Source: Basidiobolus meristosporus CBS 931.73
Lineage: Eukaryota; Fungi; Basidiobolomycota
NCBI GenBank assembly: GCA_002104905.1
Contig: MCFE01000348.1
Span: forward strand, 25,434-89,433
Length of the DNA stretch: 64,000 nucleotides
Direction: 5' to 3'
Shown here: positions 1 to 64,000 of the stretch, piece after piece
Layout of the letters: every line of letters begins with the position of its first letter
Position numbering within the stretch: the stretch's first letter is position 1
Notes under the pieces: generated by a model
What the model was told of the DNA's origin: nothing
The model's input: the letters and a program-made list of their open reading frames with translations, nothing else
Database searches by the model: none
Position numbers and translations under genes: made by a program

Positions 1-127
1 TATGGGATAGTACTGATTAGGTAAGACAAATGGAATAAAACTAAAATAAGTGTAGTAGAGAAATAGGGAAGTAGAAAATATGGGAATGAGAAAATCTGTC
101 AGTGGGTGTTACTGTGACCCCACTACA
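1..127 (-). mobile_element. Terminal part of an LTR (same family as 22870-~23550), cut by the window edge
   Basis: 1-127 is the reverse complement of 22870-22995, which starts TGTAGTGGGGTCACAG; homology stops exactly at the TG terminus. Confidence 0.7.
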
Positions 128-130
128 CTG

Positions 131-250
131 TGGGTGGATCCAATCCAGATCAGCTGTCAGGATCCCATTAAGAGACCATTATTATACCAGCAGCTTGGAA
201 TTATTGATCCTCCTAACAATTGTATGATGGGATTATGATGGTGTTTTGCT
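131..250. repeat. Dispersed repeat fragment of unknown class
   Basis: ccaatccagatcagc...ccagcagcttggaattattga recurs at ~57270-57370. Confidence 0.5.
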
Positions 251-495
251 AACTTTACAACAAAATAAATGGATAAAACTTGACAATATTTTATTGGTGA
301 TGTGGCAATATTTGCATGGTATTATTGAGGTCTTTCAGCGCTCTATAACTATTTTAAGTGGATCCAATTGGCCAGGACATCCAATAGCCTTATATGACAA
401 AAAGCTTGACGGTATTTTGATGGCCTCACTGCAAAATTCTGATGGCATTATATAGGCAATATGACAGTCTACTGCCAGTTCTGCATAATGCCACA

Positions 496-2600
496 CTACC
501 AGTTCTCCAAATGGTATTTCCTTTTTCTACCTCCCCTTTTGCAATTCATATATTCCACTGTAGAATTACCCGTCTTTATTTGCTTAGCCACTACTACCTT
601 GGGTATTCCACATATGGTATGAATCAAAAGAACTATGGCCTCCTGCTTACTAACCTTTACAAACATGCACACCTGCTGCAATTGACATACATCTATCACC
701 TCAACTTTACGGCTCTTTAGTGAGATACTTGCAAAGTTGCAGTATACTTTGTACTGCTGGTAACATATACATCTTGCAAACTTATGCTTGGTTGTCCCCA
801 CTGCTGCCCTGAATACCACCTGAATATCTGCAAAGAATGTCTGGGTATTTGGCCAATAGACTTGTTCCATTGGATAGTGCCACATTGAGCCATGAGTGCC
901 CAATGATGCCATAGTGTGCCAGGGAGGCCAAGTGAGCCTATACTTGGCCACAGAGTGTGCAGCATAGCTCTGCATCTTCATGCAAAGCAGCCCCTGTGTT
1001 TCACCCATTGTGTTAGAGAAAATCCATATTTTGACTTTTTTTTGTGGAGCAATGTTGTGCAGGATGTGTAAGAGCACAAAAGGATGGAAGATATGCATCT
1101 GGTACTCAATACCCATGGTACTCTGACTCTAGCTCTTATGGCTTGTAACATACCACAGAAATGCATGGCACTATCTTGGTCCACTGGTACTGTCTGGCAC
1201 TATAAGTGCTTTGTATTGATCTTACTTTAGGGCTAACAATTAAATATAGTGCCAGATAGTACCAGTGGACCAAGATAGTGCCATGCATTTCTGTGACATG
1301 TTACAAGCCATAAGAGCTAGAGTCAGAGTACCATGGGTATTGAGTACCAGATGCATATCTTCCATCCTTTTGTGCTCTTACACATCCTGCACAACATTGC
1401 TCCACAAAAAAATGTCAAAATGTGGATTTTCTCCTGCATCATAGGTGAAACACAGGGGCTACTTTGCATGAAGATGCAGGGCTATGTTTCACACTCTGTG
1501 GCCAAATGTAGATTTACCTGGCCTCTCTGGCACACTATGGCATCATTGGGCACTCATGGCTCAATGTGGCACTCTCCAACAAAGCAAGTCTAATATAATC
1601 CTTCTCCCTGCTGGATTCTAGTCCCCCTTATAGGTGCACTCTGGCTTTTGTTTGTATGAATTCTGTGTCAAATTGTGTAGAAGTTGGGTTATGAACATGA
1701 GAAGTCTGGCATACCTTGGTAGAGTTTTCCTGATAAAAATCAGTTATTTGTTGCACCCAACCCAACTTTGCATTACTTAAATGATTACCTACACATTGGG
1801 GCTGCTTAGCTTCTTCATTCCATAGGCATAGGTGTCTCCACATGCACATTTGTCCTCAGTATTTTTGAACTGTTCCTGGCTATCCTATATGTGCTAACTC
1901 ATTACATCTATGATGGACTTGAAGGTAATAAACTTGATGAGATTGGGATATGGTAATACCTGCAACTTGACTTGTCTTCCTATCTCCCCACACATCTGCT
2001 CCATAGGAAATTCTCAGAAGGTGAACCAAGGCCCAATATTTTCCACACACCATATAAGATGGAGTAGAGAATGGATACAGTAGTGGCAGAGATCTAAGCA
2101 TTCAGCTTTATGTGAGTAATATAGCTGCTCAAATCCTGTCACAAATCCTCACACAATAGCTGTAGATGCATCAAGTTATCATTGGTGATCCACTTCTGGA
2201 TAAATATTCCTACAATGTCCATATATGACTCCCAATGCTTCCAATGTACTCTTGGTAGGAATGGCTTCAGAACACCACTTGAATAAATACATATTCAGCT
2301 CATCCAGTCTTTGCATTTGTATTGTTGCATATGCATATCAATATTAATTGGAGCCTGTGAGAAGTACTTAGGGTGGCAGATACTATGTAATATCTTGCCA
2401 GCTCTTTCAAATTTTTCTGGTACCTCAAAGGGCTCATTTAGCTTGAAATGCCATCTTAAGCATCTCTGGTTTCCAATCAATTCCATATTCCGGCTAGTGG
2501 CTTATAGTGTGCCAACTTTGCTGCAATTGCATGCTGACTTCTGTACATTCTCTCTGTGAAAACATAATGTTCTTGGTGCTGGTGTTTGGGTAATAATAGT
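496..2600 (-). pseudogene. 3' part of decayed En/Spm (CACTA)-like Tnp2 transposase, copy 1, split by a MITE
   Basis: Frame-broken translation FEQLYYSHKAECLDLCHYCIHSLLHL..NIGPW..EFPMEQMCGEIGRQVK..PYPNL resembles the region downstream of the Tnp2 core; many stops. Confidence 0.6.
858..1591. mobile_element. 734-bp palindromic MITE (Pangu/PHIS-like), copy 1
   Basis: Ends AGACTTGTTCC.. and ..GCAAGTCT; AAT on both sides (855-857, 1592-1594); arms 858-1204 and 1245-1591 are inverted repeats around a 40-bp spacer. Confidence 0.9.
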
Positions 2601-2734
2601 AAACTTGCTCTGTTGGATAGTTCCACATAGTGCCACCCTTTTTTTAGTGCTGGATCAATCTGACACTATCTGGCACTATAATTTCTACCATAATGCCAGT
2701 GGTAGGATAAAGTTACTGGTAATTTTACTCAATC

Positions 2735-3657
2735 TTACTTATGTTGCTCATAGTAGGGCTCTCCTTGCTTTATTTGCTCTTCATAATGCTCCAGACACAT
2801 TTCTCTTAGTGAATGTCTTCTTGCATGAATATACTGTGCATTGATAAGTATCTTAACTATTTTACCTATTCTGCTGTATTCTGCTATACATGACTCTCCT
2901 CTGTATTTACATGCCAATCTGCTGAATCTCTTCAGATGTCCATATGTATGCTCTACCCTCACTCTGAGATGATTAAATATCTCATTGTAGAGCTTCTGCT
3001 TCCTGCTAAGCACACCATTCCTTGGCTTCCTATAAGCTGTAATACATCCTAATCTCTGACAATCCTCTCCTATATAAGCTAAGTCTGCAATACATTTCTC
3101 CCCTCTACTGAATTCTAGATGATTCTCTACCCAGAGTACTTTTTTGTGCCTACTTCCACCAAATGGCCAATTAAACCAGATGATGTAACCCTCAATGTCA
3201 GACGGTGCTTGAAACTTCACACAGTATGCCTTCTACTTGCCAGAATATAAGTGCCTCTGCCCTCCAGAAGGTCTGTTAATCCTGACTGGGAAGGTATCCA
3301 AAATACTCCTTGTATGGAACCTGTTGCTGAACACTCTGGGATATGGAAGTCTATTGGAGCTTCTGAACCTAGTACTTCAAGCTTGCTCTAAGTCATTCAT
3401 ACCCTCTGCAAGGTGGTTCTCTATTGCTGTCAGCTGGGAATGAAAGCTTCTAGACTTTTGTTGCCATGGATGGTGGGATGAAACCTTGTGGGGCAATAGT
3501 TCTTGTAGTAGCAGAGAAGCTTAACAAGGGATCCCCTTGAGTAGATTGGGGTAGATGGACCACAGTACTTGGTGTAGATCTCCTCTATTGTGTCAAAAGG
3601 AAATGCAGTGGTAGTGATGGAATTGATGAGAAAAGACCATTCAGATGAGTAAGTCAT
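2735..3657 (-). pseudogene. DDE_Tnp_4 (IS5/ISL2/Harbinger-type) transposase with stops/frameshift
   Basis: ILDTFPVR..RP, YSGK..KFQ, IADLAY, RKPRNG.LS..QK.YN and RVEH.YG.LKRF motifs; D-D-E recognisable. Confidence 0.85.
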
Positions 3658-4268
3658 ATTAGAATGGGTGGATGATTGCGCTGAGGTGATTTAAATCAAT
3701 TTGCTGCAATCAGCTTTATTTATCTGATTTTCCATGCATTATGATTAAATCTCCATTAATTGCCATGTATCCCATCATTATGTCACAAATATTATCCTCA
3801 AACAATGACTTGGTACTTTTATTGATGTTTTACTCACAAGTCAATGATCAGATGGGAAATCTTTGATTGATGTGATCTGATCTGTGTCAATGCAATCCAA
3901 GATGTATCAAGCATAATATATGGAAAATTCTACAATCACATTAGTTTTCATATGTACTTCATATAAGACCAGGTTTATGCCAATACACCACTGTATAAGT
4001 ATCCAAATCCATCACCATGGTCCCTATGCCCAGTCTTAACTCATCTTTAGTTCAACCAAGACAAAACCCATCCCCCAGATCACAAGCGCAGTCTGGCCTG
4101 GAAAAGGCAACGTTAGATCCATTCAAGTTCTTGCCAAATGATATCAGTATGGCACTAGTGTCTATGATGAGCCTTCATACAGATATTTGGCACTACTCAT
4201 TAATCTAGCAGAACTAGATACCATGGAGAGTCAATAGAGATGGAAGAACCTGAGTAGAAAGCAGTGGC

Positions 4269-5260
4269 ATGAGTTCTACATCAAGATGCCAGTGGATGTA
4301 TGTAAGAAGTTATATAACAATACAAGTATTGAAATCAAGAATGAGCTGAGAGTGAGGGGACTTGATGAGGAAGCTGTGTGGGAACAATTTTGCACGCAAT
4401 TTGCCCAGTACAGGCCTGACACAACTATTTGTGCCTTGACTTTAGGAACCAAAGAGATTTTGAATGAGTTTTGCCTCAAATGACTAATGCATAACATGAT
4501 ATATTAGTAGAGCTAAGTGGCTACTGAGAGCAATATACACAAAACTCATCCAGGCAACAGCTCCAATGTATCAGACAGAGGGTAAGTGAATACCCTGAGG
4601 AATCAGAAGGTGTGCTTCAGGAGGAAGAATACAGACTGCAAGCAGCATTGTCTAGATTGTGCCAGCATGCCTTGCTGGATTCCTTACCATCCCTTGCAAC
4701 TTCAGCACACTGGCGCATGTCAGTCCAAACTATGCCAACACCCTTCACAAGAGTGCCCCACATTGCCTCAACACATATTAGGTCAATGCGTGTGCTTCAG
4801 TGCAAAACCACCAGAACCTTCCAAACTGCTCAAAAAAACACAAGTCCGTTGGAGTGGGCCAAGTTGTGTGAACAGGCCGCTTCACATTGAACTCAGCTAA
4901 GGGCCATGCCAGCACATCAAGTTGCATCTGCGCGTGCCATTACACCTGACCATCAGCAAGTTTCTTCTGGTGAACTGACTGATGATGACCCACATGAAGT
5001 CCCTTCACCACCATAGCCTTTGGCAAATAAAAGAATGTGTCAGCATGTAGCACTGCAGGCCAGCTAGTTGCATCATCTGGAGCAATTCAGCATGGCCAAG
5101 CTGCAGCATTGCACTCAACAACTAAGGGGCAAAATACTGACTACAAATACACAAGTAGCAAAGGGGATAGTCAGCAAGAAACTAGTTTAGGTGTGTAAAG
5201 TGAATCACTACCAAATGCTTTGTAGTAATCCCCGTGATAAAAAAGCCTAGGAGAAGATGA
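4269..5260 (+). pseudogene. Second (accessory) ORF of the Pangu-like element, divergent from the transposase
   Basis: Homologous to 7100-8095(-); pieces IEIKNELRVRGL.., LCQHALLDSLPS.ATSAH; basic C-terminal KKPRRR. Confidence 0.55.
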
Positions 5261-6029
5261 TGCAATCTCATTGAATTGCTATTATTTGCAATGATCCAGT
5301 CAATGCAGTTTTTTTGCAATTCACATTGAGCCGTTGCAAATCAGTGATCACTAGATTTTTAATATAAGCAATGTCAAGGTTGTCTCACATTTGAGACAGG
5401 ACCCCTATAAATAAACACCCTGCATATGTATACATCATCTGTGGCACCAGTGCTGCCATTCAATCTGGTTTGCACCAATAGAGTTGGTTGTATGCTTGCT
5501 ATGATGCCTTGTCCAATCACTAGGATCAGGGATATACTTGCTTAATGGGCAAAATGTAATATTTGATGGCAAATCAGGTAGCTTGTGTACAGGTCAAAGA
5601 GTCAATTGGGGGCTGACAGCTTCAGGATAATTTTAGATCAATTAGCCACTGAGACACCATCAAATTGGAGTGACGGTAATCAAGATGGTAAGTATAAGTG
5701 TAGTTTACAGTGTGATAACAATTTATTTCCATTTACATTTAAGAAACATATCCAAATACTGGATTTTACCTACCATAATAGCAGTATCCAATTGCGCACA
5801 TGGTGCAAACATTATGAGTGGGTGCAATCATTTGTGCCAACCTCATTGTGTCAGATTGTGCCATAGTGCGCAAGATTGTACCACATGGTGCAAAATTGTC
5901 CAAAAGCAATCCTGCCTACTGGTAGCTACCATATTGCACTTGATTATTCTTAGAGACCACTGATTGTGCTGCACACCCTGGCATGGTACAATGGAACAGG
6001 TTTACTGTCCTGATTCCAAGTACTTGTTC

Positions 6030-6357
6030 AATGAGAATCCATTAAGTGCTAAAGCAAAGCCATGGTCATACATGCCTTCAAAGTAGCCCTTGCTTCTTAG
6101 CTGTTTGTAATGTTTGCCATTAAATAGATTAGATATGTTTGCACTTGATTGATACTGAGTGCGGTACTGCATAGCTTTACAATATTTGTTGGACTGCATC
6201 AGCTTCCTCAGACAGGGTATGACCAGAATATATCCGGAGTGCAAATAATGTTTTCCTTCTATGGTAGTGGATTCCTGACAATTTGGGCATGCTGCAATGG
6301 TAGTATTTTTGGATGTGAATGCCATGCAACTGTTAAAACATGCTGGAATCAGACAGT
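6030..6357 (-). pseudogene. Middle fragment of Tnp2 copy 1, lying between the two Pangu-like elements
   Basis: C.NSCMAFT..ACPNCQE..ISNLFNGKHYKQL..GYF....ALALNGF resembles the Tnp2 N-terminal region (DGF read as NGF). Confidence 0.7.
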
Positions 6358-7099
6358 AGACTTGTTCCATTGTACCATGCCAGGGTGTGCAGTGCAATCA
6401 GTGGTCTCTAAGAGCAATTAGGTGCAATATGGCAGCTACCAGTCGGCAGGATGGCTCTTGGACAATTTTGCGCCATGCAGGATAATCTTGCACATTATGG
6501 CACAATCTGACATAATGAGGTTGGTGCAAATGATTGTGCCAACTTGTAATGGTTGCATCATGTGCACAATTGGATACTGCTATTATGGCAGGTAAGATCT
6601 AGTATATGGATATCTTTCTTTAAAATAAATGGAAATAAATGCGTATCACACTATAAACTACACAGCTACTTACCATTTTGGTTACCATCACCCCAATTTG
6701 ACAGTATATCAATAGCTGTTTGGTCTAAAAGTATGCTGAAGCTCTTAGCCCCCAATTGACTCATTGACCAATACACAAGCAACCTGATTTGCCGTCACAT
6801 ATCCCATCTGCCCATTAAGCAAGTAAATCCCTAATCCTAGTGCTTGGACAAGGTGTCACAGCTAGCATGCAACCAATTGTATAGGTAAAAATCTGATCAA
6901 ATGGCTGCACTGGTGCCACAGATGATGTATAAATATGCAGGGTGTTTATTTATAGGGGTTGTGTGTCAGATGTGAGATGTTCTTAATATTGCTTATATCA
7001 AAAATTTAGTGATCACTGACTTGCAATGGCTCAATGCAAATTGCAAAAAAAATGTGTTGTTTGGATCTTGACAAATAATAACAATTCAAAGCAATTGTG

Positions 7100-8095
7100 T
7101 CATCTTCTCCTAGGTTTTTTTCTCACCAGGATTACTACTGAAGCATTTGGTAGTGATTCACTTTGCATACCTAAACTACTTTCTTGTTGACTATCCTCTT
7201 GGCTACTTGTGTATTTGTAGTTGGTATTTTGCCTCCTAGTTGATGACTGCAATGCTGCAACATGGCCATGCTGAGTTACTCCCAATGATGCAACTGAGCT
7301 GGCCTGCAGTGCTACATACTGACACATTCTTTTACTTGCCAAAGGCTTTGGTGGTGGAGGCACTTCATATGAGTCATCATTGGTCTGTTCACCAAAAGAA
7401 ACATGCTGCTGGTCAGGTATAGTAGCAGGCGCAGATGCAACTTGAGGTGCTTGCATAGACCCTTGCTGAGTTTGATGTGATGCCACTTGTTGACACAACT
7501 TGACCTGCTCCAATGACTTGTGTCTAAATGAGCAGCTTGGCAAGTTCTGGTGGTTTTGCTCTGAAGCGCACATACTGACCCAACATGTGTTGACTCAATA
7601 TGGGGCACTCTTGCGAAGGGTGTTGGCGTAGTTTGGACTGACATGCGCTGGTGTGCTGAAGTTGCAATGGATGGTAAGGAATCCAGCAAGGCATGCTGGC
7701 ACAATCTAGATGCTGTTGCTTGTGGTCTGTATTCTTCCTCTTGAAGCTCTCCTTCTGATTCCTCATGGTATTCACTTACCCTCTGTCTGATACTTTAGGA
7801 CTGTTGCCTGGATGAGTCCTGTGTATATTGCTCTTGGAGGTTACTTAGTTCTACTAATATATCACATAATACATTGGTCACTTGAGGCAAAAACGTATTC
7901 AAAATCTCTTTGGTTCCCAAAGTCAAGGCACAAACAGACCTGTCCAGCCCATACTGAGCAAACTGTGCACAAAATCATTCCTGCGTGGCTTCCTCCTCAA
8001 ATCCCCTCACTCTCAGTTCATTCTTGATTTCAATACTTGTAATGTTATATATCTTCTTACATATATCCACTGGCATCTTGATGTAGAACTCATGC
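7100..8095 (-). pseudogene. Accessory ORF of the right Pangu-like copy
   Basis: ORFs 7312-7704 and 7100-7573 plus upstream frame; homologous to 4269-5260. Confidence 0.55.
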
Positions 8096-8794
8096 CACTG
8101 ATTTTTACTCAGGTTCTTCCATCTCTGTTAACTCTCCAAGGTATCTAGTTCTGCTAGATTAATGAGTAGTGCACAAATATCTGTATGAAGGCTCATCATA
8201 GACACTTGGGCAATACTGGAATCATCTGCCAAGAACTCAAATGGTTCCAACATCAACTTTTCTGGTCTGGACTGCACTTGTGAGTGGGGGATGGGTTTTG
8301 TCTGGGTGGTACTAAATATGAGTTGAGACTTGGTATGGGGACTATAGTGATGGATTTGGATACTTATACAGTAGTGTATTGGCATCAACCTGGTCTTATA
8401 TGAAGTCTATATGAAAACTAATATGACTGTTTAGTTTTCCATATATTATGCATGATGCATCATGGATTGCATTGATATGGATTGGATCCCATCAATTGCA
8501 GATTTCCTATTTGATTATAGACTTGTGAGTAAAACATCAATAAAAGTACCAGGTCATTGTTTGAGGATGATATTTGCAACATAATGATGGGATACATGGC
8601 AATTGATGGGGATTTAATCATAATGCATGGAAAATCAGATAAACAAGGCTGATTGCGCCAATTTGATTCAAATCACCTCAGCCTAATCATATACCAAATT
8701 TAATATGACTTACTCATCTGAATGTTCTTTTCTCATCAGTCCCACCACTACCACTGGACTTCCTTTTGACATACTAGAGGAGATCTATACCAGG

Positions 8795-9168
8795 TGTGGG
8801 TTATTACTGACTGTACTTGGTGAGTGGGAGAGCTTGTAGGTCAAGTCAGTACCACTTGGTTCAGAATAGCTTCCAATAGGAGGTAGTAAGGTAATAAAGA
8901 CTTGTGTTTATTTCATCCCAAATCTCCTTGTTCTCTTGCTTGGTTCAATTGGGTAGATATATATCACTTGGGGGCTTAGATAATAGACAATGTGTTATAA
9001 AATAGGGGTGTGAACACCTTCCTATTATGGTAAGTGTTCTAACTAAATAAGGGCAGGGATAGGAGGGAGGGCACATGGGGGAATCATAGGGAGGATACTG
9101 GGGGACTTTGGGTAGGACTCTAGGGAGAACTCTTGGGCAAAGAGTGGGTACTGCATTTAGTACTCACA
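8795..9168 (-). repeat. Gypsy 3' LTR
   Basis: About 13 differences from 15054-15427 by manual count, 12 of them transitions. Confidence 0.95.
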
Positions 9169-9213
9169 TATCCCAGAGGTTAAGAGGGAGCTTTGTCCTT
9201 GAAGTTCTTTTGA

Positions 9214-10407
9214 CTAACTCGCTTCTCCAGGGTCAATTTTGTTCATGGAGCATGGGGAGTCACCATAGTACCATTGCTGGTTGTCACTTGCAAGGGGGTT
9301 GCAGGCAAATGCCTGATACCATTTGGCGGCAGAGTGGGGTGTGGCTTGCGTTGCTTGAGGGATATTTTCCACAGAGCCAAATAGTTGGCAAACCATAGGG
9401 TTCTGGGTAAGTTCCTTGGGAGGGTTGGAGAACAAGAAATGGTGCAATAGCGCAATAAAGTCTTGCTTCTTTATCTTGCAAGCATTGTTGGGGCTTGTCC
9501 TTTTTGTGTTCAATATGATGGCAGGGGACCTTTTGAAGCAGGCGTAGACTTGGTTGGCAGTCACCCGTTGTTGGTAACAAGTTTTTACTTCTTTCAAGAC
9601 GTATTGTAGTTCTTCTGTAGAAACCGTGGCGCAATTGAGGCGCTTTTGTACTTGCCTCATGGTTTCTACAGAGTCTGCAGCGGTTTCTTTGGCTTCTTGG
9701 AGTTGGACTTTGTACTGATTCCTGAGTTGTCCTATGGTAAACCACTGTTATAGTTGTAACACAGCAACTTGGTGGATTGCATGGATTAACTGGCCAGTGT
9801 ATTTAATCCGTTTGCGTATCTTTTCTAAGATGGTTCCTTCTTGGAAATGCGGTTCAAGATGTTCGCAAATTTCTTGGAGGAGTCCTTCAGTTGGGAGTTC
9901 TATTTCTGGTGCTCTTGCTGCTTGTACCAGGTTTGCATATACATCAACAATTGTGGTACCTATCAATGACAAGTATTCAACAAAACATGGGGGCTCTCAA
10001 GGTCTTGTGAGGGCACAACAGTTGATTCCTTGTGTCTTCTGTCTGACTGTGTCCAGTATGGATACGGGAATCAGTGCGGCATCCTTCTCCTTAATGATCA
10101 AGGAACCTCCTCTTAGGTGGTATACGGTCTTCTTGGGTAGTATCTCCATGCTTTGTATTGGTGTGGGTAACTTGTCTTGTCCCTCTTGGATTCTGTCTTG
10201 TATCAACGTGACTGCTCCGGCAAACAACTCTTCATAGGTGGCTCTTGTCGCACGTAACACTCGTACCATATCTCTCAACACTTGCAGGTTGGTTTTGTTG
10301 TCAATATCATCTTGGCTCTTGCTGGTGGGAGGGGTATCGCCAGTTTTGGGTGAACTGCTTCCTTTGGCGCTTTCCATATGCATTCTTTTGTTCTCCCCTT
10401 TGGGCAA
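9214..10407 (-). pseudogene. Extra sense-strand ORF3 of the gypsy element (~397 codons, two in-frame stops), unknown function
   Basis: ORFs 9997-10407, 9748-9972 and 9214-9660 share one frame and are separated only by single TGA and TAA codons. Confidence 0.7.
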
Positions 10408-10529
10408 AATTCCTCACACATATCATTTGTGCCTATATCAATTAAAATCTCCTCTAATAAGCTTTGTATGTATCTTGTGTCTTCCTCTATCCTTGTCCTG
10501 ATAATTGTTCAATCACACTTTGGTTTCAG

Positions 10530-13500
10530 TGATGATTGGTGGATCATTATGAAACGGTTTCAGATGGGCTGGCGCTACGTTGCTGATTGTCTTGTTGTTC
10601 AGGGTAATGGTGTACTTTGGCCCGTGGTCCAAGCTAGTGACAGTGCAAGGGCCAATCCATCAGGGTGTAAATTGTGGGCAAAACTTGAGGCCTGCAATGG
10701 TCTGATTGTACCTCACTTTATTGCCTGGTTTCCACTTTGTCCCGTTAGTTTCTCATTTTTGGGTGGAGGGGGAAGGTGCTTGTCAACATTTTCAAATACT
10801 TTTATGTATAGGTGGGCAATACGGTGTATCAACCTTTCTACATAGTTGTTATGTGTTGTCAAGGGGACACCTTCCATTGTCAATCCAGCTTCTTCACGCC
10901 ACTTAGGCCTTCATCTGTACAGAACTTTGTATGGGGAGAAACCTGTTGTTTTATTTGGTATTGTACGCATTGCTAGGAGTGTCAGCGGGAGTAGCTTGGC
11001 CCATGATTGGGGTAGTTCCCAGTGGAGCTTCTCTAGTATGCAGCAACACGTCTGGTTCATCCTCTTGGTTAATCCGTTGGTTGGGGGGTGATACGCAGCC
11101 GTGAAGACCTGTTTCACGCCCATCATTTTGCACAAGTGGGCCACGGTGTTGTTCAGGAAGGAGCCACCATTGTTGGACAGGAGTATCTGAGGATATCCGT
11201 GCCGGCAGATGAAGTGTTCTAGAATGAATTGGGCGGTTGTCTTCTGGTCTTTATTTTGGATGGCTTGGGCTTCTACCCACTTTGAGAAATAATTGGTAGC
11301 AATTATTATGTATTGTTCTCCTTTCTTTGTTTTCATCAAGGGCCAAACAAAGTCAATCCCTACCCAATAGAAGGGTAGGTCAAGCGGTATTGGTGCGGTT
11401 GTCCCTATCTTTTAAATCTTTTGCAGGTGGAGCATCTTTGTAGTGTATTCACAACGTTGGTCATCATTTTTTTCCAATAAAACGTCTTTCTTATCATCTT
11501 GTATGTTGTTAGAGGGTTAGAGTGTCCTAATGACATATGTCTTTCTTGTATGATTTCTTTGCGGGCAGTTATTGGGGGTACCTCAGCTCTGAACTGTCCT
11601 TGGAGGAACCATAATCAGTTTTCTTGTACTTTGTACTGACACCATTTCTTTCAAAAGTCCCTCTTCTGCTTGTTTGTAACAACGTGTTTGGGATACTTCC
11701 CTCCTCTTTTAAAGCAGATTACATCTTTGTAGTCATTGCTGACGCATACTTGGCAAACGGGATAGCAACTGAGGAAGTCTGCATCTTGGTGTTTCTTGCC
11801 AGCGCAATGATTTATTTTGAAGTTGTATTCATGTAGTTGGAGGGCCCAACGTGCTAGTCAACTGGTAAAGTCTTTAGTTTTCATCAGCCAGACCAGTGCA
11901 CTGTGGTCTGTTACTATTGTGAATCGGCAACCATGTATGTATGTGTGGAATTGTTTAATTGAATAAGCAACAGCCAGACATTCTATCTTGGTAACGGGGT
12001 AGTGACATTTGTGTTTGTTTAACAAACAGCTCACGTAACTGATTGGGTGGAATTTGCTGGGTTGGTGGTATTGTCCCAGTACGGCGCCTATACTGGTGAG
12101 ACTTCCATCACAGTTAATAAAAAATCTTGCATCCCAATTGGGAAAACGTAACACTGGCGGTGACGTCAGGGAATGTTTCAGCTGATTGAATGCTCTCTTT
12201 TGAGGCTCCAACCATACAAAACACTGGCCTTTTTGCGTCAATTTGTATAGGGGGGCTGCTATTGTTGCAAAGTTTTTGACAAAGTGGCAATAGTAGCCGG
12301 CTAATTCTAGGAATCCCAACACTGCATTAATATCCTTTGGTGTGGGTGTATCTTGAACGGCTTTCAGGAGTGAAGTAGATGGGAATATTCCATCTGCCAG
12401 AATCTTGTGGCCCAGGAACAACAATTTTGTATTCAGGAAATGGCACTTCTTGGGATGTAGTTTGAGTTGGTTCTCAAGGAGGGCTGTCAGGATATGTTGC
12501 ACATTGTGTATATGTTCTTCTACATTGGAATATATTGTGATGCTGTCCAGATACACTAGAGCGCATTCCCATTGTAGATTTCCAAGCACCTTGTTGATCA
12601 TCCTTTGGAATGTAGCGGGGGCATTGCACAAGCCAAAGGGTAGTTGGTTCCATTTGTATAATCCAAACAATGTTACAAAAGTGGTTTTGGGTTGATCTTC
12701 CAGGGCTACTTCTACTTGCCAATACCTGGAGATTAAGTCAAGAGAGCTAAAATATTTAGCTCCTATTAATCTGTCCAACAGGTTGTCTATTTGCGGTAGT
12801 GGATACACGTCCTTCCGGGTGACGGCGTTCAATTTTTGGTAGTTGATGCAAAAGCGTTGCTTTCCATCTTTCTTTGGGACTATCACTACAGGGGAGGCCC
12901 ATGGAGACTGGCTCTCTGTAATGATATTGTCTTTCAATCAAGTTTCAATTGTCTCTTTGATATAGTCTGTGTCAATTTTCAAGTTCCTATAGGCTTTTTG
13001 CTTGATGGGGTATTTGTTGGTGAGGTGGATTTGGTGATATACCCCAGGTATATGACTAATTACTTGGTTCTTGGAGAATACTTGGGCAAGCGGGTGTATT
13101 CCTTCTAGGAACTTGTCTTGTAACGCAGGCGGTAGACCAGGGTCCACATCTAGTTTGGGGAGTTCTTCTTCTGGTTCCTTGTTTGTAGGTGGTCCTTGGT
13201 TGTTTCCGTCAACTTCCTCTAGGTTCAACAATGCTACTCCTCTAGGCAATGTCATCATGTGTTGCCCATTGTTGACCACTAAGCACTTCAGACTTTGCGT
13301 TTCAAATTTTGGTGGTACCCATACTTTAGGGATCAAGATTCCTTCCAGTTGCTTGGATGCCTTTGCTGCGGTTATCATTCTTCCGCTTGTCAAATAAGCT
13401 TTTGGTGTCTCTAATGAGATCACTGTCTCACTGGCGGGTGGTATTTTTATCACCTTTTGAGTGATGATTGGAGACTGTGACGGTTTCACTTCTTCAATCA

Positions 13501-14173
13501 TCACACTGTTGCTACATGCCTTGCTCTCATTGGTGATATGAATCAGTGGGATACTCTTGGTATCCCACCTGAGTTCAGATGCACCGTAAAGTATATCCAT
13601 CTTATGTTGGATAAACCAACTCTTGCCAATGAGTAAGTTGTTGGCAGCAACAGGTAGAACCATGACATCTTGGTGTATTATCAAGTTGCCTAACTGGATG
13701 GGGCAATTAGGCACCACACCTACTGTTGTGTCCAGTTGGTCATTTGCTAGCTGTACTTGAATGGTGTTGTTGGGGACTATGTCTAATTTTAGACGTTTTG
13801 CTAATGACTCTGACATGATCAACATAGAGGATCCTGTGTTGATAAGGGCAAGAATCTCTTTATTCTCTATACGTAACTTTACATATGTACCTTTATTTGG
13901 TTTTTGCAGGACCGTCTGTTTGACCTGAAGGGTCATTATCTCCTTCAATCCCTCTGTCAGTTCCTTGACTAGAGCCAGGGCAAGTCCCAGTAAATTGGTT
14001 ATTGGAAGGGTTGCCTTGGTTTGCTCTAGTACCTTCATTATGGGGAATAGGCCATGGGAAGACGTGCTAGCGTTCTTTGTTTGTTTTAACACTTCTTCCC
14101 AAGGCTCATTCCGCACTTCAACTGTCCTGACCAGAGGGCTTAGATTGACTGAGTTCCGTTGGCCTCCTGGCAA
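10530..14173 (-). pseudogene. Gypsy pol (protease, RT, RNase H, integrase)
   Basis: ALINTGSS (PR); PWASPVVIVPKKDG, PFGLCNAPATFQ, YLDS (RT); CDGS..IGAVL (RH); GIDF, SNNG, HPPTNGLTKRMN (IN); WIGP near the C-terminus. Confidence 0.95.
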
Positions 14174-14202
14174 GGGACTCTGTCTTTTGATGCCTTCTTC
14201 TC

Positions 14203-15012
14203 TTAGGTGTCCGGTACGGCTTCTTGTCCGTACCGTTTTTCACATTTGTGAGCCCGGTGACCTATTTCTCCACTCACATAACACAGATACTGTTGTTGCA
14301 GTTGTTCCATCTGTTGGGTCAGGGCTTGTACCTGGGTCTTCAAATCTACAACAGCTTCCCAGAGTTTATCACTTTCTTTGGGGACTTCTTGGACATTGTT
14401 GATCAAGAGTTCTTGGACCTTTTGCCATAATTCTACTAACTCACAGTCTTTTGGGGAGGCAATTTTTCCTTTCTTACGGGGGATCCCTGTCCTTTGATCA
14501 TTTGTATCACTATAGGGTAGCCCCCATAGCAAGATGACCCCTCGCACTTGTTCAACCAGCTCTTGCAGCATTTTACATCCCTGTTGTTCTTTGGATGCCC
14601 TACGTCTTATTTTGTCGTCTAAGCCCATGATGTAATACCTCATGAGCTGTTGTTTGGCAATTTTGTCTTTTGGGAGACATTGAACTTGTTGGAGGAACAG
14701 TTCAGTGTAGGCTTCATAGCTCTCACTGCTTTTCTTCCGTGAGGACAGTAGAAGGGCTTTGTAGTGGTACCCTTTGGCATATAGAAAGTGTGTCTTGTAG
14801 GCTTCTTCTAGTGCATCCCAGTCATCTTTAACTGCATCTTCCAACCCATAATGCCATTGCCATGCTGACCCTTCCATATGTCTTGCAAACTCCCTTACTT
14901 TCTTATTGTTGTCCCATCCTGCATCAACCGCAACTCTCTCAAACTTATCAAACCATTCAAGGGCTTTCTCTCTCTTTCCTTTGTATGTTTTTAGTTTGAT
15001 TGTAGTAGTCAT
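14203..15012 (-). CDS. Gypsy gag
   Basis: Retrotrans_gag-like W..FE......W...K...F..H.EG.A..W; degenerate zinc knuckle CYVSGEIGHRAHKC; different frame from pol. Confidence 0.85.
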   Translation of the reverse strand: MTTTIKLKTYKGKREKALEWFDKFERVAVDAGWDNNKKVREFARHMEGSAWQWHYGLEDAVKDDWDALEEAYKTHFLYAKGYHYKALLLSSRKKSSESYEAYTELFLQQVQCLPKDKIAKQQLMRYYIMGLDDKIRRRASKEQQGCKMLQELVEQVRGVILLWGLPYSDTNDQRTGIPRKKGKIASPKDCELVELWQKVQELLINNVQEVPKESDKLWEAVVDLKTQVQALTQQMEQLQQQYLCYVSGEIGHRAHKCEKRYGQEAVPDT

Positions 15013-15029
15013 TACCTCACTTGTGCTTA

Positions 15030-15053
15030 TTTCAGCAGAGACGACACCAAATA
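15030..15053 (-). promoter_or_regulatory. Putative primer-binding site of the gypsy element
   Basis: Minus strand reads TATTTGGTGTCGTCTCTG directly after the 5' LTR; cognate tRNA not assigned. Confidence 0.5.
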
Positions 15054-15427
15054 TGTGGGTTATTACTGACTATACTTGGTGAGTGGGAGAGCTTGTAAGT
15101 CAAGTCAGTACCACTTGGTTCAGAATAGCTTCCAATAGGAGGTAGTAAGGTAATAAAGACTTGTGTTTATTTTGTCCCAAATCTTCTTGTTCTCTTGCTT
15201 GGTTCAATTGGGTAGATATATATCACTTGGGGGCTTAGATAATAGACAATGTGTTATAAAATAGGGGTGTGAACACCTTCCTATTATGGTAAGTGTTCTA
15301 ACTAGATAAGGGCAGGAATAGGAGAGAGGGCGCATGGGGGAATCATAGGGAGGATACTGAGGGACTTTGGGTAGGACTCTGGGGAAAACTCTTGGGCAAA
15401 GAGTGGTTACTGCATTTAGTACTCACA
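15054..15427 (-). repeat. Gypsy 5' LTR
   Basis: Direct repeat of 8795-9168. Confidence 0.95.
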
Positions 15428-16230
15428 CCAAGTACTGTGGACCATCTACACCAATCTACTCAAGGGGATCCCTTGTTAAGCTTCTCTGCTACTACAAGAA
15501 CTATTGCCCTGCAAGGTGTCATCCCACCATCTATGGCAACAAAAGTCCTAGAAGCTTTCATTCCCTGCTGACAGCAATGGAGAACCACCTTGCAGAGGGT
15601 ATGAATGACTTAGAGCAGGCTTGGAGTACTACGCTCAGAAGCTCCAATAGACTTCCATATCCCAGAGTGTTCAGCAACAGGTTCCACACAAGGAGTATTT
15701 TGGATACCTTCCCAGTCAGAATTAACAGACCTTGTGGAGGGCAGAGGCATGTTTATTCTGGCAAATACAAGGCACACTGTGTGAAGTTTCAAGCACTGTC
15801 TAACATAGAGGGTAACATCATCTGTTTAGTGTGCTATTTGCTGGAAGTAGGTACAACAAAGCACTCTGGGTAGAGAATTATTCAGAATCCAGTAGAGGGG
15901 AGAAATGTATGACAGACTTGGCATATACAGAAAAGGATTGTCAGAGATTAGCATGTAGTACAGCTTATAGGAAGCCAAGGAATGGTATGCTTAGCAGGAA
16001 GCTGAAGCTCTACAATGAGATATTTAATCATCTCAGAGTGGGGTTGGAGCATACATTTGGATATCTAAAGAGATTCATCATATTGTCAGGTAAATACAGA
16101 GGAAAGTCATATATAGGAGAAAACAGCTGAATAGGTAAAATAGTTAAGATACTTATCAATGCACAGTATGTTCATGCAAGAAGACATCCACTGAGAGAAA
16201 TGTGTCTGGAGCATTATGAAGAGTAAATAA
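15428..16230 (+). pseudogene. Remainder of the DDE_Tnp_4 transposase of the right Pangu-like copy (5' part at ~8713-8794)
   Basis: KYCGPSTPIYSRGSLVKLL.., ILDTFPVRINRP, MTDLAY and LEHTFG match 2735-3657. Confidence 0.85.
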
Positions 16231-16412
16231 AGCAAGGAAAGCACTACTCTGAGCAACATAAGTAAGATTGAGTAAAACTACTAGTAACTATATCCCACCA
16301 CTGGCATTATGGCAGAAATTATGGTGCCAGATGGTGCCATAGAGTGCCAGAACAATCTGGCACTATAAACAGGCTGGCACTTTGTGGAACTATCCAACAG
16401 AAGCAGTCTAGT

Positions 16413-17000
16413 CTCTGGATCATATGTTGCCAGCCGCATGACAGTTGTCCACTTGTACCATTTACATGGTAAGTTGCATCCTGGTATGATCTTGGCAAGA
16501 AGTAGTAATGAATCCTCAATGCCCCCATTACTGATATTAATGGAAGCATGCCACTTCTCCAGCCACAACATTATATTATTCACCAGTTGATGGACTGCTG
16601 GGCTCACTTGGCTCCATAAAGTATCCTTAGCATTTGCTTCAATGGGTGTTGTCTCATTGCATATAGGGATTTGACCACACTCATATTTGGTACTGTTGTT
16701 AGGGGAGATAGGCTCAAAATCCATAAGTGAACCTTTTTGTCAGAGCTTACACTCTGCATGCCATACTCAGAAGACTGAGATGTGCCCAAAGGCATCATAA
16801 ACTCACCTGACTCAGTTTGTGCAAGGTGGCAAAGATGGCCAGGAGCTAATATAGAAGTATCAACTGGCTGGCAAGATAATGTTGGTTCAGTGGTGACCAA
16901 TGAATGGTCAAGTATGACTTGGGTGGCAAAACACTGGCCATGATCCTTGTAATACCTCCTATGTGGTCTGCCTGCTACATGGCTCAGAGGCTTGCCACAA
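16413..17000 (-). pseudogene. 5' part of Tnp2 copy 1
   Basis: ORF 16281-16724 (..WHASINISNGG..LLL..) joins the 6357 fragment across the AGT TSD. Confidence 0.5.
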
Positions 17001-17280
17001 TAGCCACATGGTCTTTTTTCTCTTCTCTTACTGCATCAAGTCAAAGTAGTCTTGTCCATGGGGCAACCAGTTTGACCTTCAACAATGTAACACTATTATA
17101 TCACTTTTTGGTCAATACTCATGTGAACTTAAGAAAGTCTTGTATTTGAGACATTGCACCTACATGGATGTAAGATTCATTGCTGACATGCCATAGTAAG
17201 CATTTAAATAAAGTTGTGGCACCACATACACACATATATGTAACACTATTTCCCCTTTGGTTTGACTCATTTCAATATAT

Positions 17281-19210
17281 ATGCCGCCAAAAAGTAAAGC
17301 AAAGTCATCTGGTTCCCAACCAAACACCACCACTGATGGCAACAGAACAACAGCTGCACAACAGCCTGCTTGGACATTCAGTGCAACAAGTGGGGCTACA
17401 TCCAAAAAAGGCCCTGTGGACAGTGTGAGCATTGAAGGTAATAATATGGACTCCTCAGGCTCTCAGTCAAGTAGGCAATTGAGAACCTTGGTGCAGCCAC
17501 AAGCTGACAGTTATGCTCAGGCAAATAAGAATGTTGCAAATGCAGTACCCTCAGTTGCAGACCAGCAAGTGGCCATGATAACATCACCACCACCCAAATT
17601 AGCAAGTATGTTGTCTGCTCATGCCAAAGCATTAATGAAGCCATTCGGTGCAGTGGCTGATATGATAGATGTAATGACCCAGAGAAATCAGGAAATAGTC
17701 CAGAAACAGGATAAGTAGATAATAAGTGTAGAGCAGTCAATCTCTCAGGTAGAGAAAGCAGTAACTTTGCAGCAAAGAAGGAATTCAAGTAGCTCAATAC
17801 CACAGCCAAGAATTGAGCCATGTCCCAATGTAACAGCAGAGGAACACCATACAGTCTTTGAAGCACAACAACAGTGCCCAAAGATAAAGCCCACAAAAAA
17901 ATCTATCACAGTGTGGGAGGTAGACAATGTGGTGATTATACCCAAGCCTAAAAATCAAGAGACATTGAAGATGCATAAAGCCATTGAGTGCAATAATGAA
18001 GAGTGGACTAATATACAGGAGGCTGTCAGAAGTCAAGAATGCCATCACCTTAAGGCCAGCATACCATGGGACCATCAGGAACTTAAGGCCCAGCAGAATG
18101 CGCTTGACTTGTTCCATGAGCATTATCCTGGATTCAAATGGGCAAATGGTTTTTAGGCCAGTATTGGTATACTAAGAAAGTATCTTAAGAATAGCAGAAA
18201 CTATCAAAGGCAGAAGAATAAGGGTGCCATGGCTAAAAACTAGTGGCCTCCTCAAGCGCTTGTTACAAGCAAGGCCAAAAGCTCCAGACAAGCATCAAAG
18301 AGATGTCTGGTAGCTGGAAGAGTTCCAATGAGGGACATGCAGGCAGACATGGATGCACCAGTGCAACATTTATCAAGGAAAAAGTGTAGTACCACTCAAG
18401 AAGCACTTAGTCAAAGTAGCAGTGAAAGACCTGGCAGTTATAAAAACCAGCTGCTTTTACAGGAGCCCATCACAACTATGGCTCAGAGCTCAAAATAAGC
18501 AGAAAAGAAACAACAGGTTGCCAGTATTGGACAAGCAGGCCAAAACAGATGCATCAGAGCAGAATTTATCCTGGAGAAAATGTAGTTCTTTACAAGGAGC
18601 ACTTACACAAAGTAGCAGTGAAAGACCTGGTGGTGACAAAGGAAAAGGGAAAGGGAAAAATGTTTACCCAAGCCTGAGACAAGGAGGCATGCCAAAAAAT
18701 GTGTTCTTGCCAATTGATGCTGCAAGCCAGGAACAGACTGAATCCCTTCATAGGCAAGAAGAGTCACCAACAAGAAAACAGCTGCTTTCACAAGTGTTGG
18801 AAGCGCAGCCAGTTGAGCTACATTCCAGCAAGGTAGATGAGTTTGCTAAAAAAAAGGCAATTTATCTGCCACAGCCTCCACATCCTCCACTGTTGACAGA
18901 GTGAAGATCCCACTGACAGACAAGGCTACAACATGAAGAGCTCAAAAGACTGTCACAATGCTTTCATTGAAATTTTGGAACATTAATAGGCACACCAAGA
19001 GGTTGTAGAACTTCTTCAAGAGCAGTGCTCAAGAAAGCACACTTGAATATTCCAATAATATATTGCAAAGACTGGCAGATGAGGAGCTAGACCTTGCAGT
19101 GCTGGCTGAAGACCATGATGTGTGGGAACCAGTGAACAAACAGTGGCATAAAGCTGTTGGGTTCCTGCCAAAGTTGTGGAACCAGAGTGTTACAGCAGAA
19201 ATACTTATTG
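17281..19210 (+). pseudogene. Decayed low-complexity accessory gene, probably the second gene of an En/Spm-like element
   Basis: Chain of ORFs 17281-17718, 17767-18156 and 18353-18904; CpG-depleted; lies between two Tnp2 copies; no recognised domain. Confidence 0.4.
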
Positions 19211-19415
19211 AGTGATGGATTTTAGTGGGGTTTCTTGTTGAGTGTGGAGTTGGGCTTAATGTTAGTGTAGGGTATAGAGACTTGTATAGGTCAATACAAT
19301 TGGCAGTTGGGATACAACTGAAGCTTCAATGGAAATAAATCAATTTGTACGCATGAAAAGTAAGAGAAATGGTTGTGTCAGGAAGTAAGGAGTGTGAAAA
19401 GAGGCAATAGCCAAT

Positions 19416-20149
19416 AGACTTGTTCCATTGGATAGTGCCACATTGAGCCATGAGTGCCAAATGATGCCATAGTGTGCCAGAGAGGCCAAATGAGCCTCTA
19501 CCTGGCCACGGAGTGTGAGACATAGCTCCACATCTTCATGCAAAGCAGCCCTTGTGTTTCACCCATTGTGTTGGAGAAAATCCATTTTTTGACCGTTTTT
19601 TTTGGATCAAGGTTGTGCAGGATGTGTTAGACCACAAGCAGATTGAAGATATGCATCTGGTACTCAATACCCATGGCACTCTGAATCTAGCTCCTGTAGC
19701 TTGTATCATGTCACAAAAATGAATGGCACTATCTTGGTCCACTGGTACTATCTGGCACTGTAAGTGCTTTGTATAGATCTTACTTTAGGGCTAATATTTA
19801 AATATAGTGCCAGATAGTACCAGTGGACCAAGATAGTGCCATTCATTTTTGTGACATGATACAAGCTACAGGAGCTAGATTCAGAGTGCCATGGGTATTG
19901 AGTACCAGATGCATAGCTTCAGTTCTCCTGTGCTCTTACACATCCTGAGCTACATTAATCCACAAAAAAAGGTCAAAAAATTGATTTTCTTTTGCGCAAT
20001 GGGTGAAACACAGGGGCTGCTTTGCATGAAGATGCGGAGCTATGTCTCACACTCTATGGCCAGGTAGAGGCTCATTTGGCCTCTCTGGCACACTATGGCA
20101 TCATTTGGCACTTGTGGCTCAATGTGGCACTATCCAACAGAACAAGTCT
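19416..20149. mobile_element. 734-bp palindromic MITE, copy 2
   Basis: AAT TSD (19413-15, 20150-52); arms 19416-19762 and 19803-20149; 40-bp spacer similar to that of copy 1. Confidence 0.92.
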
Positions 20150-21527
20150 AATCAATGGGCACAAACATAGGAGGTGATAGAGTGTCCAGGATCAGAAAGC
20201 TAGCAATTTGACAGGGAACCAACCAAAAGTCACTTATACATTTTTGTGATTAAAAATTTGGCTAAGCTTTTTGTGAAATCTGGAGTCCAATTATTTTCAA
20301 CAGTCTCTGGACAGTGTCCTGACAGGATCAGTACCTCTTAGTCATGGGACTTTAACTTTGTGACAGCCTATTGATGGGATCATCTCAATAATTTTTCATA
20401 GGGCTCATTTATGTGCTGTAATAGCAAAAAGCAAAATAAAGAAATAAGTGTAACAGTTGTTTTGAGATATTGTTGTAATGGAATAATATTTGTTACCACA
20501 TACTCTATAAAATGGTGTATAATTTGGCTTGTATACAGGAAAAAGCCATATACTTATGTGTAGCTGTTCAAATAGAGGTTGGTTGCTTGTTGTGTCTAAC
20601 CAACCATGCAATGCTGTAACTGATTACCCATGCATTGTGGCTGCTTGGCTTCTTAATGCTAACAGTAAAGGTGTCTGCATGTGTATATCAGTCCTTTGAA
20701 ATCTCCAACTACTTTGGCTGACCTCATTTGCTAACACATCACATCTGTGGCTGACCTGAAGATAATATTCTTGAAGAGATTGGAATTTGGTATTTTTAGC
20801 AATATGACTTGACTTCCTATTTCCCTGCACATCTGACCTATAGAAAACTACCAAGAAGTGAGTCATAATCTAACATTCTCCACACACCAAGCAAGATGGA
20901 GTGAAGAATGGATACAGTTGAGGCATGGATCTATGCCTTAGGCTTTATGCACCTATTATAGCCACTCAAATTCCAACACAAACTCCTGGTATAAATGCAG
21001 TGGATGCATCAATTTAGTATTGGTTATCCACTTCTGGATTAATAGCTCTAGAATGTCAACATATGACATCCAATGCTTCTAATGTACTCTGTGTAGAAAT
21101 TTCTTCAGAATGCCTCTTGAATAAGTATACATCTGGTTCATCTAGTCCTTGTATTTGTACTGTTGTATATGGGTATGAATAATGATTAGTGCTTGAGAGA
21201 TATACTTTGTGTTGCAGATGCTCTGTAAAAGCTTGCAAGCTTTTTTAGATGCTTCAGGTATCTTAAAGGGCTCATTTAGCTTGAAATGCCTTTTGATAAC
21301 TTGGTCATTAGTATAAGGATATTGTTCAAAAGCAACTGCATTGCTCCCAGTGGAAAAGCTTGGCTCCAATACATTCCTCCTATCTTGTGTATCTCCAGCT
21401 TTTGAATAATTCCATATTCTGGCCAATTGCTAATAGCTTGTAAGCTTTGATACTGTGTATGCTGGCTTCTGTACATTCTGTCTGTGGGAAGGTGATGCTT
21501 TTAGTATTGGTGATTGAGAATGTAACT

Positions 21528-22182
21528 AGACTTATTCAGTTGTATAGTGGCACGTTGAGCCATGAGTGCCAAATGATGCCAAAGTGTGTCATTGAGGCCA
21601 AGTGAACCTATATTTGGCCACAGAGTATGAAATATAGCTCTTCATCTTCATGCAAAGTGACTCATATGTTTTACCCATTGCGCTGGAGAAAATTCATTTT
21701 TAGACCTTTTTTTTTGGATAAATGTTGTGCGGGATATGTAAGTGCACAGAAGAGCTGAAGACATGCATCTGGTACTCAATACCCATGGCACTCTGAATCT
21801 AGCTGCAGTGGCTTGTAACATATCACAAAAATGCATTGCACTATCTTGGTCCCCTTGCACTATCAGGCACTATATTTAGATATAAGCCCTAATGTAAAAA
21901 CTATACAAAGTACCTATAAGGCCAAGCAATACCACTGTACCAAATCCCTGCCTTCAGTCCTTCTGTCCTCTCACACATCCTGCACAACATCAATTCAAAA
22001 AAAGGTCTAGAAATGAATTATGTCCAGCAAAATGGGTGAGGCACAGTGGCTACTTTGCACAAAGATGAAGAGCTATGTCTCTCACTGTGCAGCCAAGTTT
22101 AGGTCTGCTATACCTCTCTGGCACATAATGGCACTATTTGGCACCCATGGCCCAATGTGGCACTATCTGACAAAACAAGTTC
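21528..22182. mobile_element. Palindromic MITE, copy 3 (older, shorter, spacer reversed)
   Basis: AGACTTATTC.. start and ..AACAAGTTC end; flanks ACT/AAT; arms homologous to copies 1-2. Confidence 0.75.
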
Positions 22183-22869
22183 AATATGTGTGAGTTACAG
22201 AGTAAGTCTCCTGCATCTCACATATATAACAGCAATACCAACAGTTGCACCCAGAAAAGCTGACCATCTTGCTGATGGCTGAGGTGTCTTCAGCTCAGAT
22301 TATTACATGAGCTTTGATATGATAGTCTTTATAAGTATCCTACTGGATAGCATACAAAACTCATCCAGCTATGTATGCAGAATACTGCAGCACCAACAAT
22401 GTCCTCACCTGGGAATACCAACTCTGCTCTGCCAATGAAGGCAACAGCCTGGCTCACAAATGCATGGACTGTCACAAAAGCTGGATCATACAAATATCAA
22501 ATATTTTTCCATTTTTTAAAAATCCTAACCTAATACCTTGGCTTTTATCCCAATCCCCCCTTGTTTGCCATGTCTGGGCTTGTTGCAGAAACTGTGGTCT
22601 CCTACAATCTTTACAACCTCTGGATGGAAAAGGTTGAACTCCTTGTCCACGTTTATTACAATGCTCTCTCTGATGTTGTTGGTCCCATTACTTCTGATAT
22701 ACATACCTGTTTTGTTTACAAAGACCAGGATTGTATTGTCCTCTGATTCCCTCTTATCCCCCACAATAAGTTTGTTATGGCCAAACTTCTCAAACATTTT
22801 GCCTATGACAATGAGGTCTTGATCCACAACATCATCCTTGAAGAACTTTTAGATGATTATGGTGACTGT

Positions 22870-23550
22870 TGTAGTGGGGTCACAGTGATAACCACTAACA
22901 GATGTGCTCATTCCCATATTTTCTACTTCCTATTTCTTAACTACACTTATTTTAGTGTTATCCAATTTGTCTTACCTGATCAGTACTATCCCATAAGCCA
23001 GCTGACTATCACACCTGCTTACCTTATTGCATAAGTTATCCCTCACTTTATGTAAGATTACTAGCTGTAAGTGCTTCTCTATTAGGTAAGTACCTGTGCC
23101 AGTACCTGTGGCACATGAGCAACCTGTGTCACCATCCCTACCATTTCCATACCATATATGGTATCCCTATGTTACACTGGTTTCAGAGTACTAATTCCTG
23201 ATTGGTTGGATGTGCTGTGCCTCTTAGAACCTTACAGCACCTACTTAGAATACTCTTAGCTCATTCTGATGTTATTAAGATATCTACTGATCTCTGGTAC
23301 CTTCTAGAACACCATGATTAGTAATCACCTAGCCAGTGAGAAAAGTATATAAGGGTGGCAATCCCTCAACAATAAGTCATCATCCCTTTTATCAATATAC
23401 CAACTTGTTGATTAGTGTGCTCACTGCTACCTGCTGCTACCTGAACATCCAACCCCAGACCACAGGACACTCCCAGGAGACCATGCTGACAGCCAACTGA
23501 CCTTGGAGGCACTACTTTTGAGGAATACTCAGAGTAGGTATCTTTTATTA
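22870..23550 (+). mobile_element. LTR-like sequence, probably a solo LTR (right end approximate)
   Basis: Starts TGTAG; homologous to 1-127; contains a TATA-like agtatataag; no TSD found. Confidence 0.55.
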
Positions 23551-23589
23551 TATTTTATTTTTTCCCAAGTTTGTTCTTGTACATGCAAA

Positions 23590-24615
23590 GATACTTTTCT
23601 GTCTTTGTAATTGTTGATCACAGCTGCATTCTTATCAAGTGGATGTTCTTATTACAGCCATGAATAACATAGAAACATTGCAAGAGACTAAATCCAGCCT
23701 GTCCAAGAAGATCAAGATATCTGATCTAGGAGAACTCAATTTCAACTTAGGGATAGAGTTCTCCATAGACCAAAGTATCCAGACTATCACCCTAAGTCCA
23801 TCCAGGCATATTCAAGATCTACTAAAGAAGTACCAAATGGAAGACTGTAATCCTGCAGCCACCCCAATGGAGACAAACCTTTACTTAGTCAAAGCTCAAT
23901 CAAATCAGGAGAGCCTGATGCCATCTGAAAGCCATGACTTTCCTCATCAATTTATGGTTGGCAATTCAATGTACATCATGCTTGGAACAGGTCCAGATAT
24001 CTCATATTCAGAGCAAACTGTGAGCTGGTATAATTGGAACTATGGATCTGATCATATGGCTGCAGTTAGGCATACTCTTAGATACCTGGAAGACACTGCT
24101 GATATCAGCTTAAGGTACACCCATAAGAATTTAGAATAGGACCTTGTGGGATACTCAGATGTGGATTGGGGACAAAATTTAGAAGACAGAATATTCACCA
24201 CAGGATACACCTTTCTTCACTACAAAGCAACAATTTCAGGAATTCCAGAAAGCAACCAACTGTATCACTTTCTTCCACAGAAACAGAGAATATGGCAGCC
24301 TGTGAAGCTACAAACGAAGCAATGTGGCCAAGAAAGCTTTTTAAAGTCTTGAGTTTATGTCAAGAAATGCCTATTACTTTACCTTAAAATAATCAAGGCT
24401 GTATACTACTAGATAGAGGTCCGGCTTTTCATGCTAGAATTAAGCACATAGATGTTAAGCATCATTTTATATGTGAAGCTATAGTGAATAACTTAGGCAA
24501 CCAAGCTAACTCTGCCACAGAAGAAATGAATGTAGACATAATTACCAAATCATTAGCTTGAGCCAAACTCAAATATCTTAGGTCAAAATTAGGACTAGTT
24601 GGTATGAGCATTTAG
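23590..24615 (+). pseudogene. Ty1/copia RT-RNase H relic
   Basis: ISDLGEL..LGIE, YQMEDCNPAATPME, GYSDVDWG, KHIDVKHHFI motifs. Confidence 0.9.
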
Positions 24616-24626
24616 TTAAGTGGCAG

Positions 24627-24974
24627 TGTTATAAAGATTTGTAATTCCACCAAAGTGCTCACCCAACTTTGATACTTGGATCATTACCTATCAGTTGTCA
24701 AGAATACTGACCAAATTCCTTGTTGGGATTACCTGGAATATATTCATCAAAATGTTAGGTACCCAGAACATGAGAATTCTCCAGGTTGTCCAAACAGCAT
24801 CAAACTTTGCACAAATGCTATTAGAACCTTCCTGAGCCTATTCCATGTGCTTGTCATGCCAAGATCATGTAAAAGTATCAATACTACACTTACATTCAAT
24901 AAATCATTAAGTGAAAACTACATACTCTACTTGTTCTCCAAGTCACTTCCAATATCTCCAAGACTCTGACAACC
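24627..24974 (+). repeat. Copia 3' LTR
   Basis: Follows the RNase H and a purine-rich tract; inverted homologue of 56667-57003 and 57969-58300. Confidence 0.75.
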
Positions 24975-25153
24975 AAGGACAGTATTTTCCTCCCATGACA
25001 ATTTCCTCTAGGCCTCTTGTCTGTAGCATGAACTTAATCTCCATCATCCCAACTTGGTGCTTGGATCCATTCAACTCTTCACTAAGGGTATATATTTCAA
25101 TAATGGCAGTGCTAGTCATTTCCAAAAGTGACAGCTTAGGGCTTATGACCAAA

Positions 25154-26110
25154 TGTGAGAATCTTAGGGATATTGGATGGGATTGGGATAGCAAGTAAAT
25201 CATGTGGTGTGCACCAAATAAATCATTGAATGTAAAAGGAATACTTGTACTTTTACATAGTCTTGGCATGACAAGCACATGGAATATGCTTTGGATGGTT
25301 TCAAAAGCAGTTCTGCAAGGTCTGGGGCTGTTTGGACAGCTTTGAGAAATTTCATATTCTGGGTGCCCAATGTTTTGGTGAAACTACTCCAAGTAAATCC
25401 CAACAAGATGTTTGCTCAGAGTTTCTAAGAAATATAGTTAGTGAGCTAAGTGACTAAACTAGTTAAGTACCTAAGTTCAATCATGAATTCTACAACATTT
25501 TCATGGTCTTGGCAAAGCAGACATGTTCAGTATGTTTAGAAAGGTCTTGAGTGCATGTGTGCGAAGTTTGGGCCTATTTGAGCAACTTACCAAAATTTCA
25601 TACTCAGAATACACAATGCTTTGGGTGAGAATATTCCTACTCCCTGCATGGAACTCAGAGTTCTCTAAGATATATAGGTTAGGATCCAAGTGTTTAAGTT
25701 AAGGGAGTATAGGGGTGCAGCTACTAGGCTTAAAACAAACAGCAATTATAGACAATCCAGACAGTGACAATTTGGGGGTCATAGCCTGTTGTATGAACTT
25801 TGGTGATTTTGGAACTGATTAGGGCAACAAGTAGGATATGTGATTTACTTGCTGGTCTATACAATAAAAAAGTGGTTTTTACAATTTTACATAGCCTTAG
25901 CAGCACAAACAGGTAGAACATGTATAGAGAGGTCCTACATGTATGCAAAGTTTGGTACTACTTGGACAGCTCTGAGATGTCTTATGTCCAGAGTACCTGA
26001 TGTTTTGGTGAAAGTATTCTACACAAATCCCATCACAGAGTTTGGCTGGAATTCATTAAGATCTGTGAAAGATGATCTAAGTGACTAAGCTGGGTGAATA
26101 TTTGGGTGTA
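25154..26110 (-). repeat. Cluster of inverted, partial copia LTR copies
   Basis: Modules such as aagtaaatcccaacaag..agtgactaa at ~25390-25460 and ~26020-26100. Confidence 0.6.
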
Positions 26111-26349
26111 TCACAAAGTATGCAATAACACATGGGTGATAAGTATATTAATTTGGTGTCAGAAAGCACTTGGGTAAGGGATGGTAAGGCTTAAAGGCAA
26201 TGATTGAGGTATCCAAGTAGATAAAGTAAATAGGTTGAAGTACCAAGCTTAAAACATAATAGCTACTTGCAAAGTTGACATTGGCACCTTGTATGTATTG
26301 CATTCCACTATACACATAGCACAGCTAGTGGCCCATAATTGGGACAATA

Positions 26350-27685
26350 TGAAAGAAGGCTTGGAGGTACTTTTGGCAAGCCTTAAGTCATTTGGATAGG
26401 CTTGAGGCATCCATCAGTAATCAGTGCCTTCAGTAACTCAGGGAAACCAAGATATCCAACAAGCCAGCCCTGAGGTAAGTATGGCAGACCCTGATAACTT
26501 TGCTGAGTCCAGAATATGGTGGTCAGCACAGTGTATTGATGGTCCTCTATTTTGATTGCCTCATGATGTAAGTTGCAAAAAGGCCTGGGTTGTCTTGTAG
26601 CCATACAAGAGCTCCTCAGTTGGAAAGGGACATATCCTGAATAAGCAGCCTCCACTTGCAAAGTATACTCATATCTGAGTCCATCCCAGCCTTGGTCATA
26701 CCTATCACCACTCTCTAGCTTGGCTACCATTGATGGCATTGGGGACAAGCTACAGGAACAACTTAGACTTGTGCTTCATGAGGCAATGGTCTATGCAAGA
26801 CTCCAATAGGGTGAGCAGGGAGGAGCCAACCACAAGGCTGTGGAGCCATGTGGCCTCAATTTGGTAAGCCTAGGGAGCAATCGGAAGCTACTGTGGTAGC
26901 TTTTGGTAAAGAATGTGGAATCCTGGAGAAGTTCATGGATGAACACCCTTTGGCAAACTTCCCTCGGGCTATTGTGCACCCAGGAGGGCACCGTGGACAG
27001 CATCAATGTTTACACGCTACTCGGGTACTTCAGGGACTGGAGCGATGCAAATAAAGCCGGACCACCCCGCATCCAAATGCTGTCCATGGCTATTGAGGGG
27101 TGAGCGTGGGTGGACTTTCTGCTGGGGAACCCGAATGCGGCACCTGGACTTGCCTGAGAGGTGGGTCAGGAGATGGAGGTAATGCTTCGCGAGCTGGTTA
27201 CCAACAGTGGGCCCATTGGTGGAATCCCTTTACTGGACATCGGGCAGCCCTGCTGCATGCAGGTAAATGGGTAGATTGCATGGCTAGAGCACGATCTGCC
27301 ACGGTCGAAGCGAAGCTCCCGGCATCAATGGATGTGCAGTGACTCCAGGAACATGCACCAGGCGCCGCGATACGCACCATGTGGAGCTTCTGGCAGCGGA
27401 CCATGCTCATTCAACGTAGCCCCAACCACATGTGCATTCGGACGCAACTCGATCATGGACCGGAGCTCACTTTATTCGGGAAATGTACAGAATTTACAAT
27501 GGGGAGAAGGATCCGACCAGCAGACCACGAGGGGGGAGCTCGCCCGCGACAAGGATCATCTGCGAGAGAGGTACCAACTGATGACACCCAGGGTAAACCC
27601 GAGGATAAGTAGGGAGATGACGGAGATCATCCGGTTGTACAGCCGCCAGCGAGTCTCCAACTTGCTCTGGGGACGCTTGGGGTAG
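26350..27685 (+). pseudogene. Unidentified, partly decayed coding sequence spanning the repeat/gene boundary
   Basis: Stop-ridden and CpG-poor 5' half, open and CpG-containing 3' half; LATIDGIGDK (HhH-like) at ~26720-26750. Confidence 0.3.
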
Positions 27686-28044
27686 ATCGAGCCTAGCCAC
27701 CAGCATGGGAAGAACAGGAATCCTAGCAAGAAGAGCACCCCACCCAGGGGGATCTTGGTAGGTGCCTGGACGACCGGGGTGATCTCGATCTCAAAGTCGT
27801 CGGAATGGCGTGCTGAGGGTGGTTGGAGAGTGATAATGGGTTGGGGGAAGGCACTTGCACGATAGGTGGACGAGACCGGGGTGGATTTGTAGGCGATGGA
27901 ACTGGACCGCAAAAAATTCGCCGTCACTTCGTATTCCAGAGTGCCCGGATCGAAGCGAGACTCCGGAGCCGCTGGCCGGGAGTGGAATCCCATGGCTGGA
28001 GAAGGGGTACGGAGGACGGATGAGTGTTTCTCATCGCTGGGCAT
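27556..28044 (-). CDS. Hypothetical membrane protein with C-terminal hydrophobic segments
   Basis: Single ORF with Ser/Pro-rich N-terminus; LFLLGFLFFPCWWLG and RWRLYNRMISVISLLIL. Confidence 0.75.
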   Translation of the reverse strand: MPSDEKHSSVLRTPSPAMGFHSRPAAPESRFDPGTLEYEVTANFLRSSSIAYKSTPVSSTYRASAFPQPIITLQPPSARHSDDFEIEITPVVQAPTKIPLGGVLFLLGFLFFPCWWLGSIYPKRPQSKLETRWRLYNRMISVISLLILGFTLGVISWYLSRR

Positions 28045-29527
28045 TCTTTCGAAATCTACACTGGGAGATGGCGACGAGGACTATGATTCGGTCGGGTCTG
28101 GGAGAGAGGTCCATCCCCTATTTATAGTGACGACGGGCTGCCGGGTTCATTGTGAAGTGACCAACCTACAGGGAACTGCATGAGGTGTGAGGAACGAGTG
28201 ATTTGGACAAATTGGTTCCCTCAGCGCAAATAAGGGCGTAGCCCCGTATGCACGCGCTACGTCGGAATAGTCACCCCACGCGCAGTAGTAACAAAGATCC
28301 TCTTGGAGAATACGATGCGGCGGTCAACTGATCATTAGCCGTCGGTGGGACATTCTCCAGTCATCCATCCACCAGAGTATTGACCTCTACGTGGAGCCGA
28401 TGGAACCAATGGTTCATCCGGATTTGGCAACACCTTCTTTGATCAAAGCAGTTACATGGGCGGAGCTTATGTGGGTTTAACTTGGTCATCAATAGGTTGG
28501 TTTCTTGGTTAAGGCGCTGGATCAACGGATCATCAATCCCATGAAATCCCTGATTGGAATGGCACCACATAATACGATGGTTCGTTCCCACAACTCGTTT
28601 GCCGCTCATTCTGGTATGCCCCACGGTCGAAGAAAAGTTCCGGAACATTAGACTGGGACGAGACGAGGTCCGAAGCGACCAACTGGCATTTGCCGAAGCG
28701 CAGTCCTTTCAAGAATCTCAGGCCCACCCTGCTGAACTGAGTCACCGGATTGCATGGTAGGTCACGCAAGCTCAGTGACCCGATCGTAAATGAATGAACT
28801 CTCAACCCCCGCCCAACACCCTCAAGGGAGGGAAATGAAATGCAATCCTCTCCACATGTGCTAATTGCCTAAAGCCAAGGGAAGCAGGTGGGTTGTGGTT
28901 CAGAGGGTTCGATGATCCGATCGGGCTCTGGCAAGTCGGCAAATCTCCGTTACACCAAAGAGATGGAGTTCTTCCGCGGGACCGGATTAGGCAGCGGCCA
29001 TTCAGGTCTAGTCTCAGATGGGGGTGCTGTCGCTCATGACATCTTCTTGTTTCTGGCAATCTTCCCAGCATTTATCCGAGCCGAGATGAAAAGGTTATCT
29101 GGGATGGAGTTATCTCCGAGACATGGGGGACTTCGTTCCTGGCCACACGTACCAGTCATCAAACCGGTATTTCTCTCCACACGCAACCGATTGCAAGTCC
29201 ACCATCACACGAACTGATTCAATGGAAGTTCATCTCAGCTTGAAACCGATCGTCCGAAATGGCAGGGGATTTCTTCGAAGGGAAACATTCGTTTCTTGGT
29301 AAGTCGGACGGGGCGCTTCACGGGGATGGCAATCCTTGGTAAGCATGACTGGGGATAAGGAGCAAAATTGGCGGATTTGGAATTGGGTTTCACTGGGTTT
29401 ATTGAGAATACTTTTGGGGAGAGGGAGAGAGGGGATATCATACACTACGAACTAGTGAGGAATGAGATTAATTGAAAATGGGATGAAAATGAACCATGAT
29501 CTGGTGAATGAGTGTGGTGGTGGGGGA

Positions 29528-30255
29528 TTAGGCATCTGCTTTAACGTGGCCCAATGGCAACACGATGTATGATGATTCCCTGGTGATGATGGCGGCGGCT
29601 GCGTTGTACCAGGCGATGAATGCGGTGATGAGACCGAACCATCCGGCGACATTGTTCACCTTGCTCATGCTGGCAAAGTGGCCGATGGTCAAGAGAAGGA
29701 AGGTCAGGGATAGGAAGAAGAAGAGGGCGAACATGGCGCGGGCGGCCTTCAACGTTCCCAAAGTCATGATCACAGTGAAAATCGTCCATCCTGGGGGATG
29801 CGAGGGTGAATAAATGCTAGGTTTGCAGGCGACGAATGCGGAATACTTACCCAACAAGAAGAATCCAAGAGCAGTGTTGAGTTTACCATCGGTGTAGGCG
29901 GCGCCTATGTCGAAGGCAGGGGAAAGAATGGCCGCGAAAGAAAGCCAGAAGCCTCCGTAGGATGAGAAGGCAGTGGCACCGAACACATTGCCACACTTGA
30001 ATTCCCACATCCCGGCTAGGAGCTAGATTACAAAAGATTGGGGAGGATGAGTGGCGTATTGAGCAACATCAGGACCATTGAGCTACCAACCTGACAGAGT
30101 CCACCGTAGAAGAATGCGAGGCCGATGACAACGTTGGGGGTGTTGGTAGCGATGCCAGTGTTTACGAGCGAGAGTACAAAGGTGGTAAGCGCAAACCCAG
30201 AAAGCCCCAATGGAGCGGGGTTGGCAATAGGCTTAGCAGAGTATTCAGCAACCAT
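29528..30255 (-). CDS. GPR1/FUN34/YaaH (ATO/Ady2-type) acetate/ammonia transporter, 3 exons
   Basis: [30 protein letters not shown] motifs; GT-AG introns at ~30031-30090 and ~29791-29855. Confidence 0.95.
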
Positions 30256-31128
30256 TGTAGAAAAAGAGAAGCGCTTTGGAGAGAGAGAGAAAGACTGGGT
30301 TGTTTGATTTTTCAGTCGAGCCAACCGGCATATATATAGTTGATTTGCAGACTAGGACTAAAGCAACGCTTCGAGTCATACAAAACACCATTAGTCTAAC
30401 CTTGGTTAATTGTTCACGCTGCGCCTCACATGATTGCCATACAATCCACAAAGCAATGGTATCAAGAACTCAGGTGATGATGTCTATAGACAAGTCTCAC
30501 ACACAGTGACACCAGCAATGCAGATGAATCTCACTTCGCTGTATCTAGATCCCCTCAGGAGTGTAACCCAGCTGCATCTTGGCCATCACAGGTGCCACCA
30601 AAAAAGCCCGTTCTCTCTTCATCATTGGGTGGGACGACGGAGAGATGGGATGCTTTGGTTTTCGACGATCTTTTTGTGGCAAAGTAGGATATTTCTGAGG
30701 CTGTGTCGTGAGCAAGGCAGGTGTTGTCAGCTTATGACCAGCTTGAGTAATTAATTTGTGGGGGGTTCGTGAAGATTGCACATGACGCTGATTGATCTTA
30801 GGTAGAGATTTGGTAATTTCCAGTAATTCTCCATATGAGGCAGCCCTTCACTTTCCCACAGACATGGCTAAACCATTGCTCTCTAAGGCTCTGGGAAACA
30901 ATGCGGCGAAATAAGCTCCATTTTATCCAAAGTGCCTTAGGGCTAGCCTGGCTTGACAAGCGACTCATATTCTCATATTGTCTTTCGAGCACCCACACCT
31001 AATGTATTACCTGCAGTCATTTGTTCGTGCAGTCTTACAACCATCTATTGATCATTGGTGCTGGACAGTTGGGTTTATTCATATATGGATCCTGATTATT
31101 TACATTTGTATATGAACGCTACTGATTA

Positions 31129-31926
31129 TCAGTGTGGCTCAGGGATGATCGTGACAAATCCATTTGGATCGACCAGCTCAGGCTTGTTGAGAGGCTCCGT
31201 ATTGTTTCGATTCTTGATCCCTCGGCGTTTACGCAGATAGAACACGAGAAAAACGGCGCCTATGGAGCCTACGACCCCAAGGCCGATCAGGATATATCCC
31301 CAGACGGGGAAGCGGTTAAAGTCGTCGGTATCGGTGCAGATTTTTTTACGGTCGCTGCAGTTGTTCGAGAAACACTGACGATCCTCTTGGCAGTTCTCCC
31401 CATTGTTGTACGAGGGGATGCATTGCAAGGATAGACTGTTGCAGAATGTCCCCTTCACACAGTTGTCCCGGGTGACTCCGACGAGGGTTGCGTTATCAAG
31501 ATTACACGTCTGGTTTAGCTGGACTTCTTTGAGGACGCAGCGTTGACTTAGACATACGCTGGCTTTCCCGGCGCACGAATCGTCTCTTCCGGGCGAGCAG
31601 GCGTCTCCGGTCTTGATTTTAGGCAGGCATTTCAGTTGATCATCGGGACAAAATTCCGACTCAGCATTGCATAAGGCAGGCTGCTTCCATTCCGCTGGCC
31701 ACCCCAGCGGAGACTCGTTGAATTTGCACCCTTTCAATGTACACTGGTTGTTTGCGGGATCGCAGGCTAGTGTGTAATTGTGGCAAGGCCCCTTCTCATG
31801 CAATTGAATATTGGGATTGGGCGAGCATGTGTCGCCTATATTCGACGCTGAGACGAGAGTACAAATGCCGATGAACCAAACCCATTTGCCAGGCAAGCCG
31901 ATGCTATGCATTAGGGCGTTTTCAAA
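31129..31926 (-). CDS. Cysteine-rich type I membrane protein
   Basis: Signal-like N-terminus from the Met near 31926, ~20 Cys ectodomain, TM WGYILIGLGVVGSIGAVFLVFYL followed by RKRR. Confidence 0.8.
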   Translation of the reverse strand, partial: FENALMHSIGLPGKWVWFIGICTLVSASNIGDTCSPNPNIQLHEKGPCHNYTLACDPANNQCTLKGCKFNESPLGWPAEWKQPALCNAESEFCPDDQLKCLPKIKTGDACSPGRDDSCAGKASVCLSQRCVLKEVQLNQTCNLDNATLVGVTRDNCVKGTFCNSLSLQCIPSYNNGENCQEDRQCFSNNCSDRKKICTDTDDFNRFPVWGYILIGLGVVGSIGAVFLVFYLRKRRGIKNRNNTEPLNKPELVDPNGFVTIIPEPH

Positions 31927-32560
31927 TGATTCCTGCACGAGAAGGGTAAATCTCTGGGAGGAGCGCTGGTTTCTTATGGACGTAGCTTCTCCAAAAAGCG
32001 CCACCTAGAAGGAGGTTTAAATGACAACTGCGAGCTCAATCTTGAACCAACCGGTTGACTTATATAATCTGAGTGGGATTATTCACGACAATGGACATTG
32101 ATGAGGAGGCATTCGACTTGCTCGCCCTTCACCTCGTCGTCATAATCCATTGTACGCTAGCCATCCTCCGACGATCGGAGACTTTTACGCTTTTCTGATT
32201 GTTTCTATACAGCTACGCGTATTTGCAGTTTTGGGAAATGGCATGATCGACTGATAAGAAGGCATCCATCTATCCATCCAGATATGGAGCAAGTCATTTC
32301 ATCAAAATCGAAATGGATGCACACCAAAAATTCTTTCAGGTGGATACAGGGCAGGCAGATGGTTGGGTGAATTCGACGATCCCTCTCGATGGCTAGCCCA
32401 ATAGGCGGTGGCCGCCCTAAAGCGCACGAAACGTGGTGTGGCTTGATGTGGGCTGATAAGAAGCCGATAACTCAAAATTGTCCGAGTTAAACTTTATTGG
32501 GCAATATATAAGCTCCTCCCTACTGACCGCGTTTCGTTTCCGACGTATCGCTTGAGGAAA

Positions 32561-33366
32561 ATGGGCTCGCAAATCTTGGTTCAACGTTCGAACACCAAGC
32601 TATCCTGTCAGCAAACGGCTCAACATCCCACTCTCAAACTAACCTCTCGGCAAAGGGTTCAGCTCTGGATGAAAGCCATAAAGCACGCGCAAGTAGACCA
32701 AGTCAAGAGTCTGTTGAAGCGCTATCCTGGCCTCATTCGGGCCCAGGTTGCGGAGAAAATCCCTTACCCGACCAGCATCCCGGCCGACGTCATACAGATC
32801 CTGGGCGAAGATACACATAATCTGACCGGCCTTCACTATTCGCTTCTCTACATGATTGCGGAAAAATCCCGGAAGGCCAACACCTTGAAAACATCCAAAA
32901 CCTTCGAGGCAAGAAGCTGCATAGTTGCCCTTTTGATCGAGGTAGGCTTGTTCTTGCTAGGAACTGAACAGAATCACCCGGAAACTTACTGAGATCATGG
33001 TTATAGCACTCAACATCCGGTGATATCAACGATCTGTGCTGGGGTTTTGCCAACACGGCAATGCACTTGGCCGCACTGACCGGCGATGAAAGTGTCATCT
33101 ACAATATTTTGAACAAGGGTGGAGAGTCCGGTGCATCCAACCTGTTTGGCATTTCTGCGCTTGATATCATTGACAACACGCGGAACTTACAGGCCTCATG
33201 GATTCACCACAGTACTGGTGACAGTAAGCAGCATTCATCAACTAGACAAGAGAGCTTCGATTGCGCAGAGCGTAGAGGCCGCAGTCGCCAATGCAAACCC
33301 CTTAATGATACTGTAAAATATTTTCGTGGTGAATCTGACACTGACTTCAATAGGATGTTTTATTGA
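32561..33366 (+). CDS. Ankyrin-repeat protein, 2 exons
   Basis: LTGLHYSL; after the intron at ~32942-33007, WGFANTAMHLAALTGD..LLNKG....N.FG.SALDI. Confidence 0.75.
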
Positions 33367-33615
33367 GGTGAGGTGAGCAATATCAAACCACAAGAGATCG
33401 TCCTTCTTTGGGCGATACCAAGCCAGGCTGCGTCCTTCGCAACGCACAAGAGGTTGTACTTCTGGCCAAGACAGCCGTGGATCCGACTACCAAGTTCAGA
33501 TCCATCCGAAATCAGTGATTCATGCATTTACTTAGACAATAAAACAATCCACTTCCCATAAGATCTCCCAAATATTGACCATTGGATTTTTCAATTTCCT
33601 CTCTTGTCTCCGACC

Positions 33616-34790
33616 ATGTCGCAACGCTCTTTGGGAGAAAGCTCGTATCAAGCCTCGCAAAGGAATGAGCCTTCCACCGACCCGTACTTCGACCCCACCT
33701 ACGCCACAAAGATCGGTTCTTACCTGACCGATTTCGACTCTCTACTTAACCAAGTCACTGAAGCATACGGCCACCTGACCGAGGCAGCGGTCGATCTTGA
33801 AAACATCAATGACGAGGTAGTGAGGCCAACCCAGCTTTCCTGAAGCACCGGCACCTAACCAGCTCGAACCTCCCCCAGGTCCAGCCCTTAGATGACGGGG
33901 TAAAAAAGGTGATCGACGTCGAAGCGCAGCTTAAACTTCAGCAACGACTGTTAAACGACATCAAGATGAGGATTTCCCGCGGCGAACAGATAGTAAGGAA
34001 CCAGCACCACAGAAGCCTCTCACCCCATCAACCCACGATTTTTCTTACCTCTGTGTCTTCTCTCAAGCCAAGTCTGGTGCAGCACTTCAAAAACGAATAC
34101 AGAAACGCGCTCCGAAAGTGGAACGAGCGCACCGAGGATGTCCGGTATCTAAACAACGAGAACTATCTCGACTTCAAAGCGAAAGTCTGGGTATGGCTCC
34201 CCGACCTCCCTTGGATTGCCCGAACTCGGCAACTTAAATCTAGACTTGAATATATGTAGGAGGTGAACCATCCCAACGATCCCATGCCCCCTTTGGTCGA
34301 TGATGGAGAGCAAGACGAGGACATCATGGTTATGAGCACCTCGACCGTGACGCTGAAATGCCCCATCACCACCACTTATCTTGAAGATCCAGTCACAAGG
34401 TGCTGTAAAGCAACACTAGGCAGCATGGCTTGGAACCACGTCTAACCAATTCTTCAGTCAAGTGTGCAAACATAGTTTCTCGAAGGAGGCCATCGTAACC
34501 CATATCCGTCGAACACAAACCACGGCTGCCGCCTGTCCAGTTTCAGGTCCGGTATTTATCAACGTGAGCCATGCGTCGAGCATATATTCATTTTGTCCAC
34601 AGGGTGCAACAAGTTCATCAAGATCTCGGACCTGAAGCCCAACAAGTCGTTGGCCCGCAGAGTGAAGCAGCATTTACAATCGCAGGGGGAGGAAGAGGAG
34701 GAGGAGGAGGTAAGGGACCACGCGTTCCCATTCTCGAGTGAACACCCGGCTAACCCCTTTTCAGTACATGGATGTAGAGTAGCTGGAGAT
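33616..34790 (+). CDS. MMS21: NSE2/MMS21 SP-RING SUMO ligase of Smc5/6, multi-exon (3' end approximate)
   Basis: TLKCPITTTYLEDPVT..CKHSFSKEAI..CPVSGC..DLKPN SP-RING preceded by a long helical region. Confidence 0.85.
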
Positions 34791-34967
34791 TTGTACATAA
34801 ATATAGATTTGATTGCTTTTCCCATCAATTCCCATCAATTCAATAAACCTTGCTTAAAAATCTCCATTGATTGATCAATCTTCCGGATCTTGTCAAATGG
34901 CGACCTGGTGAGTGGTTATGCATAATACCCACCATTCCATCATCCATCCTTGGGTATAGTCTTTGAG

Positions 34968-36623
34968 ATGTCAGAGGTAGATGATTACTTCCACACTCTA
35001 ATCGAGTCCACCGTCGGACCTTCTCAGAAGGAACTCGTAAAGGAAGATTGGTGCAAAGAATATCTAGACCATCTGACGGGTCTGTCCCTGAATGAGCTAC
35101 GCGAAGAGCCGGTGTTGCTAGAGAAACGGGAGAAAGAGGTGACCGAAGAGCTCAAGGAGCTGGCGAAACGAGAATACTTGGGCTTTGTCAGCGTTTACTC
35201 CTCTTCCGAAACAGTGTCCAGCACCCTCTCGACCATCGACCACAAATTAAATAGCCTACTCTCGGTGTTGCCCTCGCTGGAGAAGTCGTACGTCTCCTTC
35301 AACGCCGAGGTGACCAGCATCCAGGCCGACCGCAGCAAGTTATCCCTGATACTGAACAACTACAACAACCTGCTGGAGGTTCTGGAGATCCCTCAGTTGA
35401 TAGATACTTGCGTAAGAAATGGCTACTACGCCGAGGCTTTGGAGCTCTCTTCACATGTCAGGCGCTTGTGCCTACGACACCCGACTGTAGATTTGCTCGA
35501 GCAGGTCTCCCAATCTGTAGAGAAGTCCATCGCCCACATGCTGTCGCAATTGCTGGTACTTCTACGCGGACCAATCAAGCTTCCCCTCTGTTTACGGGTG
35601 ATTGGATTTTTGCGACGTATGGAGGTTTTCGACGAGGCGGAGCTTCGAGTGCTGTTCTTGAAGTCGAGAGACGCCTACTTTGAGCAGCTCGTCCACGAGC
35701 TCTCGGTGGAGATGATCGACCCGGTGAAGTTCCTGCGCAGATATATCGACCTGTGCAGAGACGAGTACTTCGACATCGTGAGCCAATACCAGGCCATCTT
35801 TGCGGAAGAGGATTTGGACCCGAATGAACGAACCTCGACCAAGGTCATCTGCTCCGACTATATATCGCAGATTGTTGTTCGATTCACCGCCACCCTTACC
35901 AAGCACACATCCGCCATCCACGACATAAGCGCGCTCTCCTCCCTACTGACGCAGGCAATGTTCTGCGGCATGTCTTTGGGCCGCATCGGACTGGACTTTC
36001 GTCAGATCATCGGGAGCATCTTTGAACGCCGAGTCAGTGTGATCGTTAAGGAATTGATCGTCGACGGGACCGAGGAGTTCCAGCGGGAGATCGAGGAGGT
36101 GATGAAGAAGAACGTCTCATGGCTGACCAACAACAAGGCTCTCACTACCGAACCGGCCAAGACCACCAGCAGATCCGTGTTTGCACCACCCACCTCGTTG
36201 GTGAACTTCCCACCGCTCGCCCGACTCACCAACGCGTTCCTTTCCGCCTTCAACTCGCTGCGCTTACTGGCCCCCATCTCGATCATGAGAGATCTGAGCA
36301 TCCAGATCGACCACTCCCTGATGGACGCAACCAAATCCATCCAGTCCTACGCCGCTCACAAGTCGGACATCTGGTCGAGTCGGCCGGAGGAGAAGGCGAT
36401 CTTCGAGAGATTCTGCGAGCTGTTCGTCAACTCGTTCATCCCGTACATCAAGCGATGCTTCGTCGAGGGGGTGTACGCCGACATCCTCTTCACCGAAGCG
36501 AAGGCAAGAGACATCCTCCCGGTTGAGCCGATCCTGGAGGTGTTGGGAGGCTACATCAAGCCACCCGCCAACAACTCACCCACCACCGAAGAAACCAACC
36601 AACCCACCCTATCTCCTGCATGA
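34968..36623 (+). CDS. COG8: Conserved oligomeric Golgi complex subunit 8 (Dor1)
   Basis: LLEVLEIPQLIDTCVRNGYYAEAL, LPLCLRVIGFLRRM, AMFCGMSLGRIGLDFR. Confidence 0.95.
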   Translation: MSEVDDYFHTLIESTVGPSQKELVKEDWCKEYLDHLTGLSLNELREEPVLLEKREKEVTEELKELAKREYLGFVSVYSSSETVSSTLSTIDHKLNSLLSVLPSLEKSYVSFNAEVTSIQADRSKLSLILNNYNNLLEVLEIPQLIDTCVRNGYYAEALELSSHVRRLCLRHPTVDLLEQVSQSVEKSIAHMLSQLLVLLRGPIKLPLCLRVIGFLRRMEVFDEAELRVLFLKSRDAYFEQLVHELSVEMIDPVKFLRRYIDLCRDEYFDIVSQYQAIFAEEDLDPNERTSTKVICSDYISQIVVRFTATLTKHTSAIHDISALSSLLTQAMFCGMSLGRIGLDFRQIIGSIFERRVSVIVKELIVDGTEEFQREIEEVMKKNVSWLTNNKALTTEPAKTTSRSVFAPPTSLVNFPPLARLTNAFLSAFNSLRLLAPISIMRDLSIQIDHSLMDATKSIQSYAAHKSDIWSSRPEEKAIFERFCELFVNSFIPYIKRCFVEGVYADILFTEAKARDILPVEPILEVLGGYIKPPANNSPTTEETNQPTLSPA

Positions 36624-36742
36624 TAGCCGTTTCCAAATAAACCCGTGTAGCATTGTGAAAAGATGAATTATATTATAGAGATGTTACAAGGGCTTGGTAC
36701 ATATAAACATACATAAAACTACAGCGATTTAGATCCACGGCC

Positions 36743-37792
36743 TTAGTAAGCTCGTTCGCAGTCGGGAAGCATCGCCTCCATGTATGATGGGAGAGTGATG
36801 GCGGCTCGAGAGTAGCGCGGTGGCGCATTGTATTGACTACTCAGCTCAGGAACAATCACCACCGGCAAGCTGGTGCGGATCTTGCTGCGCGCGCCGTAGG
36901 CGTCGAGTATCTCGATTTTAGCGGTGATCCGGTGCTCGACCTTGATGAACGAGCTCTGCCCGTCATACGACATGATCTTCTTGTCGGGGATGGCCAGGGA
37001 CCAGGTTTTCTGGAAATCGTCGCCAACGGGAACCTGGGTTTTGTGGGATACCCGGGTGATCACCTTGCCCCAGGGGCCGAAGTCTCCTTTGCTGGGAACG
37101 TGGTAGCTGGTGTTCTGAACGATCCCCCAGCAGACGTTCTTCACGCGCAGGCCAGTGATTAATGGGTCTATGCTGACCGTGATGTCGATGCTCTCCTTTG
37201 GATGGAAGAAGTTCTTGGAGATGGTAAGCTCGTAGTCGAAGCGGTCCTTGCACGTGCCTTTGCTGCTGGCATGGGTTTGCGAGAAGCTCCAGAGAGAGAA
37301 GAGCCGGTGGATATGAATCTTCTTCTCCGCCGTGAGATTCCCAAACAGGCCGGCTTTCTCAGCGACCCCTTTGAGCTTGTACTCAATAGCTCCGCCCTCC
37401 ACTTGCATCGAAGGCGGCAGCTCGCTCTTCAAAGGGAGCTCGAAGTTGTATTTGTACTTGCCTGCGGCAAGCTTCGTTGGTTTGTCCGCGGTGTCCAGGA
37501 AAGTCCATGCGTGAGAGATCAGCAACTCTTGATGGGACCCGATGTCTATGAAAAGCATACCGTTAGATACACATCATCGCAACGAAAAGTCCACACTGGG
37601 GTTACCGCAGGAGCTCTTGTGACTGGAGAGCTTCACTTTCCCTTCGAAGGACAATCGGACGGTTTTCAGCTTGGTCGTTTCCGATAGGTCGAGCATCAAA
37701 CAGCCTCGTAGCACGCAGCCAGCCGACTCCTCTGCAGCGCCTAGCATGACTAGGTTGTCCTCGAGTACCAATATCGTAAATCGAGAAGACAT
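36743..37792 (-). CDS. Alpha-arrestin, 2 exons
   Basis: LRG.LMLDL, GKYKYNFEL.L..ELPPS....GGAIEYKLKG; C-terminal PPRY and LPSY PY motifs. Confidence 0.9.
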
Positions 37793-37978
37793 TTCTGTAA
37801 ACGACTTGATGCAGCTAGGGGAGGATTCTTCTTTATCGGTCCTGATAGCCCAAATAAACCTTATAAAGAAATTAGATCAATCGAAGGCGGACTGATCTCA
37901 TATTGATTGGGTCATCGGTGGATTCTTTTTGCCGATGGGATATAGCTAGGGGACGGTGGATGGTGGATAGGTCTGTTT

Positions 37979-38112
37979 GGGAAATGCATTTGTAATGGTT
38001 TGGCTTGGTTGAGCAGACATGCTAACTTTGGGATATGCATTTGTAATAGCATAGCTCGCTAACTTTGGGATGTGCATTTGTAATAGCATGGCTCGCTAAC
38101 TTTGGGAAATGC
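37979..38112. repeat. 37-bp tandem repeat in the divergent arrestin/thioredoxin promoter
   Basis: gctaactttgggat.tgcatttgtaatagcat.gctc at 38021 and 38058, partial copies at 38095 and ~37979. Confidence 0.8.
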
Positions 38113-38252
38113 CTGGAATTTGGTTGCTTTAATAGACTTTCTCGACAGTTGCATTACAAATAACCACCCAACCAACACTTGCCATCCCGAGGGGAGCTCT
38201 GGTATAAAGAGAGCTGGCGCACGCCTGTCCCACAGTATTCAACCCAACCAAC

Positions 38253-38631
38253 ATGGCCATCCAACACATCCACAGCGTATCTGAATTCGAAGAGTTGCTC
38301 AAGAGCGACAAATACGTCATCGTCGACTTCTTCGCCACCTGGTGCGGGTATGTATTCTGTGTCCACCGGATGATCACCAGACTTGGTACTAACCACATGG
38401 ATTTCTAGACCTTGCAAGATGATCGCCCCCAAGTTCGAGAAACTCGCCGGAGATTTCCCCAACGCCATCTTCGCCAAAGTGGATGTTGACGAGCTGCCGG
38501 ACATCGCTGCATCGGCGTCGGTCCGTTCCATGCCAACCTTCCATATTTATAAGGATGGTCAGAAGGTCGATGTGATCGTTGGTGCCAATCCTACCAAATT
38601 AATTGGTGCGGTGACCGCAGTCCTGGCATGA
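38253..38631 (+). CDS. TRX: Thioredoxin, 2 exons
   Basis: VIVDFFATWCG|PCKMIAP with intron 38348-38408 splitting the WCGPC motif; TATAAA at 38203. Confidence 0.97.
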
Positions 38632-38711
38632 TCGTTATGTAATGTTACACTTTTAGTTAAATAAATTCCGCTTTTTATTCCTTGTTCGGCTGTGGTGTAG
38701 AGAGGGGCAGC

Positions 38712-40191
38712 TCAGTAGCCCAGCTCCTTCTTGCGAAGCGACAGTGCTTTGGTTCGCATCTCGAACCACCACTCGGGAACCCGTGAGATGGCCCCATTGG
38801 TAAGGTCGGAGAGACGGTTGCAATATTCCACCTCTTTGGGTCCCTTGAGGATGTGCCCATCTCTTCCAGGCGCTAACTCGGTTAACCTTTGATACCATTC
38901 CCTCATCTCCTTTCGTCCAGGGAGATCGGTTTTTCCGGCAAACACCTGAGCAACGTATGTCGACTGATATTGGAACAGTGGGAACGGGACCACTTTCACC
39001 GGTAGCCCAATAAAGGCCAATGTGGGGTTGGGGATGTAGAAGATTTGTTCGTATACGTTGTGCACCTTCATTCCGTCGGTGATGATCACTTCCTCCTCTT
39101 CAACCTTGGTGTTGGTTCGCTCGAATTGACTCAGAAATGGGTAGGAATAAAGGTAACCAGTGGCAAAGAGTATGATGTCTGGTATGTCCAACTGGGTCCC
39201 ATCCACAAAATGTATCTTATTGTTGGCCACGTCAATCAGCTTCATTTCGGGTTTGATTTCAATCCTGTTGTCTGAGGCCGACCCGGTTCCCGGGGCTTCA
39301 CCTATATCGGCACTTCCCTCCTTCTCTCTGATAGACTGATATACATTCTTACACTGAAATGATAAATCGCGCGCAATATCGATGGCGGAAGATGCTCCAC
39401 CTACTACCAGCACCACCTTGCAAGAGAGACACATGTCATGAGATCCTGCATCAATAGCATACACATCGTCAGGTCCACTCTACCTTCCCCTTGAAGTCTT
39501 CTGGTTTTTTGTATTCTCTAGAATGCAACAACTTGTCGGGCCGTTTCTCTGAGAGTTCGTCCAATCCATTGATATTTGGTATGAAGGGAACGTAGTAGTG
39601 CCCTGAGCAGACTATGACTGCGTCAAACGCCTCGGTGGATATTTCCCCCTCGGTGAGTAAGGTTAGTTTCCATTCCTCATCCAGATAATCCATATGCTGA
39701 ACTATGGTGTTGAACGTTACTAAAGGTAGAAGCTTATTTTCCTCGGCGAAAGCCTCCAAGTTTTCCAAGACATGGCTGTGGCTTGGGAAAAGCGGCGTGT
39801 CCTCTGGGAAAGGATGGTTCTTGAAGGACATCACAGGATGAGGAAGGTTTGTCCTCAAAGTGCTGTAAATACTGCTGTTATAGTGGCGAGGGGGCGCCTC
39901 CGGATCAGCAATCAACGGATCCACACTTGGAAAATAAACTTTCGGGCCTTTCTTATCTGAGTATATCCTAAAGGAAGAATCAGTACCAGCCGAAAACCCA
40001 CGAGGACTGCCCATATCTCACCAAGTCCCGCCAATTCGAGAGTTTCGCTCGAAGATTTTGATTTCAGCGAAGTGTTGTTGGCTAACCAGTGACTTGGCAG
40101 TTGCCAGTCCAGCAGCACCGGCGCCAATGATAGCTATGCGTTTAATTGGCTTGGTAAAGCGATAGGCATGTGCTGGAGGTAAGACAGTCAT
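38712..40191 (-). CDS. FMO1: Flavin-containing monooxygenase (fungal FMO1-type), 3 exons
   Basis: IAIIGAGAAGL, IGGTW, CSGHY, LLHSREYK, VVGGASSAID, ATGY motifs. Confidence 0.93.
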
Positions 40192-40509
40192 GGTCACTTG
40201 GTACTTGTAAACACAAACGTAAGCTACTTTTCTGGTGGAAAGCAACGAGGCGTTTGAGGTATTTATGCAACGTCACGAAATGATGGGATTGTCCGCCATC
40301 CCGGTGTAACACGACTATCATATTTCGGAGTCCAACATCAATGTAGTCATCGAGTTCCAATACTCTATTCAGCTTGGTTATTCCGTTTTCCAGCTGAAGT
40401 TCGACTGCGTGATAATTAGATCTTTTAAATCATTCGAGTATATGTCAAATGGGGTAATATCCATCAAACGGATTTATATCTCCATCGTTACTCATTCATT
40501 GTTTATCTG

Positions 40510-42306
40510 ATGGATGTAAGGGTGCCAAGTCTGGTAGCTTTAACTATCCAGATAGTAGCCAGTTTTCCCCCTGGTCGTATTTTTCGGTGTGTATGGCCCG
40601 CCTTACGAAGATCCTGGCGTCAGCAAGTCCTGAAGTTGTTGTCACCCCTGCAGTTGCTTATCCTAGACGAATTACTTGCAACTAGTGGCGATAATAGCGC
40701 AATTCCTTGGCCTAGTTCACATACCCCAGGCACTTCAGGAACCAAGGAGGAGTACTGCGAAAAACTATGGAAGCAGCATTGGTCCGATATAGTATTTCTT
40801 CATCAGCCAGACGTCCAGAACGCTGGCTGTGAGCGAGATTGTGCTTTGGAGAGAGTAGCAGCCGAATTGTTTTTCTGGAGCCGGCCATCTCGGCCCGGTC
40901 ATGAAGACAAACGCATAAAGCATCTATCACTTAGTTCAAAGCTAAGCAGTCTGTTGCAAACGCCTGGCTGGACCGACATTCTACTGTCAGGGGAGTTTGT
41001 GGAGGACAAGACACCCTTGGATTTGGTGTTCTCCTTGATCCTCAAAAACGTTCAAACACTCAAACTTCATCACAGCTTTCTTTCTCGAACGCGGCTGGAG
41101 CCTGTACTAAGGAAGCTTACTGGTGTCCGCCACTTGGAGTTCCACACCTTACTTACACAACCGGAGATCGGCCAAAACGTCAAGCTTTTGTTCCAGAATT
41201 GCGACCCAAGGAAGCTGACCCGAGTGGGCTTTCTATTTTGCAAGTTGCATGACCACGGTGTGTTTCGAGAGATTCTGGAATCCCTGGCAGCGCTGTTCGA
41301 CGTGTCTTTTGAGTACAAGCTTCACTTGGAGCTGGTGTCGACCAGGATTCATACTGCATCCATTGATGTTCTGGGTAGCTTTCTGTCCAGAATAGCTGTT
41401 CATACACTCCGTTTGTCGTCGAATGACTCGGACGATCTAGAGATCGGATACTTGGTCGACAAGGCAATCAACAAAGCCCCACACATAACCGAGATCAGAA
41501 TCACTGATAATGAAGTTGGCGAGGCGACCTTGAAAATCCTCGGCGATCTACTGTCGTCACCAGGGTGTCAGATGGCGACCTTGGATTTGGCCAACTGCGA
41601 TCTGGATGGATGCGCCATACCGCACCTAACCAAGAGTCTTTGCGTTAACAAGTCGCTTCGTACCCTGGACATTTCCGATTCTAGTTTAGGCCCGCGTGGT
41701 TCACAGGCTTTTCAGGAGGCCTTTCAATGCAACAGAGGGATCCGCCACATCAATCTGGATCATTGTCAGCCAGGAGTTGACGGTAGCGCACGTCTTTTGG
41801 AGGGACTGCTAGGCTGTAGCGAGTTGGAGAGTGTCTCTTTTCTCGGGAACTTCATCAACAACGAGGAGTCCTTCCGAGCCCTCTTGAGGCTCTTGACACT
41901 GCATCCGGCCCTGCAACATATGAGCATTGATTTTTGCTTCAGCAATGCCACTGGGTTTTCCTTGAGCGACCGGCTGTTCCATTCTCTTTCGCGCGTCACC
42001 CTGAACTCGTTGTCGCTTCCGAATAGCCGGTTTTCTGACAGAGCCATTGAGCCTTTGGTGAGACAGATCCAGGGCCACAACCTCCATCTCTTGCAGATAA
42101 ATTTGTGCGGCAACCATGTCACCGACGTAGGACTGGACCAACTTTCCATAGCGCTGGCATCGGGCCCCAATTCCAGGCTGGTTCTAAACCTCGCCCACAA
42201 CCGCACCACCAAACCCAGCAGCCACCCCAACATCAGGCTGCTGAATGAGAATCCTACCCGCGGAAGGATCCGAATGACTTCCCATGATGGGTTTGACGAA
42301 TGGTAG
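40510..42306 (+). CDS. RNI-like leucine-rich-repeat protein with a BC-box-like N-terminus
   Basis: 598-aa single ORF; repeats LRLSSND, LDLANCDL, LDISDSSLG, INLDHC, LSFLGN, INLCGN. Confidence 0.85.
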   Translation: MDVRVPSLVALTIQIVASFPPGRIFRCVWPALRRSWRQQVLKLLSPLQLLILDELLATSGDNSAIPWPSSHTPGTSGTKEEYCEKLWKQHWSDIVFLHQPDVQNAGCERDCALERVAAELFFWSRPSRPGHEDKRIKHLSLSSKLSSLLQTPGWTDILLSGEFVEDKTPLDLVFSLILKNVQTLKLHHSFLSRTRLEPVLRKLTGVRHLEFHTLLTQPEIGQNVKLLFQNCDPRKLTRVGFLFCKLHDHGVFREILESLAALFDVSFEYKLHLELVSTRIHTASIDVLGSFLSRIAVHTLRLSSNDSDDLEIGYLVDKAINKAPHITEIRITDNEVGEATLKILGDLLSSPGCQMATLDLANCDLDGCAIPHLTKSLCVNKSLRTLDISDSSLGPRGSQAFQEAFQCNRGIRHINLDHCQPGVDGSARLLEGLLGCSELESVSFLGNFINNEESFRALLRLLTLHPALQHMSIDFCFSNATGFSLSDRLFHSLSRVTLNSLSLPNSRFSDRAIEPLVRQIQGHNLHLLQINLCGNHVTDVGLDQLSIALASGPNSRLVLNLAHNRTTKPSSHPNIRLLNENPTRGRIRMTSHDGFDEW

Positions 42307-42520
42307 TCCTCGGAGCTACAAGAAAATCAATAAAGCGTGCTCTCACCAGTATGTCGTACATCGAATTCATTTGGTGCGTTTGATTGGTTGTAAGGCCTAG
42401 CACATGTAATCAGGACCAGGGGCATTCTCCACTTGTGGGGGCAAGCGGGTACCATCTTTCCACAAGTTGCTGTAAGGATGGCTACGTTTTGGTTGAGGCA
42501 AAGTAGGGCTGTCAGACCTC

Positions 42521-43551
42521 ATGCCTCGTACACAAGTAGAAGCTCTTTGGTACGTGTGCTCAACTGGAACCGAAGAGTTTGCACTTCAACTTACTTTGCT
42601 CTTTGTTCCAGAATGCGCTGCTTTCCTTCAACAGGGAATACAGCACCAACCAGGCCAGAAGCAAAACAGTTGCCGCGTGCATCATCGGAGACGAGATTCT
42701 CAGCGGAAAAACCAGAGATAGCAACTCTCATTTCTTAGGTCAGTGGGCCAAGGCGAGGTTCATTTGCGATAACCGGGTTGGCTAATGTTGGCGTTCTTAG
42801 CGCAGTACTGTTTTGATCTGGGCTTGGATATGCGTCGGATTGAGGTGGTTCCGGACGTCACTGAGGACATAGTAGAAAGCGTCAGGCGTCTCTCGGCGAA
42901 CCACGATTACGTTTTCACCAGTGGTGGCATAGGTTCTCCCTTTCAATGGACTTTCTCCGTGTACACTCGATCCCTCTAACCAAGCTTCGACTTTCGGTAA
43001 TAGGCCCTACCCATGATGATATCACTTATGAAGCAATCGCTGAAGCATTCAACCAAAAGGTCGCCTATCATGAGCCTACCTTGGCTCGTATGCAACAGAT
43101 TTCACCACACCTGGAGCTTACACTACCTCGAAAGCGCATGGCACTACTTCCCGAAAAGGCCCAAGTATTCTATACCAGTCACTCTTTGTGGGTTCCACTG
43201 GCTATCGTGTCGAATGTATACATATTGCCAGGAGTGCCCAAGCTATTCAAGCTGATGTTGGAAGATTACCGGCCTAGCATAGCCACAGAGCTGTCAGGCA
43301 CGGCCAAGTTCCATCGCAAACTGATTGGCACTCTCTGGATGGAGTCCAAGATAGCGCAGGTCCTAAGCGAAGCCCAAAACAACGTCGGGGCGGAAGTCAA
43401 GATCGGCAGCTATCCGAAATGGAAAAACGACACCGTGAACGTGGTCATCTCGTTTGTAGGCAAGGACCTCTCCAAGGTGGAGTCATGCGCCGATCTGGTC
43501 AAGACCAAGATCGAGGGCTTCGACATGAAGGATAATGACAACCCCGTTTAG
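42521..43551 (+). CDS. MoaB/Mog (CinA-N) domain protein, FPY1/FAD diphosphatase-like, multi-exon (start uncertain)
   Basis: CIIGDEILSGKTRDSN, VFTSGGIG|PTHDDIT, LPGVP.LF, IGSYP. Confidence 0.85.
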
Positions 43552-43810
43552 CAAACAGTGTGTAAACCCACCAAGAGTCAACTGTATATATCCAGCTCAC
43601 CCATTTGACCTGTATCTCGCTGGATCGTAAAGATTAAAGCAACCTCCGAAGCTTGGTTTAGAGTTGTCGTATGCGTGAAATACCCAGCATACCCTTTATT
43701 GTACAGGTAACCAATTTACAAGAAGTGGAAAGTTCGTTCATGGCGTATCTCGCGAATCATAGCTACCTTCTCACCACCCCGTGAAGAGCATGGGGAAAGC
43801 CAACAAACGG

Positions 43811-44609
43811 TTATATGAACAGTTTGATTACGTCTTTGGCTTTCAGCCGCTTGTTGCAGCATGGACACTTTTTCATCTCCACCACCCTGTCAACACAATC
43901 TTGGCAGAAGACATGACCACACCCAGTGGCGTGCATGCTTTGTGGGCGTTGCTCGCACTTGGCACACACAATCAAGCCATCTTGTTCGGTCGGAACATTG
44001 ATGCTGTAGCCTTTCCCTTCGAGTTTGGTCAAATTCTCAGGGACCTTCGTTGGACGAGGGCGCTCTACCGGTGGCGGGGTCGGGCTGTGGTTGAACTCAG
44101 TCTCGCCAGTATGGAACAGGTGAAAAGTTTCGGGAAGCGGAAAAGTTGAGTCGATCGGCATAAGGTTCCGGCCAAACAGATTCTCGAACGCTGTTAGGAG
44201 GGTTGGGATTAGATTTAGAGTTGGCTTACTATGGTTGGCGGTTGCGAACGAATACTGGCTCTACCATACCATGTATGAATCGGAAGTCTGAATAAACCGA
44301 GTTCAAGAAATCGTAACGAGGCGATCGTCGACGGCGGGGATTAGGGCGTCTACTAGCCCGTTGATTGCGACCGGAGCTTGGTGCGCTGCGTGTGTTGGGA
44401 AGAGTCGAGTGTGTGGTGGGCCGCACCTCCGGCTCATCGTCACTCTCGATGGTTATCACTTGCGACTCTGCCTGTGCGTTAGTTCGTGGGCGCCAAGACG
44501 GAGCGTTAGGCGTCAGGTCAATGACTTCACTTGGGCCTGAAGGCTCGGAAGGTCGGAAATCTACATTATGGCTGGCGATGGGAATGGGCATACTGTCTAG
44601 ATCGTCCAT
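43811..44609 (-). CDS. C3HC4 RING ligase with SIM-like motifs (RNF4/Slx8-like STUbL); further 5' exons likely up to ~45300
   Basis: C-terminal CAKC..CGHVFC..C..CPCC..KLFI; VIDLT and VITIESDD motifs. Confidence 0.75.
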
Positions 44610-46477
44610 GATATACTGTTAGCTTAAGGCCTTACTGCGAGTTAAAGCCAGATGTAATACTTGAGGTGGATGGGATTGGGGTTTCTGGGGCATCTTGTGC
44701 CCAGGGGTTTTGGTCGGTGTTTAGGATGTCTGCAACGCATGTGCCGTGTTATGCTGCTGGTTAGAGTATTCGTAAATCAAGTGGACCGTACCTGTTGATT
44801 CAACCAGGTTTGCGATCTTCATGTCCCTATTGGAAGGACGTTGCCGCTAGAAAACAGTTAGCCATCCGTTGTGCTTGGAATGGGGGGAATTAGCGTTTAC
44901 TTTGGATGTCTCAGCGATCGACATGGCAACCATATTTGAATTACGCATTGATTGTTCTGCAGGATGTCAGATATATCGACAGACCAGGGAAATAGGCAGA
45001 CAAACCTTGCGAATCGCTTGTGAATCTTGAATGTCCAGGCTCGTGGTATTTCGAATGGTCGCCGTTTGGCTGGTGAATAAGATGTTAGATGTTATAGCCA
45101 CACTTTCTATTGTATAAGTGTTTCTTGGTTACCAGGTTAGATGATGAGTTGGATGCTATCGATATTGCGATGGTTAGCCATATCGTACACATAAAGTATT
45201 ATCTTTTGCCTTGGCTTACCAAGGGATGGTTTCTGACGATCTTCAGCAGCTTTCTCCGACTTGGGTTGTGTATGCTTATCAAAAACGTCAGCATTGGCAT
45301 TGGTATAGGCTAAGTTTTTAGGGTTTCCTTCTCACCATTTCAAAAGCGGTTGTTCTAACACGCGCTGATAGAGAGATTTAGCAAACACCTTCAACTCGAT
45401 TGCGTAGTGAATCTGCCGCTTTACTTGGGGGTTGTTTGTCTTCGTATTTTGTTATCGGTGTAGGCCTTGTTATACGGTTGTTACGATCCAAAGTGGTGTG
45501 CGAAGTGGAAGCTTGAGAAAACTTGCTCGGGGAGGAAATCAGGTAAGGGAGCACTTCGGAAAGGTTAACACCCAAAGACTAACCTCAGAAACATCAAATT
45601 CTGGCTGCCTTGAGTCTTGATGGGGGTTTTCTACCAGATTTCCTAGGAACAACTCGAAATTTAGCCCTCTCTCAAACTAACGCTCAAAGGAAGCCCGCGG
45701 TACTTCTGTTATCTACGACGGGGAATTTTCGCTTGTGATCCTCTGTGTTATTGATCCCAGCTTTGGCCATGGATTGGGGGTTTTACTGTACTGTATTAGG
45801 CTCGAAAGGAACTAGGGAGAATACCTTTAAATACTTTGGTGGTTAACAATCGCTCTATTGTGTCAAAATAATCACAAGTAATCATTCTAATTAGGTGAAG
45901 TAAATCAAGAAAATATACATCGTTACGAAGCGTACCATACTTGCCGATTGCACGTGATCAGAACATGAAGATTTTGATTTTTGAAGGTGGATATACGTAT
46001 TCTTAAGATCCATTCTTTTTAATATACTTGAGATTTACTATTGCTTTGGTATATCGCCAGCCATTAGAGTTTCAAAAGTTTTGCACACTTAATCCAACTG
46101 TACCTGTAAGAATATCTCAGCAATATCATCCATGAAAACGAAGCGATTTATATTCAAAGGTCCATAGAATATGATTTAAGTGACCAAGTTGACGGAATAT
46201 TTAGGAGTAAATCCAAAACTTAAAACAGTAAACTCAGCAAGAAAATCAAGTTTGAGCTTTTGGCTTAAGAGTAGCTTTCTGTACTAGATCAGTGCAGGGT
46301 TTTCTTATCGATACGTTTACTCATATAATTTAGCTTCATATTCGTATTCTTGCAAATGCTGAGTTTACAACTAAATTACTCATATACTTGTAACTCCATC
46401 TGGCTTGATGTTAGTTATGAATAGCTTACATATAATGTAATATAACTGTTTGGGCAACTTTGAGATTTCCAATGTCC

Positions 46478-46773
46478 TGGGTACCTGATATTTTGGTAAA
46501 AATATTTAAAGTAAATCCCGACAAGGAATATGATCAGAACTCTCTAAGATTTGTAGGCAATGATCTTAGTGACTAAGTTAGGTGAGTATTTAGGTGTATA
46601 CGAAATTTACAACAAACAACTCCCAGACTTTTTAAAGGTACCTGATGTTTTGGTGAGAATAATCCAAATAAATCCCGACAAGGAATTTGCTCAGAATTCT
46701 CCAAGATTTGTAGGTAATGATATAAGTGACTAAGTTAGGTGAATATTTAGGTGCAATTGCGAATTTTACAACA
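46478..46773 (-). repeat. Two tandem half-copies of the copia LTR
   Basis: gtacctgat.ttttggt..aaatcccgacaagg..tacaaca occurs twice (ending 46614 and 46773); same orientation as 56667-57003. Confidence 0.7.
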
Positions 46774-47845
46774 TAGCAGTGATGCATTCTTGACTTTTTT
46801 TAGTCAAATAAAAAGATCAGTTAGTGACCATTGAGGCTATAACTATGCCAATTCATCGAATTAGCAAGTTCCTGGAAGTCATTGAATTTGTTGTAATCTT
46901 GGATTTGACCTAATACTCTCTACACCACCTCCTGAAACTATTTTTAGAGCACTCTTGTTACTAGTTCCCCCAGTGAAAAAAACTTTCAGAGCAAGTGGAA
47001 TACCCACAGATGCCACAGTCTCCTTCAAGTAATAACTTAGAGCATTTGAAGTTCCTGCCTCCCTGATGACAAGTAGACATATTCCCCGTGAAGGACCCGA
47101 GCCAGAGAAACCTGCATACCAAGTTTAGTACCAGCTGGTTCACTGATTCTAGAGTCACAAACATCTAAAAAACTGAATGAAAAGTACCACAGCAATGTCA
47201 GTCAAATACCATTGGAATATCATAGGAAAGCCAGCAGAATACTTTATGCAATCCAAATTTGAAAATTTTCACAGGGGTTTGCAAAGTTCTCTCACAGATA
47301 TCAAGAAAATATCATACAAGCACTGTTGGATTAATGATAAGTTTATTTTGATAGAAGAAGTATACTGTATCATAAACTTTGCAACAAACCCAAGTTTAAT
47401 ATTGCGGGTATTCATGGCATATTTGGAAACCACTGAGTGGGCAAGCTTTCATGAGCCAAGATGCGCACTGATTAGTGTCATATTCACACACCTATTGAGG
47501 ATTTAAGCGATAGAATAAGATTACAAGGCAAAGAGCAACCCATTTTGAATGCAGAATCTATGTCATTGGAGGATTTTTTCATTTATTTCATACAGATCAA
47601 GTGCGGAAATGGTTATTTTCTGATCAAGAGGAACTCCATGCACGATCTGAACATTTGAGGAATAGTCGAGCTATTTATATAGATTATCCTCGATTGGAAT
47701 AGTCATTTGGATATATATATATATGTAGAGAAAAGAGCTGCGTGGGAAAAATACAAACTTATCATGGCTAGTGATAGAAATGAAGTGCCTAGCTGGCTGT
47801 AGCCTTTACTTTTATGATAGATTATAACATTTGCTATACATTGAC

Positions 47846-50800
47846 CTAACCCCATACATCCTCGTTATACTTTCCATCGTGTTGTAGTCTCTGGAAGTAT
47901 TCATTGGCTTCTTCCTTCTCTAGTCCTCCAACCTGCTCAAAGATGGAAAGCATCGTGGCGCCAACATCCTTTGCCATACCGGAGGCCGAACCGCATACGT
48001 AGAGCGCTCCTTTCTTGTTATGGAGCACATCCCAGACCAAGACCGAGTGGGCTAGCAATTGATGTTGAACATACTTTTTGGCTTCACCAGTACGCGAGAA
48101 TGCGACCACCAGCTTGTCGAGAGTCCGACATTGACGAACTCCTCCAGCTCTTCCTGGTAAATGAAATCCTGCTCTGGTGAACGGCAGCCAAAAAACATGT
48201 ACGTTTCCGATACACCTCCCTTACTTACGGATTTGCAGCCATTGAGTTGACGCTCCTGAAGGAAGCCTCGGAAGGGTGAAACCCCTGTACCTGCACATAC
48301 CATGATTACCGGAACCTTTGGATCTTTAGGGAGATGGAAGATCTCTTTCACCCCACGGACATTTGCCCGAACCTGGCTTCCCAACGTACGCCTGGACAAG
48401 AAGCCTGAACAAAGTCCGGTGTATTTCCTATCTTCATACCCAATATCCTCAGCTACGCCTACGCATAGGTGGGCGACATTCTTGTAGATCTGTGGGCAAC
48501 TTGCGATGGAGTATCTGCGCTTGGCCATGGTGGACATACCGCACAGGAAACTCCGGAAATCGAGTTTCTTGACCATTGGGAAGTTTCGGATCAGGTCCAT
48601 CATACACCGGTTCTTCCGGATGAATTGCATATAAGCTTCATTGCCCTGTTCCCCCGATTGGCACATATTTTCCAGGTACTTCCTCTCTAGTTCCGGGTGA
48701 GTGTCGGCTATGGCAGATACACAGATGCCAATGAATTGACGAGAGGGAGCTGCGTGAAGATCTGCGTAGTACGTCAACGCGTCGCGAATAGTGCACGGAC
48801 CCTTTATACTCGCTGCCAAGGAACGTGAGCTCAGGCCCGTGCTGGAGGCAGCATCGACGGTTACCTCGAATACTGCATCCAGAGCATATCCGAAGGTGGC
48901 TGCCACGGCTTCCACCACCTCTGGGTCATTCTCTGCCATGATTTCTAGATGATCTCCGGTGTTGTAGGATTGCCCCTCTGACAACTCGATTTCTAAATGA
49001 CGAGTGCTACGCTCACTTTTTGCTGACTGGAGTTCAACGTTCTTACGCACAATGGATGGCTGTCCGGAGTGTTGTTGCATTGGAGTGTCCGCCTGGGGGA
49101 TGTATTTCAATGATACGCCCTCAGTCGGGTTTGATGCCGCGGTGTTTGCAATGGAGCTTAGGTTAGCGCCATCCAATCCAAAGTCAGCTAATATCGAAGC
49201 GTAAAATCTGGCTAACCACTCGGTAAAGTCAGCATCAATATCAGCATCCGCATTACCAGCTCCAGCAGGAAACAATTGCTCCGCTCCCAAATACTCGAAT
49301 CTGTCATTCACCTTTTTGGGGAAAGCCTGGTACGTTCTCCACTGCACGTTGCCGCACCCGAATACCGCATACCGCAAGCCTTTAAGTGGGGTTTCATTTA
49401 CGCTGGTAGGAGCGCTGATGAACTTGTCGAAAAGCACTGCGTTATCAGGAGGTAGACCGTTGTAAGTACTGGTGATAACCAACACGATTGGAGAGTCTTG
49501 ATCTGTGCTTCCTGTGTATTTTCCACTGGTCAGCACCTCCCAGTCATCCAATGGGGTCACCTCAACGTCTTTGAATCCAAGATTTCTGGCGTTGCTGGCC
49601 ACCTTATTGGCGTATTCCTCAGACATCCCCATGTTGGAACCAAAAAGGACCGTGAACTTCGGCAGTTTCATGTCCGACGGAATGCTGGGTAGCGTCAGGG
49701 CGCTGGTGAGTTCGGTGAATGGAGTGGCAGTTTCGGACGGAGGCTGAGTGGTGGGCTGAGGGAAGGAGGTGCGGGGATGGATTCTGAAGTACAGATCTTT
49801 TGGTTTGATAATGTTACCAGAGCCAATGTCGTAGTGAACTGGGCGGTCGTCTGGAAGAGTGAACTCGAACTTTTTCAGCAGCATTGCCTGTAGGACCAAG
49901 GTTAGCAGGTGCGATGACCTTTGCCTCAATTCCACTTACCAGGATGATCTTCGCCTCTTGTAGTGCAAACTGCATACCAATGCATGCCCGCGGACCAGTA
50001 GAGAACGGCAACCAAGAGTACCGGGATCGCTTAGACTCCTCAACCGAACTGAAGCGGTCTGGGTTGAAAACCTCAGGGTCCTTCCTATCGGATACAAGAA
50101 ACAAGAGGTTATCGAAAGCAGCATGGATTTATCCATAGCGGACATACGTACCAGACGTTTGGGTTATGATGCAGAGAATACACATTGATCTGAGCCACCG
50201 TCCCCTTTTCAATGGCGTATCCGAATGGAAGTTTGCAATCCTTGATGCAGTACTTTTGCAAACTAGCTAAGGGAGGGTACATTCTGAGGGTTTCTTTCAA
50301 TACCTTCCGGATGACCGTTACTAACCTACACGCACAGCGTGGTCCAAGATTCAAGCAAATACCTGGGAGAGATACTTCAGCCCGGAGATTTGTTTGATGG
50401 TGGGCAGCTCGTCATCCGCGATCCCTACATTGGAGAGCTCTTGGAGAACCTTTTCCAGGACGGCTGGATGTCTGGCCAAATTGTACAAACACCAAGAGAG
50501 TGTATTCGATGTGGTCTCATGGCCAGCGATCAAGAAAGTGACCACTTGATCCCGAATCACCTCATCAGACAACTTTTGCCCAGTGGCTTTATCTCGAGCA
50601 TTCAACATAAATCCAAGAAGATCTTTGGAACTATCCTGTACGTCGGGGGAGTTCTTCCTTTGGATCATGACCTGTTGTCGTAGGTTAATGGCTGAAGCGC
50701 ACGGCTAACATGCTCGAACATACATCATCTACGGTGTCTTTCATTAGCTGCATCATGCGATCGAATTGGTAGTTGGACCAAATTGGTAGCTTCTTCCAAT

Positions 50801-51950
50801 ATTGTGATCTCGTTGCCCGCGTCTTTACCTCCCTAAAAGTGGACAATATATTAGCTTGGTTCCACAAACAAACGGGCTCCAGCCAACAACCTTAGGCAGA
50901 ATGACATGGCATCGATCTGCATGAAATGAATTTCGGGTGAGCATTGATGGAATTGTTGGGATTGTGCAGAAATTCCCTTAATTGAAAATGGCTTACGAAT
51001 GGGTGAATTGGTGCGTTCTTGGATTCCAATAGGCCGAAATCAAACCCGAAGCCAACCTTCCCAATCGTCTCGAAGGCTAACACCAATTGCGTTAATCGAA
51101 GTACACTTGGTGCAAATTTCATGATCACCTACTAATTTTGGTCATCCATGGAGAGATTAGAATTGGTTCCGACTCGGTGCTTATCTCGTCAACGACGTTC
51201 ACCAACTTTTTGGCAAGCAATGCCATCTCGTGACCATAGGCCTGCAATAGGGGTGGCGATGAGTATTGAATCTCTTGGTCTCTGCGATGAACAATCAGGT
51301 ACCTTCATGGCAGCTGCTGAAAAGGCTGGCATCAGTAGCTTGTGAGCCAGCTTCCAGATTTCCTCGTCGGAGCTTGTTGTGAATAAGCCATCCCCACCAA
51401 TGGCTTTTACCTCTGCAAAAGGCAGTGTGATCCGCTTGGTGAAGTATTCGGTTTCTTGAGCAAAGAGCTCAGCTATGTCTGGATGATTGGTTATCAAAGA
51501 CCGTGTTTGGAAATTGAAGGTTTGAAGAAGTGGGGTATCGTATTCTCTGAAGAATTTGAGCAGCGACCCAACAATGTCCGGCAGTAGGTGGGGGATGGTG
51601 CCAAATAAGGGAACTGTGGGTGGTGTAGGAATCTCCCGACTTGAGACACCGCCGATAGTCAGGTAGACAACATCCAGGCCTGCAAGCTGCTCATAGGAGT
51701 TGAGCTCCTGACCATTTTTGTCCCGAAATTCGATATCCTCATGTCTGGGAATACTCATTCGCTCCCCGCATTCTTTTCTCACATCTTCCAAGCTCCCATC
51801 GGGCTGGATCCTCACGATGATTCCGCTCGAGGCCTCATCCTCGCCGGAAAACGCAACAACGAGAACCTTGGGGTCTACATGTGGACGGGGATCCTGTGCT
51901 GTGCTAGGGATCTTGGCCTGAAAACCTTCTTTCGAATAAAGCTCAGCCAT
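47846..51950 (-). CDS. Self-sufficient cytochrome P450/NADPH-P450 reductase fusion (CYP505/CYP102-like), multi-exon, with a 1-nt frameshift near 48123
   Basis: FLIAGHETT, KETLR, PDRF, FSTGPRACIG; FMN site LFGSNMG; RRYSIAS, AGTGVSPFRGF, FFGCR, YVCGS, C-terminal EDVWG. Confidence 0.95.
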
Positions 51951-53218
51951 GGGCGAATGCAATAGGTGATGCTTGATGCTCACACAGCACCCATTGCGCT
52001 GCTTAAATATGTTCACTGTAATGAAAACATACGGAGCAGAAAAGCCATCCCATCAGTTTACTATCTGCAGTTTTGGTTAATAGAAATGCGCACGCGACAT
52101 GATGGGCTAATCACAGTCCACCCCACCTGTAACTATTACTTCAATATGATTAGCCAGCCATCAGTGCCGGATAGGTAGAATAGGGCCGGAACGTCTGCCG
52201 TAGTTACCGACAAGCTTTGGCCCCTTGCCTTCCTAATTAAGTAGTGGAAGTGCGTCATTGCTGAGAGATGCTCTAATTGATGGGATCTTTGCTCCTCGTA
52301 GTGATTGGTCCCGGATAATAGATACACTGAACCTTAAGTGGGTGTTGATAGAAAGTGGCTCTACTAAATACCACCTATCCGCACCAAAGCATTTAAATGG
52401 TTATGCATATCGTTCATTGTGCTAGGAAATCCTTCGTTTTGGATGTAATATCTACTTGGATAATAATGAGATCAATGTTAACCTCCATGCTCCTCAATCC
52501 TGCTCTTGTTAGTTGCTAGTAATATACATTTGTTATTTTATTTATCCAATCATTCAACTGTAGAAATGCTTTTGAAATTCCAGAACTGTGATGTGGCCGG
52601 TTTGATGGGTTTAATGGCACTGTTTCACGGTTAATCCTCAGTGAGATATGACTTTGAAAACACTTTCCATTACACTAGTAATTTCTCATGATTTAACGTA
52701 ATTTACCCATGTAATCTTTGTAAGTAGCTGCTTAAACGGATTTTATACGTTCTGCCCAAACTTAAAACGAGCTTCGTTTCACAAAATTCGATCTATATGC
52801 TTAGAATAGTAAATGATTGGTGGGTATCTGAGCTGCTGTACTGGGAAGCCACATCTGTTTGTCTATCTACCCAAATGCCAGTTTTGTCATCTATTGGATT
52901 TTCCATCTTACTGGAAATGTGCGACAATTGTTGCGAGTATCATCCCACTAATTCGCCAGGTATTTCGAATGTTGCAAATAATTGTTGTTCCCCAAACTAG
53001 TCACCTGCTTGGGTCTTATATTGTATATATGGCGAATTTTAAGGAAAATTTCAACCCGTTTGAAATGACATAAGGTCGTGTGCACTCGTATTCAAACCTG
53101 TCATTATTGTATATATTTTGATTGGCGTCGGTTTCTTCATATATCATGATTTCCTCCTGGACCAATATTTTCTTAGGAACAAGTAGAGATTCGAATAAAA
53201 TGCATTAGTTTTTCCTGG

Positions 53219-53800
53219 ATGGGTGTCTTTCTTTGTTTTTTTTTCATATCATATTCTGATAAACAAGAATCTGAATATCATTATTTGTTGGAGTTGTTTA
53301 AAGCATCTTTTCTTAAGACTTACGAAGACCTTTTGGATGATGCTATCCAACAAGAGGAGCAAGAGGAAGATGAAATTGGCCTTTCTGCAGCAGACACCTG
53401 GGGAAGTATACAATGATTCCCGCGCAAGTGTGTATCATATGCTAAAAATGCCTTATCACTGGATTATTTCTTGTTCTTCCTTCCTTTAGATCACGTTCGC
53501 ACTATCATTCAGAGGGTTAATGCTTATGCAAGTAACATTGGCCCCTGGACTGATATTACATTTACCAAGTGCATGATGTGGGTTGCATTAATAACTGTAA
53601 TGACGGTTATCAGCCATTCAGACAAAAAAGCTTACTGGAAGCAAGGCTCTCAAGGAAGCCGCATCCCATCGGACAGGAGTTTAAGACTTCAGTAGACTAT
53701 CACACTGCTTGTATCCTGAGAATAGATACAGTGAGTGATCATTCGCAGAAGGAATACACCAGTGATCCTGGTATGTCCAAGTTGACTTCCACTTGTTAAG
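53219..53800 (+). pseudogene. piggyBac-like (DDE_Tnp_1_7) transposase relic, internally deleted
   Basis: LPLDHV..II..VN..W.DITF...MMWVAL..M and KPHPIGQEFKT..D..T.CIL; termini not resolved. Confidence 0.6.
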
Positions 53801-54546
53801 CCTTGGTTTCATTAGTTATTGCTGACTCTTGATTCGGATTCCCAAATATGGCAACGATGTTGGCTGAACTTGGTCTGTGTTCCATTATGCAAGTGACCAA
53901 GCGCTACTGCTGGCCATGTGGTATGGCCACCACCGATATTGCTGCTAGTGTTGGCAACTTGTATAGTGCTCACTTCACTATGAATAAGACAACATAGGGC
54001 GAGAGAATCGTTGTCTGCGCTAAACAAGCCACCATTCAGGCCCATACAGATTGATAAGCTCTATTCTCTAGTGTGGCTGAGATCAATAAGCTCAATCCTC
54101 TAGTGCGGCCAAGATCAATATACTCAATCCTCAAATTTCAACTCTGTGGTCAATGTGTGCATTGTACTGTGCAATTTACACGTCTTCTCTTTGCTGACTA
54201 TCAATTTCCAAACTTAGCATCATCACCCAATCTTATTCTCATTACGATGCTGTGTATGGCCAATGATGGGTCGTTGTTCGTATGATGATTTATTGGATCG
54301 TTGTTCGTATGATGATCATATTTCAGATAAATCGCTGGTAGGGAACGCTAATGTCGTTGTATATATCACTAGTGAATCCTAGTCAATGCTTTAGACACGT
54401 CAGAGATTCTTGTGCTACAGAGCAACTAGATCCATTTTGGTGCTGCGAAAGGTGCTTAACGATCTCCAGATATGGAAATTTGTTTGTATCCTGACTTTTA
54501 TTTAAGGACCAAAGCACTCATACAGAGTACCCAGATCTACTCTACC

Positions 54547-56485
54547 ATGCTTAGCACTCCAGTTGCCAGGAACGAACCCTCAGCCAAAACCATTGCCCAT
54601 CAAGAAGAGGTAGCCAGGAGCCTTCCATCCAAGGGCCAAACCGATTTCCAAGATGCCTTCAAGTATCAAGTTGCGACACCCGTCAGAGGCTCCATCGGCA
54701 AGCATTGGACTTTCGATGGGTGGGGCTTTGAGAAGGAAGAGGCGCCGCTATCAGTGAACCCTAGCCTATGGAGACAAGCGCAGCTAAACGATTCGTTTGG
54801 GCTCTTCTATGTATGCGACGGAGTCCATCAGATCCGTGGTTATGATCTCTCCAACATGACCATCATTGATGCTCCACAAGGCCTTATCGTGATTGACCCA
54901 CTCGCTTGTGATGAGACAGCGAGGGCTGGAATGGAGCTGTACTATGGCTCCGTAGGGAGAAAAGCTATCAAGGCCATTATCATAACTCATAGCCATGTCG
55001 ACCACTTTGGTGGCATAAAAGGCGTCATGCCAGAGGACTATAATCCGCTTGAAAAAGAAATTCAGATCATCGTGCCCGATGGCTTCCTTGAGCATGCTAT
55101 CTCGGAGAATGTCTACATGGGCAACGCCATGAGCCGCCGTGCCCAATACATGTATGGACCTTTCCTGCCAAAGGATCCAAAGGGCTTGGTGGACTTGTGG
55201 GTTGGGGAAGACAATCAGTGTGGGAACTGTGTCGTTACTTGATCCCACCGTTACTGTGAAGGAAGACAGGAAAATATTATCTGTGGCTGGGCTGGATGTG
55301 GAGTTTATGCTAGCTCAGAATACTGAAGCCCCGTCTGAAATGATCCTCTACTTTCCTACGCTTAGAGCCTTATGCATGGCAGAAGATGCCACGCACACAC
55401 TACATAATATATACAGTCTACGCGGAGCTGAGGTCCGTGATCCAGTTGCATGGTGGAAGACACTGAACAGAGCTATCTATCTCTACGGGGAAAGGTCCGA
55501 TGTGCTCTTTGCGCAGCACCACTGGCCTACATGGTCCTCAGAGAATATCATTTCATTTCTCTCTAAGCAGAGAGATATGTATAAATACCTGAGTGACCAG
55601 ACTCTCCGGCTGATGAACCACGGTTATACCATGATAGAAGTTGCAAATATGGTGAAGCTTCCAAAGAGCCTTAGTGATGAATGGTACAACCGAGGCTATT
55701 ACGGTTCAGTGAGCCACAACGTAAAAGCCATCTACCAAAAGCACCTAGGGTGGTATAGCTCCAATCCAGCTGACCTGAATACTCTTACTCCGAAGGAGGG
55801 TGCTGAGAAGTATGTTGAATACATGGGTGGGGTTGAAGCAATCTTGACCAAGGCGCAAAAAGCCTACGATGACGGAGAATATAGATGGGTTGCTGAGGTT
55901 TTGAAGCACGCGGTGTACGCAACACCAGAGGAAACTGATCAAGCAAAGGCTCTTTATCAAAAGGCAAGGCTTCTGCAAGCGGATGCATTCGAGCAACTAG
56001 GGTATCAAACAGAATGCGGACCTTGGCGCAATGAGTATTTGATGGGGGCATGGGAATTGCGAAATGGCGTCAACAAGACTCCTATACCTATCGTCAGTTT
56101 GGATGTGGTTGTATGTATGACGCCTGGAATGATGTTTGAATATATGGGGATCCGACTGAATGGTCCCAATGCCGAGGACAAAACAATCAAACTGAACTGG
56201 CACTTCCTTGAAGAATCAGATGAGGAAAACGATTACATGACTCACCTTGTCAATTGTGCTTTCATTCATACACCACAGGTCCAAGCCCCAGAAGCAGATG
56301 CCAAGCTAGTGTTAACTCGTCAACCGTTGGCTAAGATCCTAGCTGATCAATCATCTATTGAGGATGAGATTGAGAATGGTGCCATCAACATCGAGGGGAG
56401 CAAAGAGAAAGTGATCGAATTATTTTCCCTCTTGGATACTTTCAACACAATGTTTGATATCATTACTCCGAATCCCCTTCCTTAA
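54547..56485 (+). CDS. SdsA1/BDS1-type alkyl/aryl-sulfatase (MBL fold, dimerisation and SCP2-like domains), intronless, with a 1-nt frameshift at ~55195
   Basis: LWRQAQLN, QIRGYDLSNM, THSHVDHFGG, EAPSEM, HNIYSLRG, QHHWP, RGYYGSVSHN, C-terminal FDIITP. Confidence 0.95.
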
Positions 56486-56666
56486 AGCTATTGCGATTGC
56501 AAGCTATCCTTCCAATATCACTTCTCTATATCTATTTCAGTAACAGATATGAAATATTATTGCTGCAAACACAAACAAGCTTTGAATAAATAACATTCGT
56601 CAATGATAATCACCTAGATCATATGCCAGCGTGCAATAGTAAGATACACAATAGATAGCTTTTTCC

Positions 56667-57240
56667 TGTTGTAAGAGTCTAGGAGATATTGGAAGTGATT
56701 GAGAGAACAAGTAGATTATGTGATCTCACTTAATGATTTGTTGAATGTAAAAGAAGTATTGATACTTATTACGTGGTCTTGGCAAAAAACTTGTAGAATA
56801 TGTTTAGGAAGATCTCAAAAGCACGTGTGCAAAGTTTGGTGCTGTCTGGACAACTTTTAGAAATTCTGGGCACCTGATGTTATGGTGAAGATATTGGAAG
56901 TAAACCAACAAGAACTTTGGTCAGAATTCTCTAGACTTTCTAGGTAATCATTCAAGAGACCAAGCTAGGTAAATATTTGGGTGTAATGACAAAATCTACA
57001 ACACTTCACACTCAACTAAATAGTCAAATTAAATAGTCCTAACTGCAATCTAAGATATTCAGGTCTATCACTAGATAATGGTTTGGCAAATATGTCTGCT
57101 GTCATTTCATCTTTAGGATAGTGAACTAAGTTAGCTATGTTATTATCTAAAGCTTCACATATGAAGTGATGTTTAATATCTATGAGCTCAGTTCTAGCAT
57201 GAAGTTGGATTTCCACTTAATTGTATACAACCTTGCCTTA
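56667..57240 (-). mobile_element. Copia 3' LTR (56667-57003) with adjacent RNase H relic
   Basis: TGTTGTA..TACAACA termini; IDIKHHFI..DEMTADIFAKPL. Confidence 0.85.
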
Positions 57241-57968
57241 TGAAAATTTGTTTGGTCCTATTGGCCAATCCAATCCAGATCAGCAATTAGGATCCTGCAA
57301 TGCACTGTCATAATGCCAGCAGCTTGGAATTATTGACCTTTGTTACATTCTTATTATTAGGATTATTGAGTTGTTGCCTAAATATTCATGCTAACTTAGT
57401 CTCATAGATCTTATTCTATGATTAGCATTCTGTTTGGACTAAATTTCTAGTTGGGACTTCAAATATTTTCACCAAGTTCTCAGGTACCCAGATTATGACC
57501 TTTCTCAATGGTGACCAAAAGACTGCAAACTTTGCACACATACTCTGAGGACCATCCTTAGCAAGCTCTTTATGTTTGTATGTCTTACTTTATTAAAAGG
57601 AAAATTACCATATTTTTAATTAGTAAACATACAAGTAAACTGCACCTAAATCCTCTGGTTATCTCCATCATTTCCAATACTCCCCACAATAGTGAAACAC
57701 TCATGATATGATAGCAACAGTGTCTTGGTGATATCAACTGCTACATACATGCACATACACTGCATTTGACACACTCATATTACTTCAGATTTGTAGCTTT
57801 TATGGAGGGAAAGTCACCAAATACTGGTGCAATCTTTATTTACAGCCTAGACTAAAAAACATTAAAGAAGCCATCAGGGATGCAAGTCCTCTATACAATA
57901 ACTTAAAACTAAACCCAAAGCAGTATCACAAAGTGCATCAAAGCTTGGTGATACATTTTGGTGAAGTG

Positions 57969-58895
57969 TGTTGTAAGAGTCTTAGAGATATTGGAAGTGA
58001 TTGGGAGAACAAGTAGCTAATGTGTTTTTCACTTAATGATTTATTGATTGTAAAAGTTGTATTTATACTTTTACCTGGTTTTGGCATTACAAACACATAG
58101 AATAGGTTAAGGAAGGTCCCAAGAACATGTGTGCAAAGTTTGGTGCTGTTTGGACAACTTTGAGAATTTTTATGTTCTGGGTAAATATTCTAAGTAAATC
58201 CCAACAAGGAATTTGGTCAGTATTCTCTAGGATTTGAAGGTAATGATCTAAGTGACTAAGTTAGGTGAATATTTAGGTGGAATTACAAATTTCTACAACA
58301 CTCCCACTCAGCTAAATGCTCATATTGACTAGTCCTAATTTTGACCTAAGATATTCAAACTTGTCTTTAGCTAATGGTTTGGTAAATATGTCTGCAATCA
58401 TTTCATCTGTAGGACAGTAAGCTAAGCTAACTAAGTTATTCTCTATAGCTTCATGTATGAAATGATGTCTAATATCTATGGGCATGGTTCTAGCATGAAA
58501 AGTTGGATTTCTACCTAATTGTATACATCCTTGATAATCCTGAAATATAGTAATAGGCATTTTTTGACATAGGCCTAAATCTGTAAAAAGTTTTCTTAAC
58601 CACATTGCTTCTTTTGTAGCTTCACAGGCTGCCATATACTCTGCCTCTGTGGTGGAAAGTGCTATGGTTGATTGCTATCTTGAATTCCATGAAATTGCTC
58701 CTTTACAGTAAAGAAAGGTGTATCCTGTGGTGGATCTTCTGTCTTCTAAATTTTGTCCCCAATCAGCATCAGAGTATCCCACAAGATCCTGTTCTGAATC
58801 CTTATAAGTGTATCTTAAGCAGATATCAGCAGTTCCTTTTAGGTATCTGAAAATCCACTTAACTGCTGCAATATGATCAGATCCATAGTTCTGAT
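57969..58895 (-). mobile_element. Copia 3' LTR (57969-58300), PPT and RT/RNase H end
   Basis: PPT GAGTGGGAG; GYSDADW..DRRSTTGY, ISWNS, ARTMPIDIRHHFI, ADIFTKPL. Confidence 0.9.
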
Positions 58896-60470
58896 TTAGG
58901 GGAGGGAAAGTCACCAAGGTAGGTGAAATCTTTATTTGATTTCAGACAAGTCTAACTACAAATAAAGAAGCCAGCTGGGAATAGAAGTTTCCCAAAGTAA
59001 ACACTAAGTTGAATATGAATAAATCTAAGTCAATGTTAAGGCAGATACCAGAGTACACTGGAGTTCAGGTTCATGGGGGAGTGAAGTAGATAAGCTTGAG
59101 AGATATAATAATCTTTCAGGAAGTGGGTAACAGCAGGTGAAGGGGAGTTTTTGATAAGTGAAGTGAATCTTGAGAGCAGAGTTTCCTCTAATGAGAAGGT
59201 CTTGTAAACTGCAGAATCAGGAAACTCTTTAAAGGCATGGTCAGTAGGTTCCCAGAAAAACTGGTCAGAGACATTTTGAGAGAATTGTGTGGCTATACTT
59301 TTGTCAAGCACTACCTCCAGAGTGTGCTGGTTGATAAATCTCATGTTAACAATTTTGGATAAATTGTAACCTTGTTGCTAGAGGTACATCCTATGCTCAG
59401 ATATGGGAATAAACTCCACATTGGCAAAGTAGCAGACAGCCCAGTCAGTAGCAGGAGGTAAATCAGAATTGGCAGGAAACTTTCTTTTAGTCTTGGGAGG
59501 AGCAGGAGCATATCTTGAGGAAGCAGGAACAGGCTTTTTGACAGCTTCAGAGTATGAAGAGTGAGCAGGAGCAGGTGAATCTTGGGAAGTCTTGTTGACA
59601 GGAAGAGTTGGCACAGGGACAATAGATTCTTGCAGATAAGAGAAGGCAGAAAACAGCTTTTGAACTTGTTTCTTGAGTAAAGCATTTTCAGCTTCAACAA
59701 GTGCAAGCCTTTCCTCAAGGAAGGCAATCTGAAGGGAATGGAGTGAAGGCATAAGAAATAAGAAGAAGAGGGTTGAGTGGGGTGGGTGGGTGGGAAAATT
59801 AGCAGGGAGAAGAGAAGGAAGGAGCAAAAATTCCAGAAGTCAGAATTTATAGATGGATGGACCAGGGTAGATGGATGGATTTTTCCTTAGGGTTAGGGGG
59901 GGAGACAGTCATCAACAGGTGAAATCTTTATTTCAGTTGAAACAAAGAAGCCAGCGCTACTGTTGTAGCTTTGATACAAGAGTGTGTAGCTGAGGGGAAT
60001 TTGTAGGTAAGTTAATAAGAAGTGATGATAGTTCTTCAGTACTCAAGACACTCTTCAGTGGGAAGGGGGTAGCAAGAGAGGTAAGAATGACTTGTGAACA
60101 ACATTAATGAGGGGAATGTGATAAGGATTGATATTCATCATAAAGGGAGTGTGCTGCTGCAGATATTGCTGCCAAAGGTCTGTCAAGTACTTCAGGTAGG
60201 CCAGCTTGGGTTTTTCTGACTGCAGAATATAGTGAGGGTTAGGGTAGGGTGTAGGTGTTATAGTAAGGGCTAGGAAAAGGTTAGAAGAGCAGGGGGTCTG
60301 GGGGACGCAGTCCCCTAGAGAATAAAAAAGCAGGGGGTTTGGGGGATGCAATCCCCCATACTGCTCTTATACTCTTTAAATTCCCGTTGGATTACTTTTC
60401 TCTCATTCTTGGTTCTGGTCCCTTAGGGTTAGAATTCCTCCTCCTAACCCTTATCACCCTAACCATAAAT
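58896..60470 (-). mobile_element. Remnant of a non-LTR/Penelope-type retroelement: ORF1-like gene plus a repeated 3' module with telomere-like hexamers
   Basis: Coiled coil LEERLALVEAENALLK, then KIVNMRFINQHTLEVVL (59036-59827); 3' module aataaagatttcacct..ccccctaa at ~58896-58980 and ~59887-59960, and a similar one at ~57820-57900. Confidence 0.45.
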
Positions 60471-60874
60471 ATTTTTACCCTACAATTGGCACATTGTCTG
60501 CTCATATGGTGGGCATGTCTGGGCCAATATTTGTCTCCCTATACTGTCCATACGCTCTGTATAAGTCTTGATGACTATTTAATTAATAAATTGTTATTTT
60601 TAATATATATCTAATAATTAATGGGATTCATCCCAATCTGACCACAATCCCATATTTTGATAAGCTTCGGGCACCATAAATTGCGCGGCCCTAATATGAT
60701 AAAAAAATTCATGGCCAATACAAATTTTCTGTAACCCGATTGCTTTTACCAAATATAAAGTGTATCCAAAAGTTCAATATATATTATGGCTATAATAGAA
60801 ACTTTATTTGACACCATCGCAACTACTACTTATGTTCTATGCGCACATGTATCCCGCGGGAATTGTAAAACTTA

Positions 60875-61430
60875 GCCACGTGGTACAAAAGTGCTTTAAT
60901 TTTTCATCATGATAGTTTTACATGAGTTCCTAACGCACTTTGAAAGTACGCAGTAGCCATACCCCAACAGGTTTTAAGGATGTCCACTAGCTACGTCTAC
61001 TTGTGTCTAGCGGGAGTCATCAATCATCAGCCGCGCGGTAAAAAAGTGCTTTTATTTTTCATCATGATAGTTTTACATGAGTCCCTAATGCACTTTTATA
61101 GTGCGCGGTAACCATACCCCAACAGGTTTTAAGGATACCCACTTGCTACGTTTACTTGTGTCTAGCGGGAGTTATCAATCATCAGCCGCGCGGTAATAAA
61201 GTGCTTTTATTTTTCATCATGATAGTTTTACATGAGTCCTTAACGCACTTTCATAGTGCGCGGTAACCATACCCCAACAGGTTTTAAGGATACCCACTTG
61301 CTACGTTTACTTGTGTCTAGCGGGAGTTATCAATCATCAGCCGCGCGGTAATAAAGTGCTTTTATTTTTCATCATGATAGTTTTACATGAGTCCCTAACG
61401 CACTTTTATAGTGCGCGGTAACCATACCCC
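60875..61430. repeat. 155-bp tandem repeat, ~3.6 copies
   Basis: catcatgatag starts at 60905, 61060, 61215 and 61370. Confidence 0.92.
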
Positions 61431-61676
61431 CAGAAAGTAGTGTGGATGCTTACTTTAAACGCTCACTTGTGTATTGTACGGAATATCAACAAACAGCCGC
61501 GTGGGAATGGAACATCATAGAAAAGCATTGCTTTGTTGTTAGCAAGTATTGATGCGCAAATAGTGGTACTATGTGAATTATTGAGTAACTATTTACTCTA
61601 GTTGGTTCCAAGATATTCCTAGACAATATGCTCAAAATCAATATTAGCATCAATAGCTTGCTCTTTGATCACTAAA

Positions 61677-61715
61677 CCACCGCACCCAATATGCGGTGGC
61701 CTTGGTTTTGTCTAG
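61677..61715 (+). other. Helitron-like 3' end (hairpin followed by CTAG)
   Basis: CCACCGCA-7nt-TGCGGTGG at 61677-61699 and CTAG at 61712-61715, followed by C rather than the expected T. Confidence 0.4.
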
Positions 61716-61889
61716 CCGTCGAGGAATGAAACCAGAGTACAGTCACAAGAGAGGCAAAAGTGAAATGTGATGAAGTAAGTGTATATGAAAGTAATATAAA
61801 TCTACAGGACAGAAGAGAACAACTAGTAGTTAAACAGCACTCACTGACACTCCACCGAGTAGAGCACCAACACGGACAATAAACAAGTC

Positions 61890-62351
61890 ATGAGGGGAAA
61901 GCTTAAGGACCGCTACTCGGGGATCAAGACCAAAAGAGGAAGCTGCCTCTACCATAGCAGTCCTCGCGCTCCAAAGGAAGACCAAGAGTCTATTATAGAC
62001 AAAGATTGCGGCGAGAAGAGCAGTACAATTACCAGTTCTGGTAGTGGTACCTTTGGAAGTCCCGAATACCTGGAGAAAACTCGGAAAAAATTGGCAGATG
62101 ACTCAGTTGTCCTGAGGAGAAAACGAACCAATGCGATTGAGCAGTTCCGAAACGAACTTCAGCTTAGTTCTTCTTTGCCTCACTATAAAGTACTCCAAGT
62201 GGCTTATTTTGATTATAAGCGTATGAAGGAGAATCAGGCAGAGACTGATAAATTAAGTGATAGTCAATTGCATCACTTCTTAGATCAGGTAGAGAAACAG
62301 TCGCACAGCCAAGAGACGGAACAAGAATTGACGATTACAGAAACCAAATAA
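61890..62351 (+). CDS. Hypothetical protein
   Basis: 153-aa ATG-initiated ORF followed by AATAAA. Confidence 0.55.
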   Translation: MRGKLKDRYSGIKTKRGSCLYHSSPRAPKEDQESIIDKDCGEKSSTITSSGSGTFGSPEYLEKTRKKLADDSVVLRRKRTNAIEQFRNELQLSSSLPHYKVLQVAYFDYKRMKENQAETDKLSDSQLHHFLDQVEKQSHSQETEQELTITETK

Positions 62352-62583
62352 TTTTGCCAATGTAGTTTTGCATTTTAATAAAATAAAAGGGTGTTAATAA
62401 GAACAGAATAAAGTTAACTTATGTGTACATCAAATGATTCAAATACTGGCTAGATGGATGTTACGTAGGAGCAAGAAGCTCAGTAACCTCAAAGGAAAGA
62501 TATGATGAATGGGCCACCGACATCATCCGAATGAGTATAAAAGTGGAGAAAGGAGACATAATCCTTCATAAAAAACAAGAAGC

Positions 62584-63369
62584 ATGGAAGCAGGCAGTAG
62601 CCGGGTAGATGCCAGGAGTGAAGGTAGAGTACAAAGAGAGCGAGGAAGGGGACAAGGACGCGGAAGAGGACGCGGAACCGGGCGCGGAAGAGGAAGAGGG
62701 CAAGGAAGTGGCCAAATCCAAGAGGAGCGTGAAGGAGGTGTTGCAGCAAACGTGGATGATGCTGAGCAAGTTGCTGTAGTCACTACCAGGCGGCCGGTCA
62801 ACCAAGTTTCCCAAGCATTGTCAGAGGTTCGACAAGAGCTTCCGGAATATAGGACAACATCGCACCATGAGATATTGCGACGTATGTGCCAGGAGATTAA
62901 ACAGAGGAGGGGTGATATTGTAAAGCTAAATCGGGATATTGCTGGACTTCAAGCCCAGATTGATTTCAGTTTCCACCATTCTACTGAGGCATTAGTGGCA
63001 CAAATGGTGGAAAAGTTTGCCCGCATCAGGGCAAGCGATGAGCAGGATGCATCTTCCGACCCAGGTGTACTTGCGAGCGACAGTATTGGAGGGGATACTA
63101 CTTCCTCCCTCGAACCTACCACAAGCCAAGAGACAAGAGCAGAATCCTCCACAACAATGAGAATGGCCCCCACGCAGGTTGATATGGAAGTGTGCGAAGA
63201 AGACGTGGAGAAGCAGAGTGGGGATACTATAGGCCAACCAGAAACTGTAATGGAGGCGGAGAGACCAAGTCATATTGTCATCTTAAAAATACCACAGGTT
63301 GATTCATCGCTATCACTTCCCCCATCATCACTATCTGTGCCCCCATCACCACCGCCATCCTCTGGCTAA
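62584..63369 (+). CDS. Hypothetical protein with RG-rich tract, coiled coil and Ser/Pro-rich tail
   Basis: 261-aa ORF; GRGQGRGRGRGTGRGRGRG; followed by AATAAA. Confidence 0.6.
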   Translation: MEAGSSRVDARSEGRVQRERGRGQGRGRGRGTGRGRGRGQGSGQIQEEREGGVAANVDDAEQVAVVTTRRPVNQVSQALSEVRQELPEYRTTSHHEILRRMCQEIKQRRGDIVKLNRDIAGLQAQIDFSFHHSTEALVAQMVEKFARIRASDEQDASSDPGVLASDSIGGDTTSSLEPTTSQETRAESSTTMRMAPTQVDMEVCEEDVEKQSGDTIGQPETVMEAERPSHIVILKIPQVDSSLSLPPSSLSVPPSPPPSSG

Positions 63370-63560
63370 CTTGAGTAAATAAAGAATTTCCACCATCCCA
63401 AATCAATGAATTGACAAGTAATAAGTTGAACTGATAAGATTGACGATTTACAGACTAATATATGTAAAGTATGTAGTACTTAAGAGCTTTCAAGTTGTGG
63501 TGTATTATCAAGTATTCACCGTCACATAAATCACGCAGCAGTTGTTGTATCCCTATCCCA

Positions 63561-64000
63561 ATGGCATTAGAAGCCAGCAGTTACAAGGAGCATCGGAAAA
63601 ATTTTGGCGTTTACCTGGCGACGGTGGCAGGTGTAACAAAACGCAGCTATTGCTCGATGACCATTACCCCGTCTATGAGATACTTGCTATTATATGGAGG
63701 GTATTCTGTTGAGCACTTTCAAGACAGCAAAATATCCCCGCCTTATGATGAGCGTATAGGTGAAGAAACATCCGGCCGTGGAATACTCTATGAGCCCAGC
63801 TCAAGGTTCAAATGATTCACCTTGCAGATCTACACGGTGATGAAGACATCACAGTGACAGTTCTCCCGACTCCAGACAACATATCAACTACAGAGGCAGC
63901 CAAAGGGGTGATTTTAATTGGCAACAGCTGTGCTAGTGACCACGAGAATCTCTACATATATGGTGGTTTTGAGCTGAGCCGTAGAGAATACTCAGGGCGA
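63561..64000 (+). CDS. Possible Kelch-like protein, cut by the window edge
   Basis: YLLLYGGY and NLYIYGGF; a putative GT-AG intron at ~63761-63828 joins the two frames. Confidence 0.4.

Follow-up and report, generated by a model that had tools for sequence, protein, structure and literature searches.

The window analysed in this study is a 64,000-nucleotide stretch of the genome of Basidiobolus meristosporus CBS 931.73 (contig MCFE01000348.1, positions 25,434 to 89,433), and its minus strand carries a gene for a self-sufficient cytochrome P450 of the fatty-acid-hydroxylase type in which a predicted ubiquitin-like (UBL) domain stands ahead of the heme domain. The features of this locus are as follows, with all positions being those of the window:

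52053..52055, minus strand: in-frame upstream stop TGA, 34 codons ahead of the ATG, the interval being free of ATG codons; read from the translation
47846..51950, minus strand: whole gene, 10 exons with the stop codon included, encoding a 1198-aa UBL-P450-FMN-FAD/NADPH protein (public model P0015)
51950..51303, minus strand: exon 1, 216 codons without interruption, with a GT donor at its end
51870..51950, minus strand: N-terminal tail, residues 1-27, predicted to be disordered (pLDDT 35-55) and poorly conserved
51651..51869, minus strand: predicted ubiquitin-like beta-grasp domain, residues 28-100, assigned from AlphaFold2, Foldseek, VIA-align, conservation, dN/dS and a cross-phylum HMM
51636..51650, minus strand: short linker, residues 101-105, between the UBL domain and the Pro-rich start of the heme domain
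49741..51635, minus strand: P450 heme domain, residues 106-575, in exons 1-9 including the introns (Pfam p450)
49216..49650, minus strand: FMN-binding flavodoxin-like domain, residues 606-750 (Pfam Flavodoxin_1)
47963..49080, minus strand: FAD- and NAD(P)H-binding reductase domains, residues 796-1160 (Pfam FAD_binding_1, NAD_binding_1)
48113..48135, minus strand: 23-nt 'intron' of the public model (its last intron), covering a 1-nt frameshift in the NAD(P)H-binding region

The public protein P0015 (Basidiobolus meristosporus CBS 931.73, 1198 aa) matches the window exactly in ten blocks running from 51950 to 47849; exon 1 is 100% identical with the same start, and the large exon is 99% identical. 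Window queries were run exon by exon, and the full-length analyses were performed on P0015. The first ATG of the open reading frame lies at 51950 (minus strand), the public gene model and the reading frame of the window share this ATG, and the interval 51620-51950 corresponds to residues 1-110.

In P0015, the Pfam p450 model covers residues 108-555 (E = 1.6e-95), the Pro-rich motif EIPTPP lies at residues 106-111, and the Cys-ligand motif (FxxGxRxCxG) is read as FSTGPRACIG in the translation of the downstream exons. Flavodoxin_1, FAD_binding_1 and NAD_binding_1 were identified by Pfam in this order, C-terminal to the heme domain on the same polypeptide, and the C-terminus of the heme domain and the reductase are encoded in a single 1752-nt exon. 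The combination of a class-VIII heme domain, an FMN-binding flavodoxin-like domain and an FAD/NADPH reductase in one polypeptide is shared with CYP102A1 (P450 BM3) and CYP505A1 (P450foxy). Since the Pfam P450 model starts at residue 108, approximately 105 residues lie ahead of EIPTPPTVPLFG in the same exon, as the first-pass annotation, made from the sequence alone, had stated. The sequence of these 105 residues shows no hydrophobic run of the length that a membrane anchor requires, which agrees with the earlier remark that a transmembrane anchor is absent.

Characterised members of CYP102/CYP505 start near their Pro-rich motif, whereas 105 residues precede EIPTPP here; P450foxy, with 1066 residues, is not known to have an N-terminal extension. 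The full-length solved CYP102-type chains align to query residues 105/106-1197 with E values of ~1e-153 to 1e-158. The UBL domain is missing from bacterial CYP102 enzymes and from all solved relatives, including four full-length chains; in the solved relatives, their own residue 2-7 aligns to query residues 105-106. Among 97 further relatives, mostly bacterial, the P450 starts within 15 residues in 86. What distinguishes the protein described here and its fungal clade from CYP102 is a tail of 27 residues and a ubiquitin-like domain of 73 residues. This 105-residue extension is an added domain, and it provides no ground for excluding the protein from the CYP102/CYP505 family.

The structure of the added segment was predicted from an alignment of 65 N-termini (A1), which served as the input for an AlphaFold2 model of the domain alone. 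The mean pLDDT of this model was 77.5, with ~88 over residues 31-100. Both in this model and in that of residues 1-575, DSSP assigned strands at residues 28-34, 44-48, 73-76, 82-83 and 94-99 and helices at 54-64 and 86-91; the model of the domain alone also shows a helix at 39-42. The predicted order b1-b2-a1-b3-b4-short helix-b5 within ~75 residues is that of the beta-grasp topology.

Structural comparison of the model supported this prediction and, with it, the earlier claim that an extra N-terminal beta-grasp-like domain is present on a self-sufficient P450. In the Foldseek search against the PDB, the best 50 matches were all ubiquitin, SUMO or UBL chains (TM by target 0.65-0.74, rmsd ~2.7 A, probability 1.0, E just above 1e-3). 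VIA-align, run against 48,161 representative chains, gave Z values of 8-9 for the Rad23 UBL, Hub1, the C-domain of doublecortin, the BAG1 UBL and the TBK1 ULD, and of 7.5-8 for CIDE-N, PB1 and the PKD ULD; 21 chains reached Z >= 8, and each of the best 50 contains a beta-grasp domain. A Z value of 7-8 is common by the tool's own note, and it is the uniform family of the matches that is telling. As these neighbours are effectively tied, only the superfamily can be named. The UBL domains of Rad23, Dsk2 and BAG1, the ULDs of TBK1/IKK and PKD, doublecortin, KHA, PB1 and CIDE-N share the same beta-grasp topology and size, and the model aligns to these structures with Z 7.5-9.0 and an rmsd of 2.0-3.4 A over 67-80 residues at an identity of 7-20%.

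At the level of sequence, the 110 residues of the window match no Pfam family at E <= 1 (including PF00240, PF11834, PF03607 and PF00564), and single-sequence searches of NCBIfam and the PDB gave nothing significant. The A1 profile found weak ubiquitin matches in the PDB (tetra-ubiquitin at 4.9e-5, single ubiquitin at ~0.05), and language-model features of the window sequence pointed to KHA (0.90), the ANKRD40 UBL, DCX, CIDE-N and Rad60-SLD. In the first-pass annotation, the segment GIIVRIQPDG...DVVYL, which corresponds to residues 43-97, had been likened to KHA, DCX and PB1. This likeness is borne out at the level of the fold but not in the sequence, where Pfam gave no match for the window and the KHA model appeared below threshold in 5 of the 65 homologues (best 9.7e-4); DCX2_DCDC1 appeared in 3 of the 65. 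The window has Gly-Gly at residues 100-101, and these columns vary in the homologues (K/S/Q and E/G/D). Since the Gly-Gly is not conserved and the chain runs on into the P450, the domain is not a conjugatable modifier.

The coding status of the extension was evaluated by comparison with the paralogue P0013 (locus L001) and with the Basidiobolus ranarum orthologue P0012 (L002). Against P0013, the core (residues 28-100) gave a dN/dS of 0.23 at a dS of 0.40, the tail (residues 1-27) a dN/dS of 0.47, and the P450 part of exon 1 a dN/dS of 0.02. Against the B. ranarum protein, the pN of the core was 0.12, with synonymous sites saturated (pS 0.75), and the amino-acid identity of the tail was 28%. 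The start Met and the UBL domain are kept in both the paralogue and the orthologue. By these comparisons, the UBL domain is clearly under purifying selection, and the assignment of the ATG at 51950 rests on the public model together with this conservation. The core of the segment, with a pLDDT of ~88, is predicted to be folded, and both the paralogue and the B. ranarum orthologue have kept it.

In its NAD(P)H-binding region, this gene copy carries a 1-nt deletion relative to the paralogues. At this site the paralogues and orthologues have EELEEFVNDGTLDKLVVAFSR; in the window, EELEEFVNVG stands in one frame and TLDKLVVAFSR / TLDKLVVAFSRTGEA in another, and the short last intron of the public model masks the frameshift by dropping eight residues. 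The frameshift is either an assembly indel or the mark of a recently broken paralogue, and this copy may be inactive unless the frameshift is an assembly error. The low dN/dS indicates that the gene has been functional for nearly all its history. The UBL domain is left untouched by the frameshift.

When the 110 residues were searched by phmmer against 1.84 billion representatives, one true relative was obtained, namely P0002, a 1212-aa 'cytochrome P450' of B. meristosporus CBS 931.73, in which residues 20-108 match query residues 19-110. Eight other matches were rejected as relatives, because they are repeat proteins that score by summed weak stretches: DUF5122 propellers (motif VRxxPDGSLD), a TPR protein and a polyubiquitin. 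A search with P0002 retrieved P0015 of the same strain, and the relatives it gave at E = 0 to 1e-188 belong to Basidiobolus, many Mucorales, Umbelopsis, Endogonales, chytrids, blastoclads and Kickxellomycotina; most of them are 1185-1225 aa long and cover 98% of the query. Homologues with the same fusion, which the first-pass annotation had proposed to look for, are thus common: of the 119 relatives in which the P450 start was located, about 100 have 80-130 additional residues at the N-terminus. The extensions align on a shared pattern, LIVxLxG..E..G.II......L...R.LA..KL.I......I.L.D..G..L...D....Q.VVYV, and the length of the linker is similar across phyla. A 539-aa protein of the same genome, P0130, was considered as a stand-alone UBL-P450 and rejected, because it lies at the end of a contig and its gene model is split, the reductase being annotated as the gene that follows. 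An Atlas search that started from a Mucor N-terminus yielded no match that could be used.

Homology of the extensions across phyla was assessed with an HMM built only from Mucoromycota (64 N-termini, cut strictly before the P450), with 20 shuffles per target as the control. The HMM matched 7 of 7 Basidiobolus proteins (4e-14 to 2e-5), including the protein of the window at 2.4e-9, as well as eight chytrid proteins (E < 0.01), five from Kickxellomycotina and two from blastoclads, and the best shuffle scored 0.63; the N-termini of Allomyces, Blastocladiella and some chytrids were unrecognised by it. In a heme-domain tree of 62 rows (quick IQ-TREE, with the UBL columns left out), the fungal sequences form one clade against bacterial CYP102 (SH-aLRT 100), and the phyla are largely monophyletic. 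The presence or absence of the extension requires three changes on this tree, one between bacteria and fungi and one each in Bifiguratus P0038 and in P0099, which are without an extension. The relatives compared were early-diverging fungal and bacterial proteins.

The alignments, the HMM and the tree show that an N-terminal extension is the rule in the self-sufficient P450 clade of early-diverging fungi and that most of these extensions are detectably homologous. As the extension is the rule across this clade, the architecture is not peculiar to the gene of the window. The earlier statement that such fusions normally begin at the Pro-rich motif therefore holds for bacterial CYP102 and the solved enzymes but fails for the gene's own fungal clade. 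The simplest reading would be that the domain was acquired once, at the base of the fungal clade, and has been inherited vertically since then. Its family is old and is not represented by a model in Pfam. On these grounds we consider it probable that residues 28-100 form a UBL domain behind a disordered tail, that the family is old, and that a single acquisition with vertical descent is the simplest account of its distribution.

In the open literature, we found no CYP505, CYP102 or self-sufficient P450 described as carrying a ubiquitin-like or beta-grasp domain, and none of the UBL adaptor and enzyme families was found there as a P450 fusion. The first-pass annotation had not recognised the architecture as described, and the searched open literature likewise yielded no paper that assigns a ubiquitin fold to the N-terminus of a P450. 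The nearest published mention is the 79-residue 'unique N-terminal domain' of Aspergillus nidulans CYP540A2, to which no fold was assigned; it is folded, and database searches with it gave nothing (Commun Biol 2025;8:1361, PMC12462446). CYP540A2 belongs to the CYP505 clan (PMC4122930), is soluble, acts on fatty acids and has no membrane anchor (PMC12462446). It differs from the protein described here in lacking a fused reductase and in relying on a second protein, a fusion of cytochrome b5 and b5 reductase. AlphaFold3 placed its K30 and R36 against E83 of the cytochrome b5 domain of this partner (PMC12462446). When the two domains are compared by description, K30/R36 of CYP540A2 and R58/R64 of the present protein are both basic pairs six residues apart; this equal spacing may be a coincidence. 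A 70-member Ascomycota cluster of 550-aa P450s matches the UBL model over residues 27-110 with an rmsd of 2.2 A. A profile of the UBL and heme domains retrieved only early-diverging fungal and bacterial CYP102 proteins among the 120 matches listed, with no CYP540-type protein among them.

To place the domain in its context, residues 1-575 were modelled with alignment A2, which gave a pLDDT of 90.0 and a pTM of 0.87. The pLDDT of the UBL domain in this model was 83-91, and the mean pLDDT of residues 101-110 rose from 55 in the domain alone to 84 with the heme domain present. This higher confidence, together with a short linker of about 6 residues whose length is conserved, suggests that the UBL domain has a defined docked position adjoining the N-terminal edge of the heme domain, as judged from the predicted structure. 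Among the polar positions, conservation is highest at R58 and R64 of helix a1, which are basic in 82% and 80% of the 65 sequences, respectively; G43, G80, D77 and D87 come next.

From these models and by analogy, we tentatively propose that the UBL domain, tethered tightly at the N-terminal edge of the heme domain, would serve as a module for protein-protein docking of an acidic electron-donor domain. The basic residues R58 and R64 on helix a1 would contact an acidic surface of the partner, which would most likely be the FMN domain, either of its own chain or of the other subunit in the dimer, and the docking would help to place the electron donor on the haem domain. This role is favoured on account of the conserved R58 and R64, the rise in linker confidence when the heme domain is present, the equally spaced basic pair of CYP540A2 and the match to the Ascomycota cluster. 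A broader proposal, that the domain is an unrecognised accessory domain of the CYP505 clan, ancestral to the fungal phyla, homologous to the N-terminal domain of CYP540, lost in Dikarya CYP505 and acting in redox docking or gating, is considered rather doubtful as a whole.

The docking proposal has to be weighed against other readings of the extension. An internal Met at residue 65 would be compatible with a miscalled start codon, in which case the segment would be a 5' leader; this reading is nearly excluded, since the reading frame runs on into the P450 within one exon, the paralogue and B. ranarum share both the Met and the domain at dN/dS values far lower than 1, more than 100 proteins from other phyla have homologous domains, and the fold of the segment is confidently predicted. 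A passive part, in which the UBL domain would make no specific interaction and would act as a built-in aid to solubility or folding, like a SUMO tag, or persist as a tolerated relic, fits the fact that ubiquitin-like tags improve the folding of fused proteins and that the domain evolves ~10 times faster than the adjoining P450 part (dN/dS 0.23 vs 0.02). However, no fewer than four or five fungal phyla have kept the domain, its surface residues and the length of the linker are conserved among them, and a dN/dS of 0.23 still represents clear purifying selection, which makes a passive part improbable.

Other readings assign the domain an active role that differs from docking of the electron donor, and they correspond to the possible roles in oligomerisation or targeting that the first-pass annotation had named. 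P450 BM3 works as a dimer in which electrons pass between the monomers, and KHA, an oligomerisation domain of channels, PB1, CIDE-N and the PKD ULD all oligomerise. The UBL domain could accordingly mediate self-association and in this way build or stabilise the functional dimer, for which its likeness to KHA in the language-model features and in weak Pfam matches and the presence of PB1, CIDE-N and the dimerisation ULD of PKD among its structural neighbours (Z 7.5-8) would speak. These neighbours, however, are tied with many UBL domains that do not oligomerise, the short linker and the higher confidence in context argue for packing on the heme domain rather than for a free arm, and bacterial CYP102 dimerises without a UBL domain, so that self-association is held to be unlikely. 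The domain might instead be a handle for targeting or tethering: by binding a partner protein on a membrane, on a lipid droplet or at the proteasome, it would determine the localisation or turnover of the enzyme. Its place immediately ahead of the Pro-rich motif is exactly that of the membrane anchor in microsomal P450s, the protein has no transmembrane segment, and many of its structural neighbours are adaptor or shuttle UBL domains (Rad23, Dsk2, BAG1, parkin). Against this stand the lack of a known or predicted partner, with none suggested by the gene neighbourhood, and the nature of the conserved surface, a basic pair on helix a1 that may differ from the hydrophobic patch used by the UBL domains of proteasome shuttles; a targeting role likewise seems unlikely to us. 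Docking of an electron donor, at its tentative standing, is the reading carried forward here.

The architecture of the enzyme was already known, and the proteins are public under generic names; what is new is an ancient, conserved accessory domain that has been unrecognised so far. Self-sufficient P450s rank among the leading biocatalysts and serve as the standard model of how electrons move within a P450, and the mechanistic and structural work on them all rests on enzymes without the UBL domain. That most early-diverging fungi have an ancient, conserved UBL domain on this enzyme implies a layer of control that has gone unstudied, by partner docking, dimerisation or localisation, and it may also explain the orphan N-terminal domain of CYP540A2. 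The finding is relevant to the heterologous expression of P450s from Mucorales and chytrids and to the definition of a new domain family for annotation. If the docking or gating role and the fungal-ancestral origin of the domain are true, it would be a new component of the electron-transfer architecture of P450s.

The fusion of a ubiquitin-like beta-grasp domain (UBL) with a P450 and its reductase part (CPR) is encoded by several paralogues in Basidiobolus, with at least 4–5 UBL-P450-CPR genes per genome in B. meristosporus and B. ranarum alike. These proteins (P0002, P0010–P0016, P0130, and P0137) fall into two subclades, and the tails preceding the UBL vary widely among them in both length and sequence, with the P450 starting at residues 104–120. 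A further B. meristosporus paralogue lies at the end of contig MCFE01000133.1 (locus L003, 5001–7924), where P0130 (539 aa, without introns) represents the UBL and P450 part and the following flavodoxin/FAD-binding ORF is annotated as a separate gene. As the two were called separately, this locus is read as one contig-end fusion gene divided into two models.

In the P450 gene of the window, comparison with the paralogues revealed a 1-nt deletion, causing a frameshift, within the NAD(P)H-binding region. The public model P0015 masks it with its last "intron" (48113–48135, minus strand), which is only 23 nt long, leaving out eight residues (VNxGTLDK). Two readings fit the deletion: an indel introduced in the assembly, or a copy of the gene that was broken recently.

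The following features of the window concern the UBL and the neighbouring genes:

51800–51825, minus strand: strand-turn motif IIVRIQPDGSLED (residues 43–55)
54472–56485, plus strand: alkyl sulfatase gene, metallo-beta-lactamase fold (Lactamase_B, Alkyl_sulf_dimr, Alkyl_sulf_C)
34950–36623, plus strand: Dor1/COG8-like
36743–37558, minus strand: arrestin-fold
38712–40014, minus strand: FMO-like flavin monooxygenase, two ORFs
40510–42306, plus strand: 598-aa ORF without a Pfam match
42946–43551, plus strand: FAD synthase fragment

The motif IIVRIQPDGSLED is similar to the bacterial DUF5122 beta-propeller repeat unit (VVRYNPDGSLD), a likeness that gave rise to misleading phmmer matches spread over multiple stretches (E down to 4e-6).

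The P450 neighbours at 31000–44000 are ordinary, housekeeping-type genes, and no biosynthetic cluster around the P450 was seen among them. The alkyl sulfatase gene is arranged head-to-head with the P450 gene, roughly 2.5 kb away from the P450 start, and shows up as two ORFs that overlap in different frames, indicating an intron or frameshift near 55140–55240. A sulfatase releasing long-chain alcohols might be co-regulated with the adjoining fatty-acid-type hydroxylase.

Beyond Basidiobolus, the UBL model (residues 27–110, window 51621–51950) was matched in the ESM Atlas by a cluster of Ascomycota cytochrome P450s (70 members, 550 aa), over 80 residues with an rmsd of 2.2 Å and up to the P450 junction. 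This structural match suggests that Ascomycota have UBL-P450 proteins without a fused reductase, and the cluster possibly corresponds to the CYP540 family, which includes Aspergillus nidulans CYP540A2.
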